Source: an uncultured Planctomycetales bacterium
GTDB taxonomy: Bacteria; Planctomycetota; Phycisphaerae; UBA1845; Fen-1342
Direction: 5' to 3'
Length of the DNA: 64,000 nt
Assembly: GCA_964418235.1 (NCBI GenBank)
Contig: CAYQLG010000008.1
Span: 2,164-66,163, forward strand
Shown: positions 1 to 64,000 of the stretch, piece by piece
Numbering within the stretch: position 1 is the stretch's first letter
Layout: each line of letters begins with the position of its first letter
The notes under the pieces: model-generated
What the model saw: the letters and a program-made list of their open reading frames with translations, nothing else
Told to the model about the DNA's origin: nothing
Database searches by the model: none
Translations under genes and position numbers: made by a program

Positions 1-1205
1 CCGTCACAATCGAGGTCGCCCGCGGCTGCAATATTGGCGCCGAAGTACAAATGATTGAGATAGCGAAATGCCAGCGCCGGCTTGCCATTGGGCAGCAGCG
101 CCAGACTCTCCGGCCCGCCGCCCCAGCCGTCGCCCAGCGCCGTCCGCACCCAGCCGCCCGCCGTTCGGCGGTTGAGCGTCATCTCCGGCTCAAACGGAAA
201 CTGCCGCCGGGCATAGCCAACCATGAGCTCTCCCGCAGCGTCCACAGCCAGACTCGCCGGGCTGAACCATGAGCCAAAATCGAAGACGCGGTCGATCTCG
301 ACCGACTGCCAAACGCCGCCGATCAATTCTCGGACAGTCAGGCCGAACCCCACGCCGTGCACAATCACCGGTCTGCCATCGGGCGCATAGATCAGGCGAG
401 ACTCGATGCCGCCCGGCGCCGCGACGACGCTCCGCCGCCAGCCGAAGCCGTCGTGTTCGGCGAGCATGAGACGATCATGGGTAAAGTCGAGGTAAACGAT
501 GGCCGAGTGACCGGCCGGGCCGAAGGCGAGGCTGGCATAGTGGCCGCAGTTTGTCGTGTCATCGACGGTTTCGGCCCGCCAGTCGCGCCCGTCAAAAGCG
601 GCGAAGCGCAGCGTGCCCGCGAGGTGATCGCGATAGGCGATGGCGGGGTTGCCATCAGGCCGAATCGCCAGGCTCGTACCGAAAGCGGGGATCGCGACGG
701 GATCGACGACCGTGTTCTGCCAGTCTTTTCCGTCGAACCAGGCGTACTTTAAGCGGCCATTGCCGATGTCGTGATAGGCAATCGCCGGGTTGCCATCCGG
801 CAGGATCGCGAGGCTGGTGTATTCGCCGACCTGTCCATCGGCGTCGACCACGGTGGTGCGCCAGCCGATCGGCAGCCGCACGGAATAGCGCAGTTGCTGG
901 GCGAGAAGATCGAAATGACTGACGGCAGGGCTGCCGTCGGGCAGGATCGCCAGGCTGGAATAGGCGCCGACGCTGCCGACGCCTTCGCCGGCGTCCGCCA
1001 GTGCCGAGCGCCAATCAATCTGTGCCCAGACCGGCGACACGCTGAGCAGCGCGACGAGCAGCGCTCCCAGCGGCCCCCGCGTGCCGGCAGACCGCGCGGC
1101 CAACGGCCCCCCAACGTCGGCTTTTCCGACTCTGGCGAAACCATCCGGATGCGAAAGTCGCGCGTGTATGCCGAACGATTTCAGGCGATGCGATAAGCGA
1201 TACAT
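1..1205 (-). CDS. Exported beta-propeller-repeat protein whose C-terminus enters a dockerin-like loop; 3' end cut by window edge
   Basis: Not in ORF track (no stop in window). The third minus frame is open from 1205 to 1. ATG at 1205-1203 is preceded by GAGGAG. Signal-like GPLGALLVALLSVSPVWAQ. Units SLAI(L/R)PDG(N/S)PA(I/V) recur every ~140 nt (near 640-680, 780-820, 920-960). Last residues in window are AAAGDLDCDG. Confidence 0.6.
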   Translation of the reverse strand, partial: MYRLSHRLKSFGIHARLSHPDGFARVGKADVGGPLAARSAGTRGPLGALLVALLSVSPVWAQIDWRSALADAGEGVGSVGAYSSLAILPDGSPAVSHFDLLAQQLRYSVRLPIGWRTTVVDADGQVGEYTSLAILPDGNPAIAYHDIGNGRLKYAWFDGKDWQNTVVDPVAIPAFGTSLAIRPDGNPAIAYRDHLAGTLRFAAFDGRDWRAETVDDTTNCGHYASLAFGPAGHSAIVYLDFTHDRLMLAEHDGFGWRRSVVAAPGGIESRLIYAPDGRPVIVHGVGFGLTVRELIGGVWQSVEIDRVFDFGSWFSPASLAVDAAGELMVGYARRQFPFEPEMTLNRRTAGGWVRTALGDGWGGGPESLALLPNGKPALAFRYLNHLYFGANIAAAGDLDCD

Positions 1206-1539
1206 GGTGGCTCTCCTCGGCTCCGCCCGCCTGAGCGGCTGCGTCCGGCGACATCACGGCGCCGCGCAGACTCATTTATAACAAGATTGTACGTTCTAGT
1301 TCAAGCCCGTGACAGGGGACGAACGATTTTCGAGCGAGCAGGCGCTCCCTCAGACGCACGCTTTCGCCCAAGCAGGCAGGAAGAAGGCTGCTGCCGATCG
1401 ATCGGAAATCGACCGCACGCATGAGGCGTGTTCGGGAAGTGCGGCCGCCGGCTCCCAACTGATTCGCTGGGAGCCGGCCTCATCCTGGTTGAGACGGTTG
1501 CGCGCGGCCAGCTTCCATCCGCCGCGGCGGAACCCCAAC

Positions 1540-4500
1540 CTACTTCGCCGTCGTCAGCTTCGACTTGTCCGGCACCGGCGGCGGCGGCGAAGACTTCGGC
1601 GGATTTTTCTGGATCGCCTCCATCACCTCTTTGATCGCGCGGTCGAGTTGCGGGTCGCGGCCGGCCAGGAAATCTTCCGGCGTGAACTCGACCTCGATAT
1701 CCGGCTCGACGCCGCGGTTCTCGAGATCCCAGCCGCGCTTCGGCTCATACCAGGCGAACTCGGGCTGGGTCGTGCGGCCGCCGTCGACGAGCAACTTGTC
1801 GCCGCGAATGCCGATGACGCCGCCCCAGGTGCGCATGCCGATGACCGGACCGAGGCCGCGAATCTTGAAGCTTTCCGGGAAGATGTCGCCGTCGGAGCCG
1901 GCGTTCTGATTGACGATCACCGCTTTCGGGCCGATGTGCGTGCGAGCGGGATAGCGGGCGGTGACGCCGCGGCGCGGCCGCATGTAGGCCCATGTTTCGC
2001 GCGCGAGGCGCTGAATGAGCATCTGCGAGACAAACCCGCCGCCGTTGAAGCGGATGTCGATGACCAGGCCGTTCTTGTTCACCTGCGGATAGAAACCCTT
2101 GATGAATTCGAGCAGACCCGGCCCGCCCATGTTCGGCAGATGGAAATATCCGACCGTGCCTTTGGTCTGTAGCCAGACATATTCGCGATTGCGCCGCACC
2201 CAGTCGCGATAGCGCAGTTGCGACTCCGAATCGAGCGTCTCGATCTGCACGTCGCGCGCGTCGCCGCGGTCAGCGGCCTTGCCGACGGTCAGCACGACCT
2301 GCTTTCCGGCGAGTCCCTGCAAGTGCTGATGAACGCTCTCGGCCGGCTTGACCTCGACGCCATTGATCGCGAAGAGATATTCGCCCTCTTGCACATTGGC
2401 GTGCGTCATCGTCAGCGGCGATTTGACGTAGGTCTCCCACACTTCCGGTCGGAGGATGCGCTTGAAGCGATGCCGCCCGGCAGTTTTGTCGAGTTCGAGG
2501 TCTGCGCCGAGCAGGCCGACGCCGACCGTCTTGGCCGTTTCGAGATCGCCGCCGGAGACATACGTGTGGGACGTGCCCAGTTCGGCGATGAGTTGGCCGA
2601 TCAGGTCGTTCAGCTCCGCGCGCGTACTGACGCGGGCGACGAGCGGAGCGTATTTCTTGTATGCGCCCTCCCAATCGACGCCGGCCATGTTTTCAGCCCA
2701 GTAGAAATCCCGCTGAAGTCGCCACGACTCGCGGAAAATCTGGGCCCATTCGCCTTTCGGCTCGACTGAAAGCGGCAGCGTGGCGGGGTTGAGCTTCTCG
2801 ACGTCTTTGTCTTCCTTGTCTTTGCCGTCGCCGGGCTTGCTGTCCGTGCCGACGACGAGGATTTCTTCGCCGCTGCCGCGATAGGCGAGCTTCTTGCCGT
2901 CGGCGCTGGTCGTGTAGTCGCGGACCTTGTCGATGAAAAGCTCGTGCTTTTTCTTCTTCAGGTCGTAGACGCGCAGCGCCCGGCGCGCATTCCCGGCGTC
3001 GGGATTGGCCCAGCCCTCCATCAAGCCGGTCGTCGGCGACGTCGCGAAAAAGACCTTGCCGCGGATCGGCGCGAGGCCGCCGTAGTTGTCCGGCGGCGCC
3101 GGGAACTCGACGACGCGCTGCTGAATACCCTCGACATCGAGCTTCACGACCGGCAATTCGCGCGGCTTGTCCTTGGCTTTCCCGGATTTCTCGTCTTTCT
3201 CGTCTTTCTTGCCGTCCTTGTCATCCTTGTCGTCGGCGCTGTCGGGCAGCAGTTCATCCGGCAGGAATGGCGAGCGGCCGTCTTTCGCGAGAATCACGCA
3301 ATAGAGCTTGTCGGGCTTGATCGTGACATGCTCGAAGTCGAACAGGTCCATCACCGGGTTGAACGTGCGCGCGCCGATGAAGTAGAGGTACTTTCCATCC
3401 GGGTCCCAGGCCGGCTCGCGGTCATTTGAAAACTCCGCCGTCACGCGCGCCGGGGTCTTGCCCTCGACGCCCCAGATCCAGATCGAGTTCAACTCGGTGT
3501 CGTTCTGCATCGTGTATGCGAGCCACTTCCCATCCGGCGACCACGAGTATTCTGTGATCTCCCAGTTGGGGCTTTTGTCGACGACCGTGCTCGCGCCGCT
3601 CTCCGCGTCCACCACGTAGAGCGTCATCGTCAGATCGGCGTACGCGATGTGCTTGCCGTCAGGCGACCACTTCGGCGGAAAGAGCCAGCCCTTGCCGGCT
3701 TTGGTCAGCAGCCGCGGCTTGCCGATCGATTTGCCCGCTTCGCCCGCGCCGGGCACGTCGAAAATCGCCAGCTCCTGTTCGCCGGTTTCATCGGTGATGC
3801 AGGCCACGCGCTTGCCGTCGGGCGAAAACGTCGCCATGCGCTCACGCACGGCGGAACCGGCGGTTAGCCGGATCATGCGCCCGCCGGGCTTGGTCGCGGT
3901 CACCCAGAGTTCGCCGCGCGTCCCGACCAGGAGCCGCTTGCCCTCGTCGTCGAGTTCATAGCTTTCGAGCGTCTTGGCGGCGTCTTCGAAGCGCGGCTGT
4001 TGGCGCAGCCGATCGCTCGGCAACTCGACGGGAATCTTGGTGTCCTTACCGGCGGCGATGTCGAGCAGCCACAGATCGCCCGCGAGCGAATAGACCAAAC
4101 GCCCGCCCTGCAGATCGGGCCAGCGCGCGTCAAAGTCGGTGTGCCTGGTGTGCTGTTTCACGTCGGCGCCGTCGGGCTTGGCGGAGAAGACGTTCATGCG
4201 GCCATCGCGATCCGAGAGGAAGAAGACGCGCCCGTCACTCCAGAGCGGGAAGCGGTCGTCACCGTCCCAATCGGTGATCTTCGTGAATTTGTTGGTGCTC
4301 AGATCGCCGACCCAGATGTCATCGGCCAGGCCGCCGCGATAGCGCTTCCACGTGCGGAACTCGAGCGACCAGCGATTGAAGGCGATGTACTTGCCGTCGC
4401 CGGAGTAGGACGCGAGACAGCCATAGCCGAAGGGCAGTTGCTGCGGCTCGCCGCCGGTCAGCGGCACTTCGAAGAGGTACCACTCGCGGTTGTTGGTGGT

Positions 4501-4872
4501 GCGCTGGCTGCGGAAGATGAGCGACTTGCCGTCGGGCTTCCAGCAGAGCACTTCGTCGCGCCCGGGGTGCCAGGTCAGGCGCGTCGGCTCGCCGCCCTCG
4601 GCGGCCATGACATAGACATCGAGGTTGCCCTGATATTCGCCAGAAAAAGCGAGTTGCTGGCCGTCGGGGCTGAAGCGGGGGAAGAACTCATTGCCGGCGT
4701 GGGTTGTGAGGCGCTTGGCCACGCCGCCGGCGGTCGAGGTCTGCCACAGATCACCCTCGGCGCCGAAGACGATGGTGTCGCCGTGGATGGTGGGGAACTG
4801 GTAATAGCCCGCGACGCCCGCGAAGGCGGGAGCGGCGGCCAGCAGCACAATGAAAGTGGTACGAAGTGCCAT
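1540..4872 (-). CDS. Tricorn-protease-like S41 peptidase (TolB/WD40-type propellers + PDZ + S41 core)
   Basis: 1110-aa ORF with ATG at 4872 and signal peptide MALRTTFIVLLAAAPAFAG. Repeated propeller motifs FSPDGQQLAF, WSPDGKHIAY, WSPDGKWLAY. C-terminal S41-like core IDIRFNGGGFVSQ. Two Lys/Asp-rich low-complexity inserts. Confidence 0.85.
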   Translation of the reverse strand: MALRTTFIVLLAAAPAFAGVAGYYQFPTIHGDTIVFGAEGDLWQTSTAGGVAKRLTTHAGNEFFPRFSPDGQQLAFSGEYQGNLDVYVMAAEGGEPTRLTWHPGRDEVLCWKPDGKSLIFRSQRTTNNREWYLFEVPLTGGEPQQLPFGYGCLASYSGDGKYIAFNRWSLEFRTWKRYRGGLADDIWVGDLSTNKFTKITDWDGDDRFPLWSDGRVFFLSDRDGRMNVFSAKPDGADVKQHTRHTDFDARWPDLQGGRLVYSLAGDLWLLDIAAGKDTKIPVELPSDRLRQQPRFEDAAKTLESYELDDEGKRLLVGTRGELWVTATKPGGRMIRLTAGSAVRERMATFSPDGKRVACITDETGEQELAIFDVPGAGEAGKSIGKPRLLTKAGKGWLFPPKWSPDGKHIAYADLTMTLYVVDAESGASTVVDKSPNWEITEYSWSPDGKWLAYTMQNDTELNSIWIWGVEGKTPARVTAEFSNDREPAWDPDGKYLYFIGARTFNPVMDLFDFEHVTIKPDKLYCVILAKDGRSPFLPDELLPDSADDKDDKDGKKDEKDEKSGKAKDKPRELPVVKLDVEGIQQRVVEFPAPPDNYGGLAPIRGKVFFATSPTTGLMEGWANPDAGNARRALRVYDLKKKKHELFIDKVRDYTTSADGKKLAYRGSGEEILVVGTDSKPGDGKDKEDKDVEKLNPATLPLSVEPKGEWAQIFRESWRLQRDFYWAENMAGVDWEGAYKKYAPLVARVSTRAELNDLIGQLIAELGTSHTYVSGGDLETAKTVGVGLLGADLELDKTAGRHRFKRILRPEVWETYVKSPLTMTHANVQEGEYLFAINGVEVKPAESVHQHLQGLAGKQVVLTVGKAADRGDARDVQIETLDSESQLRYRDWVRRNREYVWLQTKGTVGYFHLPNMGGPGLLEFIKGFYPQVNKNGLVIDIRFNGGGFVSQMLIQRLARETWAYMRPRRGVTARYPARTHIGPKAVIVNQNAGSDGDIFPESFKIRGLGPVIGMRTWGGVIGIRGDKLLVDGGRTTQPEFAWYEPKRGWDLENRGVEPDIEVEFTPEDFLAGRDPQLDRAIKEVMEAIQKNPPKSSPPPPVPDKSKLTTAK

Positions 4873-5068
4873 TTCAATTAGTCCTCATCGATAAAATGAC
4901 AGATCAACTGGGCACGGCATCCGCGCATCCGGACCGAATACGCCGTACATCCCGGCAAAGCCGTGGCCCGTCCGTCCGATCGGTCTCAGCTCAGCCGCGA
5001 AGCGTCCGCGTAGGATCGCGCCGCCCAAACATTGCGTCAGTACACAGCCATCGCGTGGCGGCGCTACT

Positions 5069-5704
5069 TCACTTCTTCGGCGCTACGCCGACCAGCGCCG
5101 TGCGGATTTCGACCTTGTCCGCGACCAGGGCCGAGCCTTTGGCGCTGTCCACGCCGAAGTCCTTGCGCATCACGTCAAAATCGCTGCGCACGACGAATAG
5201 ATCGCCCTCGCGGCCGCCCATGCGCTCGCCGAGCTTTCCAGGCAGATATTCGATCCGCAGGCCGATCGTGATCGATTTGGTTTTGCCCTTCAGCGTGAAA
5301 TCACCGGTCGTCTCCAGCTCATATTTGTTCTCACCGCCGGCGCGCACGCTGTTGACGCCCGTGATTTTGAATTCGATCGTCTTGTGTTCCTCGACGTTGA
5401 ACCAGTCCTTGCCGTGCAAGACCTCGGTCATCTTCGCATTGGTGCACTTCACGCTGTCGGCGGCGACGATGATCGTGCCGGTGAGCTTGCGCGGATCGGC
5501 GGGATCGAACGAGAGCTTTCCGGTAACGCCGGAGGCGACGCCGAAGATCGGCTCCAGCGCCGAATCGGCGCTGAACGTCATCGCGTTGACGCCCTTGGGA
5601 TCCTTGAAATCGAACTCGATGGCATCAGCGGCCTGGAGACTCGCGGCCCCGAGCAGGGCCGTGGAAATCACGAGAAACAGTGTGCGATTCAGCTTCACGA
5701 GCAT
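5069..5704 (-). CDS. YceI-like periplasmic beta-barrel protein
   Basis: 211 aa with signal peptide LFLVISTALLGAASLQA. Segments FDFKDPKGVNAMTF and TGDFTLKGKTKSITI are typical of the YceI family. Confidence 0.8.
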   Translation of the reverse strand: MLVKLNRTLFLVISTALLGAASLQAADAIEFDFKDPKGVNAMTFSADSALEPIFGVASGVTGKLSFDPADPRKLTGTIIVAADSVKCTNAKMTEVLHGKDWFNVEEHKTIEFKITGVNSVRAGGENKYELETTGDFTLKGKTKSITIGLRIEYLPGKLGERMGGREGDLFVVRSDFDVMRKDFGVDSAKGSALVADKVEIRTALVGVAPKK

Positions 5705-6091
5705 GGTCCTCTTGTCAGTTTTTTACGGCGCCGTCGGCACGTTGAGCGGCCGACGGTTCCAAACGCCGCGAGGGATTTTAGCCGAAAACCGCCGCGCACG
5801 GCTGGGCTGCTCGAAGCTGGAATGCGCACGCTGTACACGGGCCGGATCGCCTGCTGCGGATGAATCGGCGGCGCAGCGGGTGGGCCGATCGCGTCCGCAG
5901 TCGGAGGCTCGAGCGATTGGGGCCCTCGGCGGCATCGAATCGGTTTCAGTCGGGCGCGGCGTGGTTCTGCGTGCGCACGGCGCGAGCATGTCGGTGCGGT
6001 CTGTAGACGGCTTCATCCGATTCCGGCGCATCGGCCCAACGCCGATGCTCGTCCGCCTTGCTTTTCGTGGTGCAGAACCCGAATCACTGCA

Positions 6092-7429
6092 TTACTTGAT
6101 CCGCTTGCGGGCAACGTTGCTGGGCGCGTCTTCGGGGTTGACCGTCGGTGGGAAGCCGTTGAGCTGACGCCAGATTTCCCAGCCCAGCGGCACCACGTCG
6201 AGCAATACCCAGCCTTTGGCTCGCACGCCTTGGCGGAGGTAGTTCGCCTCGGGCCAGGGCTGGTCTTTGGGGTCTTGCACAACGAGCACGCGAAAGCGGC
6301 CCTTGCCGTCATCGGTGGGGTCGATCAGCGTGACGATGCCGCCAAACGTGCCGACCGCGACGGAGGGCCAGCCGACAAACTGCACCGCGGGCCAGCCCTC
6401 GAATTGCAGGCGCACGTGCCGGCCCTCGCGCAGCAGCGGAAAATCATTGCCATCGACCCATAGCTCGACCGCCGTCTCGCCGCCTTCGGGCACGAGCATC
6501 ATCAGCGTCCGGCCGGCTTGCACGATTTGGCCGCGCTCGGCGGCGGTCAGGCGGAAGACCGTTCCGTCGCGCGGCGCGGTGATGATGCGGGCGTCCATGC
6601 GCGAAATGTCACGCTCAATCTGAAGCTTTCGGCGGCGGGCGTCCTCGAGCTGAGTCTTGGCGTCGTTGAGCGCGGCATCCGCGGCGGCGAGATTGGAATT
6701 GGCATCGGCCCGAATGCGCTCGACGTCGGCGCGGGCCGATTGCACGTCGCTCTGCGCGCCGCTCAGATTCGCCTGCGCCGATTTCAGATTGGCGATGCCC
6801 ACGTCCAGATTCGCCTTCGCGACTTCGAGGTCGCGCTCGGACGCCAGCCGCGGCTTTTGGTCGTACAGTTGCTTGACGCGATCATATTGCAACTCATCGC
6901 GGAGCTTGACCGCCTCGGCGCTGCGCAGGTTTTCCTCCGCCGACGCCAGCCGCTCCTTGATCATCCGTTCGCGATATTCGGCCGATTCGACGGCGTTGTC
7001 GCGCTGCAGGCGCAGGTTGTCGAGCCGCAGCATCAGGGCGTCAATCTTGCTGGCGGCCTGCTGCTCCTGCTGCTCGATGGCGAGCCGCTCGCGGTCGAGC
7101 CGCTCGGCAAATTGCGGGTCGATGTCCTGCAACTCGACGAGCGGATCGCCGGCCTTGACCTGCGAGCCTTCCTCGACGTGCCAGCGCAGGATGCGCCCAG
7201 GGATCGTCGCGTCGATCGTCTGCTGCCGGTCCATCGGGTTGGTGCGCGAGAGAAATCCGGCGCCATTGATGCTTTGCTGCCACGGCAAGAGCGGCAGACC
7301 GATCGCACCGACGACCACCATGCCGAGAATCGTATTCGCGGCGCGTTGTGCGACCCGCGGGCTGGAGACCAGATGGAGCGTCGGCAATCCGGCGCTGTCA
7401 TGCAGCGACATCGCGCGGGTACGGTTCAT
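6092..7429 (-). CDS. HlyD-family periplasmic adaptor (membrane fusion protein)
   Basis: ORF 6092..7582. The internal ATG at 7429 overlaps the stop of the upstream ABC gene as ATGA (7429-7426). N-terminal TM ILGMVVVGAIGLPLL, lipoyl-like hairpin IPGRILRWHVEEGSQVKAGDPLVEL, long coiled-coil segment, C-terminal barrel. Confidence 0.8.
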   Translation of the reverse strand: MNRTRAMSLHDSAGLPTLHLVSSPRVAQRAANTILGMVVVGAIGLPLLPWQQSINGAGFLSRTNPMDRQQTIDATIPGRILRWHVEEGSQVKAGDPLVELQDIDPQFAERLDRERLAIEQQEQQAASKIDALMLRLDNLRLQRDNAVESAEYRERMIKERLASAEENLRSAEAVKLRDELQYDRVKQLYDQKPRLASERDLEVAKANLDVGIANLKSAQANLSGAQSDVQSARADVERIRADANSNLAAADAALNDAKTQLEDARRRKLQIERDISRMDARIITAPRDGTVFRLTAAERGQIVQAGRTLMMLVPEGGETAVELWVDGNDFPLLREGRHVRLQFEGWPAVQFVGWPSVAVGTFGGIVTLIDPTDDGKGRFRVLVVQDPKDQPWPEANYLRQGVRAKGWVLLDVVPLGWEIWRQLNGFPPTVNPEDAPSNVARKRIK

Positions 7430-9723
7430 GCAGGCTCCTCCACCGGCTCGAGGCCGGCGCCATTGAGAATCGGAAGCAGTCCATTGAGGTCGGTCGGCCC
7501 GAGCCGTCCCTCGACCAACGGAATGATCCGGTCGCAGCCGCGCACCGCTTCCGGCACGCAAGTCAGGATGAGCACGCTCCACGGCGCGTCGGCCGCGTAG
7601 AGGGCGCGCTTGACCTGCTGCAGGCTGGCCTCGTCGAGATCGTCAAGCACGCCGTCGAGCACGACCAGCCGCGGGCGGGTCGCGAGGGCGCGGGCCAGCA
7701 TCAGCCGCCGCGCCTGGCCGAACGAGAGCGGGCTGCCGGTGGCGGAGAGCACGGTCTCCAAGCCGTCGGGCAGCGCGAGCAATTCGTCGAGCAGGCCGAC
7801 GTCGGTCAGCGCCTGGCGGGCGCAGGCGGACGAGACCTCCGGGCGGCGCATGCGCACGTTCTCGAGGATGTCGCCCTCGATGATTTCGAGGCCGCGGATC
7901 AGTGCGACCTGCTCGCGAAGCGCTTCGAGCTGCACGTTGCGCAGGTCGATACCGTCGATTTCGAGGTGGCCGTGGTCGGGCATGCGCAGGCCGTTGACGA
8001 GGTCGCCGATCGTGCTCTTGCCGGCGCCGTTGCGGCCGACGATTGCGACGCGCTCGCCGGGATCGACCCGCAAATTGACGTGCTTGAGGATCGGGCGCTC
8101 GGGGTCGTAGGAGAAATCAACGTCGCGCAGGATGAGCCGTGCGCCGACGCTGCTGGCCGCGAGCGTTTCGCCGGCGGTGCGTTCGAGCGGCAGATCGATC
8201 AGATGGCCGATTTTGTCAACGGAGGCGAGGAGGTCGTAGAAGCTGTCAAAGTGCTTGCCGCTCTTGACCAGCGACGCCAGCAGCGTCGAGACGATCAGCT
8301 CTGAGGCGACGAGCTGGCCGAGCGTGAGCTGACCATCGATGACCAGCCAGCCGCCGATCGTCAATAGGGCCGTGCTGGCCAGGACGAAGAGCGCGACCAT
8401 GCCGATGATCTGACGGATGACGATGTTGAAGTGAGCGCGGCGCGCGGTGAGATAGCGAAAGGCCAGCGTGTCGGCCCGCTCCTGGGCGAAGCGGGTTCCG
8501 CCGTTGTGTTTGAAGGTCGTCGGGTTACGAGCGATCTCTTCGAGCGAAGCGGCGACGCTGTATTTCGCGACCGATTCCTGGATCGCCGTCCGCACGGCGC
8601 CGCGCCCGACCACGAAAATCACGACCGCAATCACGAGCAACATGATCAGCGCGAAGACCAGCAGGTAGGGGTGGTAGAGCGCGAGCAGCACCAGACCGAT
8701 GAAGACCTGCAGCACGAGCGCCAGGCCGTCGAGCATGAGGGCGGCGCCGGCCTTTTGCAGGGTCAGCACGTCGAAGAAGCGATTGACCAGCTCCGGGCCA
8801 TGGCCGCGGTCAAACGCATCGACGCGCACGCGCGGCAAGCGCCAGGCCAGATCCGCCACGACGCGTATGAAGAGCCGACGCTGAATGATCTCCACCACGT
8901 ACGTATTGAGCAGACGAATCGAGCCATCCAGCAGCAGAAACGCCGCGAGCAGAATTCCCAGAATGAACAGCGGCTGCAACAGGCCGCCGAACGCAACCGT
9001 GTTGACCAGTGACTGCACGGCGACCGGCACGGTCAGACCCAGCACTCCCAGGGCGACGGCGAAGATGAAGATCATCCGCAGATCGCGGCGCTCGGGCCAG
9101 AGGATCAGCATCAATCGACGCAGCGGAGGGAGGTGGGCGTGACCGCCCGCATGGCCGCCGGAAGCGCCATGGGCGTGCTCGGCCGCGTCATGCGTGTGCG
9201 GCGCGCCCGGCGCCGCGTGGGCAGACTGCATGTGGTGGATTGAGCGGGCCTCCTCCAGCGGGGCCGCCGGCTGGCAGGAGAACCACTCCAGCGGCGCGGC
9301 GGGAGATTCCGCCAGCATCTTCTCCAACTCATTGATTTTCAGACGGTCCTCACGCGATCCGTGTGGCGTGAAGATCGTCACCCGCGCCCTCGAGCCATTG
9401 CTTTCGCGCAACAAGATGAGCGTCGCGTCGGGGGCGCCAGGCAGCAACGCCACGAGCGGCGTGCGCTTGGAGACAAAGTGCAGCGCCTCGCGTACAGGCA
9501 ACGTCACCGGACTGAGCCGCAAACCAAGCTGGCCGGCGATCGCGCGGAGCCGAACCGGCCAACTCGTCGCCAGGCCATGCAAGGCATGCTCGCAGGCACG
9601 GCGGATGGCGGGCGCTTCGCGCCGCTGACCGAGAGCCGCCGTCAGCGTGGAAAACAAATCGAGTAAGGCGGTGGGCACGGCCACATTCGGGCCGGGCGAT
9701 ATGGTTTCGTCTGAATGTCCCAT
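7426..9723 (-). CDS. ABC exporter (fused TMD-NBD) with N-terminal accessory domain, His-rich linker and atypical NBD
   Basis: 765 aa, ATG at 9723. About 160-aa N-terminal domain in the position of a C39-like domain, but no catalytic Cys motif is seen. His-rich stretch at aa 163-197. Multi-TM exporter core. Walker A GRNGAGKST (8012-8040), signature LSFGQ, Walker B region LVVLDGVLDDLDE (7630-7674). Confidence 0.8.
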   Translation of the reverse strand: MGHSDETISPGPNVAVPTALLDLFSTLTAALGQRREAPAIRRACEHALHGLATSWPVRLRAIAGQLGLRLSPVTLPVREALHFVSKRTPLVALLPGAPDATLILLRESNGSRARVTIFTPHGSREDRLKINELEKMLAESPAAPLEWFSCQPAAPLEEARSIHHMQSAHAAPGAPHTHDAAEHAHGASGGHAGGHAHLPPLRRLMLILWPERRDLRMIFIFAVALGVLGLTVPVAVQSLVNTVAFGGLLQPLFILGILLAAFLLLDGSIRLLNTYVVEIIQRRLFIRVVADLAWRLPRVRVDAFDRGHGPELVNRFFDVLTLQKAGAALMLDGLALVLQVFIGLVLLALYHPYLLVFALIMLLVIAVVIFVVGRGAVRTAIQESVAKYSVAASLEEIARNPTTFKHNGGTRFAQERADTLAFRYLTARRAHFNIVIRQIIGMVALFVLASTALLTIGGWLVIDGQLTLGQLVASELIVSTLLASLVKSGKHFDSFYDLLASVDKIGHLIDLPLERTAGETLAASSVGARLILRDVDFSYDPERPILKHVNLRVDPGERVAIVGRNGAGKSTIGDLVNGLRMPDHGHLEIDGIDLRNVQLEALREQVALIRGLEIIEGDILENVRMRRPEVSSACARQALTDVGLLDELLALPDGLETVLSATGSPLSFGQARRLMLARALATRPRLVVLDGVLDDLDEASLQQVKRALYAADAPWSVLILTCVPEAVRGCDRIIPLVEGRLGPTDLNGLLPILNGAGLEPVEEPA

Positions 9724-9934
9724 CAGCTACCTTCATCTCGCGGGGCTGTTCGACGGTCTGCGTACCGGCGTGGATCCTACGGACACGCCGGTTCGGGCGG
9801 CGGATTTCAAACTTCGCAAACACTTTGTAGGCGGCCGGCGGCCGATTTCTGCCGGCGCATTCTGATCGAAAGCTCCTCAATTTTTTGAGGCCGCCGCCAC
9901 GAATCTGGCGCCGCGCCAGCTTGTACCAACTAAC

Positions 9935-9958
9935 TTATTGTAGTTATTGAGATTATTG
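9935..9958. promoter_or_regulatory. Three direct TTATTG hexamers at exact 9-bp spacing in an AT-rich island upstream of the ABC-HlyD operon
   Basis: TTATTG at 9935, 9944 and 9953 (minus strand CAATAA x3). About 210-235 nt upstream of ATG 9723. The surrounding DNA is GC-rich. Confidence 0.4.
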
Positions 9959-10211
9959 CATGGAATCGGCGTTGCTCCGGCCCCGCTTGGTCGACGCTTG
10001 TATTGTTCTTTTGCTGCGGGCGGTTCCAGCAAATGAGCAAATTTGGAACGGCCAGTCGGCAGTGCCTCAATCAAGTCGCATGTGGTGCTGGGCCAGGCAA
10101 TGCAACGGTGGGCAGCCTTGCGACTCGATTGCGCGGGCTACGGCCCCGTGCAGAGGGCATATGCCCTGAGAGCCGCCGGGCTGTGCCGGGGCACTGAGGG
10201 GCTTTTGCGGC

Positions 10212-11357
10212 CTAGCCACCCTTGCCCGCGACTTCGGCGGTCTCGCCGGCTTTGTGAAGCAGCCCGCCGGGGCCGGCCTGACCACGGGCCTTGGCCTCGA
10301 TTTTGGCCTGGAACTCCGCCGGGAAGCGCGAGCGCTCGAGGCAATCTTCCGCGCCGCAGGTGCCCTCGTCGTAGAGCTTCCAGAGATGCTCATCGAGGAG
10401 TTGCATGCCGTACTTCTTGCCGGTCTGGATTGACGAGTCGATGCGATAGGTCTTGTTTTCGCGGATCAGGTTGCCGATCGCGGGCGTGACGAGCAGGAAT
10501 TCATACGCCGCGCGCCGGCCGGCGCCGTCGGCCGTGGGAACCAGCGACTGCGACAATACCGCCAGCAGCGTGGTCGAGAGCTGCACGCGGATCTGCTCCT
10601 GCTGCTGCGTCGGGAAGGCATCGATGATACGGTTGATCGTGCCCTGGGCGCCGGTCGTGTGCAGCGTGCCGAAGACCAGGTGGCCCGTCTCGGCGGCGCG
10701 AATGGCGGACTCGATCGTCTCAAGGTCGCGCATTTCGCCGACGAGGATGACGTCGGGATCCATACGCAGGGCGCGGCGGAGGGCCTCGGCAAAGCTCGGC
10801 ACGTCGACGCCGACCTCGCGCTGCGTAAAACAGCATTTTTGATGCGTGTGGTAATACTCGATCGGGTCTTCGACGCTGATGATGTGGCGATCGCCGACCT
10901 GGCGATTGATGTAGTCGAGCATCGTTGCGAGCGTGGTGGTCTTGCCCGATCCGGTCGGGCCGGTGACGAGGAACATCCCGCGCGGACGATGGCACAGCTC
11001 GCGCACCGCATTGGGCAGGCCGATGTCATTGAATGAGAGCAGCTTCGATGGAATCAACCGCAGCACCATCGAGATGTTGCCCTTCTGCCGAAAGACCGCC
11101 ACGCGGAAGCGGCCCTTGTCGCCAAAGGCAAAGCCGAAGTCGGTGCCGCCTTCTTCCTGCAGCTCCTGCTGATTGCGTTCGGGCGTGACGGATTTCATCA
11201 ACGCGACGGTGTCGTCGGGTTCGAGCGTCTTGGTCTCGAGCGTGCGCAGCCGACCGTGGATGCGAATGACGGGCGCGCGGCCGACGTGAATGTGAATATC
11301 TGATCCGCCATTGCGGATACATGTTTCGAGCAGACGATCGATATGGACGGTTGCCAC
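10212..11357 (-). CDS. pilT: Type IV pilus retraction ATPase PilT (twitching motility protein)
   Basis: Motifs GGSDIHI, Walker A GPTGSGKTTT, HIISVEDPIEY, ILVGEMRDLETI, GHLVFGTLHT. The ORF opens at GTG 11426. GTG 11357 (VATVHIDRLL), 9 nt after GAGGG, fits the PilT N-terminus better, but the start is uncertain. No other pilus genes adjacent. Confidence 0.85.
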   Translation of the reverse strand: MATVHIDRLLETCIRNGGSDIHIHVGRAPVIRIHGRLRTLETKTLEPDDTVALMKSVTPERNQQELQEEGGTDFGFAFGDKGRFRVAVFRQKGNISMVLRLIPSKLLSFNDIGLPNAVRELCHRPRGMFLVTGPTGSGKTTTLATMLDYINRQVGDRHIISVEDPIEYYHTHQKCCFTQREVGVDVPSFAEALRRALRMDPDVILVGEMRDLETIESAIRAAETGHLVFGTLHTTGAQGTINRIIDAFPTQQQEQIRVQLSTTLLAVLSQSLVPTADGAGRRAAYEFLLVTPAIGNLIRENKTYRIDSSIQTGKKYGMQLLDEHLWKLYDEGTCGAEDCLERSRFPAEFQAKIEAKARGQAGPGGLLHKAGETAEVAGKGG

Positions 11358-11565
11358 GCGGCGGCCCTCATGATGGTCTTGTGCGATCCGGCCGCGCGAA
11401 ACGCTGCATCGGCGGCGTCGGATCACGACGACGACGGCGCTAGCGCCGTCATCTCATCACCCTGATTCTACACCGGATTCATGGCGGGCGCGCGGATTGC
11501 CGCTCTAATTCCGACGAGCGGCCAGGGCAAGGGGATTCACACAGTTATCGTGAAGATGCGAAGGT

Positions 11566-11588
11566 GGGGCAGACCGCGCGCCTGCCCC
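11566..11588 (-). terminator. Hairpin terminator candidate after the DUF1571-like gene
   Basis: GGGGCAG-ACCGCGCGC-CTGCCCC. Same stem sequence family as the 19128 and 38559 hairpins. No clear T-tract. Confidence 0.35.
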
Positions 11589-11689
11589 TCGATAGCTTGG
11601 AGGCCGGTTCCATCGGCGGCGATCGCATGGATGGAATCGGCGGACGGTCACCCGCAAGGCGAGCCGCCGCTGGAGCAATCGGCGCGTGC

Positions 11690-12685
11690 TTAGAACTTGA
11701 ACGCGGCTTCGTCGAAGGCAGGGTTGAGTTTCACGTTGGTAAAGACATAGCTGCCCAGGAGCTTCTTTTCCTGCCGATCGGCATAGGAATAGATCGACAC
11801 GGGCAGCAGCCGCTCCTGCTCGATGTGCATCACCAGCCGGGCATCAGGATATTCACCCTTTTCACCCGTATAGGGCAGATGGCGGATGAAGATATACGTC
11901 GCCCGGCCATCGATGCGGCCGGGGCCGGCGTAAGTCAGGTAGTCCGGTCCCTGCTGCTTGTTTCGCCTAGTTTGCTCGTGATAGCGCTCAAACAGCGCAT
12001 AGAACGGCCCGAAGCCGCACTCGTCGATTGTCCGGCGACTGGCGGATTCGGCCATGCCGCCACGGATCGGCACCATCAGATCGGAGACGAAGAGGCGGGC
12101 GATCGAGCCGGCCGGCTCGACGCGCGCCTGCATCACACCCTTCTTGTCGCGATATTGCGGATCGTCGATGAAGAGCGCGCGGCGGGCGTCGGCCTCGTTC
12201 TTGCGCCAGAGCATATAAACCATCCGCGGCTTCTCGCGGACGCGCAGTTCGATTTCCTGCACACTGGTCAGCGTGCCCTTGACCAGCTCCTGCTTGGTTA
12301 GGGTGCAGGTATAGCCCTGCACGTTTTTCTTGAACTGTTCATGGGCCTTGATGATAAAGGCCGCCGGGTCGCGCTTGAGCAAATCATCGAGCGGGGCGTC
12401 GGCGGCGCTCTTGATGACGGCGGTCGCGGCGACGAGCGTCTCGCCCGCCGGTTGCGGCGCGGTCTCGACACCCTCAGAGATTTGCGCCGCGAATTCACTC
12501 GCAGCGCTCTGCTCAGGGTCGGCTGCACGCGTCGCATCGGCAGCGAGCGCTGAGAGCGGAACAATTACGACGAGCATGATCGCGCTGAGGCAGATCGCGC
12601 ATGGCAAAAGCGTGGCTCGCTTCAAGATCGACTCCATCAACATCGTGGCTAATGACTGGCGCCGCGTGCCATTTTCATACTCCAT
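11690..12685 (-). CDS. Exported hypothetical protein, DUF1571-like (LolA-like fold family common in Planctomycetes)
   Basis: 331 aa. Signal-like MESILKRATLLPCAICLSAIMLVVIVPLSALA (alternative ATG 12643). The body (YTCTLTKQELVKG...MVYMLWRK...YIFIRHLPY) resembles DUF1571 proteins from memory. Confidence 0.5.
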   Translation of the reverse strand: MEYENGTRRQSLATMLMESILKRATLLPCAICLSAIMLVVIVPLSALAADATRAADPEQSAASEFAAQISEGVETAPQPAGETLVAATAVIKSAADAPLDDLLKRDPAAFIIKAHEQFKKNVQGYTCTLTKQELVKGTLTSVQEIELRVREKPRMVYMLWRKNEADARRALFIDDPQYRDKKGVMQARVEPAGSIARLFVSDLMVPIRGGMAESASRRTIDECGFGPFYALFERYHEQTRRNKQQGPDYLTYAGPGRIDGRATYIFIRHLPYTGEKGEYPDARLVMHIEQERLLPVSIYSYADRQEKKLLGSYVFTNVKLNPAFDEAAFKF

Positions 12686-12777
12686 CGACCGCGCAGGCTC
12701 GGACGCTTCAGTCTTTTTGGCGTCTCAACTCCGTTTGAGAGCGCTCGCAGACCCTCGATTATAGCCGTGACAGCCGC

Positions 12778-13641
12778 TCAGGATGCGGCGAGTCCGCCGG
12801 CCCAATCCGCCAGGGCGGCGGCATACGCACGCTCATCGGTTTCGAACTCCAGCGTGTGTGCGCCCGGCAAGGTGCGCACCGCCCCCCGTTCGGCAAAGCG
12901 TCGCTCAAACCAGCGGCGCGTCTCCGCATTCCGGATGATCGCATCCGACTCGGCCAGGAGCAGGTTCGCCCGCACAGGGCTTGACCGCGCGCGCCGCGCA
13001 CGGCGATCAAGCTCGGCCGAGGTCACCAGAAACCGCGCGGTGGCCTGCTCAAGCTTGAGCGAATCATCAGCAATATAGCGTTGCCCGGCCGGGTTTTGCG
13101 TAAACAGCGCCGGATCGCCCAGCGGAATCGGGTAATACGTGTGTCCGCCCGCCAGATAGCTCAGCACGATCGACGCCTTGCGGGTCAGCGACACGTCGAT
13201 CGCCGGATAGACGCCCGGTGCGATCAGCAGCAAGTCGGCGACGGCGCGCGGATCGTGATCGACAAACGCCGCGGCCAGCTTGCCGCCCCAGCTCACGCCG
13301 ACCAGCGCGATCCGCGCTACGCCCGCGGTGCGACGCAGCCAATCGATCTGGGTCTGCAGATCCTCGAAGAGTTGTCCGGCGCTGACGGCATCGCCGCGCG
13401 CGACTGCGTTGCGCCCGCTGCCGCGCCGGTCGGGCATCAGCAGCGGTGCGCCACTGATGGCCGTGAGCAGACTGCCCGACCACTCATACCAGCCGCCATG
13501 CGACTGAATGCCATGCAGATAGATGATGCCGAGGGAGGAGTTTTTTCGGTCGGCGGAAGGGAACCACGCGCGGGCAAAGCCCTCATAGCCATCGGACAGG
13601 GGCAACGTGAGATACTCCGGCGCTGGCAGAGCGGGCCGCAT
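12778..13641 (-). CDS. Alpha/beta hydrolase (lysophospholipase/monoacylglycerol-lipase-like)
   Basis: 287 aa. Oxyanion-region IYLHGIQSHGGWY and nucleophile elbow GVSWG (GxSxG). Confidence 0.7.
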   Translation of the reverse strand: MRPALPAPEYLTLPLSDGYEGFARAWFPSADRKNSSLGIIYLHGIQSHGGWYEWSGSLLTAISGAPLLMPDRRGSGRNAVARGDAVSAGQLFEDLQTQIDWLRRTAGVARIALVGVSWGGKLAAAFVDHDPRAVADLLLIAPGVYPAIDVSLTRKASIVLSYLAGGHTYYPIPLGDPALFTQNPAGQRYIADDSLKLEQATARFLVTSAELDRRARRARSSPVRANLLLAESDAIIRNAETRRWFERRFAERGAVRTLPGAHTLEFETDERAYAAALADWAGGLAAS

Positions 13642-14054
13642 GGCAGGAGCTTAGGCGCTGGCGGCGGCTGCGCCTTGGGGGTGCGCCGGTCTGGCAGCGG
13701 CGCGGTTCAAACTTCTACGTGCTGCCGAAGAGGGCTGCTGCGGCGCGGCGCGCCGGTCGAAAGGGTGGGTGCTGCGCGGGCCACGACCTGCGCCGGAAAG
13801 CACGAAAAGCCGCCGGTCTGGAGCGCTCCCACAAAAAATCTTCGAGAAAATCAGTGATTTTTGGGCCGCCGCCCTTGACGAAAAACGAGAATGGCCCCAA
13901 ATAGTGCGAAAACCCCGCAAATTTGCGTGGTTTCGTATCGCCTGGGCGACGGCAGCGCCACGCCGCCGCTGGGCGCAGTAACAATGTGGTCCTATGGATG
14001 GGGCCGTGAACAGCCGCAAGAACGCTGGCCACCGCCCCCGGAGGTAACGCACGG

Positions 14055-14381
14055 ATGGCGAAAACCGCAGGTAAGAAGAGCGGCCCGCGCACCAAGTCGG
14101 AAGTCTTCAAGGAGCTGGCCGAAACCGCCGGCGTTTCGAAGAAGCAGATCGCCGCGGTCTTTGACGGCATGTCCGACATGATCAAGCGCGATCTGAACAA
14201 AGGTCCGGGCATCTTCACGGTGCCTGGGCTGATGAAGATCACGGTCGTCAAGAAGCCGGCGACCAAGGCGCGCGAGGGCATCAGCCCCTTCACCGGTGAG
14301 AAGATCATCTTCAAGGCCAAGCCGGCGCGCAAGGCCGTGAAGGTTCGCCCGTTGAAGGGTCTCAAGGCGATGGTGATGTAG
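14055..14381 (+). CDS. HU/IHF-family nucleoid-associated DNA-binding protein
   Basis: 108 aa. KSEVFKELAETAGVSKKQIAAVFDGM...FTVPGLMKITVVKKPATKAREGISPFTGEKIIFKAKPA is a typical HU fold with a beta-arm. GGAGG lies upstream of the ATG. Followed by a strong terminator. Confidence 0.85.
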   Translation: MAKTAGKKSGPRTKSEVFKELAETAGVSKKQIAAVFDGMSDMIKRDLNKGPGIFTVPGLMKITVVKKPATKAREGISPFTGEKIIFKAKPARKAVKVRPLKGLKAMVM

Positions 14382-14417
14382 GCCGGGCCTGCTCACACCG
14401 TGAATTTGAGTTTTTCC

Positions 14418-14460
14418 GCCGCGGCGTCCGGTCGAATGATCTGACGCCGCGGCGTCTTTT
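14418..14460 (+). terminator. Rho-independent terminator after the HU gene
   Basis: 11-bp GC stem GCCGCGGCGTC (14418-14428) pairs with GACGCCGCGGC (14443-14453). Followed by GTCTTTT. Confidence 0.8.
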
Positions 14461-14590
14461 GTAGCGTCAGCGCCGGATGGTCAAACCCGGCGTCGTCGCT
14501 GGTTGATGCGTTTTCAGCAGACGGGCCCCCAGTAACCACAGTGTCTTTGGGGTTCGTAGACGTGGGGGTTCTTGCTCGGCTTCTGCTGCT

Positions 14591-16063
14591 TCAAACGCGT
14601 GTCTCGCGCCAGCGGCCATAGGCGAAGCGCAGGCTGGAGAGAATCGCGCGGACGATGTTGTCGGCCCACATGCCGCACCACGCGCCGATTAATCCGCCGC
14701 CCAGCGTGATCGCCCCGACATATGCCAACGGCACGCGCAGGCCGACGCCGCAGATCAGGCTGATGTACATCGGCCAGCGCGTATCGCCGGCGCCGCGGAG
14801 GGCGTTGAAGTAAACAATCGCCGCGCCGATGAAGGGCTGGGCGAAGGCGATCAGCCGAAACGCCGGCGCGCCGACCGCGCGCACCGCCGGGTCATGGGTC
14901 ATGAGCTGAAAGAGCACGTCGGCCAGAAAGAAAAACCCGATGCCGACGCTGCTGGTGATGAGCACGCTCTGTAGGGCCGCGCGCTGGCCGGCGTGATAGG
15001 CCGTCTGGGGTTGGCCGGCGCCGAGATACTGACCCACCAGGGTGGCGGCGGCCGTGCCCCATGCAAAAGCCGGCAGATAGCTGATCGCTTCGAGCCGCAT
15101 CGCGATCATGTGGGCGGCATAGTTGGCCGTGCCGGCGTCGGCGGCGCCGCTACGGCTGACGATCTGAATGAACGCGAACTGGGCGGCGCTCATCACGATT
15201 GCATCGAGCGCCGCCGGCCCGCCGATGCGCAGAATTCTCCCGATCATGACGGGGTCGGGGCGGAAATCGGCCCGGCGCAGATGCATCCCGCGCAATCCAC
15301 CCGCCAGCAGCACGAGCATGGCCAGCGCGCCGAGGCACCGCGCAGCCAGCGTCGCATAGGCGATACCCTGCACGCCCGTCGGCGGGCCAAACCAGCCATA
15401 TACGAGTCCGGCTGCCAGAAGCGAATTCACGATGTTGACGCCGAGCATGATGCGCATCGGCGTGAGCATGTCGCCTGACGCGCGCAGGACTGCGCCGCCC
15501 GCCGTCGTGATGCACAGGAAGAGATAGCCGCCGGCGTCGATCTGCAGAAACTGCTGGCATAGCTCGCGGGCTGTCGGGGTCTGCGTCAGCGCTCGCGCTA
15601 CCTGTCCCGAAGCCAGCCATGTGCCGATGCTGGCGACCAGCCCGGCGGCCAGCGCCAGCAGGATCGCCTGATTGAGTGCCCGCTGCGCGACGGCTAGATC
15701 GCGCCCGCCGAACGAGCGGGCCACGACCGCCGCGGCGCCCGTGCCGACGAGCGCAAAGATCATGCCGACCATCCAGCCCATGTAGGAAGCCGTGCCGACA
15801 GCGGCGGTGGCCTCTTTGCTGATCGTGCCGGCGAGGTAGGAATCGATCAGGCCGATGAGGAAGTAGAAAAACTGCTCCCCCAGCATCGGCAGGGCCAGCC
15901 GGAAAACCTGGGCCATCAACGTTCCGCCAGGCAGCGACGTTAGCTCTGGTGGCGCCGCGCCGATCGCGGCGGTGCGCGTGGCATCGTCCGTTATGGCGCT
16001 GGCGGGTGACTCCGATGGATCGACGACGCGAATGAGCAGGCTCCCGGCGCGGTGGCTGCGCAT
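14591..16063 (-). CDS. MATE-family efflux transporter
   Basis: Polytopic protein with a MATE-like start region FRLALPMLGEQFFYFLIGLIDSYLAG and 12-TM-like hydrophobic periodicity. Candidate starts are ATG 16063 or ATG 15916; the ORF is open to 16102. Confidence 0.8.
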   Translation of the reverse strand: MRSHRAGSLLIRVVDPSESPASAITDDATRTAAIGAAPPELTSLPGGTLMAQVFRLALPMLGEQFFYFLIGLIDSYLAGTISKEATAAVGTASYMGWMVGMIFALVGTGAAAVVARSFGGRDLAVAQRALNQAILLALAAGLVASIGTWLASGQVARALTQTPTARELCQQFLQIDAGGYLFLCITTAGGAVLRASGDMLTPMRIMLGVNIVNSLLAAGLVYGWFGPPTGVQGIAYATLAARCLGALAMLVLLAGGLRGMHLRRADFRPDPVMIGRILRIGGPAALDAIVMSAAQFAFIQIVSRSGAADAGTANYAAHMIAMRLEAISYLPAFAWGTAAATLVGQYLGAGQPQTAYHAGQRAALQSVLITSSVGIGFFFLADVLFQLMTHDPAVRAVGAPAFRLIAFAQPFIGAAIVYFNALRGAGDTRWPMYISLICGVGLRVPLAYVGAITLGGGLIGAWCGMWADNIVRAILSSLRFAYGRWRETRV

Positions 16064-16125
16064 ATGCAGCCAGCCTGACTCACTGTAGCACCGATTTCGC
16101 ACGGCGCGGCTGGGCAGGAGAGAAG

Positions 16126-16625
16126 ACGTGATAAGGTGATAAAGTGAGAAGGTGATAAGGGCCGCGGTTCTGAGATCGCGACGCCGGCGGGTTCAATTCG
16201 TTCTTCGCTACTTGCGCTTTGCACTTACAGATACGCCGTCGGCCACAGAGGGCCGACGCACAGTGGCGTGAGAATGTGGGAAGGTGGGAAGGTTAAGATG
16301 CGACGCGTCCGTGGCTCACGCCAGTGCTTCTGTTAATAGCGCGGTAGCGCGATGATCGCAGCGTGCGGCATCCTCAATTCGTTCTTCGCTACTCGCGCTT
16401 CGCACTTACAGATACGCCGTCGGCCACAGAGGGCCGACGCACAGTGGCGTGAGAATGTGGGAAGGTGGGAAGGTTAAGATGCGACGCGTCCGTGGCTCAC
16501 GCCAGTGCTTCTGTTAATAGCGCGGTAGCGCGATGATCGCAGCGTGCGGCATCCTCAATTCGTTCTTCGCTACTCGCGCTTCGCACTTACAGATACGCCG
16601 TCGGCCACAGAGGGCCGACGCTACA
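16126..16625 (+). repeat. Family A composite repeat, with its 3' part tandemly amplified (181-bp period, 2.4 copies)
   Basis: GTGATAAG-type 8-mers x4 (16128-16159), TTCAATTCGTTCTTCGC, hairpin CGCCGTCGGCCACAGAGGGCCGACGC, GTGGGAAG x2 (16276-16291). CAATTCG recurs at 16194, 16375 and 16556. Copies 1 and 2 differ at 2 positions. Partial copy 3 equals copy 2 up to 16622. Confidence 0.9.
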
Positions 16626-17031
16626 GCGCGGCGGTCGTGGGATACGGTGGGCCGACCCGACAGCTTCACATGTCGGCAGAAGTCAGTGGCGATCCACGCG
16701 ACGAAATGCCCTGTGTGATTCAATCGCGTCAATCACGATCTATTTTTCGTGCGCGGTTTAGTCATGTCTGAGGGCATTCACGGCCCACAAATGCGAGGCA
16801 GACACTTGGCATCCGCCGAGAATATGCGCGTGGTCGCCGATCGGCGGCCGGTCTGAGAGAGTGTTCGATCCAAAGCTAAGTCAACGCGGCTGGCAGAACG
16901 ATCGCCGCACGGCGCCGAGCCTCAAGGTGCGCCGGTAACGGTTCGTTTTTTTTGTCCTGGAATCACACTGTTGTGGACGCGCTGGTTATGTCGCCATGCG
17001 CCTGTCCACAAAGCTCTCATTGGAGTGTTTT

Positions 17032-19092
17032 ATGTTTCATTCTCATCACTCGAGAAGTTGGAGCGTCAATGGCTTGGCATTGGTCATGCTGCTTGCCGCC
17101 GGCGCGTCGGCGGCTCCGCCGCGCGTGTGGACCTGGGGGCCGCCGCTGGATGACGGCACGACAGATCCAAGTACGCTCTCTGCGTGCGCACCGCGGTTTA
17201 TCCAAACCGTGCGCGTCAAAGTGATCACCGGGCATCCTACGTTGCCGATTGAAATCGGCATGACCGGCACGCAAGCCGCGACGGCGGTGTGTGAGCTGAT
17301 TCAGGCGCGTGGTTTGCAAGCCGGCGAAGTGGCGATCATTCTGCAGGACTTCGCGAAAGGAGACGGCGCACCGGATAATCCATTCCGCTATTCCGTTTCA
17401 TTGACCACCAACCACGCGGACGGTCTTACGGCGTGTGGGCCTGAGTGCCTGGTCGCTGACTGGTGGATGACGCCGTGGATGTCGAACGGCATCGCGGAAA
17501 CCCGCGCCTGGATGGAGGAGTTCGTGGCGCGCTATCAGTTTCTACAAGCGGAGGCGGCTGGGGGCGGCGGGGGTGGTCTCGAGAAATTGCCAGTGCCGCC
17601 GATTCCGAATCCTTCCCGCTTCATCTTTGACAATGAATTCGAAGTGATTTCTGGCTCTAACATGGAGGAGGTCTTCAGGTTGATGCAGTTGGAGTCGCGC
17701 TGGTACACCGAACCCATTCCGGGCTGGTTTGCTCAGACCCCAACCGGCTTGACGCCGCTCACGATGGAGGAGATCTATGACCAGGCTGGCCGGCCCCCAT
17801 ACCCGTCGGGGGCTGGTCAGGACGATCCCCCATATCTGAACTGGTTGAACTGGTACACCGGCGTGACGTACCAAGCGATTGAGGGTGCGATGAATGCGGC
17901 CGCCTACAGCGTCATTCGGCAGGCCTGGCCTGAATGCATGAGCAGCGATTACCGCACGTCATGCCGGACGGACAATGTGACCGACGAAACGCTGCCGCCC
18001 TACATCGCACGGCGTTATTACTTCGAGACGAAGCCGGGCCACCACGCTTATTGGCAGGGCTATAGCGACATGCAATCGCCGATCACCCCGCTGGTCTGGA
18101 CGCGGCACCTTCGGCCGAATGAGAGTATTTATGACTCCACCTTGCGCATCCACCGCGCCACGTTTGATTCGCTGCTGCATTCCTTCGGCGGGCAAAATCC
18201 GCCGATCGTGCCGTGGTTCAATGTGACGGTATATCTGGACCAGCTTCTGACGACGGCGGATCGCCATCATCAGCGCGATCTGCTCGCGTTGATTCGCAGC
18301 AAGGGCGTCGAAGAGCTGATCGCGTGGAGTGACGGCAACATTTTCATGGATTCACGCTTCACCTGGAATAATCTGTCCAGCGTCATCGCGCAGGTGTGGC
18401 TGGCCGCGGTGACGGATGTCAGCGTAGCGCGCGGCGTTTCAGGCAGCACGAGCGGGCCGCCGCAGGATTTGCTGCGTCACGCCGATGCCGACCCGCTGAC
18501 CTTGCTCGGCGATGGCGGAGCGGGGCAGCAGCTCGAAGTGGTCGTGGGCTTCTCGAGTTGCCTCAACAACCCCGCACGGCTGCGCGTTTCGTTGGATTCG
18601 GTTGAACAGGTCATTGGCGTACCGGACCCGACCGGTATTCCTGCAGACGCCGTGACGACGCAGGTTTCGATTCGCGACTGGAGCGCGGGCGGAACGACGC
18701 CGACCTGGCATTCGATTGGGTTCACGCGCGCCGACGCTTGCGGCAAGATCGAGGCTTTCTACGTCGAAGACGCGACCAGCTACATACGTCCCACCGACGG
18801 GCGCATCGAGATGCGGGTTGCGTATTCGTCCAGCATCGGCGGCATAGTCTCGGTGAAGCTCGATCACATCGCGGCGATCGAACTCGATCCCAGCCCGCTT
18901 GTGCCGAAGTGCCGGTTGGCCGATATCAATCATGATGATCGCTTGAACATCAACGATATCGCCGCATTCACTCTCGCATACGATGCCCAATGCCTGAAGG
19001 CTGATGTCAATCATGATGGCGTGGTGGATGCTCAGGACACGGCAGACTTTTATGAAGCGCTCACTGCCGATCCGAGTTGCTGGTCGCAGTGA
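17032..19092 (+). CDS. Exported hypothetical protein with C-terminal dockerin-like double EF-hand module
   Basis: ATG 17032 gives MFHSHHSRSWSVNGLALVMLLAAGASAAPP (signal-like). No recognisable catalytic domain. C-terminus ADINHDDRLNINDIAAF...ADVNHDGVVDAQDTADFYEAL carries two DxNxDxxxxxxD loops. Confidence 0.6.
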   Translation: MFHSHHSRSWSVNGLALVMLLAAGASAAPPRVWTWGPPLDDGTTDPSTLSACAPRFIQTVRVKVITGHPTLPIEIGMTGTQAATAVCELIQARGLQAGEVAIILQDFAKGDGAPDNPFRYSVSLTTNHADGLTACGPECLVADWWMTPWMSNGIAETRAWMEEFVARYQFLQAEAAGGGGGGLEKLPVPPIPNPSRFIFDNEFEVISGSNMEEVFRLMQLESRWYTEPIPGWFAQTPTGLTPLTMEEIYDQAGRPPYPSGAGQDDPPYLNWLNWYTGVTYQAIEGAMNAAAYSVIRQAWPECMSSDYRTSCRTDNVTDETLPPYIARRYYFETKPGHHAYWQGYSDMQSPITPLVWTRHLRPNESIYDSTLRIHRATFDSLLHSFGGQNPPIVPWFNVTVYLDQLLTTADRHHQRDLLALIRSKGVEELIAWSDGNIFMDSRFTWNNLSSVIAQVWLAAVTDVSVARGVSGSTSGPPQDLLRHADADPLTLLGDGGAGQQLEVVVGFSSCLNNPARLRVSLDSVEQVIGVPDPTGIPADAVTTQVSIRDWSAGGTTPTWHSIGFTRADACGKIEAFYVEDATSYIRPTDGRIEMRVAYSSSIGGIVSVKLDHIAAIELDPSPLVPKCRLADINHDDRLNINDIAAFTLAYDAQCLKADVNHDGVVDAQDTADFYEALTADPSCWSQ

Positions 19093-19127
19093 CGTGTAAC
19101 CATCGACGCTTGAGTCTGTATGCAGAT

Positions 19128-19160
19128 GGGGCAGGCAATCGGCCTGCCCCGTCCGATTTT
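19128..19160 (+). terminator. Rho-independent terminator after 17032..19092
   Basis: Stem GGGGCAGGC (19128-19136) pairs with GCCTGCCCC (19142-19150), 5-nt loop, then GTCCGATTTT. Confidence 0.7.
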
Positions 19161-19252
19161 GACGAGTGCTTGGCGGCAGCATGCGCGGGCGCTGACGGCA
19201 TTCCGCGCGGGGTGCTGGCGGTGGTGCGCCGTCTACGGGAAGATTCCCGCCT

Positions 19253-20509
19253 ATGAATCAGCCGGCGTCTGCACGCAGCCCGATCGCGATTGTTCTCTTG
19301 ACCGTGCTGATCGATACGATCGGTCTGGGCATCATCATCCCGGTGATTCCGAAACTCGTGATGGAGCTGGCGCATGTGCCGACCGAGGGGGCATCACTCT
19401 ATGGCGGCTGGCTGGCGTTTTCGTACGCCGTCACCCAGTTTCTCTTCAGCCCGATCGTCGGCGGATTGAGCGACTGCTTCGGCCGGCGTCCGGTGCTTCT
19501 GTTTAGCCTGCTCGCTTTCGGCGTTGACTATCTCATCATGGGCTTCGCGCCGCACTGGTCCTGGCTGGTGGTGGGGCGCGTGATTGCGGGCATCACCGGC
19601 GCGTCGCACTCGACCGCGAATGCGTACCTGGCCGACATCACGCCGCCGGAGCAGCGTGCCCAGCGCTTTGGCCTGATCGGCGCGATGTTTGGGATCGGCT
19701 TTATCCTCGGGCCGGCTCTGGGCGGCTTGCTGGGGCAGGTGCATTCGCGCCTGCCGTTCTTTGCGGCGGGCGTGCTGGCGCTGCTCAATTGCCTATGGGC
19801 GTTTGCGGTGCTGCCCGAGTCGCTGCGGCCCGCGGAACGGCGGCCATTTACGCTGCGCCGCTCCAATGTGCTGGGAGCGCTGCTGCAGTTGGCGACATTT
19901 CCCGGCGTGCTGGGCATTCTCCTGGCGATTTTTCTGTGGCAGCTCGCCCATCAGTCGTTGCCAAGCACGTGGTCGTACTACACGATGTCGCGCTATCAGT
20001 GGAATGAGTTTCAGGTGGGGCTGTCGCTGGCGTTTGTGGGGGTGTGCATGGCGGTTGTGCAGGGCGGCTTGACGCGGAAGCTTATCCCGCTGCTCGGCGA
20101 ATATCGCGCCGCGATTGTGGGGTTTGCGTTTGGCGCGCTGGGCTATGCGGGCTATGCATTCGCGCCGTATGGCTGGGTGATCTACGCCGTCGTCGCCGGC
20201 TCGGCGATTGGCGGGATCGGCTATCCGGCGTGTAACGCGCTGCTTTCCAAATCTACGCCTTCAAACTCGCAAGGCGAGTTGCAGGGCATCCTGGTCAGCA
20301 GCTTTAGCCTGACGGCGATCGTCGGGCCGCTCCTGATGACGAATGTGTTCTACGCATTCTCACGCGCAGATGCGGTGCTGCGTTTTCCGGGAGCGGCGTT
20401 TCTGCTTTCAGCGATTTTGTCGTTGATCGGGGGCGCGGTGTTTCTATTCACGCAGCGCCGCCAACCGGCGATGGGGGATGCAGCAGTGCGAATTGCGAAT
20501 AGCGAATAG
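19253..20509 (+). CDS. MFS transporter (TetA/TCR-like DHA1 family)
   Basis: 418 aa. N-terminal IAIVLLTVLIDTIGLGIIIPVIP, motif-A-like GGLSDCFGRRPVLL, 12-TM-like profile. The last codons (RIANSE*) come from a family A repeat. Confidence 0.8.
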   Translation: MNQPASARSPIAIVLLTVLIDTIGLGIIIPVIPKLVMELAHVPTEGASLYGGWLAFSYAVTQFLFSPIVGGLSDCFGRRPVLLFSLLAFGVDYLIMGFAPHWSWLVVGRVIAGITGASHSTANAYLADITPPEQRAQRFGLIGAMFGIGFILGPALGGLLGQVHSRLPFFAAGVLALLNCLWAFAVLPESLRPAERRPFTLRRSNVLGALLQLATFPGVLGILLAIFLWQLAHQSLPSTWSYYTMSRYQWNEFQVGLSLAFVGVCMAVVQGGLTRKLIPLLGEYRAAIVGFAFGALGYAGYAFAPYGWVIYAVVAGSAIGGIGYPACNALLSKSTPSNSQGELQGILVSSFSLTAIVGPLLMTNVFYAFSRADAVLRFPGAAFLLSAILSLIGGAVFLFTQRRQPAMGDAAVRIANSE

Positions 20510-20587
20510 CGAAGAACGAATGAAGTCGCCGCCATCGTGAATTGAGCGCCGCGGCCCTTATCACCTTGTCACGTTATCACCTATCAC
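20487..20587 (-). repeat. Family A repeat, partial copy (no hairpin module)
   Basis: GCGAATTGCGAATAGCGAATAGCGAAGAACGAATGAAG followed by GCCGCGG and CTTATCAC-type 8-mers (20555-20587). Confidence 0.75.
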
Positions 20588-20677
20588 GTCTTCCCCCGCG
20601 GCGCGATGTGCAATGCGGCTGCCCTCATCGAGTGCCGTTGGTCACGCCGGCGCAAGCAGCGACTACAGTACCCCGGC

Positions 20678-21859
20678 ATGCGTGTCGCGATCTGCCAGGA
20701 AACCATCGACGTGCGCCGCGGCGGGGCCGAGACCTCGACGCTCGAAATGGCGCGCCATCTTCGCGCGCTCGGGGCGATCGTGACGCTCGTAGCATCCGCC
20801 GAGCCGGCCCAACTCGAGCGGGTTTGCACGGCCGAAGGCCTGGGGTGTGTCGCAATCTCGCCGGCCGGCGGCAAACGGACGCGCACACGCCGCTACGTTG
20901 AGCAGCAGGCCCGCGTCTGCCGCGCCGGCGCGTTCGACATCGTGCACGCTGTCACGCCGTGCCGTGTCGCGGATGTCTATCAGCCGCGCGGCGGCACCTA
21001 TCCCGAGACAATCCGGCGGAGCGTCGCGCTGGGCGGCGCTCGACTGACGCGGCTGATTCGCGCCATCACGCGGCGGTTTAACTTCCGGCAGCAATATCTG
21101 CGCGACATCGAGCGGCGGCTGCTTATCCAGCGACCGGGGCCGTGCGTGGCGGCGCTTTCGCGCTACGTCGGTTATCAGATTCGCCGCGATTTTCCGGATT
21201 TGCCCGAGCCGCAGTTGTTCGACGTTTTCAACGGCGTGGATTTTGAGCCACTACCGGCAGACATCGAGGCGCAGACGCGCGCCCGCCTGCGGCAGACGTG
21301 GGACGCGCAGCGCGGACGACCGGTGGCGCTCTTCGTCGCGCACAACTTCAAGCTCAAGGGGCTGGCCGAATTGATCCGCGCCAGCGCGACGGCGACCGGG
21401 CGTGCGGCGGATTGGCTCGTGGTCGTCGCCGGTCGCGACAATGCCCGGCCCTATCAGCGTTTGGCGGCGCGGCTGGCGATCGCGTCGCGCGTGAAGTTCA
21501 TCGGGGCCGAGACGCCGGTGGCGCAGCTCTATGCGGCGAGCGACGTGCTAACGCACCCAACGTGGTATGACCCGTGCAGCCGCGTCGTGCTAGAGGCGCT
21601 GTGTGCCGGCCTGCCGGTGGTGACGACACAATGGAACGGCGCGGCGGAGGCAATCGAGCGCGGGCGCACGGGTATTGTGATCTCCGATCCGGGTGACGCA
21701 GAGTCGCTCGCCGGGGGGATCGCGGGGGCGCTGGGGCCACGCCTGGCCGCGACCTGTCGGCAGGCCGCGGACGCGGCGCGGGAAAAACTCTCGATGGCAC
21801 GGCATGCACGGGAACTGCTTGCGCTCTACAAGCTCATCCTGGAGCGCCGCGCGCGGTAG
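20678..21859 (+). CDS. Glycosyltransferase family 4 (GT-B, RfaG-like)
   Basis: Internal ATG 20678 (MRVAICQETIDVRRGGAETS). C-terminal GT1/GT4 signature region THPTWYDPCSRVVLEALCAGLPVVTT. Confidence 0.75.
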   Translation: MRVAICQETIDVRRGGAETSTLEMARHLRALGAIVTLVASAEPAQLERVCTAEGLGCVAISPAGGKRTRTRRYVEQQARVCRAGAFDIVHAVTPCRVADVYQPRGGTYPETIRRSVALGGARLTRLIRAITRRFNFRQQYLRDIERRLLIQRPGPCVAALSRYVGYQIRRDFPDLPEPQLFDVFNGVDFEPLPADIEAQTRARLRQTWDAQRGRPVALFVAHNFKLKGLAELIRASATATGRAADWLVVVAGRDNARPYQRLAARLAIASRVKFIGAETPVAQLYAASDVLTHPTWYDPCSRVVLEALCAGLPVVTTQWNGAAEAIERGRTGIVISDPGDAESLAGGIAGALGPRLAATCRQAADAAREKLSMARHARELLALYKLILERRAR

Positions 21860-21884
21860 CGCGGCGATTGACAGCGAAGGGGAT

Positions 21885-22083
21885 GTGATCACGTGATAAT
21901 GCGAGAAAGTGATAAGGAGATGAATTCACGGGCGGATTCAGGATTTCTGTAGCGTCGGCCCTCCGTGGCCGACGGCGGATCTGTAAGTGCGAATGGCGAA
22001 TTGCGAAGAACGAATTGAACGCGCCGACCTCGTGAGCTCAAGGCCGCTGCCCGTATCACTTTATCACCTTATCACGTCATCAC
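21885..22083 (-). repeat. Family A composite repeat (inverted relative to the 23653-23853 copy)
   Basis: GTGATAA-type 8-mers (21885-21915), hairpin CTGTAGCGTCGGCCCTCCGTGGCCGACGGCG (21947-21976), GCGAAGAACGAATTGAAC (22001-22018), CTTATCAC-type 8-mers (22049-22083). The reverse complement aligns by eye over ~140 nt with 23653-23790. Confidence 0.9.
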
Positions 22084-23483
22084 TTTTTCAAATGTTCCGT
22101 CGCGGCTTCGCCGGTGATGAGGCGGGCGGAGCGATTTCTCGTCCAGTAGTTCCAGGCCCACTGCACAAGAATCAACACGCGATTCTCAAACTCCACGATG
22201 AAGAGGATGTGAATGAAGAGCCACAACAGCCACGCCGGATAGCCCCAGAAGCGCACCCACCCAAAATCGGCGACCGCCGCCGCGCGGCCGATAGTCGCCA
22301 GGTCGCCTTTGTGCTGATAGACGAAAGGCGGATCAGCGGCGGTGCTCGGCGGCGTGGCGGGCGTGCTCGCAGCGTTGGAATTGGCCAGCCGCCGCGTGAT
22401 TTGCCGCGCGACATAGCGGCCCTGTTGCATGGCGACCGGGGCGGTGCCGGGCAGCGGCTTGCGATCGGGCCGCTGAACGCACGCAAGATCTCCGATGACG
22501 AAAATCTCCGGGTGGGCGGTGATGGTCAGGTTCGGCTCGACGCTGACGCGCCCGGCGCGATCGAGCGTGACGCCGGCCGCTTCGTGCAGGATGCGCCCCC
22601 ACGGGGAGGCCTGCACGCCGGCAGCCCAAAGTACGGTGTGGGCGCCGATGCGCTCGTTTTGCAGACCGGTTTGAATCAGCACGCAATCGGGCTGCACGTC
22701 GGTGACGCGCACGCTGGTCCAGACGGTGACGCCGAGATGCTCGAGTGAGCGCTTGGCGCGCCAGGACAACTCCGGCGGGTAGGGGGGCAGGACACGCTCG
22801 GCCGCGTCGAGCAGGATGATGCGCGCATCGCGGGGGTTGATGTGGCGGAAGTCGTGCTTAAGCGTGTCGCGCGCGATCTCGGCGATGGCGCCGGCCAGCT
22901 CGACGCCGGTCGGCCCGGCGCCGATGATCACGAACGTCAGCCACGAATCGTCGCGCTGGCCGCGGGCGCAGCGGCGCTCGGCCTCTTCGAATGCGTGCAG
23001 GATGCGGGCGCGGATTTCGGTCGCGTCTTCGATCGTCTTGAGACCCGGCGCATGTCGAGCCCAGTGGTCATGGCCGAAATAGTTGTGACTGGCGCCGGTG
23101 GCGACGATCAGCGTGTCGTATTCGACGAAGTCGTCGCGACTCGGCGCTGTGCTGGTGGTGGCGGGGGCGGGCGGCTGATCAACCGGCGTCTGCGGGGCAG
23201 GGATGGGCTTGAGGAAAATGCGCCGCGCGGCTGGGTCGAGGCCGCTGGCCTCCGCGAGCAAAACGCGCGCATTTCTCTGGCGCTTCAGGATGCCGCGGAG
23301 CGGGACCGCGATATCCGCCGGCGATAGTCCGCCCGTCGCGACCTGATAGAGCAACGGCTGAAACAGGTGGAAGTTGCGGCGATCGATCAATGTGATGTCC
23401 ACCTCTTGTCGCTTCAGCGATTGAGCCGCGAGCAGACCGCCAAACCCCCCACCCAGAATGACCACGCGATGACGCTTGTTCAT
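22080..23483 (-). CDS. ndh: Type II NADH dehydrogenase (NDH-2), FAD-dependent
   Basis: 467 aa. VVILGGGFGGL and a second dinucleotide fold FVIIGAGPTGVELAG. FVIGDLA motif and a C-terminal membrane-associating tail. Confidence 0.85.
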   Translation of the reverse strand: MNKRHRVVILGGGFGGLLAAQSLKRQEVDITLIDRRNFHLFQPLLYQVATGGLSPADIAVPLRGILKRQRNARVLLAEASGLDPAARRIFLKPIPAPQTPVDQPPAPATTSTAPSRDDFVEYDTLIVATGASHNYFGHDHWARHAPGLKTIEDATEIRARILHAFEEAERRCARGQRDDSWLTFVIIGAGPTGVELAGAIAEIARDTLKHDFRHINPRDARIILLDAAERVLPPYPPELSWRAKRSLEHLGVTVWTSVRVTDVQPDCVLIQTGLQNERIGAHTVLWAAGVQASPWGRILHEAAGVTLDRAGRVSVEPNLTITAHPEIFVIGDLACVQRPDRKPLPGTAPVAMQQGRYVARQITRRLANSNAASTPATPPSTAADPPFVYQHKGDLATIGRAAAVADFGWVRFWGYPAWLLWLFIHILFIVEFENRVLILVQWAWNYWTRNRSARLITGEAATEHLKK

Positions 23484-23603
23484 CCGGCGAATGGTACGGT
23501 CGTGGGAGGAAATGAACAGGCTGGCGGCATGAGCTGGTGAAAGCGTGTGTTGCGCTACTGGCGAAATAACTTCGCGAAGCGGCGCACCGTAGGAGTGATG
23601 CCG

Positions 23604-23853
23604 TGCTGTAGCGTTGGGACTCCGTGCCCAACGCCGGGTCGATACGCAAGAAGTGATAAGGTGATCAGGTGAAAAAGTGATAAGGGCCGCGGCTTTGAGC
23701 TGACGAGGTCGGCGCGTTCAATTCGTTCTTCGCCATTCGCCATTCGCACTTTCCAGTACGCCATCGGCCACGGAGGGCCGACGCTACAGCGCACTTACGG
23801 TCAGCCGCGGAAGACCGACACAAGGGGGCGTGGGAAGGTGGGAACGTGGGAAG
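23604..23853 (+). repeat. Family A composite repeat preceded by an extra hairpin module
   Basis: Hairpin GCTGTAGCGTTGGGACTCCGTGCCCAACGCCGGGTCG (23604-23640), GTGATAAG-type x4 (23653-23685), TTCAATTCGTTCTTCGC (23717-23733), hairpin CCATCGGCCACGGAGGGCCGACGCTACAG, GTGGGAAG-type x3 (23830-23853). Confidence 0.9.
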
Positions 23854-23867
23854 ATGATCAGGCTGGT

Positions 23868-24947
23868 TCAGCGCGGGCCGAGATCGGCGCCGGTCACGAT
23901 CTTGACCCGGCCGCCGTTTTGTTCGGCGATGCGGCGAAGCGTGCGCACGCCGTCGGTCTCGCGCGGCAACTGGCTCGTGTCGCCCAGGAGCAGTTCGTCG
24001 AAGACGAGCGTGTAGAGCTTGGTGTTGGTCTTGTTCAGCGAGCGGATTTCGCGCTCGGCGGCGGCAGCATCTTCGAACAGGCCATCGGAGAAGATGAACA
24101 TGACTTCGGGCTTGAGGCTCAGCCCGCGGCGGATCGCCGGCAATGGATCGCTGCCGCCCTCCGGGGCTTTTGAATTGAGCCAGTCGAAGAAGCGCTTTTT
24201 CGTCGGTTCGGTCGCGGCGACGAGGCTGCCGCTGAACGCATCGGCGACAATGCGATCCTGTTGCACTTTGCTGTAGAAGAGAATCACTTCAAAGGATTGC
24301 TCGGGCTTGAGGCTGCCGATGGAACGACGCAGCTCGCGCTTCAGGTCATCGACCGCCACCACGATTGAGCCTGAGAAATCGACCACGTAGACGATCTTCG
24401 ACGCGGCGACGGATAGATCCCATACGCCCGCGCGCAGCAGCCGCGAACTGCCGCCGCCGAGGCCGCTCCCAAAGCCGCCGGCGCCGGCCGCGCCCGCGCC
24501 GGTGCCCGTGCCGAGCAGACTCAGCCGGCCCTCGCCGAGGCCAAAGCCGTCATCGCTGCCGCCGGATTTGCCGATGTCGGTCGGCGTGATGGCGGCGGTG
24601 TCGAGTTGGCGGAGATCGCTGAGGTCCATCAGGTCTTCGAGCGGGGTGGTTGGGCGCTGTTCGAGCGCCTGGAGCAACTCTTGATTACCCCACTGAAACG
24701 CGGCGCTCATCTGATCGGCGAGGCTTTGCGTCAGGCCGGCGCGATAGTCGCCGACATCAAGCGTCTCGCGCTGAAAAATCGAGAAGGTCTTGAGCGCGAG
24801 GAAGATCAATAGCGCCACGTGCAGCAACAGGCTGATCGTCATCGGCACCCCCAAATGCATCAGCCAGCGCAGGGCCGGGTTGTGCTGCTCGCGATCGGGC
24901 AGCGGCTCGGAGGCGGCGGCGGGGGTGGAGTGGGGTGCGTCCGTCAT
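23868..24947 (-). CDS. Membrane-anchored von Willebrand factor A (vWA) domain protein
   Basis: 359 aa. N-terminal TM MTISLLLHVALLIFLAL. MIDAS-like IVYVVDFSGSI. C-terminal vWA fold (VMFIFSDG). Confidence 0.7.
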   Translation of the reverse strand: MTDAPHSTPAAASEPLPDREQHNPALRWLMHLGVPMTISLLLHVALLIFLALKTFSIFQRETLDVGDYRAGLTQSLADQMSAAFQWGNQELLQALEQRPTTPLEDLMDLSDLRQLDTAAITPTDIGKSGGSDDGFGLGEGRLSLLGTGTGAGAAGAGGFGSGLGGGSSRLLRAGVWDLSVAASKIVYVVDFSGSIVVAVDDLKRELRRSIGSLKPEQSFEVILFYSKVQQDRIVADAFSGSLVAATEPTKKRFFDWLNSKAPEGGSDPLPAIRRGLSLKPEVMFIFSDGLFEDAAAAEREIRSLNKTNTKLYTLVFDELLLGDTSQLPRETDGVRTLRRIAEQNGGRVKIVTGADLGPR

Positions 24948-25000
24948 GGCGGATCAGGAGGCAGAGGTTGGGTGTTTTTGGGGCAGAAGACACCGGAATG

Positions 25001-25150
25001 CGGGTCGGAGACCCGCGAAAACAATCACCGGTCGGAGACCGGTGCCACACGCACAATCACCGGTCGGAGACCGGTGCCACAAGCACAATCACCGGTCGGA
25101 GACCGGTGCCACACGCACAATCACCGGCCAGAGAACCGGTGCCACACACA
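25001..25150. repeat. Tandem array of five phased hairpins: one related upstream hairpin plus a 32-bp repeat in 3 perfect-stem copies and 1 degenerate copy
   Basis: Units start at 25021, 25053, 25085 and 25117. Each contains CACCGGTC-GGA-GACCGGTG (8-bp stem). The upstream GCGGGTC-GGA-GACCCGC hairpin (~25000-25016) has the same loop. There are no unique spacers between units. Confidence 0.9.
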
Positions 25151-25186
25151 GCTCAGGACTGCGCTCCGTCGCGTAGAGCATTTTCA

Positions 25187-25651
25187 CTACATGACCAATC
25201 CGCCGCGCGGTTTTCCGCCGGGGTCTTTGCCTGGAAGCGCGCCGGAAGGACCAGGGCCGGCGGCCGCACCGGGCGCAACGCCGCTCATCGCGGTTGTGAT
25301 CTGCACATACGCCATGCGCAGGTCGTAGAGCGTTTGATCGAGGAAGTGCTTTTCCTCCGGCGTCAGGTTGCCCTTGGTCTTTTGATCGAGAACGTCGAGC
25401 GTGTCGATCAGGAATTTGGCCGACTCGAGATTGGGCGGGATACGCTCGCCATTGGGCATGGTCATCAGCCCGAGCGACATCACGACCTGCAGCGCGAGCG
25501 AGTTAATCAACTCTGAGAAGCTGGCGGGCGGGGCTTGCTCCTGCGGGTGCGACTCAGTCGCTTCGGTCAGTTGTTCCTTTTCCTTACGCGCCTGGGCCTT
25601 CCAATCGTCGTCGACAATGATCTTCGGCGTTTCGTCCGCCATCGGGCACAC
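25187..25651 (-). CDS. DUF1844-like small acidic protein
   Basis: 154 aa. SFSELINSLALQVVMSLGLM...LESAKFLIDTLDVLDQKTKGNLTPEEKHFLDQTLYDLRMAY matches the DUF1844 pattern from memory. Confidence 0.6.
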   Translation of the reverse strand: MCPMADETPKIIVDDDWKAQARKEKEQLTEATESHPQEQAPPASFSELINSLALQVVMSLGLMTMPNGERIPPNLESAKFLIDTLDVLDQKTKGNLTPEEKHFLDQTLYDLRMAYVQITTAMSGVAPGAAAGPGPSGALPGKDPGGKPRGGLVM

Positions 25652-25828
25652 TCCTTCGTTGAGATTGTAACGGCAGACCGGATGTTACGTCCGCGTACAC
25701 CGAGCCGCGCCCGTGAGCGGCGCCGAGCACCCAAGCGGAGCCGCGACCGTAAGGAAGCGATTCGAATCGATCAACGCCTGATCCGCGCGTCGCGCTGCGC
25801 ATCAGAAACAGACCAGATCGCCTGCATT

Positions 25829-25897
25829 CGCCGACAGCGCCAACATCCGCCGAGAGCGCCCGCACTCGCCGACAGCGCCGCAATCGCCGATAGCGCG
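25829..25897. repeat. Four direct copies of CGCCGA(C/G/T)AGCGC(C/G) at 18-19-bp spacing
   Basis: Copies at 25829, 25848, 25867 and 25885, between the gcvP stop (25994) and the DUF1844 gene start (25651). Confidence 0.7.
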
Positions 25898-25993
25898 CGC
25901 CCTGACGGGCATTCAGCGGCCGAGCTGAAACACGACGACCGGCTCGACCCCAATCGCTTCCTTACGGGCGCGGCTCCGCTCATGCGGTTCGGC

Positions 25994-28900
25994 TCAGACG
26001 GAGAGAGTCGCCGCGGCTTCGACCGGCACGCAGGAGCAGAACAGGTTGCGATCGCCCCAGACGTTATCGACGCGCGCGACCGGCGGCCAGTACTTGTGCG
26101 CCCGCACCCACGCCGCCGGAAACGCCGCGGTCTCGCGCGAGTAGGGATGCGCCCAGGAGTTTGCACAGACCTCCTGCGCCGTGTGCGGGGCGTTCTTGAG
26201 CGGATTGTCGGCGCGATCGCCGCGTCCGGTCTCGATTGCGCGAATTTCGGCGCGGATCGCGATGAGCGCGTCGCAGAGCCGATCCAGCTCCGCGCGTGCT
26301 TCGCTTTCGGTCGGCTCGATCATGAGCGTGCCGGCGACGGGCCAGCTCATGGTCGGCGCGTGGAAGCCATAGTCCATCAGCCGCTTGGCGATGTCTTCGA
26401 CCTTAATGCCGGCCGATTCTTCGAAGGCGCGGCAATCGACGATGAACTCATGCGCGACGCGGCCGTTCTTGCCGCGATAGAGAATCGGGTAGTGCTCCTC
26501 AAGCCGGCGGGCCATGTAGTTCGCATTCAAGATCGCGGCTTGCGTCGCCTTGGTCAGGCCCGACGAACCCATCATGGCGATGTACATCCATGAAATGGTC
26601 AGGATGCTCGCGCTGCCGAACGGGGCCGCCGAGACCGGACCGACGCGGGAGGAGGAGGGTGATAAGGTGATAAGGTGATACGGTGATAAGGCAGCGGCAT
26701 CGTCCGCGTCAGCGATTCCCGATATCGCTGCGGCGACAGTTGTGTCTCTGCCCTTTCCACCTTCCCACGTTCCCACCTTCCCACTGGCATCCGCCGTACG
26801 CACGCCCGGATCGACGACCGGATGCCCCGACAAGTACGGCGCAAGATGAGCGGCGACGCCGATCGGGCCCATGCCGGGGCCGCCGCCGCCATGCGGGATG
26901 CAGAAGGTTTTGTGCAGATTGAGGTGGCAGACATCCGCGCCGATGTCGGCGGGGCGCGTCAGGCCGACCTGCGCATTCATATTCGCGCCGTCCATATAGA
27001 CCTGCCCGCCATAGCGATGCACGACCTCGCAAATTTCGCGGATGCCCTCTTCGAAGACGCCGTGTGTCGAGGGGTAGGTCACCATCAGGGCGGCGAGACC
27101 GGCGCGGTGCTGCTCCGCTTTGACCGAGAGGTCTTCGACGTTGATATTGCCCAGATCGTCACACGCAACGGGCACGACTCTGAAGCCCGCCATGACGGCG
27201 CTGGCCGGGTTGGTCCCGTGCGCCGAGACGGGAATCAGGCAGATGTTTCGCCGGCTGTCGCCGCGGCTTTCGTGATACGCGCGGATCGTCAGCAGGCCGG
27301 CGTATTCGCCCTGCGCCCCGCTGTTGGGTTGCAGGGAAACCGCGGCAAACCCGGTGATTTCGGCCAGCCAGCTTTCGAGCGAGTAGCACAGCTCCTGATA
27401 GCCGCGCGTCTGATCGGCGGGGGCGAAGGGGTGCATGCGGCCGAACTCGGGCCAGGTAACCGGGATCATCTCGCTCGTGCCGTTGAGTTTCATCGTGCAC
27501 GAGCCGAGCGGGATCATGCTGGTCGTCAGTGAGAGATCCTTTGCTTGCAGCCGGTTGAGATAGCGGAGCATTTCGTGCTCGCTGTGATACTGATTGAAGA
27601 CCGGGTGCGTGAGATAAGCCGTCTCGCGCCGCAGCGCCGCCGGTATGACGTCCGGGTCCGATGGGATCGGCGCCTTCGGGTCGAGCTCGAAGCCGCGCCC
27701 GCAGCCGAACGACCCGAGCACCTGTTTCACGTCTTCGAGGGTCGTGGTTTCATCGAGCGAGACGCCGAGCGTTCCGTCGCCGTAGTCGCGCAGGTTCAGT
27801 CCGTGTTCGACGCCGGCCTTGAGCACGCCGACGGCGTCGTTTTTGCAGTGCTCGCCGATGACCGGGCGCACACGGATCGTGTCGAAGTACGTCGGCGTGA
27901 GCACCTCATGGCCGAGCCAGCGCATGCCGTTGGCGAGGATGCGGGTGAAGCCGTGCACGCGCTCCGCGATGCGGCGGAGGCCCTTCGGGCCGTGATAGAC
28001 CGCGTACATGCTCGCCATGACCGCGAGCAGCACCTGCGCGGTGCAGATGTTGCTGGTAGCCTTCTCGCGGCGGATGTGCTGCTCGCGCGTCGCCAGCGAC
28101 AGGCGATACGCCGTCTGGCCGCGCGCGTCCTTCGAAACGCCGATGAGCCGGCCCGGAATCTGCCGCTTGAATTCATCGCGGCAGGCGAGAAACGCGGCGT
28201 GCGGCCCGCCAAAGCCCAGCGGTACGCCGAAGCGCTGCGCGCTGCCGATGACGATGTCGGCGCCCCACTCGCCCGGCGGTTTGAGCAGCGTGAGGGCTAA
28301 CAGATCGGTGGCCACAATCACCCGCGCGCCGCCGGCGTGCATGCGCGCGACCGCCTCGGAGTAATCGTTCACATTGCCGAAGGTGTTGGGATATTGCAGC
28401 AGCACGCCGAAGAAGTCGTTCTTCGAATAATCGGTCTCGCGCGGGCAGTCGATGACGACCTCGATGCCGAGCGGCCGCGCGCGGGTTTGTACGACCGCAA
28501 TCGTCTGCGGGTGGCAACGCTTGGCGACGAGAAACTTGTTGCGGCCGCCGTCGCTGAGCGCGTGGGCCATGTGCATCGCCTCGGCGGCCGCGGTGGCCTC
28601 GTCGAGGAGCGATGCGTTGGCGATCGGCAGACTGGTCAGGTCGGCCACCATCGTCTGGAAGTTGATCAGGGCCTCGAGCCGGCCCTGTGAGATCTCCGCC
28701 TGATAGGGCGTGTATTGCGTGTACCAGCCGGGATTCTCAAGCACGTTGCGCAGAATGACCGGCGGCGTGATCGTGTCGTAATAGCCCATGCCGATGTAAC
28801 TGCGCAAGACGCGGTTTTTCAGGGCGATGGCGCGCAAGCGCGCGAGCGTCTCGTTTTCGCCGCGCGGCGGGTCGAGACGGAGCGGGGCTTTCATGCGAAT

Positions 28901-29056
28901 CGCCGCGGGCACGGTCTGATCGATCAATTGCTCAAGTGAGCTGCAAGAGAGCGTGGAGAGCATGCCGCGAATATCGGCGTCGGATGGGCCGATGTGGCGG
29001 TGCACAAAAGTATCGGAAGGCGAAAGCGGCTCGAAATCCTGAAACGACGCGGCCAT
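25994..29056 (-). CDS. gcvP: Glycine dehydrogenase (decarboxylating), glycine cleavage system P protein
   Basis: ORF open to 29290. The conserved N-terminus begins at ATG 29056 ([25 protein letters not shown]), with GGGAGA 9 nt upstream. Motifs [34 protein letters not shown] and [23 protein letters not shown]. Carries a ~48-aa extra loop encoded by a repeat element. Confidence 0.95.
26658..26783. repeat. Short family A-type element (8-mer arrays flanking a hairpin core) embedded in frame in gcvP
   Basis: GGTGATAA x4 (26658-26691). 59-nt core with CAGCGAT-N7-ATCGCTG. CTTTCCAC/CTTCCCAC-type 8-mers (26751-26783). 126 nt = 42 codons with no stop in the gcvP frame. Confidence 0.85.
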
Positions 29057-29539
29057 TAGGCGGAGTCTCCCTTGGGGGACCAAACAACCGGCCCGGCGAC
29101 AGTTCACCCGGCTATCTGCTGCTATTGTAGCGATGCCGCGCGGCTTGGGGTTGTGCGGCGGCAGCACGCCCGGCGCCATCCGGAATGGTTGGACCTGGCC
29201 ACAACAAACCATGCGGGTGGCGGCAGTTCTGATGGCTTTTTTTGAAATGATCAGCAACGACCGGCCGTGAGTCTGGATTGAGCCATCCATTTCGGATCAT
29301 GGCGACTGAGCCGGAGTTGTCCGGAGTTGTGCCGGCGCGGGTTTCTGAGACACGGGATTCTGCGGGGCAAGATGTTGACAGATGTGACGCGGTGGTAACG
29401 TATCCGGATGATGCCGTACACATTTAATACGAAAACTTGAAGGGTTGATGAAGAAAGGGCGATTTGTCAGCCGACCGATCTCCTCGCGATTATCGGGCTA
29501 TTCCGATTGCACAACCTCGCACATGTTTTGCGGGGTAAG

Positions 29540-29548
29540 TGTTAGAAT
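29540..29548 (+). promoter_or_regulatory. Candidate extended -10 promoter element (TGtTAGAAT) for the PEP-CTERM gene
   Basis: TGTTAGAAT lies in an AT-rich patch ~80 nt upstream of ATG 29627. No good -35 was seen. Confidence 0.3.
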
Positions 29549-29626
29549 ATCTATCGATGTGACTGTGTTCGCTTGATTGATCGGGGCAGCATGCTGGTCA
29601 TGAGCGCACACCGAGGAGGCTTTTCC

Positions 29627-30343
29627 ATGCGCCTTACCCTATCTCACTGTGTGCATACAATACATCGTCAAAGCCACACAAGTCATCAACTCGCCGCAGT
29701 GTCAGTCATCGTCGTTCTTTTGGGCGTGATCCCGCTCGAAGCGCGGATTCAGGGCGTGATTTTCGGCAGCTCGGCCCGCCCGGCCATGCTGGGTGATTTT
29801 CCAATGACGCCGTTCAATCCTGATCCGCGCCCGCCGTTTCATTTCGGCGCCGATCCAGCTACGTACACCGTGTCGGATGTGCCAACACCGCATGGCGGGG
29901 TGGTTGATTTTCGGTATGACCTTTATCATGTTCGCTGGGGTGTTGGCTGGACCGCGTGGGATGCGGTACACGGGCCGCCGTACGACATCTACACCACTAA
30001 TTCGCCGGGCAGCCCGACAGAATTCGTCGAGATGGACTTGCCCGCGGGCACGCGCGCTATCTATTTCGCCGCGTCCCATGCGTTGGGTTCATTCGGCACA
30101 TTCCACGCGATTGCCAATCAGGATATTGATACAACGGTCAGTTACAGCGTGGATGCGACACATAGCGGCTTGTTCGGCTTCTATGTCGAGAATCCGGCCG
30201 ACCCGGACATTCGCCATGTGAGCGTGGTTCTGGCCAGCTTCAGTACGATGGCGATTGGTTCGTTCGGAATTTACATCCCGGAACCGACGGCGCTGCTGCT
30301 GCTCGCGCCCGGGCTGGCATTGGCCGGTCGCGGACGGCGCTGA
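29627..30343 (+). CDS. PEP-CTERM sorting-domain exported protein
   Basis: ATG 29627 lies 7 nt after GAGGAGG. The C-terminus IPEPTALLLLAPGLALAGRGRR is PEP + TM + Arg cluster. Confidence 0.7.
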   Translation: MRLTLSHCVHTIHRQSHTSHQLAAVSVIVVLLGVIPLEARIQGVIFGSSARPAMLGDFPMTPFNPDPRPPFHFGADPATYTVSDVPTPHGGVVDFRYDLYHVRWGVGWTAWDAVHGPPYDIYTTNSPGSPTEFVEMDLPAGTRAIYFAASHALGSFGTFHAIANQDIDTTVSYSVDATHSGLFGFYVENPADPDIRHVSVVLASFSTMAIGSFGIYIPEPTALLLLAPGLALAGRGRR

Positions 30344-30762
30344 CCCCCGTTTGCACGAAACTCGGGTGCGACAGGCTAACGGCATGGAAATTGTAACCAT
30401 CAGCGACAGGCTGAAACCTGACCCGCCCAATCTTGCGGGCCCACCGAGGGACGGCCCTCACATTCCTGCACGCCGCCGGAGCGCCTGCATCACCCATTCG
30501 CGCGGTCTGAGCAAAGGCCTGTCGCCGCTTGAGCGGTTCATCGAGGGCTTGACGATGCCAACCGCATCAAGCCACGCGAAAGGGGATCGCCCGGATCGGT
30601 GAACGCGTGAGCCAGGAAATCTCTCGACGCGCGATCGGCCGGTCGGCTATTCTGAAGGCGGACGGGAGAGCGGCATTCGAAGCGGCAGGGGCGCAGCCTG
30701 CCGGACCGGCTCTCTCAATGTCCGCCTTCCGCGGACTGGCGCGAAGATCGGGAGCTATTGCT

Positions 30763-31881
30763 ATGTTTGACTCAATCACACGCGGCTGTCGTCGTTGTAC
30801 GGGGCTGTTCGTGGGCGCTTTGGCGTGTGCGGTGCTGACGCCGCTCGCCGCGGCTCAGGATATTCGCCTCGATCCGCCGGCGAATTGGATCGAAGAGCGC
30901 GCTGAGCCGCGGCCGTCGCCCGCCGCCCGCCGGGGCGCTCGAGCGCTGACCCGGAACTCTACCGCCGATGGCGGCGCGTTTACCAACAACATCATGATCA
31001 CCGGCTATTGGCCGCCGACGAACGAGATGATCCGCCGCTTCAGTGATGATCCGACCCAGAACCCGGCCGGCTGGGTCGGCGGCAATTGGGAGGGGCGCGG
31101 CTATGACATCTATGCGTTCTTCCCGGAGTTTCCCGGCGGCGTGCTGGCCCGCGGCGTCGGCGACTTCGAGGTCGATTATCAGGATACGTCCAATGACTGG
31201 TGGCCGCTGGTGCAGCAGTTGCAGCCGGTCGCGATCATCACCTTCAGCCGGGCCAACACGCAGCGCGGCTGGGAATTGGAAGGGGGGCATCGCAAGTACG
31301 ATCTGAGCCTTTGGACGGTGGACTATCTCGCGCCGACGCGGCCCACGCCGGAGTTGCCGATCGCGAGCGAGCCGAACAACAACGAGCGGTTCAGCTCGCT
31401 GCCGATGCAGGCGATCGTGAATGCGGTCGACGAGACGCCGGCGCTGGTTGATCCGTTCATCGCTCCCTTTGACGAGGGTCGTTTTCTCTCGAATTACATT
31501 GGCTATCACGGCTGCTGGTATCACGATCTGCACGCCGCACCGAGCGACCCGGCGTGGAACGTCGCCGCCGGCCATATTCACGTCGGCCAAAACACGGCCT
31601 TGCCCGATGCGGTCAGCGCAACCGAGACCACGTTGCGCGTGCTGATCGACGTTGTGAATCGGCGGCTGGGGGTGGTCGCGGCGCCGGCGGACATGAATTG
31701 CGACGGGTTGGTGAATTTTGACGACATCACCGGCTTTGTGCTGGCACTGACCGACCCGAGCGCGTATGCCGCGGCGATCCCGGCGTGCCGCTATCTGAAC
31801 GCCGACACGAATGACGACGGGCTGGTGAATTTCGATGATCTCAATGGGTTCGTGCAGTGCTTGACGGGCGCGTGCCCTTAG
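30763..31881 (+). CDS. Exported pyroglutamyl-peptidase I (C15)-like domain protein with dockerin-like C-terminal module
   Basis: ATG 30763 after GGGAG. Signal CRRCTGLFVGALACAVLTPLAAAQ. IMITGYWPP, PVAIITFSRANTQRGWELE, SLPMQAIVNAV, GRFLSNY and AGHIHVG align by eye with the PGP-I blocks LLTGFDPF, PDIIICVGQAGGR..PE, GLPIKRIVEEI, GTFVCNH and GGFIHIP. C-terminus DMNCDGLVNFDDITGFV...DTNDDGLVNFDDLNGFVQCLTGACP. Confidence 0.65.
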   Translation: MFDSITRGCRRCTGLFVGALACAVLTPLAAAQDIRLDPPANWIEERAEPRPSPAARRGARALTRNSTADGGAFTNNIMITGYWPPTNEMIRRFSDDPTQNPAGWVGGNWEGRGYDIYAFFPEFPGGVLARGVGDFEVDYQDTSNDWWPLVQQLQPVAIITFSRANTQRGWELEGGHRKYDLSLWTVDYLAPTRPTPELPIASEPNNNERFSSLPMQAIVNAVDETPALVDPFIAPFDEGRFLSNYIGYHGCWYHDLHAAPSDPAWNVAAGHIHVGQNTALPDAVSATETTLRVLIDVVNRRLGVVAAPADMNCDGLVNFDDITGFVLALTDPSAYAAAIPACRYLNADTNDDGLVNFDDLNGFVQCLTGACP

Positions 31882-32034
31882 TGCTTCGTCACAATTGAAT
31901 TTGCGGGTTCGAAACGAGGGTAGCATGGGCCTCCGGCCCGTGCGTCCCACTACAAAAATAGGCACGAATCTCATGCCGTGACGTCGGAGCTCCTTTCCAC
32001 TTCATCCGAAAATTCAAACTTGACGAAGCACTAG
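31878..32034 (-). mobile_element. Family B MITE-like element (copy B1)
   Basis: Inverted termini TTAGTGCTTCGTCACAATTGAAT ... ATTCAAACTTGACGAAGCACTAG. Central GGGCCTCCGGCCC hairpin. Near-identical (reverse complement) to 50853-51009. The terminal TAG is the stop codon of the upstream gene. Confidence 0.8.
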
Positions 32035-32150
32035 TGCTTCGTCAACTTTGAATACACGGGTAGCGCGGAATTCACACCCGGCGACATGCCGTGAATAAGT
32101 GCCGCGGTTGGTTGTTGGACGCAAGGGGCCGGAGGCCCATGCTACCCTCG
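32031..32150 (+). mobile_element. Family B MITE-like element (copy B2, right end truncated), abutting B1 through a shared CTAG
   Basis: CTAGTGCTTCGTCAACTTTGAAT...GCGCGGAATTCACACCC...GTGCCGCGGTTGGTTGTTGGACGCAAGGGGCCGGAGGCCCATGCTACCCTCG. Similar to 56084-56235. Confidence 0.7.
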
Positions 32151-32201
32151 ATAAACGCGCGACGATGAAAGCGCCGCAGTCAGATGATCCTTACGCGGGT
32201 C

Positions 32202-32954
32202 TCACCTTGGGGCTGTGCCCATTTGCCGCGCCAAGTCGAGGATGACGCGCGGATAAAGCTCGCGCTCCGCCGCCTGTACGCGCGCGCCCAGCGTTTCGGG
32301 GGTGTCGTTGGGTAACACCGGCACTCGCTGTTGGGCCAAGATTGGGCCGTGATCGTATTCGTGATCGACCCAGTGCACGGTGCAGCCGCTCTCCCGCGCG
32401 CCAGAGGCCAGCACCGCCGCATGCACGTGTCGTCCAAACATGCCTTTTCCGCCAAAGGCCGGGAGCAGGGCGGGATGGATGTTGATCACGCGGCGTTCAA
32501 AGCGGGGGGGATAGAGCCACAGCGCCAGATATCCGCCCATGACGACCAACTCGACGCCGGCCCGGTCGAGCGCGGCGGCGACCGCCTCCGAAAAGGCCGT
32601 CGGAGTGGCAAAATTGCGTGGCGCCACGACTTCGAGCGGCAGCCCCGCAGCGCAGGCGATCGCGATCCCGCCGACGTCCGCCCGTGAGCTGATCACGAGC
32701 TTGATCTCTACGCCCGGCAGCCGGCCCGCCGCGCGCTGCGCCAGCAGATTGGCCAACGTGCTGCCGCCGCCGGAGATCAAGACGGCGATCGGCAGGGGGC
32801 GTCGCGGCGGACAAGCCGCTGGTTGTGTTGGCGGCGGTTGTTCGGCGGCGTCGTGAGCTGCACGGCGATTTTCGCCCGGCGGATCGCGCATGCGGGGATC
32901 GTCGCGCGGTCGAAGCCCGCCGTCAACGGCAGGCTGACAGGCCGCGATGACCAC
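32202..32954 (-). CDS. purN: Phosphoribosylglycinamide formyltransferase
   Basis: IAVLISGGGSTLANL, INIHPALLPAFGGKGM, CTVHWVDHEYDHGPI. Start uncertain: ORF start 32954 or ATG 32891. Confidence 0.85.
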   Translation of the reverse strand: MVIAACQPAVDGGLRPRDDPRMRDPPGENRRAAHDAAEQPPPTQPAACPPRRPLPIAVLISGGGSTLANLLAQRAAGRLPGVEIKLVISSRADVGGIAIACAAGLPLEVVAPRNFATPTAFSEAVAAALDRAGVELVVMGGYLALWLYPPRFERRVINIHPALLPAFGGKGMFGRHVHAAVLASGARESGCTVHWVDHEYDHGPILAQQRVPVLPNDTPETLGARVQAAERELYPRVILDLARQMGTAPR

Positions 32955-33035
32955 GGTACACTCCGGGGCTCGGCGGTGTGCCCGCGTGCGCGCAGAACGC
33001 GCGCTATTCCCCGGCGAAATGAGAAGGAGTCTGCG

Positions 33036-33392
33036 GTGGCGTTAGACATCAAGAGCTACGAAGGGCAAGCCCGGCTCAGCGTGATTCTGGGTGCTGTCGG
33101 AGGTCTCGGCGTGATTCTGGCAGCCGGGCTGATGGGGCGAAACTACAACGCCACCAGCAACTGGATTGTTTACAGCCCGGCGTCGATGTGGTTCTACGCA
33201 TTTGGGGCCAGCCTGGGCCTGGGATTGCTCGCCAGCAGCTTCGGCTTTTTCATCGGGTTGAACAGCGCCGGACAGAAGCGCAACACGCAGAACCGTCTTT
33301 CGTGGATCGGCTTCTTTGTGAGTGCGTTCACGCTGACGCTGGGCATGTGCGCCGCGTCGCTGTTTTACTTCTTTCGTCAGACGCTCGGTTGA
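33036..33392 (+). CDS. Small hypothetical membrane protein (3-4 TM)
   Basis: GTG 33036 lies 6 nt after GAAGGAG, in frame with ORF 32823..33392. Hydrophobic segments LSVILGAVGGLGVILAAGL, FYAFGASLGLGLLASSFGFFIGL, IGFFVSAFTLTLGMCAASLFYFF. Confidence 0.4.
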   Translation: MALDIKSYEGQARLSVILGAVGGLGVILAAGLMGRNYNATSNWIVYSPASMWFYAFGASLGLGLLASSFGFFIGLNSAGQKRNTQNRLSWIGFFVSAFTLTLGMCAASLFYFFRQTLG

Positions 33393-33610
33393 GCGCCGCG
33401 GCCCGCGCTGCGCGCTAGGATGAGAGGTCGAAATGCCCGCGCGCGGGAAGCCGCGGACCGCGGCCGCGTGTCGGCGGCGCCGCTTGTGAATCGCGGCCGC
33501 ACCCGGGCGGTTTCCGGATTGCTCCGGCGGCCGCACTGGTATTGGGCGAACCCGACCGAAGCCGGAAAACCTGACACACGTTCACCTGCAGAAATCAAGG
33601 AGAAAATGCC

Positions 33611-34117
33611 ATGGCTCGTACCGTGACACTCAAAGGCAACCCGCTTACGTTGGCCGGCGCCGCGATCAAAGTCGGCGACACCGCTCCCGACGCCGTCCTG
33701 CGCAAAGACTTGGTCAGCGACTTTCGTCTGAGCGAGACGCGCGGCAAGGCGCGCATCTTCAGCGTCGTGCCATCGCTCGACACGCCCGTCTGCGCCGCCC
33801 AGACCAAGCGCTTCAATGAAGAAGCGACCAAGATCCCCGGCGTGAAGATCTACACGATCAGCACCGACCTGCCCGTCGCGCAGAAGCGCTTCTGCGGTGC
33901 GGAGGGGGTCGATCCGGAGCGCGTGATGACGCTGTCGGATCACAAGGAGACCGCTTTCGGCCTGGCGTATGGCACGCTGATTCCTGATTTGCGGATTCAC
34001 TGCCGGGCGGTCTTTGTCGTCGGCGCCGATGACAAAGTGAAATACGCCGAGTATGTGCCCGAAATCGCCGAGCATCCGAACTACGACGCGATCTTGGCGG
34101 CGGCCCGCTCGGCCTGA
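33611..34117 (+). CDS. tpx: Thiol peroxidase (atypical 2-Cys peroxiredoxin Tpx)
   Basis: 168 aa. VTLKGNPLTLAG, peroxidatic Cys in SVVPSLDTPVC, resolving-Cys region QKRFCGAEG. AAGGAG upstream. Confidence 0.9.
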   Translation: MARTVTLKGNPLTLAGAAIKVGDTAPDAVLRKDLVSDFRLSETRGKARIFSVVPSLDTPVCAAQTKRFNEEATKIPGVKIYTISTDLPVAQKRFCGAEGVDPERVMTLSDHKETAFGLAYGTLIPDLRIHCRAVFVVGADDKVKYAEYVPEIAEHPNYDAILAAARSA

Positions 34118-34190
34118 TCGCATTGCCGGCCGCGATGCGTGCACAGCCTGCCTATCTCCGCAACGCAAGCTGATGCCCGCATGCAGGGCT

Positions 34191-36323
<2,133 letters not shown>

Positions 36324-36391
36324 TCCGCGAGATTGTAGGCGAACGGCGCGACCGTCTGGCAGGGGGCGCGATGGATTGCACGTGAGTGTGG

Positions 36392-36631
36392 GCCACTGTT
36401 CGTAGAGCGGGCCGCTCGAGCGCAGCGTTCGTTTCGGGACCGTCGCGGCCCGCTCAGAGAACAGTGCGGCGTGGCAGGCGGCTCGACAACGAGAGCATGC
36501 TCCCCACCGGCACTGTTCTCCGCGCGAATTTCGCGGCGGCCTTTGCCGGCATTCGTTGCTCTTCGAGATGAATGGGGAGCCGAGCGCGAGACGTACCCCT
36601 CCCGCGCGAAATCCGCTGTGCGAACAGTGGC
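36392..36631. promoter_or_regulatory. Four copies of CACTGTTC/GAACAGTG (two inverted pairs) in the lig-uvrB intergenic region; candidate operator or leader structure
   Basis: GCCACTGTTCG at 36392-36402 (+) and 36621-36631 (-). GCACTGTTCTC at 36510-36520 (+) and 36457-36467 (-). 70-310 nt upstream of the uvrB ATG. Confidence 0.35.
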
Positions 36632-36683
36632 ACCCATCCCAGCACACTTGCACCCATCTCAACAGAGCCACCCGCCGCGGGAG

Positions 36684-38285
36684 TTATTCACTACACCCTC
36701 CCGCCATCAATTTCCGCACCGCCTCCAGGGTATCCGCATCGATCGCGCGCTTGTCCAGGCGCTGCCGCAGAATGCGCGGAAAGCGCAGCGCGATCCCCGC
36801 GCGGTGGCGCGTCGAATCCTGCAACGCCTCGAAACCGAGTTCAAAGACCAGCTCGGGCTTGACGATGCGCAGCGGCCCGCGGCGGCCCAGCGTATTGTCG
36901 CGGATGAAGCGATCGACCGCGCGGATTTCTTCATCCGACAGGCCCGAGTACGCCTTCGCCACCGGCAGCAGTTCGCTGTTGCTCCAGACGGCGAAGGTGT
37001 AGTCGGTGTAGAGGCCCGCGCGCCGGCCTGAGCCGCGCTGCGCAAAGACCAGCACGGCGTCGATGCAGAACGGCTCACACTTCCATTTCCACCAGTCGCC
37101 GCGCGTCCGTCCGACGCCGTAGGGCGACGTGAGCTTTTTGAGCATGAATCCCTCGACGCCGCGTGCGCGCGCGGATTCGAGCAGGGCGCGGGCGGCGGCC
37201 CAGTCCGGCACATGCTCCAGCGGAGAAATCCGCAGCGGCAGTTCGCGCGGCATGTCGGCGACGAGCGCCTCCAAGCGTGCCCGGCGCTCGGCGAGCGGCG
37301 TCGAACGGATGTCCGCGCCGTCTGCCTCCAGCAGGTCATAGACCAGGAACACGACCGGGGTTTCAGGCCAGAAGCGCGGCTGCTCGTGCTTGCGCGTGAT
37401 GCGCCGCTGCAAGCGCGTGAAAGGCAGCGGCCGCTCATCTTCCCATGCGAGTATTTCGCCGTCGAGGACGACGCCGTCAGGCAGATGGCTGATGATGTGG
37501 AGTAATTCCGGGAAACGTGCCGTGATCAATTCCTCGCCGCGCGACCAGAGCAGACGCTCGTCGCCGCGATGGATCATCTGCGCGCGGATGCCATCCCATT
37601 TCCATTCGATCTGCCACGCCGTGAGCGGGCCGAGATCGTCGGCTTGGCCCTCGAGCGGCGAAGCCAGGAAGAATGGATAGGGCTGGGCCGGGTCGCGCTC
37701 GGTCGTCGGCGGGTCGAGCAGACGCTGATAGTCCGCCGGTGTCGGTCGCCAGCGACGCAGCAGACGATGCTGCATCACGGCCGGATCGACACCCGCGATC
37801 TCGGCGATGGCGCGCAGGACCAGCCCGCGCGCCACGCCCACGCGAAACGTGCCCGAAATCAGCTTGTGAAAGAGATAGCACTGCGGCCGGCTCAGCTCGC
37901 TCCAGGTCTGACGGAGGATCGACCGGCGGCCGTCGTCGCTGAGCGCGCGCAGCGGAACCAGCCGCTCCTCCACCAGCGTATGCAGCGGCACGTCAACCGG
38001 CGCGGGATTTTCCGGCAGCAGCAGCGTCAGCGTTTCGGATTGATCGCCGACAACGTCATAACACTCCTGAATCAGCCACAACGGATAGCCGGTGAATTCG
38101 GCAATCCACTCGCGCAGCCGCGGACTGGCGACACTGCGCAGCAGCCGCTGACCCGTCAGGAAAAAGAGCGCCCACGCCGCATCCGCCGGCGGCGCCTCGC
38201 GGAAGTAGCGCTGCAGCGCCGCGACTTTGTCGGCGGTCCGGCTGGTCGCATCGAGTTCGGCGTAGAGCTGGGCGAAGCGGCGCAC
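36684..38285 (-). CDS. ATP-dependent DNA ligase
   Basis: Adenylation motif I EWKWDGIRAQ, later motifs FMLKKLTSPY and GDWWKWK, OB-domain tail. ORF open to 38552. GTG 38285 (VRRFAQLYAELD) is proposed as the start (~534 aa), but this is uncertain. Confidence 0.8.
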   Translation of the reverse strand: MRRFAQLYAELDATSRTADKVAALQRYFREAPPADAAWALFFLTGQRLLRSVASPRLREWIAEFTGYPLWLIQECYDVVGDQSETLTLLLPENPAPVDVPLHTLVEERLVPLRALSDDGRRSILRQTWSELSRPQCYLFHKLISGTFRVGVARGLVLRAIAEIAGVDPAVMQHRLLRRWRPTPADYQRLLDPPTTERDPAQPYPFFLASPLEGQADDLGPLTAWQIEWKWDGIRAQMIHRGDERLLWSRGEELITARFPELLHIISHLPDGVVLDGEILAWEDERPLPFTRLQRRITRKHEQPRFWPETPVVFLVYDLLEADGADIRSTPLAERRARLEALVADMPRELPLRISPLEHVPDWAAARALLESARARGVEGFMLKKLTSPYGVGRTRGDWWKWKCEPFCIDAVLVFAQRGSGRRAGLYTDYTFAVWSNSELLPVAKAYSGLSDEEIRAVDRFIRDNTLGRRGPLRIVKPELVFELGFEALQDSTRHRAGIALRFPRILRQRLDKRAIDADTLEAVRKLMAGGCSE

Positions 38286-38548
38286 GGCCCGATTGTACGC
38301 GCCGGCGGGAGGGGGAGATGAAGAGCGAAGGTCGAATAGCGAGGAGCGAAATACGAAATCGCGGTTCTGCTCGATCGTGGTCCGATGGAAGCCGTGATCG
38401 GATATCTGAGCGGTCGTGCTGTCGCGCTGCTCCGGCTCGAAGTTGCCCCAAATGGCTCGAGCTCGCTTTTTTTGATCGGCGCTCCATCGATGGGGAGGAC
38501 CATCAGTTTCGCCGCCTGTGCATCCAAGCCGCGACTCGGGTGCGCTCG

Positions 38549-38587
38549 TCAAAAAAATGACGGGGCAGGCGCCAGGCCTGCCCCGTC
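38549..38587 (-). terminator. Rho-independent terminator after 38617..41268
   Basis: 12-bp stem GACGGGGCAGGC (38559-38570) pairs with GCCTGCCCCGTC (38576-38587). On the minus strand it is followed by TCATTTTTTTGA (plus-strand A7 at 38551-38557). Confidence 0.75.
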
Positions 38588-38616
38588 CAGACGGCTCGCT
38601 TGGATTTCAGGAAGCC

Positions 38617-41268
38617 TTACCCGCCGGCGACCAGCGCCTGCACGAAGGGCCCGATGTCGTTGAACGTGACGAGGTTGTCACCGTCCACGTCCGCCTGCAG
38701 GTAATCACACGCCGGGAATTGGGCGTCATAGGGCGCCTGCCCGACCAGCGCGACGACGAACGGGTTGATGTCGTTGAAATCGACGCGTCCATCGCAGTTC
38801 GTATCGCCGGGCAGCGTAACGCGGACCTCGACCGTGGCATGCGCCGTTTCGCCGCGCGCATCCGTGGCCGACAGGGTGATCGTGTGGAGCGCCAGATAGC
38901 GCTCCGGCGAGATCGACAGTTGCAGGGCCGCGCACGGGTTGAGCGTCGTGCCCAGCGGGGTTTCGGTGGTAGCGTCGTTCCATCTCACCGAATAGGGCGG
39001 AATGCCGCCGTTGACGCGGCCGTTGAAACAGACCTCAGCGCCCGGTCGCACGCGCACGCCGTCGACGGGCGCGACAACATCGGCCGCCAGCGGCGGGGCA
39101 TCCACGTGGATGTCGAGCGTCGCGCCGCTGCGGTTGCCGGCGGTATCGGTCAGCGTGACCAACAAGTGCGCCGTCGGGCGAATCCATTGCTGCGGAATGG
39201 CGCAGGGCTGCTCGTAGTAACCGAACTGCACGTCGTCGACCTGGATCGAACGCACCGGCGTGCGGACGTTGCCGATCGTGATAGCCGGGCCGAGCGCCGC
39301 CAGGTCGCCGAGCACGCGCGTCAGCGGCAACAGCGTCACCGTGCCCTCAGGTTGCAACATGCGATAGCCGTGCCGGGCGGTCCGCAGAAGTTGCCCGTTG
39401 TCGCCGAGGATCACGTTCAACTCCCCGCCCGGGCCGAAGACCGGCGTCTGGGCCGGGCCGAGCGTGCGGCGGAAGACCACGCGCTGCGCGAGGTTGAAGC
39501 TGCTGGCCGCCAATTCTTCGCCGCTGCGCCGATCCACATCAGCCTGGCGGATGAAATCGACAAACGCCACCTGGGCGCCAGTCGGGAATTGTCCCCACGC
39601 CGTCAGAAAGCCGGTGGCGGTCTCGACGGCCTGACTGGCGCTGAGCAGGCGCGGCGGGGCGGCGCGCGGCGTGAGCCAGGTGCGCTCGTCGGTCAGCTCG
39701 ATCGCGCGCGTAGCGCGGCAGACGCGCAACTTGATTGGACCATCGACGGCATGAATCGTGTCGCCGCTGGGGTTGGTGGCGATTTGCGCGCCGCAGAGCT
39801 GCTGGCCAGTGCCGCACAAACGCTCCGCGATCGCGGCGACCGTTTGCTCGGTGGCCGGCTGCGTGATGTTGCGAAAGAGCGTCGCCGTCGCCGGCAGACC
39901 GCCGTTGGCCGCGAGCAGATTCGCGGAAACGATCACTTCGACGCTCTCGCTGGAATCGGCGTTGGCATCGAAGACAACGGGATTCTCAACCGGCGGCTGA
40001 GCCTGGTGCTGATAGCGGATCAGTGCGGACGGATGCTCTTCGCCGTCCGAGTCGGAGGTGGTGACGAAGTTCCAGCGCGTGTAGCAGCAATCGACGACCG
40101 GATCGGCGGCGACGGTCCCTTCGCCCCAGATGTAATCGTTGCCCATCGTGCTGTTTTCACCGATCACGCGGATATCGACGCCGCTGCCCATGAAGCGATC
40201 CATCGTTTCGAACCAGGCGGTCTTGACGCGCGTCGCGCCGTCGAGGAACCAGGTCGAGACGAGCCGCTCGCCGAAATCTTCGCCATATTCGGCGTCGGCG
40301 ATGTTGTCGACCGCGCCGCAGATCAGGTGCAGCCCGTCCATCGCATTGGCCCAGCCGCCATCGCTGGTGAGCGTCTGACAGACGGCGAGCGCGACCCACT
40401 CGAGATCGCCATCGCCCCAGGCGCCGCTGGCGTCGCCGGTGGAGACGCAGCAATCGTCGCGGGTCTGGTTGCCGAAGATGAAGCTGGTCGAGTTGCCGTG
40501 GCCGGCGAAATAGGCGAAATCGCGCGCGTCGGGGTATGTGCCTTCGGTGCCGCCGCTCGCGGAGCGCTTCCAATCCTCTTCCCAAGCCGAGCTATTTCCG
40601 TAGCCGGCCCAGGCCCAGCCGGCGTCATCGAGTTCGTCGCGCAGGCCCCAGGCGTCGTCGTCGCAGGCCGGCAGGTTGATCTGTCCGGTTCCGGCATAGT
40701 TCACCACATATTCATAGAAAAACGTGTTCCCGCCGCCGTCGCCGCTGTCATCGAGATCGGTCTGCTCGAGCCGCGGGATGATCTGGATGACGCCACGGCC
40801 ATCAGGCTTCTCGGGGTCCGCCGGCGTAACGAGCCGCACCGCCTGCGCGTGAACCGCTTCGCCGAAAATCCAGCTTTCGCCGCTGCCGGCAACAATCGTG
40901 GCGGCGTAGGGTTGCCAGGCGCCGTCGAGGTCTTGAACTTCCACGGTGTGTATCGCGGCGGCTCCGACGATTTGAAGCGTGTTCAGCCAGCGTGGCGCGC
41001 CCAGGCGCAGGATTTGTTCTGTTTGACCATCGCCGCGCTGGGTCAGGTGAACGCGCGCCGCAGCTTCCGCCGTAACGATTTGCCCGCGAAAAACCGGCGC
41101 TCCGCCGGCAGCGCCCCAGCCCCCGGCAGAGTGCGCCTCTCCGGCCACGAGCGGGGCCGTTGCCATCAAGGCCCCCGCGAGGCTTGAAGACAAGATCCGC
41201 CGGCAAGCCGGTCGCAAACGAGCTGATTTATCGCCAAGTGGATGCGATGTTCGGCGAAGCCGATCCAT
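38617..41268 (-). CDS. Large exported multidomain protein: discoidin-like N-domain, clan-CD-like His/Cys dyad region, Ig-like repeats, dockerin-like C-terminal module
   Basis: ORF open to 41337; ATG 41268 gives MDRLRRTS...SSSLAGALMATAPLVAGEA. FAYFAGHG and WVALAVCQ lie 40 residues apart. C-terminus GDTNCDGRVDFNDINPFVVAL...ADVDGDNLVTFNDIGPFVQALVAGG. The 889-aa plus-strand ORF is antisense noise. Confidence 0.7.
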   Translation of the reverse strand: MDRLRRTSHPLGDKSARLRPACRRILSSSLAGALMATAPLVAGEAHSAGGWGAAGGAPVFRGQIVTAEAAARVHLTQRGDGQTEQILRLGAPRWLNTLQIVGAAAIHTVEVQDLDGAWQPYAATIVAGSGESWIFGEAVHAQAVRLVTPADPEKPDGRGVIQIIPRLEQTDLDDSGDGGGNTFFYEYVVNYAGTGQINLPACDDDAWGLRDELDDAGWAWAGYGNSSAWEEDWKRSASGGTEGTYPDARDFAYFAGHGNSTSFIFGNQTRDDCCVSTGDASGAWGDGDLEWVALAVCQTLTSDGGWANAMDGLHLICGAVDNIADAEYGEDFGERLVSTWFLDGATRVKTAWFETMDRFMGSGVDIRVIGENSTMGNDYIWGEGTVAADPVVDCCYTRWNFVTTSDSDGEEHPSALIRYQHQAQPPVENPVVFDANADSSESVEVIVSANLLAANGGLPATATLFRNITQPATEQTVAAIAERLCGTGQQLCGAQIATNPSGDTIHAVDGPIKLRVCRATRAIELTDERTWLTPRAAPPRLLSASQAVETATGFLTAWGQFPTGAQVAFVDFIRQADVDRRSGEELAASSFNLAQRVVFRRTLGPAQTPVFGPGGELNVILGDNGQLLRTARHGYRMLQPEGTVTLLPLTRVLGDLAALGPAITIGNVRTPVRSIQVDDVQFGYYEQPCAIPQQWIRPTAHLLVTLTDTAGNRSGATLDIHVDAPPLAADVVAPVDGVRVRPGAEVCFNGRVNGGIPPYSVRWNDATTETPLGTTLNPCAALQLSISPERYLALHTITLSATDARGETAHATVEVRVTLPGDTNCDGRVDFNDINPFVVALVGQAPYDAQFPACDYLQADVDGDNLVTFNDIGPFVQALVAGG

Positions 41269-41596
41269 CCGGCTGTCGGCGCCGCGCCGCCGCACCAAAC
41301 CGGATTCGCCCCTTAAGCTTCTTCCGTAACTGACCATAAGAAGTCTCCGAAAAAGTTATCAAAAAAACCACTCTTTGCCCGCCGCCGCACGTGCGCCGGC
41401 ATCGACTTTTCGCATGAGCTTGTTTCTGAGAGCTACATGCCTGGCTTCTGCGAGATCATCCGGAAATACAAACGTAGATTAGCTCGCTTTGTTTGCAGCT
41501 TGTTTCAGCCTAGCTTGTTGCGGGGACAGCACCAAACGATTTTCTGGAAGTGGACGCGGCTTTCACAGGCGGGCGCGATCGTTTATCGTAAATTCC

Positions 41597-42544
41597 ATGG
41601 CCCCCGCCCTTGAGACACCGGTTTGGACGCGGAAACATCTGCTCGATCTGGAGAGTCTTTCACGCGAAGAGATTCTCTTTGTGCTGGACACCGCCGAGAG
41701 CTTCAAAGAGGTCTCGACGCGCAGCATCAAGAAAGTGCCTGCGCTGCGCGGGCGGGTCGTGGTCACGATGTTTTTTGAGGACAGCACACGCACGCGCATG
41801 AGCTTTGAGCTGGCGGCGCAGCGGCTCTCGGCCGACGTGATCGACTTCACCGAAAAATTCAGCAGCACGCAAAAAGGCGAGACGCTGCTCGACACCGCCC
41901 GCAACATCGAGGCGATGGGCGTCGATTTCATGGTGCTGCGTCATCCCGCCGCCGGCGCGGCCGAGCATCTCGCCAAGAGCGTCTCGTGCACCGTGATCAA
42001 TGCCGGCGACGGCCAGCATGAGCACCCGACGCAGGGTCTGCTCGACCTCTTCACGATTCGCGAGCGGCTGGGGCGCGTGGCCGGGTTGCACGTCGCGATC
42101 GTCGGCGACATTGCGCATAGCCGCGTGGCCCGCTCCGACATTCACGGCTTGCTCAAGCTGGGGGCGAAGGTGACGCTGGTGGGGCCGCCGACGCTCGTAC
42201 CGAAAGCGTTTGAGCAGATGGGCTGCCGCGTGTCGCATGATTTCGATTCACTGCTGCCGGATTTGGACGTGATCAATCTCCTGCGAATTCAGAAGGAGCG
42301 AATCACGAGCCAGGTCTTTCCGTCGGTGCGCGAGTATGTGCGTTTCTTCGGGATGAATCGTGAGCGGCTGGCGCGCTGTCGCAAAGACGTGCTGATCATG
42401 CATCCGGGGCCGGTCAACCGCGGCATCGAGCTGGCGGCCGACGTCGCCGACGGGCCGAACTCCAGCATCCTCCGGCAGGTGACCAACGGCCTGGCGGTGC
42501 GGATGGCGGTGTTGTTCCTCTGTCAGCAAGCGGGCAGCGCGTAG
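41597..42544 (+). CDS. pyrB: Aspartate carbamoyltransferase catalytic subunit
   Basis: Internal ATG 41597 (MAPALETPVWTRKHLL). FFEDSTRTRMSFE, HEHPTQGLLD, IMHPGPVNRGIE. Confidence 0.9.
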   Translation: MAPALETPVWTRKHLLDLESLSREEILFVLDTAESFKEVSTRSIKKVPALRGRVVVTMFFEDSTRTRMSFELAAQRLSADVIDFTEKFSSTQKGETLLDTARNIEAMGVDFMVLRHPAAGAAEHLAKSVSCTVINAGDGQHEHPTQGLLDLFTIRERLGRVAGLHVAIVGDIAHSRVARSDIHGLLKLGAKVTLVGPPTLVPKAFEQMGCRVSHDFDSLLPDLDVINLLRIQKERITSQVFPSVREYVRFFGMNRERLARCRKDVLIMHPGPVNRGIELAADVADGPNSSILRQVTNGLAVRMAVLFLCQQAGSA

Positions 42545-42550
42545 AGCAAT

Positions 42551-42706
42551 CAATGCTTCGTCACGCTTGTATTGGCGGGTTCGAAACAAGGGAAGGGTAG
42601 CATGGGCCTACGGCCTATGCGTCTGGCAGCAAACAACGGCACTCATTTCACGCCATGACGCCGAAACCCGTTCCGTTCATTCCGAAAATTCAAGCGTGGC
42701 AGACTA
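42551..42706 (-). mobile_element. Family B MITE-like element (copy B3, degenerate termini)
   Basis: CAATGCTTCGTCACGCTTGTATTGGCGGGTTCGAAACAAGGGAAGGGTAGCATGGGCCTACGGCC...CCGAAAATTCAAGCGTGGCAGACTA. Starts 7 nt after the pyrB stop. Confidence 0.65.
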
Positions 42707-42736
42707 CAAGAGCATGTTCAGAAAGGCCTCTCGCTT

Positions 42737-42941
42737 AGCGGAGCCACGACCGTAAGAGACTGTCGAAATACACCGCAACGGCGCGCCGAATGCTTGGCGC
42801 AGCATCAGACCTGGGGTTTGGATGCCAAGCCAGGCGATCGGCAGGCTGTCGAGCTTGATTTTGAGATGTATTTCGACAGCCTCGTAAGGGAGTGGTTAGA
42901 TTTTCCGTGAAGCTCCGCTTCCTTACGGTCGCGGCTCTGCT
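42737..42941. repeat. About 205-bp element with nested inverted repeats (structured RNA or another MITE)
   Basis: Outer arms 42737-42756 / 42922-42941 (18 of 20 complementary). Inner arms 42760-42772 / 42867-42879 (13 of 13). Extra 7-bp pair CGTAAGG 42883-42889 / CCTTACG 42921-42927. Confidence 0.7.
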
Positions 42942-42989
42942 ACGGAGGGTGAATTCTGCCGCGTGATATTATTCACAGACTCCGGCTGA

Positions 42990-43025
42990 TGCAATTCGTT
43001 CTTCGCTGTTCGACATTCGAACTTG
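42990..43025 (+). repeat. Family A core fragment
   Basis: GCAATTCGTTCTTCGCTGTTCGACATTCGAAC resembles the TTCAATTCGTTCTTCGCCATTCGCCATTCGCAC core. Confidence 0.5.
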
Positions 43026-43040
43026 ACGATCGATGTCGCC

Positions 43041-43628
<588 letters not shown>

Positions 43629-43732
43629 CGGGTCGCTTTCGGCAGATTTTCGCACGGATCGGCCGGCTGCATCGGCGCGGGTCACGCGGGGCACTGGCCG
43701 CCGCGCGCCGGCGCGGCTAGCCTCTCTGCGTC

Positions 43733-44113
43733 ATGATACGCATCTCGCATGAAGAGTTCGACCAGGCGGTCGAGTCGGCCCTGGCCTCGATTCCGGATCA
43801 GTTTCGCAGTTACATCGAGAATGTCGTGGTCGAGGTACACGAGCGCCCCAGCGCGAAGCTGCTGCGAGACGAGGAAATCGACGGCGAACCCGACGAGATA
43901 CTCGGGCTTTATCTGGGTACGCCGGTCGGGCACGATCTGCTGGAGGCGGCGCCGCAACTGCCCGATCGCGTGCTGATCTTCCGGGCCAACCTGTGCGACT
44001 TATGCGAGAGCCGGGAAGAACTGATCGAGGAAATACGCATCACGGTCCTGCACGAGATCGGTCATCACTTCGGAATGGATGAAGACCGGCTGGAGGAGCT
44101 GGGTTACGACTGA
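43733..44113 (+). CDS. Small zincin-like metallopeptidase family protein (DUF1025/Zincin_1-like)
   Basis: 126 aa. HEIGHHFG (HExxH) near the C-terminus. Family-typical N-terminus EEFDQAVESALASIPDQF. Confidence 0.75.
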   Translation: MIRISHEEFDQAVESALASIPDQFRSYIENVVVEVHERPSAKLLRDEEIDGEPDEILGLYLGTPVGHDLLEAAPQLPDRVLIFRANLCDLCESREELIEEIRITVLHEIGHHFGMDEDRLEELGYD

Positions 44114-44150
44114 CGCAATGTTTGTGCGCGGATGTAAGCAGTCGAGCCGC

Positions 44151-44249
44151 GCTGTAGCGTTGGGCCTCCGTGCCCAACGCCGGGTCGTGCGGGCGCTTCA
44201 TTCGAGCGGCCGACGCGCGGGATGGTGGGTAGGTGGAAATGAGGAATGG
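44151..44249 (+). repeat. Family A hairpin module plus a degenerate GTGGGAAG-like array
   Basis: GCTGTAGCGTTGGGCCTCCGTGCCCAACGCCGGGTCG (44151-44187) nearly equals 23604-23640. GATGGTGGGTAGGTGGAAATGAGGAATGG at 44221-44249. Confidence 0.65.
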
Positions 44250-44331
44250 TTCAGGCTGGAAACATTTCCGGTGGTTCACGCAACAACCCTCGCCATCGCC
44301 TGAAGCGGAACAAGTCGGCAAACAATCAACA

Positions 44332-44368
44332 GCAACGGCAGGGTCGCAGTGATGCGCCCTGCCGTTGC
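44332..44368 (-). terminator. Hairpin terminator candidate after 44422..45837
   Basis: 12-bp stem GCAACGGCAGGG / CCCTGCCGTTGC with a 13-nt loop. On the minus strand it is followed by TGTTGATTGTTTG. Confidence 0.45.
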
Positions 44369-44421
44369 CGACGTTGGCTAAAAGCTCATGCGCGCCACGG
44401 CGCGTGAATCAAGGCGATGGC

Positions 44422-45837
44422 TTAGCAGCCACCCGCGACGACGCAGGCCACGAAGCCGTTGATGTCGTCGAAGTTGACGACGCCGTCCTGATTGACGTCC
44501 GCCGTGAGCGGATCGCAGGCCGGATACTGAGCCAGGTAAGCCGCCTGATCAATGATCGCCAGCGTAAACGGCGTGATATCGTCGAAGTTGACGACGCCGT
44601 CGCAATTCGTATCGCCCAGCGGGCCGACCGGCACCGGCGTCGGGACGCTGACGCCCGAAACGACCAGGTTGCCCAGCGTGCCCGGACGGAAGAGGCCGAT
44701 CGTCACGTTGCCGTTGGTCGGCGGGCGGGTCGAGTCGAAGCGGAAGTTGTAGAGCGTGCTCCAGCGGAGGGCGTTGGCCGTCAGGTCATTCGCTGTGGTC
44801 CACGTCTCCGTGCTCCAGGTGATCGCGTTGCCGGCGGTGGAGTTGGTCCAGTCGGTGCCGACCTGGCGCTCGCCGCTGTGATAGGCGATGTCGCGGAATT
44901 CGATGTTCGAAAGTGTGCCGCCGCGATTGGGCACGCTGAATGAATTGGCCCCGCGATGCGAATTCAGGTTGTACAGAGCATACTCATAGTGCCAGCGACC
45001 GCCGCCGAGGTCGGTGGTTTTCCAACCGAGATAGAAGCGACCCTCACTGGGAACCTGCACGATGCGGACCTGGGCGCCCGGGTCGTTGGCCGGCCAGGCC
45101 ATGATCGCCGGCAAAAGGCGGAAGGTCGGACCGGTGGCGCTGACGATATAACCGCCGCCGCTCAGCGCACCGACCGAGAGGCGCTCATAGGAAGCGTTGT
45201 TGTTGCCGTTGCTGCCGCCGTCGGCTTGTCCAAAGAACTGAGCGTCGTCTTGGGTGATGTATTGTCCTTCGGCGAAGTAGATGGCGCCGGGGTTGAGCGA
45301 GGGGTTGAAATCGTCGTTGCTGACCTGAATGCGCTTATAGATCGCATCGCCGGTCTGGCTGCGCGCGAAGTGCGGGAAGGCGAAAACGCCGGTCCAGGCG
45401 TTGACTTCGAACTTCGGACCGAGGTTGCCCTGCGAGCCGTTGAGGCCGGCGCTGTACGGATCGGAGCAGCCGACGCCGAGCACCGAGCCGCCCTGGCCGC
45501 TGCACGAGTGGCAGAGACTCTGCGTCAGAGCGGTGAAACCATGCTTGAGCCAGCCCTGGCCGATCATCTCGAACCGGCCATTCTTGAGCCTGTACATGTT
45601 CTGGGCGATGACCGGGTGACGGTTCGTGCTCGAAACCCAGGCGATCGTCGCCGAGCCGATGTTGCACGAGGTGGTGCCGATCGAGTAGGACGTGGTGTTG
45701 CCGATGGTGCCCCACTTGTTGATGTCGAGCAAGTCGCCCACGATGACGTCGGGTCCATTCGTGCGTGTTTGGGCGCTCGCGACCAGCGCAGCATAACCCA
45801 GACAGAACCCCAGCATTGCAAACCGAGTGCGCTTCAT
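44422..45837 (-). CDS. Exported hypothetical protein with dockerin-like C-terminal module
   Basis: ATG 45837 after GGGAGAGG. Signal MKRTRFAMLGFCLGYAALVASAQ. C-terminus GDTNCDGVVNFDDITPFTLAI...ADVNQDGVVNFDDINGFVACVVAGGC. Confidence 0.65.
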   Translation of the reverse strand: MKRTRFAMLGFCLGYAALVASAQTRTNGPDVIVGDLLDINKWGTIGNTTSYSIGTTSCNIGSATIAWVSSTNRHPVIAQNMYRLKNGRFEMIGQGWLKHGFTALTQSLCHSCSGQGGSVLGVGCSDPYSAGLNGSQGNLGPKFEVNAWTGVFAFPHFARSQTGDAIYKRIQVSNDDFNPSLNPGAIYFAEGQYITQDDAQFFGQADGGSNGNNNASYERLSVGALSGGGYIVSATGPTFRLLPAIMAWPANDPGAQVRIVQVPSEGRFYLGWKTTDLGGGRWHYEYALYNLNSHRGANSFSVPNRGGTLSNIEFRDIAYHSGERQVGTDWTNSTAGNAITWSTETWTTANDLTANALRWSTLYNFRFDSTRPPTNGNVTIGLFRPGTLGNLVVSGVSVPTPVPVGPLGDTNCDGVVNFDDITPFTLAIIDQAAYLAQYPACDPLTADVNQDGVVNFDDINGFVACVVAGGC

Positions 45838-46144
45838 GCAACCTCTCCCAAAGGACTTGTTCAAGTGCCTGATTCCAGTCGCGGTTTCGACCCCGGCGCC
45901 TCGCCGAGCGTGAACCGATCCGACCTCTGCCAAGAATCTCAGTCTACAACACGCCGCCCAAGACTCAAGAGTATTTGCATATCGCTGGGAAGTTTTGCCG
46001 AATAATTTTCGGTCGATGTCGGCTATTTCGTTCAAATCGTTCAGCGCGATCGCGTACTGAAAACTAGAGTGATCGATCCGTTTGTCCGGCATCGAGCCGC
46101 CTGGTCGCCGCCTCTGCTGCCGGAGCGGCAGGGTGGCGGCCGGC

Positions 46145-47923
46145 TCAAGGCGGGGATTCGACCTGGGGAAGCGCTTGCGCGACCAGCGGCCCCAGCAGGT
46201 CGCTCTGCATGGCTTCGGCCTGCAATCCCGGCGCGAGCCGCAGCGCTTCGGCCAGGTGCGGCGTTGCTTCCTTGCCGCGGCCGAGTTTGGCGTGGGCCAA
46301 AGCCAGGAGCAGGTGCGCCGGCGGCCGGCGCGGGTCGAGCGCCACGGCCCGATTCAGAAGCTCAACCGCACCGCTCGCATTGCGCCCATTCAGCTCCAGC
46401 ACGCCCAAAAGCTCCAGCGTCGGCACGTGTCGCGGCTGATTGGTGAGTGCGTTGCGCAGATAGAGCCGCGCCGCGTCAAGCTCATCGCGCCGCGCCTCCA
46501 TGGCGCCGCGCCAGTAATAGGCCTCCGGCTGATCGGGCGCAAGCGACGTCGCGGCGTCGAGCTGCCGCGTCGCTTCTTCAAAGGCCCCGGCCTGCACCAG
46601 TGCCGCCCCGCGCCACACGTCAATCTGATAGGGCGCGACCGGCGGTTGCTCCGCCGCGCGCAAGGCATCGAGCGCCCCAAGGCCCAGAACATGCTGCCCC
46701 GCCGTGATCAATCCAACAGCGCGGTAAAAATTGAGCGCGGCTTGTTCGCGCGCGTCGGCCGGTCGCGCCAATTCGACCCAGCGCTGCAAGCGCTCGAGCT
46801 GATCCAGCCGCAGACACACGTCAAAGATCTTGAACCAGTCGCCGATCGCGAAGGCCGCATCCGCCCCGATCTGATCCAGCGCCGCCGCCGCACCGGCCGT
46901 ATCTCCTTTCGACAGCCGCGCGGTTGCCAGCAGCGCCTGCACTTCCGGTCTGTTGTCGCGCTCGCCGAGCGGCGCGAGCCGGGCAAGGGCCTCGTCAGGA
47001 TCCTGCCGGTCCAGCGCCCGACGGGCACAAAACTCCTGGTAGAGCCGGCCGGCGTGGCCGCGCGCATCGCCGCGCTTCGCGAGGCCGTCGGCGGCGCTGG
47101 CGCGGTTGGACAAGCGCGCGACCGCGGCACAGCGCTCCCAGAGTTCGCCCGGGAGTTGATCCGCCGGCAGCGCGCTGCAGAAGCTGATCAGTTCTTCCGC
47201 GGCGGCCGGGTCGCCCAAGGCCCATGTGCTCGGATCAGCGCCTCGCAAAGCCCGTGCGAGCAGATCGAGCACGCGCCGATCGCGCGCCGCGGGAGTTGTC
47301 GTGCGGCGTGACAGGCCGGTCGATCCGGAAGAGCCATCTGCGGCGCTGGGTCGATGTGAACCGGAATTGGGTGCATCACGCCGATCGGCGCCCGCGCCAG
47401 CGGCCGGGGCCGCACTCCGCGGTGTCGAGCTGCCGGCCGGGGACGCCCCCGCGCCGTTGCCCGGTCGAGACGGCGCCCTTTGCGTTGTCGCGGCCGCGGG
47501 TGAGCCTGGGGGGGGCGCGGCGTCACCCGTGCCGTTGCCGATGGCTTCGCTCGCGCCGCGCTGAATGAGCAAACGGTCGAGCTTCTCATTCACCTCGCGC
47601 AGGCGGTTATCGTTGGATAGAAGCGCTTTGCGCTGCTGACGCACGTCAGAGCGCAGGAATAAGAATGGGACCAGCGCGACGAACAGCAACAGGACCGTGC
47701 TGATGATCCAATAGGCGTAGAGCCGCTCCACCGCGCGCATGGCCCGGCCGGCATCAGGCAGCGCCGGCGCGGGTGGGACAGTCGCGCCGGGCTTGCCCGT
47801 CAAGGTTTGCGCACCGGCCGGTTGGGGCGTTGGGGCGGGGCGCTGTGCCGCGGGGGCTGCCGATTGCTGAGCGCCTGGCTTGGGCACCGGCGCGCCAGGC
47901 CTCGGTGGATTCGGGCCGGTCAT
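46145..47923 (-). CDS. Membrane-anchored tetratricopeptide (TPR) repeat protein with Pro/Ala-rich N-terminus
   Basis: 592 aa. Pro-rich N-terminus, TM YWIISTVLLLFVALVPFLFL. C-terminal TPR-like repeats (AYYWRGAMEARRDELDAARLYLRNAL..., LLLALAHAKLGRGKEATPHLAEALRL). Confidence 0.65.
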   Translation of the reverse strand: MTGPNPPRPGAPVPKPGAQQSAAPAAQRPAPTPQPAGAQTLTGKPGATVPPAPALPDAGRAMRAVERLYAYWIISTVLLLFVALVPFLFLRSDVRQQRKALLSNDNRLREVNEKLDRLLIQRGASEAIGNGTGDAAPPPGSPAAATTQRAPSRPGNGAGASPAGSSTPRSAAPAAGAGADRRDAPNSGSHRPSAADGSSGSTGLSRRTTTPAARDRRVLDLLARALRGADPSTWALGDPAAAEELISFCSALPADQLPGELWERCAAVARLSNRASAADGLAKRGDARGHAGRLYQEFCARRALDRQDPDEALARLAPLGERDNRPEVQALLATARLSKGDTAGAAAALDQIGADAAFAIGDWFKIFDVCLRLDQLERLQRWVELARPADAREQAALNFYRAVGLITAGQHVLGLGALDALRAAEQPPVAPYQIDVWRGAALVQAGAFEEATRQLDAATSLAPDQPEAYYWRGAMEARRDELDAARLYLRNALTNQPRHVPTLELLGVLELNGRNASGAVELLNRAVALDPRRPPAHLLLALAHAKLGRGKEATPHLAEALRLAPGLQAEAMQSDLLGPLVAQALPQVESPP

Positions 47924-47926
47924 GCG

Positions 47927-48463
47927 TCACCGTCGCGGTGCGCCGGGACCGTGAGCATCGTCTTGATCATGATCATCATCCGGGCGGTCCTCATCATCCT
48001 GGTCGCGTTCGACTTCACGGTCTTCGTCCGCATCCTTCTGATCACCCTTTCCGCGCCCGCCCTGGCCGCCGGGCGGGGCATCATCCTCACGCGTGGCGGC
48101 AGTGACCTGCTCGTCGGAAATCCGATAACGGCTCCAGGCGTCGACATAGCGTGTAGGCTTTCCGCCCACGCTCGATTCCGTCACAGCGCGTCCGAGACGA
48201 ATCACCAGGTACGCCCCCAGCACAAACACAAGGATCAGCAAGGCCGCCGCAAGCAGCAGGACGAGCAGCGCCTTCAGCCGGCGCTCCTGCGCCGCGCTGA
48301 CGGGGTCGGCCGGGTCGAACTCGGTCGGAATGACCGGGTAATACATCGCGCGGCCAAGGTAAAGATACATCGTCGCCGCGACGAGCAGGCCGATCCCGGC
48401 CAAAACGAACCAGGTGAATATCCGTCCGTCGGAAGGCCGGCCCGGTGGTGCGCGCCTCGTCAT
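47927..48463 (-). CDS. Hypothetical two-TM protein with a strongly acidic C-terminal tail
   Basis: ATG 48463 overlaps the upstream J-protein stop as ATGA (48463-48460). TMs [21 protein letters not shown] and [24 protein letters not shown]. Tail [24 protein letters not shown]. Confidence 0.5.
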
Positions 48464-49395
48464 AGCCACTCCACATCGGCCCGCGGCCGTTGGTGCAGCT
48501 CCATGTCCAGTTCATCCAGCAGCGCCGCCGCGCGCGGCGAGAGCGCCGTGGGAACCACAATCTTCACGACGGCGTACATGTCGCCCGGTTCGCCGCGGCG
48601 TGGGTCGGGCACACCCCTGCCGCGCAGCCGCAGCTTCCGCCCGCTCGATGAGCCAGGCGGAATCTTGATGGTCGTGCGGCCCGAGAGCGTGGGAATATCA
48701 AGCGTCGCGCCGCGCGTCGCCTCGACGATGCTGAGCGGGACATCGAGCAGGATGTCGCGCCCCTCGCGACGATAGTAAGGATGCGGCGCAATCCGCACGC
48801 AGATCAGCAAATTCCCACGTCCGCCGCTGCCGGGCTGGCCGCGTCCGCGCACGCGGATGATCTGTCCATCATCCACCCCCGGCGGAATCCGCACCGCGAT
48901 GTGCTCCTGCTCGTCGCCTTGCAGGATGATCTCGCGGGTTGTGCCGTGAATCGCCTCGTCAAACGAGATGACGACGTCGTGTTTGATGTCTTCGCCGAGG
49001 GTTGCGGCGGACGCGCCGCGACGGCCGCGGGAGGTGACGCGCCCGCCGCGTGAGAAGAACTGCTCGAAGATGCCGCCGAGGTCGCCGATGTCTCCGAAGT
49101 GGATCGAGCCTTCGGCGTGATGTCCGGGGCCGCGGCCAGCGGCTTGATCGTTCCACCCGCGCATGTCGGGAGGCGGGCCGCCGGCGCCGAAGCGATCGTA
49201 TTGCGCTCGTCGATCAGCATCGCCCAGCACGTCGTAGGCGGCCTGGGTTTCCTTGAAGCGCTTTTCCGCGGCCTTGTCGCCGGGGTTTCGGTCGGGGTGG
49301 TATTGCTTGGCGAGCCGGCGGTAGGCCTTTTTGATTTCTTCCGCGCTCGCCGTTCGCGACACCCCCAGGATGACATACGGGTCTTTGCTGCTCAT
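48460..49395 (-). CDS. cbpA: J-domain co-chaperone of the CbpA type (DnaJ C-terminal domains, no zinc finger)
   Basis: [34 protein letters not shown] (HPD motif), a G-rich linker, and CTD I/II ([17 protein letters not shown]..., [21 protein letters not shown]). No CxxCxGxG repeats. Confidence 0.8.
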
Positions 49396-49538
49396 GCAGC
49401 CCAACATCTTATTTCGCCGCGGCGGGACGGACAATCGGCTCATCGCATCCCAAGCGCCGACCAGCCGCCGCGGAATTCTTGGGGTTGGGCCGGTTCGCTC
49501 CGCAGCGGCGCGGCACGGTTACTTTTATACTCTTGGGT

Positions 49539-49937
49539 ATGAACTGGCTGGTAAAAAGCGATCCGGACGAATATTCCGCCGACGATCTCAAGCGTGATGG
49601 CCGCACGCGCTGGACGGGGGTGCGCAACCCCGCGGCCCGCAAAGCGCTCACGGCGATGAAAAAGGGCGACGTGGTGTTGATCTATCACACCGGCGACGCG
49701 CGCGCGATCGTCGCGCTGGCCAAAGTCGCCGCGCCGGTGGGAGACGATGCCGCCGAACCGGAGCTGGTTTTTCAGCGCCGGTTGAAGCAGCCGATCCCGC
49801 TGAGCGCGATCAAGGCCGATGCGTTCTTTGCTGATTTTGCGCTTGTTCGCCAGGGGCGGTTGTCGGTTATGCCCGTGACTGCGGAGCAATGGACGCGGCT
49901 GCTTGCGCTGGAGTCGGTGGTCGAGCCACGGGCGTAG
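49539..49937 (+). CDS. EVE (PUA-like, DUF55) domain protein
   Basis: Internal ATG 49539. MNWLVKSDPDEYSADDLKRDGRTRWTGVRNPAARKALTAMKKGDVVLIYHTG is typical of EVE domains. Confidence 0.75.
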   Translation: MNWLVKSDPDEYSADDLKRDGRTRWTGVRNPAARKALTAMKKGDVVLIYHTGDARAIVALAKVAAPVGDDAAEPELVFQRRLKQPIPLSAIKADAFFADFALVRQGRLSVMPVTAEQWTRLLALESVVEPRA

Positions 49938-50059
49938 CGCGCCCGAACCGCCCGATTGGAGTACGTGGTGGCGTGATCGGGTAGTGGGGGGCGCGGTCGT
50001 TTGTCTGCTCGGCGTTTCAACAATCAGCGGCGAAGTGACCCCATCGCGCCGAGCGGCGC

Positions 50060-50172
50060 TCGCCAATCATTCTTCGATCTTCGCGATTCGCCATTTCTCA
50101 TCCGCCGTCGGCCGCGGCTGGTGATGCGAGTGGCGTGAGAAGGTGCGAAGGTGATAACGTCATAAGGTGAAG
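50060..50172 (+). repeat. Degenerate family A copy
   Basis: CGCCAATCATTCTTCGATCTTCGCGATTCGCCATTTC, then CCGCCGTCGGCCGCGGC, then 8-mer-like GTGATGCGAGTGGCGTGAGAAGGTGCGAAGGTGATAACGTCATAAGGTGAAGG. Confidence 0.5.
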
Positions 50173-50382
50173 GCGTCTGGGGTTGTCGCTCAGATGGGGC
50201 CAAATGACTTCAGTTGCGGAGCCGGTGCGCCCCAAGCGATGTATGACCAATGGCCAACGCTTTGGCATGCCCTCGAGACCGAGGATTTTCCCCCCCTTGT
50301 GCTACGGCGTGCAGATCGCCCCAAACGCCGTCGAGTCGCCCGACGTGGCGCGGCTGTCTGAACAGCCTGCGCCGCCGGTCGA

Positions 50383-50574
50383 TCACAGCGGATAGGTGTC
50401 GCGCTGGATTCGCTTGATGGACTTGCGGACTTTGCGCCGGCGACGCTCAGAGGGCTTCTCGTAATAACTCGTGCGCTTAATGTCGCGCGTCAGACCCTCT
50501 TTCTCACACAGCTTCTTGAAGCGGCGGACCATCTGCTCCACCGTCTCGTTTCCGCGTACCTTCACACGAATCAT
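50383..50574 (-). CDS. rpsU: 30S ribosomal protein S21
   Basis: Internal ATG 50574. MIRVKVRGNETVEQMVRRFKKLCEKEGLTRDIKRTSYYEKPSERRRRK, 63 aa. Confidence 0.9.
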   Translation of the reverse strand: MIRVKVRGNETVEQMVRRFKKLCEKEGLTRDIKRTSYYEKPSERRRRKVRKSIKRIQRDTYPL

Positions 50575-50852
50575 GCACACCGTTCCTTTCATTGCCGCCC
50601 GGAGATATCGATATCCTCCAAGGCGAGCCACATATCGTAATGTCCCCGGCGGTTTCAGCAAGGCGATTTTCGGATTTATCGGCGTTCCGGTAAAGCGGCT
50701 TTCCGACCTCCCGACTTTTTCGTAGATGCTGGACGGTCCGCATGCTGCGGGGGGGGCAGGCTCGGCAGTCGCCCGGCGGCCATGCTGCGACCTAGCTCGT
50801 CGGACACGGTACTCATCCCTTGAACGGCTTGTGGCTGTCGCATCTCTCCGGC

Positions 50853-51009
50853 CTAGTGCTTCGTCAAACTTGAATCTTCGGATGAAGTGGAAAGGAGCTC
50901 CGACGTCACGGCATGAGTTTAGTGCCTATCTTTGTAGTGGGACGCACGGGCCGGAGGCCCATGCTACCCTCGTTTCGAACCCGCAAATTCAAGTGTGACG
51001 AAGCACTAG
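50853..51009 (+). mobile_element. Family B MITE-like element (copy B4, intact)
   Basis: 157 bp. CTAGTGCTTCGTCAAACTTGAAT ... ATTCAAGTGTGACGAAGCACTAG. Reverse complement of 31878-32034 with few differences. It creates the spurious N-terminal extension of the argS ORF. Confidence 0.85.
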
Positions 51010-51131
51010 GATGCGCCCGCGGGCATCGATTGCCCCATGGCCTTCGGCTGCATCTGCTTGGCGCCTCCCCAGCTTCGAGGGGTTGGCTTCATGGCTTGCG
51101 ACGCGCGGGGTTCGTCGGTAGCTTCGACCGC

Positions 51132-53351
51132 ATGAATGCCTTGAGCCTGTTCGCGGAATTGCGGACGCGATTTTCCGAGGCCGTCGCGCAGGTCGCGGGG
51201 GCCCCTCCGGTCGACCCGCTCGTGCGCCCTTCGGCCGATGCCAAGTTCGGCGACTATCAATGCAACATCGCGATGTCGCTGGCCAAGACGCTCGGCGCGA
51301 AGCCGCGTGACGTGGCCGAGCGTGTCAAGGCCGCCGCCGCGCCGTTGTTGTCCGACTTGGCCGAACCACTTGAGATCGCCGGAGCGGGATTCATCAACAT
51401 CCGTCTGAAGAACGCAGCTATGTTGGCCCGGCTGCGCGCGATCGAGCCGATGGCCGCAGCGACCGCCGCCGTGGACCGTTGCGGCATCCCGCCGGCGACA
51501 GCGCCGCAGCACGTGCTGGTGGATTACTCCTCGCCGAACATCGCGAAGCAGATGCACGTCGGCCATCTGCGCAGCACGATCATCGGCGATGTGTTTGTGC
51601 GGGCGCTGGGCTTCTTTGGCCATACGGTGACGCGGCAGAATCACGTCGGCGACTGGGGCACGGCGATCGGCATGGTCGTGCTCGGCTATTGGTATGTGCA
51701 GATGCGCTTCCGTCGTGGCGAAAGCGCCGCACAAATCGAGGAACGCATCCGCGCGTTCGCCGTTCCCAAGAATGAGCCGCTCGACCGGCTGAACGCGCTG
51801 GGCCGGCAGATCTGCGACGAGTGGAGCGACGATCTGCAAGACCCCGCCTTCGATCGTTTTTCCGAGGAGAGCTTTGGCGCGCAGCGGATCGGCCTCGACG
51901 AGCTGGAGCTGGGCTATCGCTTTGTGCAGGCGCTGATCGCCATCGCCCAGCGGCTCGATTGGCGCGTGCGCAACCGCCAGCCCTCGGCCTCCGCCGAGGG
52001 TGAAACCGAGTGGGAACGCATCGCTAACATTCCGCGCAAGGTAACGCGCATGCTGCAACTGGGCGGCGCGCGAAATGAGCCGGAGCGCCGCGCCTGGCAG
52101 CAGGCCCGCCACATTTCGCTGGCCGAGTGTCAAGGCGTCTATGACCGGCTCGGCGTCATGCTGACGGAGCGCGACGTCTGCGGCGAGAGCTTTTATGAAC
52201 AGGGCGAGCGCCTGCCGCGCGTCGTCGCCGAGCTGCGTGAAAAACTCGGGGGCGCCGGCCGCTGCAGCCCCGACGGCACGCGCGCGGTCTTCCGCACGGA
52301 CGCCGGCGCCGAGTGTGTCTTCCTTGAGCAGGCCGACGGCCAGCCGACGTACAAAACGCCCGAGGGCCAGCCGCAGCCGCTGATCGTTCGCAAATCCGAC
52401 GGCGCTTATCTCTATGCGACCACGGACCTCGCCGCCGTACGCTATCGCATCGAAGAGCTGGGCGCGCGGCGGTTGATCTATGTGACCGATGCGCGCCAGA
52501 AGCAGCATTTTGAAATGTTTTTCCGGGTCGCGCGGATCGTCGGCTGGGCCTGCCACGAGGTTTCGCTCGAGCACACCACGTTCGGCAGCGTGCTGGGAGA
52601 GGACAAGAAGCCGCTGAAGACGCGCGACGGGCGCAACATCAAGCTGCGCGAACTGCTCGACGAGGCCGCGCGCCGCGCATTCGCGGTTATCCAGGAGCGT
52701 CGCGCGGCGGTGGACGCCGACGGGCCATCCACCGTGGCGACGGCTCAGGAGCGCCCGGTTGTGCCTGTCGCGCCCGCCATTGCGGATTCCGCCGCGGCTG
52801 ATGCCCTTGACGCGGGCGTCGGGGAAGGAGCCAGCGCGGAAGAAAGCGACGCCGAGATCGCCCGCATCGTCGGCATCGGCGCGGTGAAATACGCCGATCT
52901 TTCGCGCGACCGCAACACCGACTATGTCTTCAGTTGGGACAAGATGCTGGCGCTGCAGGGCAACACCGCGCCTTACATGCTCTATGCCTATGCCCGCGTC
53001 CGCTCGATCTATCGCAAGGCCGCCGCCACCGCGGGAATCGCCGCACAACAGGTTTATGCGTCCGACCTGGCGCTCGCCGAACTCGCCCCCGCCGAGCGCG
53101 CCCTGGCCCTGCGGCTGTGCCGATTGCATGAGACGCTTGAGACGCTGGCGGCGGACTTACAGCCGCATGTGCTCTGCGCCTATCTCTACGATCTGGCCGC
53201 CGACTTCATGCGCTTTTATGAGAGTTGTCCGGTCTTGGCGGCGGAGTCGGAAAGCACCCGACTGGCCCGGCTGCGCCTGTGCGATCTGACGGCGCGGGCG
53301 CTGCGGCTAGGCCTGCACCTGCTCGGCATCGAGACGCTGGAGCGCATGTAA
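51132..53351 (+). CDS. argS: Arginine--tRNA ligase (long form, 739 aa)
   Basis: Internal ATG 51132 (MNALSLFAELRTRF). SPNIAKQMHVGHLRS (HIGH region). C-terminal anticodon-binding DALR-type domain (YLYDLAADFMRFYESCPVL), ending ...ETLERM. Confidence 0.9.
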   Translation: MNALSLFAELRTRFSEAVAQVAGAPPVDPLVRPSADAKFGDYQCNIAMSLAKTLGAKPRDVAERVKAAAAPLLSDLAEPLEIAGAGFINIRLKNAAMLARLRAIEPMAAATAAVDRCGIPPATAPQHVLVDYSSPNIAKQMHVGHLRSTIIGDVFVRALGFFGHTVTRQNHVGDWGTAIGMVVLGYWYVQMRFRRGESAAQIEERIRAFAVPKNEPLDRLNALGRQICDEWSDDLQDPAFDRFSEESFGAQRIGLDELELGYRFVQALIAIAQRLDWRVRNRQPSASAEGETEWERIANIPRKVTRMLQLGGARNEPERRAWQQARHISLAECQGVYDRLGVMLTERDVCGESFYEQGERLPRVVAELREKLGGAGRCSPDGTRAVFRTDAGAECVFLEQADGQPTYKTPEGQPQPLIVRKSDGAYLYATTDLAAVRYRIEELGARRLIYVTDARQKQHFEMFFRVARIVGWACHEVSLEHTTFGSVLGEDKKPLKTRDGRNIKLRELLDEAARRAFAVIQERRAAVDADGPSTVATAQERPVVPVAPAIADSAAADALDAGVGEGASAEESDAEIARIVGIGAVKYADLSRDRNTDYVFSWDKMLALQGNTAPYMLYAYARVRSIYRKAAATAGIAAQQVYASDLALAELAPAERALALRLCRLHETLETLAADLQPHVLCAYLYDLAADFMRFYESCPVLAAESESTRLARLRLCDLTARALRLGLHLLGIETLERM

Positions 53352-53405
53352 AGACGGTCGAAGGCGATGGGAGAAAATCCGCGTGGGATGGCGCTCGCGC
53401 GCTGC

Positions 53406-53957
53406 TCACGGTTGCGCATCGTTCGGCTCTTGGGCCTCCGCCGGCAGCGGAAAGCACCGCTGCGCAGCGGCGATGCGCGCACTGCGTTCCGCGCTGCGGG
53501 CGCGCTGCGCCGCCGCCTGTTCCGGCGCGGCGTCCGGCGGCAAATCCTGTCCGTGCAGGTACAACGCTATGGCCTCATCGATGTCGGCGCGTGTAAATGA
53601 CTCTGCTTGCAACAGCGCGCCATCGCTGTCGATCACAAGCACGCGAAAGGTGTCGCCCTCCGGGTGGTCGCGATCCACGCGCGTCTCCATGAAGACGGTC
53701 TTGTCGCCGACGCGCTTCTCCGAGGAAAGCGCCAGCCGATCAACTCCGGCCTCCCAGGCTTTGCGCAGCAAGATCGCATCGAGCAGCTCCTGCCGCTCAT
53801 GCGCGGCGAGTTGATCAATAAAGTGTTCCCAGCCGGCGTCGATCTGTGCCTGCTGCTCATCGTTCAGTCGGTCGGGCATCGGCTTGACCCCGAGGGAACT
53901 GCACCCAGTGAGCGCCAGCAGCACCAGCAGGGCCGCCACGAAGAAAGCAGGGTTCAT
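53406..53957 (-). CDS. Hypothetical lipoprotein
   Basis: ATG 53957 after GGGAGA. Lipobox LVLLALTGC in MNPAFFVAALLVLLALTGCSS. Confidence 0.55.
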   Translation of the reverse strand: MNPAFFVAALLVLLALTGCSSLGVKPMPDRLNDEQQAQIDAGWEHFIDQLAAHERQELLDAILLRKAWEAGVDRLALSSEKRVGDKTVFMETRVDRDHPEGDTFRVLVIDSDGALLQAESFTRADIDEAIALYLHGQDLPPDAAPEQAAAQRARSAERSARIAAAQRCFPLPAEAQEPNDAQP

Positions 53958-54139
53958 CTTTTTCTCCCGGTGTCGAATTTGATAGCGGCCAATGACCTTA
54001 AACGAGCCGCCTACATCTTTGTTTCCGCGAAAATTTCGAGCCGACGATGCTGCCACCGTCCGCATGAAACGTCAACGCCGCGTACAACCGCGGCTGAGGC
54101 GGTGGCACACGGCGGACAGACAGCTCGGAGCAGACGGGG

Positions 54140-54349
54140 TTACGATGCGGCGAGCGCGCGAACGTTCGACGCTTTCAGACCTTTCGGGCTTTCCAAAAGG
54201 TCGAACTCGACCTTCTCGCCCTCCTTAAGCGAGCGAAACCCGTCGGCCTTGATTTCCGAATGATGCACAAACACGTCCTTGCCATCATCGAGCTGAATGA
54301 AGCCAAATCCTTTGGCGTCATTGAACCACTTTACGACTCCAGTTGACAT
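54140..54349 (-). CDS. cspA: Cold-shock protein (CspA family)
   Basis: Internal ATG 54349. [33 protein letters not shown] carries the RNP-1 and RNP-2 motifs. Confidence 0.9.
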
Positions 54350-54445
54350 GGCGAACAACCTCAGGACGGCCCGGATACTAAGCCGCGAAACAACGCCGTC
54401 TCGCACAGCCCAGACCCACCGGACAGGCCGGCCTTAACAGAATCC

Positions 54446-54477
54446 ATAAAAATGAGCAAATCTGCGGATGGTGTCAA
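54446..54477 (-). promoter_or_regulatory. Candidate promoter for csp (TTGACA plus an AT-rich -10 region), implying a ~100-nt leader
   Basis: Minus strand reads CTTGACACCATCCGCAGATTTGCTCATTTTTATGG. The spacing to a clean -10 hexamer is not ideal. Confidence 0.25.
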
Positions 54478-54963
54478 GTTCTTTGGCGACAAGGGCTTTT
54501 GTGCGTCCGCATCAGAGGATGCTGGGCTGAAACTTGATGTTGCCGTCGTCAAACGCCAAAAATGATGAAAAACAACGGCAATCGTGGGGAGATTACCACA
54601 TGCTTGGCGGGTTTGGCGGCAACGCCGATAGGCGTTATTGGACAGCATTTCCATGCAAAAATTTCGTTCACGCGGTCGGTTGTGGCGCGGCGGAAGCGCC
54701 TGGGGGTGTCGGGACGCTTCCACGGGCGGGCGCGATCGCGATTGGCTCGCGCATTCAGCGCGCGACGGACGAGGAATCGCGCCAGCGCGCTAGAGCGGAG
54801 CTTGCCGCGGCAGTACATTCGTCGCTTGACCGAGCGAGGCGGCGGTCGCCTCGACCGGGCGAGAATGCGAACATCGCGACTCGACGGTCGGCCAGCGGCG
54901 CGCTGCGCTCGCATGGCTTCCCGATCACGCCGCTATTCAAGGACCGCAGCCGCGACAGCACCC

Positions 54964-56007
54964 ATGTCAACTCACGCCGAAAAAGTGCTGGTTACGGGCG
55001 GGTCGGGTTACTTCGGCTCGTTGCTGGTGCGCGAGCTGCGCGCCCGCGGGGCGGCGGTGCGCGTCTTTGATCTTCATGACGCCGATGATCGCCCGCGCGA
55101 GGTCGAGTTTGTGCAGGGCGACATCCGAGATGCAGCGACGGTCGCGCGGGCCTGCGCGGACGTCGCGACTGTGCATCACAACGTGGCGCAGGTGCCGTTG
55201 GCGAAGGATCGCGCGCTGTTCAAATCGGTGAACATCGATGGCACGCGCAACCTCCTGCAGGCCGCGACCGCCGCCGGCGTGGTCAAAGTCGTCTATACGT
55301 CATCAAGCGCCGTGTTTGGCGCGCCGCGCGTCAACCCGGTCACGGAGGAGACCGTGCCGACGCCGGCGGAGGCGTATGGTCGCGCGAAGCTGTCGGGGGA
55401 AGCGCTCTGTCGCGAATACGTTGCGCGCGGCCTGGATGTCTCGATCGTTCGTCCGCGCACGATCCTCGGGCATGGGCGGCTGGGCATTTTTCAGATTCTC
55501 TTTGAGTGGGTGCGCGAAGGACGCAACGTGCCGGTGCTGGGGCGCGGCGACAACCGCTATCAGTTCGTGCATGCCCAAGACCTGGCGCAGGCCTGCATCC
55601 TCGCGGGCGAGCGGCCCGGACCGCGCGTCTTCAACTGCGGCGCCGCGCGCTTCGGCACGATGCGGCAGTTGCTCGAAGCGCTCTGTCGCCATGCCAAGAC
55701 CGGATCCCAGGTGCGGGGCCTGCCGGCGGGGCCGGTGATCGCGGCGATGAAGCTGACCGGCGCGATCGGCCTGTCGCCGTTGGGCGCCTATCACGCCCTG
55801 ATGTATGGGCGCGAGATGTACTTTGATCTGACACGCATCACCGCGGAACTGAACTGGGCCCCGCGCTATTCGAATGAGGAGATGATCATCGAAAGTTATG
55901 AGTGGTATCTGGCCCATCGCGCGCAGGTGCTCGCCGCGCGCGCGGGCAGCCACCACCGCTCCGCCGTCAGGCAGGGTGTTCTCGCGCTGGTCAAGCGCTT
56001 GATATGA
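54964..56007 (+). CDS. NAD-dependent epimerase/dehydratase (extended SDR)
   Basis: Internal ATG 54964. VLVTGGSGYFGS Rossmann motif, catalytic YGRAK (YxxxK). Confidence 0.8.
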   Translation: MSTHAEKVLVTGGSGYFGSLLVRELRARGAAVRVFDLHDADDRPREVEFVQGDIRDAATVARACADVATVHHNVAQVPLAKDRALFKSVNIDGTRNLLQAATAAGVVKVVYTSSSAVFGAPRVNPVTEETVPTPAEAYGRAKLSGEALCREYVARGLDVSIVRPRTILGHGRLGIFQILFEWVREGRNVPVLGRGDNRYQFVHAQDLAQACILAGERPGPRVFNCGAARFGTMRQLLEALCRHAKTGSQVRGLPAGPVIAAMKLTGAIGLSPLGAYHALMYGREMYFDLTRITAELNWAPRYSNEEMIIESYEWYLAHRAQVLAARAGSHHRSAVRQGVLALVKRLI

Positions 56008-56083
56008 GGCTCGCATGACCGGCGCCGCGCTCCGCCTAGTGACATCGCGGGGCCGAGATTTGGCCCACCAACACGGAACATGG

Positions 56084-56235
56084 CTAGTGCTTCGTCGGCT
56101 ACTTTTCGGGAAGCGCGGAATTCAACCCCAGCGTCATACCGTGTATCTGTGCCGCGGCTGGTTGTTGGACGCACGGGCCGGAGGCCGATGCAAACGCTTC
56201 TCGAACCGGCAACTTCAAGTGTGACGAACCATTAG
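56084..56235 (+). mobile_element. Family B MITE-like element (copy B5, variant subfamily)
   Basis: CTAGTGCTTCGTCGGCTAC ... AACTTCAAGTGTGACGAACCATTAG. Aligns end to end with B1/B4 at ~70% by eye. The hemW TAA stop (56234-56232) lies in its degenerate terminus. Confidence 0.75.
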
Positions 56236-57386
56236 AGAAAATCAGCGATCACCGTGTCAGCCAGCAGGCGCCCGGCGGACGTGAGCCGGATACGTCCGCC
56301 GCTGTTTTCCAGCAGTCCCGCCGGCGTGTGCCGTTCGAGCGCTTCGGCAAAGAGCGCTTCGGGCGGCTGACCAAAGCGCGCGGCGAAACGCGCCGTGTCG
56401 ATCCCGTCATTCAATCGCAGCCACATCATCGCGGTCTCACGCGCTCGGCGGTCCGGCGGCAGCGTCTCGCGCTCGATCTGGGGTGAACGACCGGCTTGCA
56501 TGGCGCGCACATACTCGGCAGTGTCTGGGATGTTTCGATAGCGGGTCGCGCCGACCAGACCGGCGGCGGACGGGCCAACTCCCAGGCATGGCTCGTTGTG
56601 CCAATAGCGGAGATTGTGCCGGCACTCACAGCCCGGCCGCGCGAAATTGCTGATCTCGTACTGACGATAGCCCCGCTGCGCGAGCCATTCGATCGTCCGC
56701 TCGTACATCTCGGCTTCGATCTCCTGTTCGATCGGACGAACCTGGCCGGCGGCGCGCGCCCGATAGAGCGGCGTGCCCGGTTCGTAGGTCAGGCCATAGC
56801 ACGACAGATGATCCGGCTCGAGTTCGAGGGCCGCTTCGAGATTGCGCTGCCACGAGCCGATCCGCTGTCCCGGCACGCCAAAAATCAGATCGAGATTGAG
56901 CTGGCCGATGCCCGCCGCCCGGCAAATCGCAACAGTCTGCTCCACCTGGGCCGGTTGATGGATGCGGTCGAGCACGCGCAGCTCGCCTGGGTCGAACGAC
57001 TGTGCCCCGATCGAGACGCGCGTCACGCCGTTCTCGACCAGCGTACGTGCGATCTCGACGTTGACGGTGGCGGGGTTGGCCTCGACGGTGAATTCGAGCT
57101 GGGCTTCCGGGGCGCGCCCCGCAGCGAGCCGCGCGAGCAGCCGGGCAAGCTGCTCCGGCGGGAGTGTCGTGGGTGTTCCGCCGCCGACAAAAATCGTCTC
57201 GAAGGAGAAAGCAGCCCGCTCGGCGTGATGGTCTAGTTCGAGCAACAGGGCATCGACCAGCGGCCCCACCGCCCGCTTGTCATAGACCTCGGAGTAGAAG
57301 TCGCAGTAGCCGCAGATCGTGTGACAAAAGGGGACATGAACATAGACGGATTTATGAGGACCTTCGGTTGTCTGCGATGCGCTCAT
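56232..57386 (-). CDS. hemW: Radical SAM heme chaperone HemW (HemN-like, oxygen-independent coproporphyrinogen oxidase family)
   Basis: VYVHVPFCHTICGYCDFYS (CxxxCxxC), GGGTPT, HemN C-terminal domain. Confidence 0.85.
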   Translation of the reverse strand: MSASQTTEGPHKSVYVHVPFCHTICGYCDFYSEVYDKRAVGPLVDALLLELDHHAERAAFSFETIFVGGGTPTTLPPEQLARLLARLAAGRAPEAQLEFTVEANPATVNVEIARTLVENGVTRVSIGAQSFDPGELRVLDRIHQPAQVEQTVAICRAAGIGQLNLDLIFGVPGQRIGSWQRNLEAALELEPDHLSCYGLTYEPGTPLYRARAAGQVRPIEQEIEAEMYERTIEWLAQRGYRQYEISNFARPGCECRHNLRYWHNEPCLGVGPSAAGLVGATRYRNIPDTAEYVRAMQAGRSPQIERETLPPDRRARETAMMWLRLNDGIDTARFAARFGQPPEALFAEALERHTPAGLLENSGGRIRLTSAGRLLADTVIADFL

Positions 57387-57669
57387 TCCCTATGATTGTA
57401 GTGAGCGCTCATGATTCTTCGCATTTGGGCCGCACTAAATGTGCGCGTCCGCTGCATTCCGTGCTGGAATGGTCAACCGCAGGGCTTGGCGGTCGGCTCT
57501 TGGCCAGCACATCAGAACGCCGAAGTGCTTGTGAGCGCAATGGTTGGATGAATCGGCCCGGGGGCCGAGTGTCGCCGGCGGCGTCGTGGTCGTAGGTGCG
57601 ACCCGCGCGCCACTTCAGGGATTAACACCCGTTTGCCGCGCCGGGCGGCGACGGATTTGGGCTGAAATC

Positions 57670-58143
57670 GTGGCCACAAAGGTTGTACTGACACTCTTCA
57701 AGGATGGTGAACGGAAGGATTTTCCGCTTCGCCGTGGGATTTGGTCGATTGGCCGGCACCCGGATTGTCTGCTGCAAATTCCAGCCAAAGAAGTCTCCCG
57801 CAAGCACTGTGAACTCACTATTGGCGAAGGGGGCGTCAGCGTCGCGGACATGGAGAGCGCCAACGGCACCTATGTCAATGGTCAGCGTGTTCGCAAAAAG
57901 TCGCTGCGGCCGGGGGATCAGCTCCGCATTGGGCCGGCCACATTCGTTGTTCAAATCGACGGCAAGCCGGAGAAGATCACACCGATCGACGGCGTCGAGC
58001 CAAAGCTGGGGGCAGCCGCCCGCATGATGGACGAAGATGACGAAGGCGATCTGATCGCGCTCGACGACGACGACAAAGAGATCGACCTCAACGATCTCGC
58101 CACCGCGATCGACGATGACGACGAGGATGAGCCGCGGCGCTGA
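57670..58143 (+). CDS. FHA-domain protein with an acidic C-terminal tail
   Basis: FHA core WSIGRHPDCLLQIPAKEVSRKHCELT...SANGTYVNGQRV...GDQLRIGPATFVV. Start uncertain (GTG 57670); the ORF is open to 57544. Confidence 0.6.
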   Translation: MATKVVLTLFKDGERKDFPLRRGIWSIGRHPDCLLQIPAKEVSRKHCELTIGEGGVSVADMESANGTYVNGQRVRKKSLRPGDQLRIGPATFVVQIDGKPEKITPIDGVEPKLGAAARMMDEDDEGDLIALDDDDKEIDLNDLATAIDDDDEDEPRR

Positions 58144-58199
58144 TGCGTCGCGCGACGGGGCCTTTTCTCATCGGCGCGGGTTTGTCTTACTATCCCGTC

Positions 58200-58949
58200 A
58201 TGAGCACGCATCTGCTTTCCGTTCGGACGGATCACGCCATCGAACTGACGTTGAATCGGCCGGAGGCGCGTAACGCACTCTCACGCGCGCTGATCGCGGA
58301 TCTGACTGCGGCGCTGGAGGAAGCCCAGCGCGACGCGGAGGTGCGCAGCGTGATCATCACGGGCGCGGCGCCGGCCTTTTGCGCGGGGCTGGACCTGCGC
58401 GAAGTGGCCGCGACGACCGCGGATCAGGCCGAGCATGACGCCAGTTCGCTGCTGACGCTCTTTGAGACAATCGACAATCTGAGCAAGCCGGTCATTGCCG
58501 CCGTCAATGGGCCGGCGGTCGCGGGCGGGGCCGGGCTGATCTCGGTGTGTGACATCGTCCTATGCGGCGATTCGGGCCGGGTCGGCTATCCCGAGATCAA
58601 GCGCGGCCTCGTCGCGGCGATCGTGATGACTTATCTGCGCCGCCTGGTCGGCGAGCGGCAGGCCAAGTGGCTGCTGCTGACAGGCGAGACGCTCTTACCG
58701 GCGGCGGCGCAGCAAATGGGGCTGATCAACGAGGCGGTCAGCGACTCCGAATTGTTGCCGCGTGCGCGCCATTACGCCGCTGTGTTTGCCGGCTATCCGC
58801 CGCAGGCCTTGGCGAATACGAAGCTGCTATGGGGCAAGATTCGGAGTCTGGCTCATGCCGACGCGGTGCAGGAGGCGCGGAACCTCAATGCGTCGATGCG
58901 CCTGACCAACGAATCGCGCGCCGGCGTGAGCGAATTCCTGAAGCGCTAG
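58200..58949 (+). CDS. Enoyl-CoA hydratase/isomerase (crotonase) family protein
   Basis: Internal ATG 58200. IELTLNRPEARNAL, ITGAAPAFCAGLDL, AAVNGPAVAGGAGL. Confidence 0.8.
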   Translation: MSTHLLSVRTDHAIELTLNRPEARNALSRALIADLTAALEEAQRDAEVRSVIITGAAPAFCAGLDLREVAATTADQAEHDASSLLTLFETIDNLSKPVIAAVNGPAVAGGAGLISVCDIVLCGDSGRVGYPEIKRGLVAAIVMTYLRRLVGERQAKWLLLTGETLLPAAAQQMGLINEAVSDSELLPRARHYAAVFAGYPPQALANTKLLWGKIRSLAHADAVQEARNLNASMRLTNESRAGVSEFLKR

Positions 58950-59539
58950 CGCCGTCTTCGTCGCAGCATGATGGGGCAGAGCAGCAGCATGGCAGCGGTC
59001 GCCGGCTCAGGAATCGCGCTCACACGCAGGTTGAAGGTGTAGTTGTGCCGGCGCGACGTGTCGAGTTCCATCAACCACAATGAATAAACCCCGGGGCCGA
59101 GCGGCGGCGCAAAGCCGATTGCCCCAGGCCCCGTCGCGATCACCGGCAGGATGTCCTGACCCTGATCGGCGGAGCCGTAGTGCGCCCAGCCGAGGAGCGG
59201 ACCGGCGTCGACCGTGGTGTAGGGCACGGTGATCTGCGGGCCGGCTTGCAGCCCGATGAATGAAAAGGCGCCGCCGACATCGGCCTCCGCCACAATGAAG
59301 GCCTCGAGTTGCAGACCCGCGGGGATCGTGATCGTGGCATAGTCGAGGTCAAGCTGAAAGATCGCGGCTCCCGCTCCGAATGTTCCGCGCAGCACATTAT
59401 CTCCCGCGCCGAGCAGCAGCGGCGTGGGCGCCAGCCGCTCGTCCGAAAGATCGCCGGAGAGCGCTTCGTCATAGCTGTTCGCGAGGGCAGCGCTGAGAGG
59501 AGCCAGCAGCATGAGCAACATGATCGGGTAACGGTCCAT
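58946..59539 (-). CDS. PEP-CTERM sorting-domain exported protein
   Basis: ATG 59539. Signal MDRYPIMLLMLLAPLSAALA. C-terminus IPEPATAAMLLLCPIMLRRRRR. Its stop overlaps the convergent crotonase stop at CTAG (58946-58949). Confidence 0.7.
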   Translation of the reverse strand: MDRYPIMLLMLLAPLSAALANSYDEALSGDLSDERLAPTPLLLGAGDNVLRGTFGAGAAIFQLDLDYATITIPAGLQLEAFIVAEADVGGAFSFIGLQAGPQITVPYTTVDAGPLLGWAHYGSADQGQDILPVIATGPGAIGFAPPLGPGVYSLWLMELDTSRRHNYTFNLRVSAIPEPATAAMLLLCPIMLRRRRR

Positions 59540-59701
59540 AGTTGAACTGCTCAATGGGGTTAGAGTTTTCCGTGTCGCGGCATCAAGACCGTCGGAGGCA
59601 TGAGATTCCTTACGCGACGCCCATGCGTCGTTCATTTCACGTGCGCCGGGCATGACGCGTGCGCCGGGGGGCGTTGAACGGCGCACGCCGGGTTCAAAGC
59701 G

Positions 59702-61009
59702 TTAGAGGCTGCCGACGAATCCGCCGATGTCGGCAAAGTCGACCACGCCATTGCCGTCGAAATCAGCTTGCAGCCATTCGCAATCGCGCTGTTCAAGGCG
59801 ATAGTCGGCGCGGCTGATGACGGCGAGCACGAAAGGCTCGATATCGTTGAAGTCGCGGGCGCCGTCGCAATTCATGTCGCCGATCTCGAAGGGAAAGTGA
59901 AAGAGCTTGCCGAAGATGCCGTCTTCTTCGTTGTTGGGGCCGGCGGTGAAGTAAAGGTGGTTGGTGCGCCCGAGCTGGTCGCCGTTGCCGTATGTCAAGC
60001 CCCAGATGCCGTCGATCACGACCGGCTCGCCGTTACGGTCGCGCAAGTAGTCGATGAAGCGGCGGGTGGTGCGGTCAAATGCGATGATCGTGCCGTCGCC
60101 GAAGTTCGCCGCGAGCAGCGCGCCGCTCAGCGCGCCGAAGTCGTCGGGCGCAATCGCCAGCCCCCAGGGGGCATTCAGGAAGAGGCCGTGCTCATAGCTG
60201 GCGAGATAGCGGCCCTCAAGATCAAACTCCGAGATATAGCCATAACCCGGATAGGCGTCCTCTTCGCCGGTTTCATCGCCCAGGCGCGCCCACGCGACGA
60301 AAATCTTGCCATCGAGAAGCTGCATGTTGTACTGCGAAAAGACCGGCCAGACGTTGGGATCACGGAAATCGCCCGCAACGGGAATACGGCGGAACTGCTC
60401 GTCGTAGACGGCCCACGTCTCCAGCCCGAAATCGCACAGATAGAGCCGATTGCCCGACGGAAAATCCGTAATGGCCATGCCCGTATAGGCGCTGCCCGCG
60501 GCGGACGTGTCGATCATATTCACCGCGGTCGTCATGCCGGTGGTCCAGGCCGAAACGGTTCCGTCAAGCGTGCAGAAGATGAAGCGCGACGGCCCGGTCA
60601 AGCCCTCGCCGCTGATGATGAAGTCGGTGCGTGAGCCGCAAAAGACCTGACCGGTTGGTTGCGAGAGGGTCTCGGGCAGGCGCGCGAAGATCATCGACGA
60701 CGGAATATCCACCACGCGCAAGTCGTCTTGAAAAATCGGCAAGCCCGGGACATCGCCGACGTAGGTCGTCGTCGTGCCGCTGCCGGCGTTGGAGGTCCAG
60801 AAGTGGCCGCCGACGGCCGGCGGGCGCAGGGCAATGCCCCACGGGTTGATGAGCAGCGGGTCGATGAGCTGCGGCTCGAACTCGGCGCGGTTGGCGACGA
60901 GATTGACCTGCTGATAGCGATTGACTTCGGCCCAGCTCGATACGGTCAGCGCGGCGGCGATGAGCGCGGCGAGAATTCGTCCCGAGTTTGAGAAGTATGG
61001 AGTGCTCAT
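59702..61009 (-). CDS. TIGR03118-like beta-propeller protein with dockerin-like C-terminal module
   Basis: Signal ILAALIAAALTVSSWA. YQQVNLVANRAEFEPQLIDPLLINPWGIALRPPAVGGHFWTSNAGSGTTTTY resembles the TIGR03118 N-terminus (from memory). C-terminus GDMNCDGARDFNDIEPFVLAV...ADFDGNGVVDFADIGGFVGSL. Confidence 0.65.
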   Translation of the reverse strand: MSTPYFSNSGRILAALIAAALTVSSWAEVNRYQQVNLVANRAEFEPQLIDPLLINPWGIALRPPAVGGHFWTSNAGSGTTTTYVGDVPGLPIFQDDLRVVDIPSSMIFARLPETLSQPTGQVFCGSRTDFIISGEGLTGPSRFIFCTLDGTVSAWTTGMTTAVNMIDTSAAGSAYTGMAITDFPSGNRLYLCDFGLETWAVYDEQFRRIPVAGDFRDPNVWPVFSQYNMQLLDGKIFVAWARLGDETGEEDAYPGYGYISEFDLEGRYLASYEHGLFLNAPWGLAIAPDDFGALSGALLAANFGDGTIIAFDRTTRRFIDYLRDRNGEPVVIDGIWGLTYGNGDQLGRTNHLYFTAGPNNEEDGIFGKLFHFPFEIGDMNCDGARDFNDIEPFVLAVISRADYRLEQRDCEWLQADFDGNGVVDFADIGGFVGSL

Positions 61010-61409
61010 TGTCGTCTTGTCCTCGCTGAATGAAGCGCTTGGGTGCGCTCTCAGCCGGCACCGATCGAGTTTCGATGATGTCAGCGGGCGCTGCTGCCAT
61101 CAGCGCACGGCGCGATGGCGACAGACCTTGTCCAAAGATGTTTACAGCCATCCGTGAAGAAACGGCCAGCTTGCCATGAAAAATGAATGAGCTACGCGCG
61201 ATGCGCTGCATGTGCGCGCACCAGGCTGTCAAGGAAAATGAGGAACATTCATCATGTCTTGACAAATCCAGCAGCGATCGTTGACCGGCTCTTTACATCG
61301 GAGTCCTACATTCCTGGGGTTGACGTGGTCAAAAACAAACAACACGAGCGCGTCGCCGGCGGGCGACAGGCCACGCCAGTGTTTCCGACAGGCAACAGGA
61401 GAGGCTCCC

Positions 61410-63227
61410 ATGAATCGCATGATGATGATCGGCGGCGCGTGTAGCGCGCTGCTCTGCGCGGCGAGCGTTCAGGCTCAACTGCGCGGTCCCAGCACCAGCC
61501 AGGATCCTTACATTCTGCCGTCCAGCACGACTAGCGGCGTGGTCACGATCTCGATCGCCAGCAACGGCAACGGAACGAGTGCGCCAAATGAGACATTCAC
61601 GCGCACCACGACCGGCGCGAATGACTATCGTCTGGTCGGCATCCCCGACGGCATGGGCGCCTATCAGACGGCCGCCGACATTGCCGCCGGCCGGTTTGTC
61701 CTGCTGTGCAATCACGAGTTGGGCGCGACCAGCGGCATCGTCCGCCGGCACGGCAACCGCGGCGCGTTTGTTTCATCGTGGATCATTAATGCCGACCCGG
61801 CTGACCTGCGCGTGCTGAGCGCCGACGACATGCACACGACGTTCAACCTGTGGGTAAGCGGCGCGTATAGCGCGTTTGACACGACCAACCCGATGCCGGC
61901 CTACACCGGCACGCTGGCGCCGCCGCCGGCGGTCGCGCCGTTCAACGGCATCGGTCGCTTTTGCTCGGCCGACCTGGCTGAGCCGGGCGCCTATCGCTTC
62001 GGCAGCTTGGGCACAGATGCGCGCATCCTGCTGAATGGCGAGGAAATCGGCGCGAGCGGCCGCGCGTTTGCGCACGTCGCGACCGGCCCCGAGGCGGGTG
62101 TATCGTATGAGCTGCCCTATTACAGCAAGTATTCATGGGAAAACGCTGTCGCCAGCCCGTTCCCGCAGCAGAAGACGGTTGTCATCGGCCTCGATGACTC
62201 GACCCCCGGCGGCATCTACATCCACGTCGGTACGAAGCAGGCCAGCGGCAACGAAATTCAGAAAGCCGGCCTCGACAATGCTCAGCTTCTCGGCATTGTG
62301 GTGGCGGGCGTGTCGATTACCGCCGGCCAGCCGGTGGAAGATCGCGTCTGGGGTCTGGGCACCTCGACGACCGGCTTCATCGGCAGCAAGCCCTTTACCA
62401 CGTATGACTTCGGCACGACGCCGTCGCTGACCGGCGCGCAGTTGCAGTCTATCGGCGACGCCAACGGCGTGATCAACTGGCTCCGTCCGGAAGACGGCTG
62501 CTGGGACACCCGCGACCCGCGCAAGTTCTACTTTGTCACGACCGACACATTCGCCGGCAACAGCCGCATCTGGGAGCTCGAGTTCACCGATATCACACAA
62601 CCCGAGCTGGGCGGCGTGGTGACGATGCTGGGCGACGGTTCGGTTCCGGGGAGCTTCGCCGGCGGCATCCGCTCGGCCACCGGTCTGACCGACGTGCGCA
62701 TGATGGACAACATCGGCATGTCGCGCTACAACCAGATCGTCATTCAGGAAGACGTCGGCAACAACCCGCGCCTCGGCCGGCAGTGGCTGTATGACATCGC
62801 CCGCGACCGCATCACTGAGATCACGATCTCGGCGGCGGATCGCTTCACGCTCGGCCGGCCGGGCTTCCTGACGCAGGACGAAGAGGCTTCGGGTGCGATC
62901 GACGTGACCGGCATTCTTGGCCGCGGCTGGTGGGCGATCAACATGCAGTCGCACTACGGCATTTCCGGCGAATTGGCCGAAGGCGGCCAGCTTTTGGCGA
63001 TGTATGTGCCCAAGACGGTGAGCTGGCTCGGCGACGTGAATTGCGACGAGGTCGTGAATTTCGACGACATTGACGGCTTTGTGCTGGCGCTCACCGGCCG
63101 GGCGGCTTACGAGGCGGCCTATCCGGGTTGTGAATTCATGCTGGCCGATGCCAACGATGACGAGGTCGTCAACTTCGACGACATCTCGACCTTTGTCGAT
63201 TGCATCGTGAGCGGCGCTTGCCCGTAA
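61410..63227 (+). CDS. Exported propeller protein, distantly PhoX/DUF839-like, with dockerin-like C-terminal module
   Basis: ATG 61410 after AGGAGAGG. Signal MNRMMMIGGACSALLCAASVQAQ. GIPDGMGAY...LLCNHEL and IVIQEDVG resemble PhoX-family blocks; the functional call is weak. C-terminus GDVNCDEVVNFDDIDGFVLAL...ADANDDEVVNFDDISTFVDCIVSGACP. Confidence 0.6.
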   Translation: MNRMMMIGGACSALLCAASVQAQLRGPSTSQDPYILPSSTTSGVVTISIASNGNGTSAPNETFTRTTTGANDYRLVGIPDGMGAYQTAADIAAGRFVLLCNHELGATSGIVRRHGNRGAFVSSWIINADPADLRVLSADDMHTTFNLWVSGAYSAFDTTNPMPAYTGTLAPPPAVAPFNGIGRFCSADLAEPGAYRFGSLGTDARILLNGEEIGASGRAFAHVATGPEAGVSYELPYYSKYSWENAVASPFPQQKTVVIGLDDSTPGGIYIHVGTKQASGNEIQKAGLDNAQLLGIVVAGVSITAGQPVEDRVWGLGTSTTGFIGSKPFTTYDFGTTPSLTGAQLQSIGDANGVINWLRPEDGCWDTRDPRKFYFVTTDTFAGNSRIWELEFTDITQPELGGVVTMLGDGSVPGSFAGGIRSATGLTDVRMMDNIGMSRYNQIVIQEDVGNNPRLGRQWLYDIARDRITEITISAADRFTLGRPGFLTQDEEASGAIDVTGILGRGWWAINMQSHYGISGELAEGGQLLAMYVPKTVSWLGDVNCDEVVNFDDIDGFVLALTGRAAYEAAYPGCEFMLADANDDEVVNFDDISTFVDCIVSGACP

Positions 63228-63515
63228 GCGGCGTTGACCGACGCGAATGATCTCATTATTTCGGTGGCGCCGGCGCGGCTTCTCCTGCGCGTCGGCGCTG
63301 CTTGATTTTAGTGCTCTGCGAGCCGCCGCGGAGACGGCCCACCGTGGCCGACGGCGAGTCGAAATCAGCGGGAGCGTCATGATCAGTTCTACGTTTCGAG
63401 CTCCCGCATGTGAAATGTCAACTTCAGATTTTTAGCTTCGCGTCGAACTGCCGTCCTTGGAGATTCGCGCGTTCCCACTTATCAAAATCCGCTGAAGGCC
63501 GCATCATGCGCTTCG

Positions 63516-64000
63516 ATGCCGCTCATTCAATCCATCCTGCTCGACATCGAGGGCACGATCGCCCCGCTGGCGTTTGTGCGCGATGTGCTGTTTCCGTATG
63601 CCCGCTTGCGCCTCGATGATTATCTCGCCGAGCACTGGGACGCCGCGGAAGTCATCGCCGCGCGAGAGCAGATCGCGCGCGACGCGGCCACGGACGCGAC
63701 GACGCCGGACGCGCTGCTCGGCGTGGCGCGCCTGGAGGCCGCCGCGAAGAATTTGCCGGCCTCCGCGGTGCGCCGCGCGCTGGTCGCGCATCTGCACGCG
63801 CTGATGGACCGCGACGCCAAGACCACCGGACTGAAGCTGCTGCAGGGTTTGATCTGGGAGCGCGGCTTCGCCGCGGGCGTTCTGCGCGCGCCGCTCTTTG
63901 ACGAGGTCGTGCCGACGCTTCACCGTTGGCGGAAGGCGGGCATTGCGCTGGCGATCTACTCGAGCGGCAGCCGCGCTGCGCAGCGGCTCTTCCTCGCGCA
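63516..64000 (+). CDS. mtnC: Enolase-phosphatase E1 / acireductone synthase (methionine salvage), 3' end cut by window edge
   Basis: Not in ORF track (no stop). ATG 63516 gives MPLIQSILLDIEGTIAPLAFVRDVLFPYA...LKLLQGLIWERGF...GIALAIYSSGSRAAQRLF, with HAD motifs. Confidence 0.8.
   Translation, partial: MPLIQSILLDIEGTIAPLAFVRDVLFPYARLRLDDYLAEHWDAAEVIAAREQIARDAATDATTPDALLGVARLEAAAKNLPASAVRRALVAHLHALMDRDAKTTGLKLLQGLIWERGFAAGVLRAPLFDEVVPTLHRWRKAGIALAIYSSGSRAAQRLFLA

Follow-up and report, generated by a model that had tools for sequence, protein, structure and literature searches.

How did a block of tandem octamers, of a kind that otherwise lies between genes, come to stand in the reading frame of gcvP, and does it do anything for the enzyme that carries it? 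The stretch of planctomycete DNA analysed here (64 kb, hereafter the window) holds both the gene and several intergenic arrays, and a preliminary description of it proposed that an intergenic repeat family, termed family A, had entered an essential gene and was tolerated, or exapted, as a loop.

A repeat block in an otherwise intact gcvP gene

The gcvP coding sequence occupies 25994 to 29056 on the minus strand (1020 aa, counting from the Met supported by alignment with homologues; upstream of it the ORF is open as far as an ATG at 29290). Its product matches the gcvP equivalog TIGR00461 over its full length, with a score of 1493 bits (cut-off 859) from two stretches that divide at residue 749, comprises the Pfam domains GDC-P and GcvP2_C, and is 66-73% identical to GcvP of Phycisphaerae and Planctomycetota. 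A search for close relatives found none, the best match reaching about 70% by BLAST (73% in the alignment) and at most 65% in a metagenome scan. The AlphaFold model is confident outside the insert (mean pLDDT 82, pTM 0.87) and agrees with the solved P-proteins 4lhc, 6i33 and 9uz6 at TM 0.95-0.96, and all invariant residues are kept, including the PLP-lysine motif NLHK716TF; both the fold and the lysine motif of a P-protein are present, and the gene is otherwise intact. The word "essential" is unsupported, bacterial gcvP not being generally essential.

The block lies at 26659 to 26784, where gcvP is read from the minus strand, and comprises 126 nt, that is 42 codons without a stop, divided in octamer register into 32 + 62 + 32 nt: (GTGATAAG)x4, then a spacer that itself contains a hairpin, then (CTTCCCAC)x4. 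Arm 1 (26659-26690, plus strand) supplies the 3' arm of the mRNA, (CUUAUCAC)x4, and arm 2 (26753-26784, four units of GTGGGAAG type on the minus strand) supplies its 5' arm, GUGGGAAG; each arm encodes 11 residues. The four units of this 5' arm are without exception of the type seen in intergenic arrays, with no patchwork of repaired units. Tandem Repeats Finder reports period 8 at 26658-26691 (4.2 copies, 92% matches), as had been described, and again at 26752-26784 (4.1 copies, 88% matches), one position along from the 26751-26783 first given. The 62-nt spacer (26691-26752) is unique in the window, opens with the junction GCAGCGGC, which is shared with an intergenic copy at 22043-22051, and has a central hairpin at 26705-26735; the hairpin CAGCGAT-N7-ATCGCTG is present as first described, its extended 12-nt arms being 83% complementary. 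The two arrays themselves form a 24-nt inverted repeat (75% complementary), and the predicted folding energy of the mRNA strand of the block is -54.7 kcal/mol (z = -2.2).

The block shows neither defined ends nor a target-site duplication, its flanks (...GGAGGAGG / element / TGGCATCC...) having no direct repeat, and no such duplication was seen in the 22 other elements listed. Rfam gave no match on the whole window at gathering thresholds or on 16000-27000 at E up to 1, a promoter and terminator scan of 26300-27200 found nothing within the block, and neither a GTAG/CGTC tag nor a 20-40 bp REP stem-loop occurs in it.

The reading frame constrains such a sequence strongly. Every plus-strand frame of the block is closed, and only two of its six frames are open, both on the minus strand, which the preliminary description had overlooked. 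Arrays of GTGATAAG contain stops (TGA, TAA) in all three forward frames and are translatable only in the CTTATCAC sense, read as LITLSPYH, while arrays of GTGGGAAG have no stops in either direction; the orientation of the block in gcvP and its stop-free other arm are thus explained by GTGATAAG being readable in one sense only. The GTGATAAG arrays found in real genes elsewhere (a radical SAM gene at L042, a prepilin peptidase gene at L113, and L052) are all in the LITLSPYH sense. The amino-acid composition of the insert is simply a forced translation of the repeat. An octamer array also yields an identical cyclic peptide whichever frame is read, and for that reason a frame match with P0025 (LSPCDLVTLSP) was rejected as a sign of common ancestry or targeting.

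Octamer arrays in the window and in other genomes

Doubled units occur in the window far beyond expectation, with 20 matches to two copies of GTGATAAG (up to 3 mismatches; 0.06 expected) and 13 to two copies of GTGGGAAG (0.20 expected), and the arrays they form occupy six intergenic sites and one genic site in the 64 kb, the neighbouring genes being confirmed by Pfam. BLASTN of the block against the window gave significant matches (E 3e-7 to 7e-4) at 16128-16160, 22043-22083, 23653-23685 and 23830-23856, and further ones at 20556-20582, 50135-50167, 16268-16293 and 16449-16474. The nucleotide similarity to intergenic copies on which the preliminary description depended is thereby borne out at the scale of the window, and, together with the junction GG(G)CAGCGGC that follows the array in the block and in the intergenic repeats alike, it indicates that the block and the dispersed repeats are made up of the same octamer arrays. 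The similarity is limited to block positions 1-41 and 93-127, that is to the arrays and a short junction. Neither the window nor 200 fetched loci gave a significant BLASTN match to the 60-nt core between them, whose best match, an exact 16-mer at 61730 (E = 0.02), does not rise above chance; as the 62-nt spacer is thus present once in the window and not at all in the fetched loci, this exact element is represented there by a single copy.

The intergenic copies differ in arrangement. Family A copies lie on the plus strand at 16128-16293 (GTGATAAG array 16128-16160, core, GTGGGAAG array 16268-16293), where a 181-nt tandem repeats core and array as far as 16626, the second GTGGGAAG array lying at 16449-16474, and at 23653-23853 (GTGATAAG array 23653-23685, core, GTGGGAAG array 23830-23853). 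The sharing of arrays with these sites therefore stands, but in both the GTGGGAAG array is direct relative to the GTGATAAG array and not inverted as it is in gcvP. At 21885-22091, where the same two arrays had been described, GTGATAAG-type arrays are found at both ends (forward, then inverted) with a family A core between them and no GTGGGAAG array; this element lies where the GT4 and NDH-2 genes converge, and its array takes in the stop codon of NDH-2. Two copies are partial: one on the minus strand at 20488-20587, with a GTGATAAG array on that strand (20556-20587) and half a family A core containing (GCGAATA)x4.9, overlaps the 3' end of an MFS gene, and one on the plus strand at 50070-50170 joins half a core to a mixed GTGAGAAG/GTGCGAAG/GTGATAAC array. 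Within the family A core (TCAATTCGTTCTTCGC...) lies a hairpin with a GTAG tag (CTGTAGCGTCGGCCCTCCGTGGCCGACGG). That core is absent from the gcvP block, and the arrangement of its arms is unlike that of two of the three copies cited, so that the block is not itself a copy of family A.

A closer counterpart is found in other genomes. In MAGs of Phycisphaerae and Planctomycetota a standard element consists of 3-5 octamers, a spacer of 6-107 nt and 3-6 inverted octamers, and the 4 + 62 nt + 4 layout of the block is the standard one. The forward array precedes the inverted one in 21 elements against 1 in the reverse order, and among loci with G+C above 0.58 an inverted partner accompanies 14 of 30 forward arrays. 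In the MAG CSMAG_1569, arrays of GTGGGAAC and GTGATAAG adjoin each other, and the spacers of three copies (L004, L005 and L090) are all 54 nt long, that of L090 being, by eye, approximately the reverse complement of that of L004. Multiple copies of the unit GTGATAAG occur in each of four phyla, Planctomycetota, Bacteroidota, Elusimicrobiota and Chloroflexota. No viral contig searched contained GTGATAAG x2.75, and there was no sign of a phage vehicle.

Several identities for the octamers were considered and dropped. A Shine-Dalgarno reading (TAAGGTGAT resembles TAAGGAGGTGATC) does not serve as a general explanation, for the co-occurring arrays CTAGAAA, GCGAATG and GCAGAAT are not SD-like and the window arrays upstream of the MatE and GT4 starts are in an anti-SD-like sense; likeness to DnaA boxes, IHF sites or Fur boxes was poor by eye. 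A literature search for the octamer strings and for the peptides HLITLSP and TEARRHG returned no relevant paper.

The connector loop as a site of array insertion

The insert falls in a length-variable connector between the PLP-binding domain and the C-terminal domain, about 30 residues past the PLP lysine. Between GHPVV and GPVSAAP there are 57 residues here, against 9 in the E. coli P-protein 9uz6 (Q742..Q750), as the preliminary description had stated, and about 13 in Synechocystis 4lgl; the base length among homologues is about 9-12. The insert was absent from all homologues compared (120 + 80), which supports the expectation that the loop is lineage-specific. In the predicted structure the loop is of low confidence, with pLDDT of 31-37 (below 50) over residues 749-801; this is weak evidence of disorder, because any insert absent from the alignment scores low.

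The same loop has been lengthened repeatedly, and the analogous array inserts of many other lineages had been overlooked. Inserts of 8 residues or more occur at the connector loop in at least 20 of 121 homologues, other internal sites being rarely affected. Among 87 gcvP loci, 32 arrays were found, nearly all at residues ~454-486 and ~746-803; arrays are present in 16 of 80 gcvP genes taken without selection, where they are confined to two positions, and in-frame array inserts at the same loop are present in at least 10 independent assemblies. Seven related gcvP genes have other 7/8-mer arrays, mostly inverted pairs, in the DNA of the connector loop. The array units of these seven inserts were absent from their own 10-kb flanks, save a weak (CCCAAGC)-like match in one of them (L120), and the flanks do hold other 7/8-mer arrays. 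The loop inserts of different lineages are unrelated in sequence and length, and most GcvPs have none.

Origin of the block and comparison with known repeats

Taken with the shared arrays, the standard layout and the permissive site, the block is probably a selfish or neutral short-tandem-repeat hairpin, a copy of a dispersed non-coding element that has been retained in the connector loop. Such an element would begin with roughly four GTGATAAG-type octamers and end with roughly four octamers in inverted array, a short spacer that varies lying between them, and a copy of it may have reached the connector-loop codons by insertion or ectopic copying. It would have survived there because it passed three filters: a length that is a multiple of three, the sole readable orientation (the CTTATCAC sense open, with GTGGGAAG as the stop-free other arm), and a structurally permissive loop. 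To judge from the open frame, transcription and translation of gcvP presumably take in the block, whose mRNA could still fold as an imperfect 126-nt hairpin. According to the model, the translated segment would add a disordered, low-complexity loop of 42 residues to GcvP. Most likely the enzyme gains nothing from it and tolerates it as a passenger. Of the proposal that a mobile or recombinogenic repeat had inserted, the sharing of arrays stands; mobility is putative, with no target-site duplication visible. Between genes, the element could act as a protein-binding array or as an RNA 3' hairpin.

Origin in place, by slippage that expanded octamers in the loop DNA and a fold-back template switch that made the inverted arm, independently of the intergenic arrays, is unlikely. 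Slippage is regarded as the source of simple repeats with heptamer and octamer units (Mrazek 2007, in the summaries of PMC4679880 and PMC4692102), and a locally slippage-prone site could yield a loop that holds arrays of many different units elsewhere; the unique spacer and the lack of a target-site duplication would also fit. However, the octamers, the GGCAGCGGC junction and the layout of four units, spacer and four units match dispersed elements of the window and of related genomes, the 5' arm consists entirely of units known from intergenic arrays, and inverted arms are not made by slippage alone. The exact frame free of stops, flanks that run seamlessly into conserved motifs, the full-length equivalog score and the analogous inserts in independent assemblies all make it very improbable that the block reflects a mis-assembly joining repeat reads, or a pseudogene, even though assemblies typically go wrong at repeat arrays and the block comes from one assembly only. 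It is likewise very improbable that the segment is removed before the mature protein as an intron, as an intein or by translational bypass: a strong local hairpin exists, but 42 residues are too short and have no intein motifs or blocks, no intron or other RNA family of Rfam matched at E up to 1, and a segment to be excised would need neither an open frame nor a length divisible by three.

A function for the block would take one of two forms, a role of the loop in the enzyme (H-protein docking, regulation or localisation) or a DNA or RNA element regulating gcvP (as a protein-binding array, by making ribosomes pause, or by affecting the processing or stability of the mRNA). The position of the connector, about 30 residues past the PLP lysine, and the long hairpin possible in the mRNA would suit these, and the strict polarity of the elements (21 against 1) suggests that something recognises them. 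MetJ metboxes are tandem 7-8 bp unit operators of the ribbon-helix-helix type. The same layout is known from the heptads bound by omega (PMC9499535). The sequence of the loop is nevertheless not conserved, lineages that have inserts have unrelated ones and most have none, the composition is simply what the repeat dictates, and 26659-26784 holds no promoter- or terminator-like site and no Rfam match; we found no evidence for exaptation as a loop, and consider a function of either form quite unlikely.

The block is a clear case of a known phenomenon and not a new kind of element. An STRR is reportedly located inside the rnpB gene, going by the title of a 1997 paper by Vioque (cited in PMC2858038). 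In-frame arrays of 7/8-mers have been documented (PMC4679880, PMC4692102, PMC2700814), and the cyanobacterial STRRs and prokaryotic long simple sequence repeats (LSSRs), with units of 5-11 nt, include TAACTGA of Beggiatoaceae, Cyanobacteria and Bacteroidetes, GGGAATC of Xanthomonas and GGGGAYT of Nostoc. The arrays described here resemble them in having units of 7-8 nt in about 3-6 tandem copies at many, mostly intergenic, dispersed sites, in often being paired as inverted arrays able to form hairpins (PMC2670836, PMC4692102), and in the occurrence of one unit in distant phyla with no known vehicle (TAACTGA, PMC4679880; GTGATAAG here). A minority of TAACTGA arrays lies in ORFs (10 sets), in the stop-free orientation only, giving the cyclic peptide LSVISYQ in reverse (PMC4679880). 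The block itself has head-to-tail units beyond chance, with dispersed, mainly intergenic sites in the 64-kb window, whereas the heptamer consensus of cyanobacterial STRRs is replaced by octamers of another sequence (GTGATAAG and GTGGGAAG) in a Phycisphaerae-like, planctomycete host. Here, too, two arrays serve as arms of one discrete element whose forward/inverted polarity is strict, and no published case reports a single loop of a conserved enzyme that is occupied time and again.

In Geobacter metallireducens, class 1 global regulator sites are opposite-strand pairs of four tandem octamers each with variable spacing (Aklujkar 2009, PMC2700814), and a second family of four tandem heptamers lies within as well as between genes (PMC2700814). 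The block has the same build, 4 + 62 nt + 4 on opposite strands, as have 21 further elements with spacers of 6-107 nt, but the Geobacter consensus sequences (GTTGCTYN; GGACCGG) are unlike its units and the phylum is Deltaproteobacteria. A role in binding IHF/HU or a regulator was proposed for those sites, from which IS elements lie a fixed distance away (PMC2700814). Rickettsia palindromic elements (RPEs), of ~100-150 bp, are translated in frame in unrelated housekeeping genes and are compatible with their folds (Ogata 2000, as reviewed in PMC10969869), and the likeness is one of behaviour only, an in-frame palindrome in a housekeeping gene: RPEs are conserved full-length families with a conserved peptide and are CGTC-tagged (PMC3733652), whereas the gcvP block, from another phylum and with no sequence relation, has only its tandem-octamer arms in common with other copies. 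The GTAG/CGTC-tagged REP/BIME repeats are dispersed palindromes, mostly downstream of genes and in mosaic clusters, some wholly within ORFs of known proteins, and are reported in Planctomycetes (Di Nocera 2013, PMC3733652); the tagged hairpin of the intergenic family A core resembles them, but the block has tandem arrays for arms and no tag or REP stem-loop. MITEs are small non-coding elements bounded by terminal inverted repeats; their spacers are rich in AT or in GC, and they sometimes form intragenic in-frame fusions (PMC10969869). The block shares terminal inverted repeats with them (24-nt arms built of octamers), but these are arrays of variable copy number, it shows no target-site duplication, and no conserved full-length consensus was identified for it in the window and the fetched loci.

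Two findings were not met with in the literature searched, namely the recurrent occupation of two GcvP connector loops by unrelated 7/8-mer arrays across phyla, and a fixed-polarity GTGATAAG octamer hairpin element in several phyla. As a tentative and rather doubtful possibility, octamer and heptamer array hairpins may form an unrecognised cross-phylum class, actively spreading or maintained and recognised by a conserved factor, that time and again adds new loops to conserved proteins where a few sites permit it; the presence of GTGATAAG in multiple copies in four phyla and the strict forward/inverted polarity leave room for it. If so, such hairpins would be a general source of lineage-specific protein loops and not occasional accidents. 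On the preferred reading, as a passenger copy of a dispersed element, the block illustrates that selfish or neutral repeat DNA can lengthen a putative surface loop of a highly conserved enzyme, and that the stop-codon content of a repeat dictates which orientation and which arm variant survive in a gene. For annotation, odd low-complexity segments such as NRQSAIG in otherwise good genes would be translated repeats, and neither errors nor domains.

Octamer arrays in the gcvP reading frame

The preliminary description of octamer arrays lying in frame within gcvP was borne out: the block spans 126 nt (26659-26784), or 42 codons, and is translated from the minus strand. Read on the plus strand, it consists of (GTGATAAG)x4 with one unit variant (26659-26690), a 62-nt spacer (26691-26752) that contains the hairpin CAGCGAT-N7-ATCGCTG, and a second arm, CTTTCCAC CTTCCCAC GTTCCCAC CTTCCCAC (26753-26784), which is of the GTGGGAAG variant. 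The enclosing open reading frame occupies 25994..29290 on the minus strand, and homology to GcvP sets in at the Met at 29056, for a protein of 1020 residues; the 78 further codons open 5' of this Met (29057-29290) have no counterpart in relatives and are probably not translated. The product scored 1493 bits against TIGR00461 (cut-off 859), the match being broken in two at residue 749, and carries the Pfam domains GDC-P and GcvP2_C; the gene at 25994..29056 is a bona fide gcvP. Its nearest homologues, MAG proteins of Phycisphaerales, Phycisphaerae and Planctomycetota, share 66-73% identity with it, thus the source planctomycete has no close relative in databases.

The orientation of the arrays is constrained by stop codons. 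Every frame of (GTGATAAG)n is interrupted by TGA or TAA. No frame of its complement (CTTATCAC)n has a stop, and each encodes the cyclic peptide LITLSPYH; (GTGGGAAG)n can be read through on either strand. In the block itself, every plus-strand frame is closed and two minus-strand frames are open, one of them used by gcvP. Therefore no gene can retain a hairpin whose two arms are both GTGATAAG-type arrays, and a GTGGGAAG/CTTATCAC hairpin in the gcvP orientation can persist. Elsewhere the rule holds too: whether the host gene encodes a radical SAM/SPASM protein (L042), a prepilin peptidase (L113) or a TPR protein (L052), the GTGATAAG arrays inside it are read as LITLSPYH. MacGregor reasoned likewise about TAACTGA, read as LSVISYQ (PMC4679880). 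The predicted folding energy was -54.7 kcal/mol (z = -2.2) for the mRNA strand and -58.3 kcal/mol (z = -3.3) for the plus strand; no promoter-like or terminator-like sites were found within the block, and it matched no Rfam family.

Two other tandem repeats lie 3' of the gene. A 19/38-nt repeat resembling CATTCGCCGACAGCGCCAA (25815-25900, 3.8 copies) lies about 95 nt beyond the gcvP stop codon, and about 850 nt downstream of gcvP, flanked by an unknown gene and a DUF1844 gene, the 32-nt unit ACAATCACCGGTCGGAGACCGGTGCCACACGC is present in 3.9 copies (25021-25147), each containing the hairpin CACCGGTC-GGAG-GACCGGTG.

Kinship with the intergenic repeats of the window

The block had also been regarded as kin to intergenic repeats, and the array counts support this. 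Window-wide, two-unit probes with up to three mismatches gave 20 matches for GTGATAAG (0.06 expected) and 13 for GTGGGAAG (0.20 expected). Beyond gcvP, the array sites are 16128-16160, 16268-16293, 16449-16474, 20556-20587, 21885-21924, 22052-22091, 23653-23685, 23830-23853 and 50135-50170, all of them intergenic, with flanking genes confirmed by Pfam (MatE, MFS, GT4, NDH-2, DUF1844). BLASTN matches of the block to the window (E 3e-7 to 7e-4) covered nothing but its positions 1-41 and 93-127; in the longest, block 2-41 aligned with 22083-22043, including the junction GGCAGCGG after the array. The label family A, the name given to the intergenic elements at 16128-16291, 21885-22083 and 23653-23853, was not upheld for the block, which lacks the family A core (made up of TCAATTCGTTCTTCGC, heptamers and the hairpin GTCGGCC..GGCCGAC). 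BLASTN of the window and the fetched loci found no second copy of the block spacer. At 16128-16293 and 23653-23853 the two array types run in the same direction, and among the intergenic family A elements only 21885-22091 has inverted arrays like those of the block. The interpretation as an intergenic-type repeat sitting in frame and tolerated in gcvP was largely right, except for the terms "family A", "essential" and "exapted".

Other features were noted among these repeats. At 16193-16626, a 181-nt unit made up of the family A core, the GTGGGAAG array and a further ~90 nt is present in 2.4 tandem copies with 98% identity. Repeat arrays also form gene ends: an inverted GTGATAAG array (22080-22091) supplies the final codons and the stop of the NDH-2 gene, and a (GCGAATA) heptamer array (20488-20509) the final seven codons of the MFS transporter gene. 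The intergenic family A core carries a GTAG-tagged hairpin, CTGTAGCGTCGGCCCTCCGTGGCCGACGG (21940-21975, 16220-16262 and 23755-23790), which looks like a GTAG super-family REP (PMC3733652). In Phycisphaerales CSMAG_1569 (L005, L034, L090), ATGTAGCGGCCGGGCTCCGTACCGGCC adjoins octamer arrays; relative to CTGTAGCGTCGGCCCTCCGTGGCCGACGG, it keeps the CTCCGT loop and the tag and differs in the stem by compensating substitutions.

Array sites in GcvP loops and in other proteins

The insert lies in the post-PLP loop, where the spacing from GHPVV to GPVSAAP is 57 residues, against 9 in E. coli (9uz6), about 10 in human and about 13 in Synechocystis. The insert is lineage-specific on homologue comparison: it was found in none of the 120 best homologues or 80 further metagenome gcvP loci. 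The site is permissive. Within the protein, length variation is centred mainly on this loop, with inserts of at least 8 residues in at least 20 of 121 homologues, and other internal sites seldom carry inserts. An AlphaFold2 model from an 80-sequence alignment (mean pLDDT 82, pTM 0.87) superposed on the P-proteins of Synechocystis, human and E. coli (target-normalised TM 0.94-0.96). Residues 749-801 had pLDDT below 50 (10-residue block means 31-37) and are predicted to be mostly coil with one short helix (775-779); the insert would be bounded by a short helix (736-741) and a long helix (816-852) running into the C-terminal domain (Pfam GcvP2_C, 837-958).

Seven related gcvP genes have 7/8-mer arrays in the DNA that encodes the same loop, mostly as inverted pairs: (GNAACAAG)4 - 27 nt - (CTTGTNAC)4 in L114, (GCGAATN) + (ATTCGCN) in L116, (GAATGCA) + (TTCGGCA) in L118, (CTCAAAT) + (CCCCAAG) in L120, (GTGGGGAA)3 in L115, (GAATGCN) in L117, and (CGAAGGN) in L119, where a (GCCTTCA)-like stretch downstream is read as a putative degenerate inverted arm. 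Beside its loop pair, the L116 gene, which encodes P0030, has an extra in-frame array, (TCCAGAA)x4.3, near residue 620 (L116:2851-2880). Arrays occurred in 16 of the 80 unselected gcvP loci, with 0.91 arrays per 10 kb as compared with 1.21 for the flanking DNA. The 32 arrays in 87 gcvP loci, some of them mutually related so that independent events are fewer than array counts, are concentrated at residues ~454-486, directly before YLTHPVF, and ~746-803. This linker and the post-PLP loop together hold nearly all arrays inside the 87 genes. Linker arrays were seen in L121, L139, L146, L155, L159, L160, L176, L186, L190, L193 and L195, one example being (CAATCGG)n, which four related loci share and which is read as NRQSAIGNRQS.

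In-frame 7/8-mer arrays are general across the fetched loci, in conserved proteins of Chloroflexota, Elusimicrobiota, Planctomycetota and others. GlyS (L075:3-1940) and a FolC-like Mur ligase (L106:3334-4539) contain two each; PriA (L120:14150-16792, minus strand), the radical SAM/SPASM protein (L042:1103-2161) and the prepilin peptidase (L113:2939-3811, minus strand) are further hosts; a LUD-domain protein (L043:2967-3869) carries the octamer array (GGAACGTG)x16.6 in frame; and a Roseiflexaceae membrane protein of 1108 residues without a Pfam match (L015:1615-4938, minus strand) carries three array pairs.

A recurrent array element and its known counterparts

Scanning one genome per GTDB species for exact matches to GTGATAAG x2.75 gave 113 stretches versus ~0.07 by chance (our own estimate for a 22-mer in 596 Gb), in Phycisphaerae/Planctomycetota, Bacteroidota, Elusimicrobiota, Chloroflexota, Balneolales and others; the exact array was not found in viral contigs. 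The loci (L001-L113) come from distant phyla, with G+C of 0.34-0.68 and often several copies per genome, Phycisphaerales CSMAG_1569 and Planctomycetota CTOTU19882 being among the multi-copy MAGs. The arrays are usually coupled to other 7/8-mer arrays, such as CTAGAAA, GTAGGAA, CGTATCAT and CTGACTG, and in CSMAG_1569 a GTGGGAAC array adjoins the GTGATAAG array. The recurrent element is (GTGATAAR)3-5, a spacer of 6-107 nt (mostly 17-59) and (YTTATCAC)3-6; this forward-then-inverted order occurred 21 times (some loci redundant) versus once for the opposite, and unit variants are mirrored between both arms, as in L014 and L021. By its layout (4 + 62 nt + 4, forward then inverted) the gcvP block is a standard element of this kind.

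The block behaves like STRR, long simple sequence repeats, Geobacter sites, RPEs and intragenic REPs. An STRR reportedly lies within rnpB, going by the title of Vioque's 1997 paper, as cited in PMC2858038. Cyanobacterial STRR are dispersed heptamer/octamer arrays capable of forming hairpins, e.g. between hupS and hupL (PMC2670836), and such arrays, TAACTGA for example, also go by the name of long simple sequence repeats (Mrazek 2007, as conveyed by PMC4679880). Of GGGAATC or GGGGAYT repeats, 7-32% are intragenic, some as inverted pairs (PMC4692102), and Geobacter metallireducens has paired four-tandem-octamer sites as well as four-heptamer elements inside genes (PMC2700814). Palindromes lying in frame in housekeeping genes are known both as RPEs (PMC10969869) and as intragenic REPs (PMC3733652). 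REPs require a GTAG tag, which the block does not have, RPEs are defined sequence families, to none of which it belongs, and unlike a classical MITE it has no target-site duplication, nor was a conserved full-length copy seen in the window or the fetched loci. The block is best filed as an octamer-array hairpin in a planctomycete, joining the documented array repeats. For those who specialise in bacterial repeats, the gcvP case alone is ordinary. Systematic study is merited by the fact that two GcvP loops are repeatedly occupied, and by the GTGATAAG element, which spans phyla with fixed polarity.

By eye, GTGATAAG arrays end 8-17 nt 5' of start codons in a Magasanikbacteria MAG (L027, ~5477-5530) and a low-G+C genome (L111, ~860-900), the genes that follow seeming to encode ribosomal proteins, S19-like (MSRSLKKGPY...) and L5-like (MESRLQKYYKEQV...).
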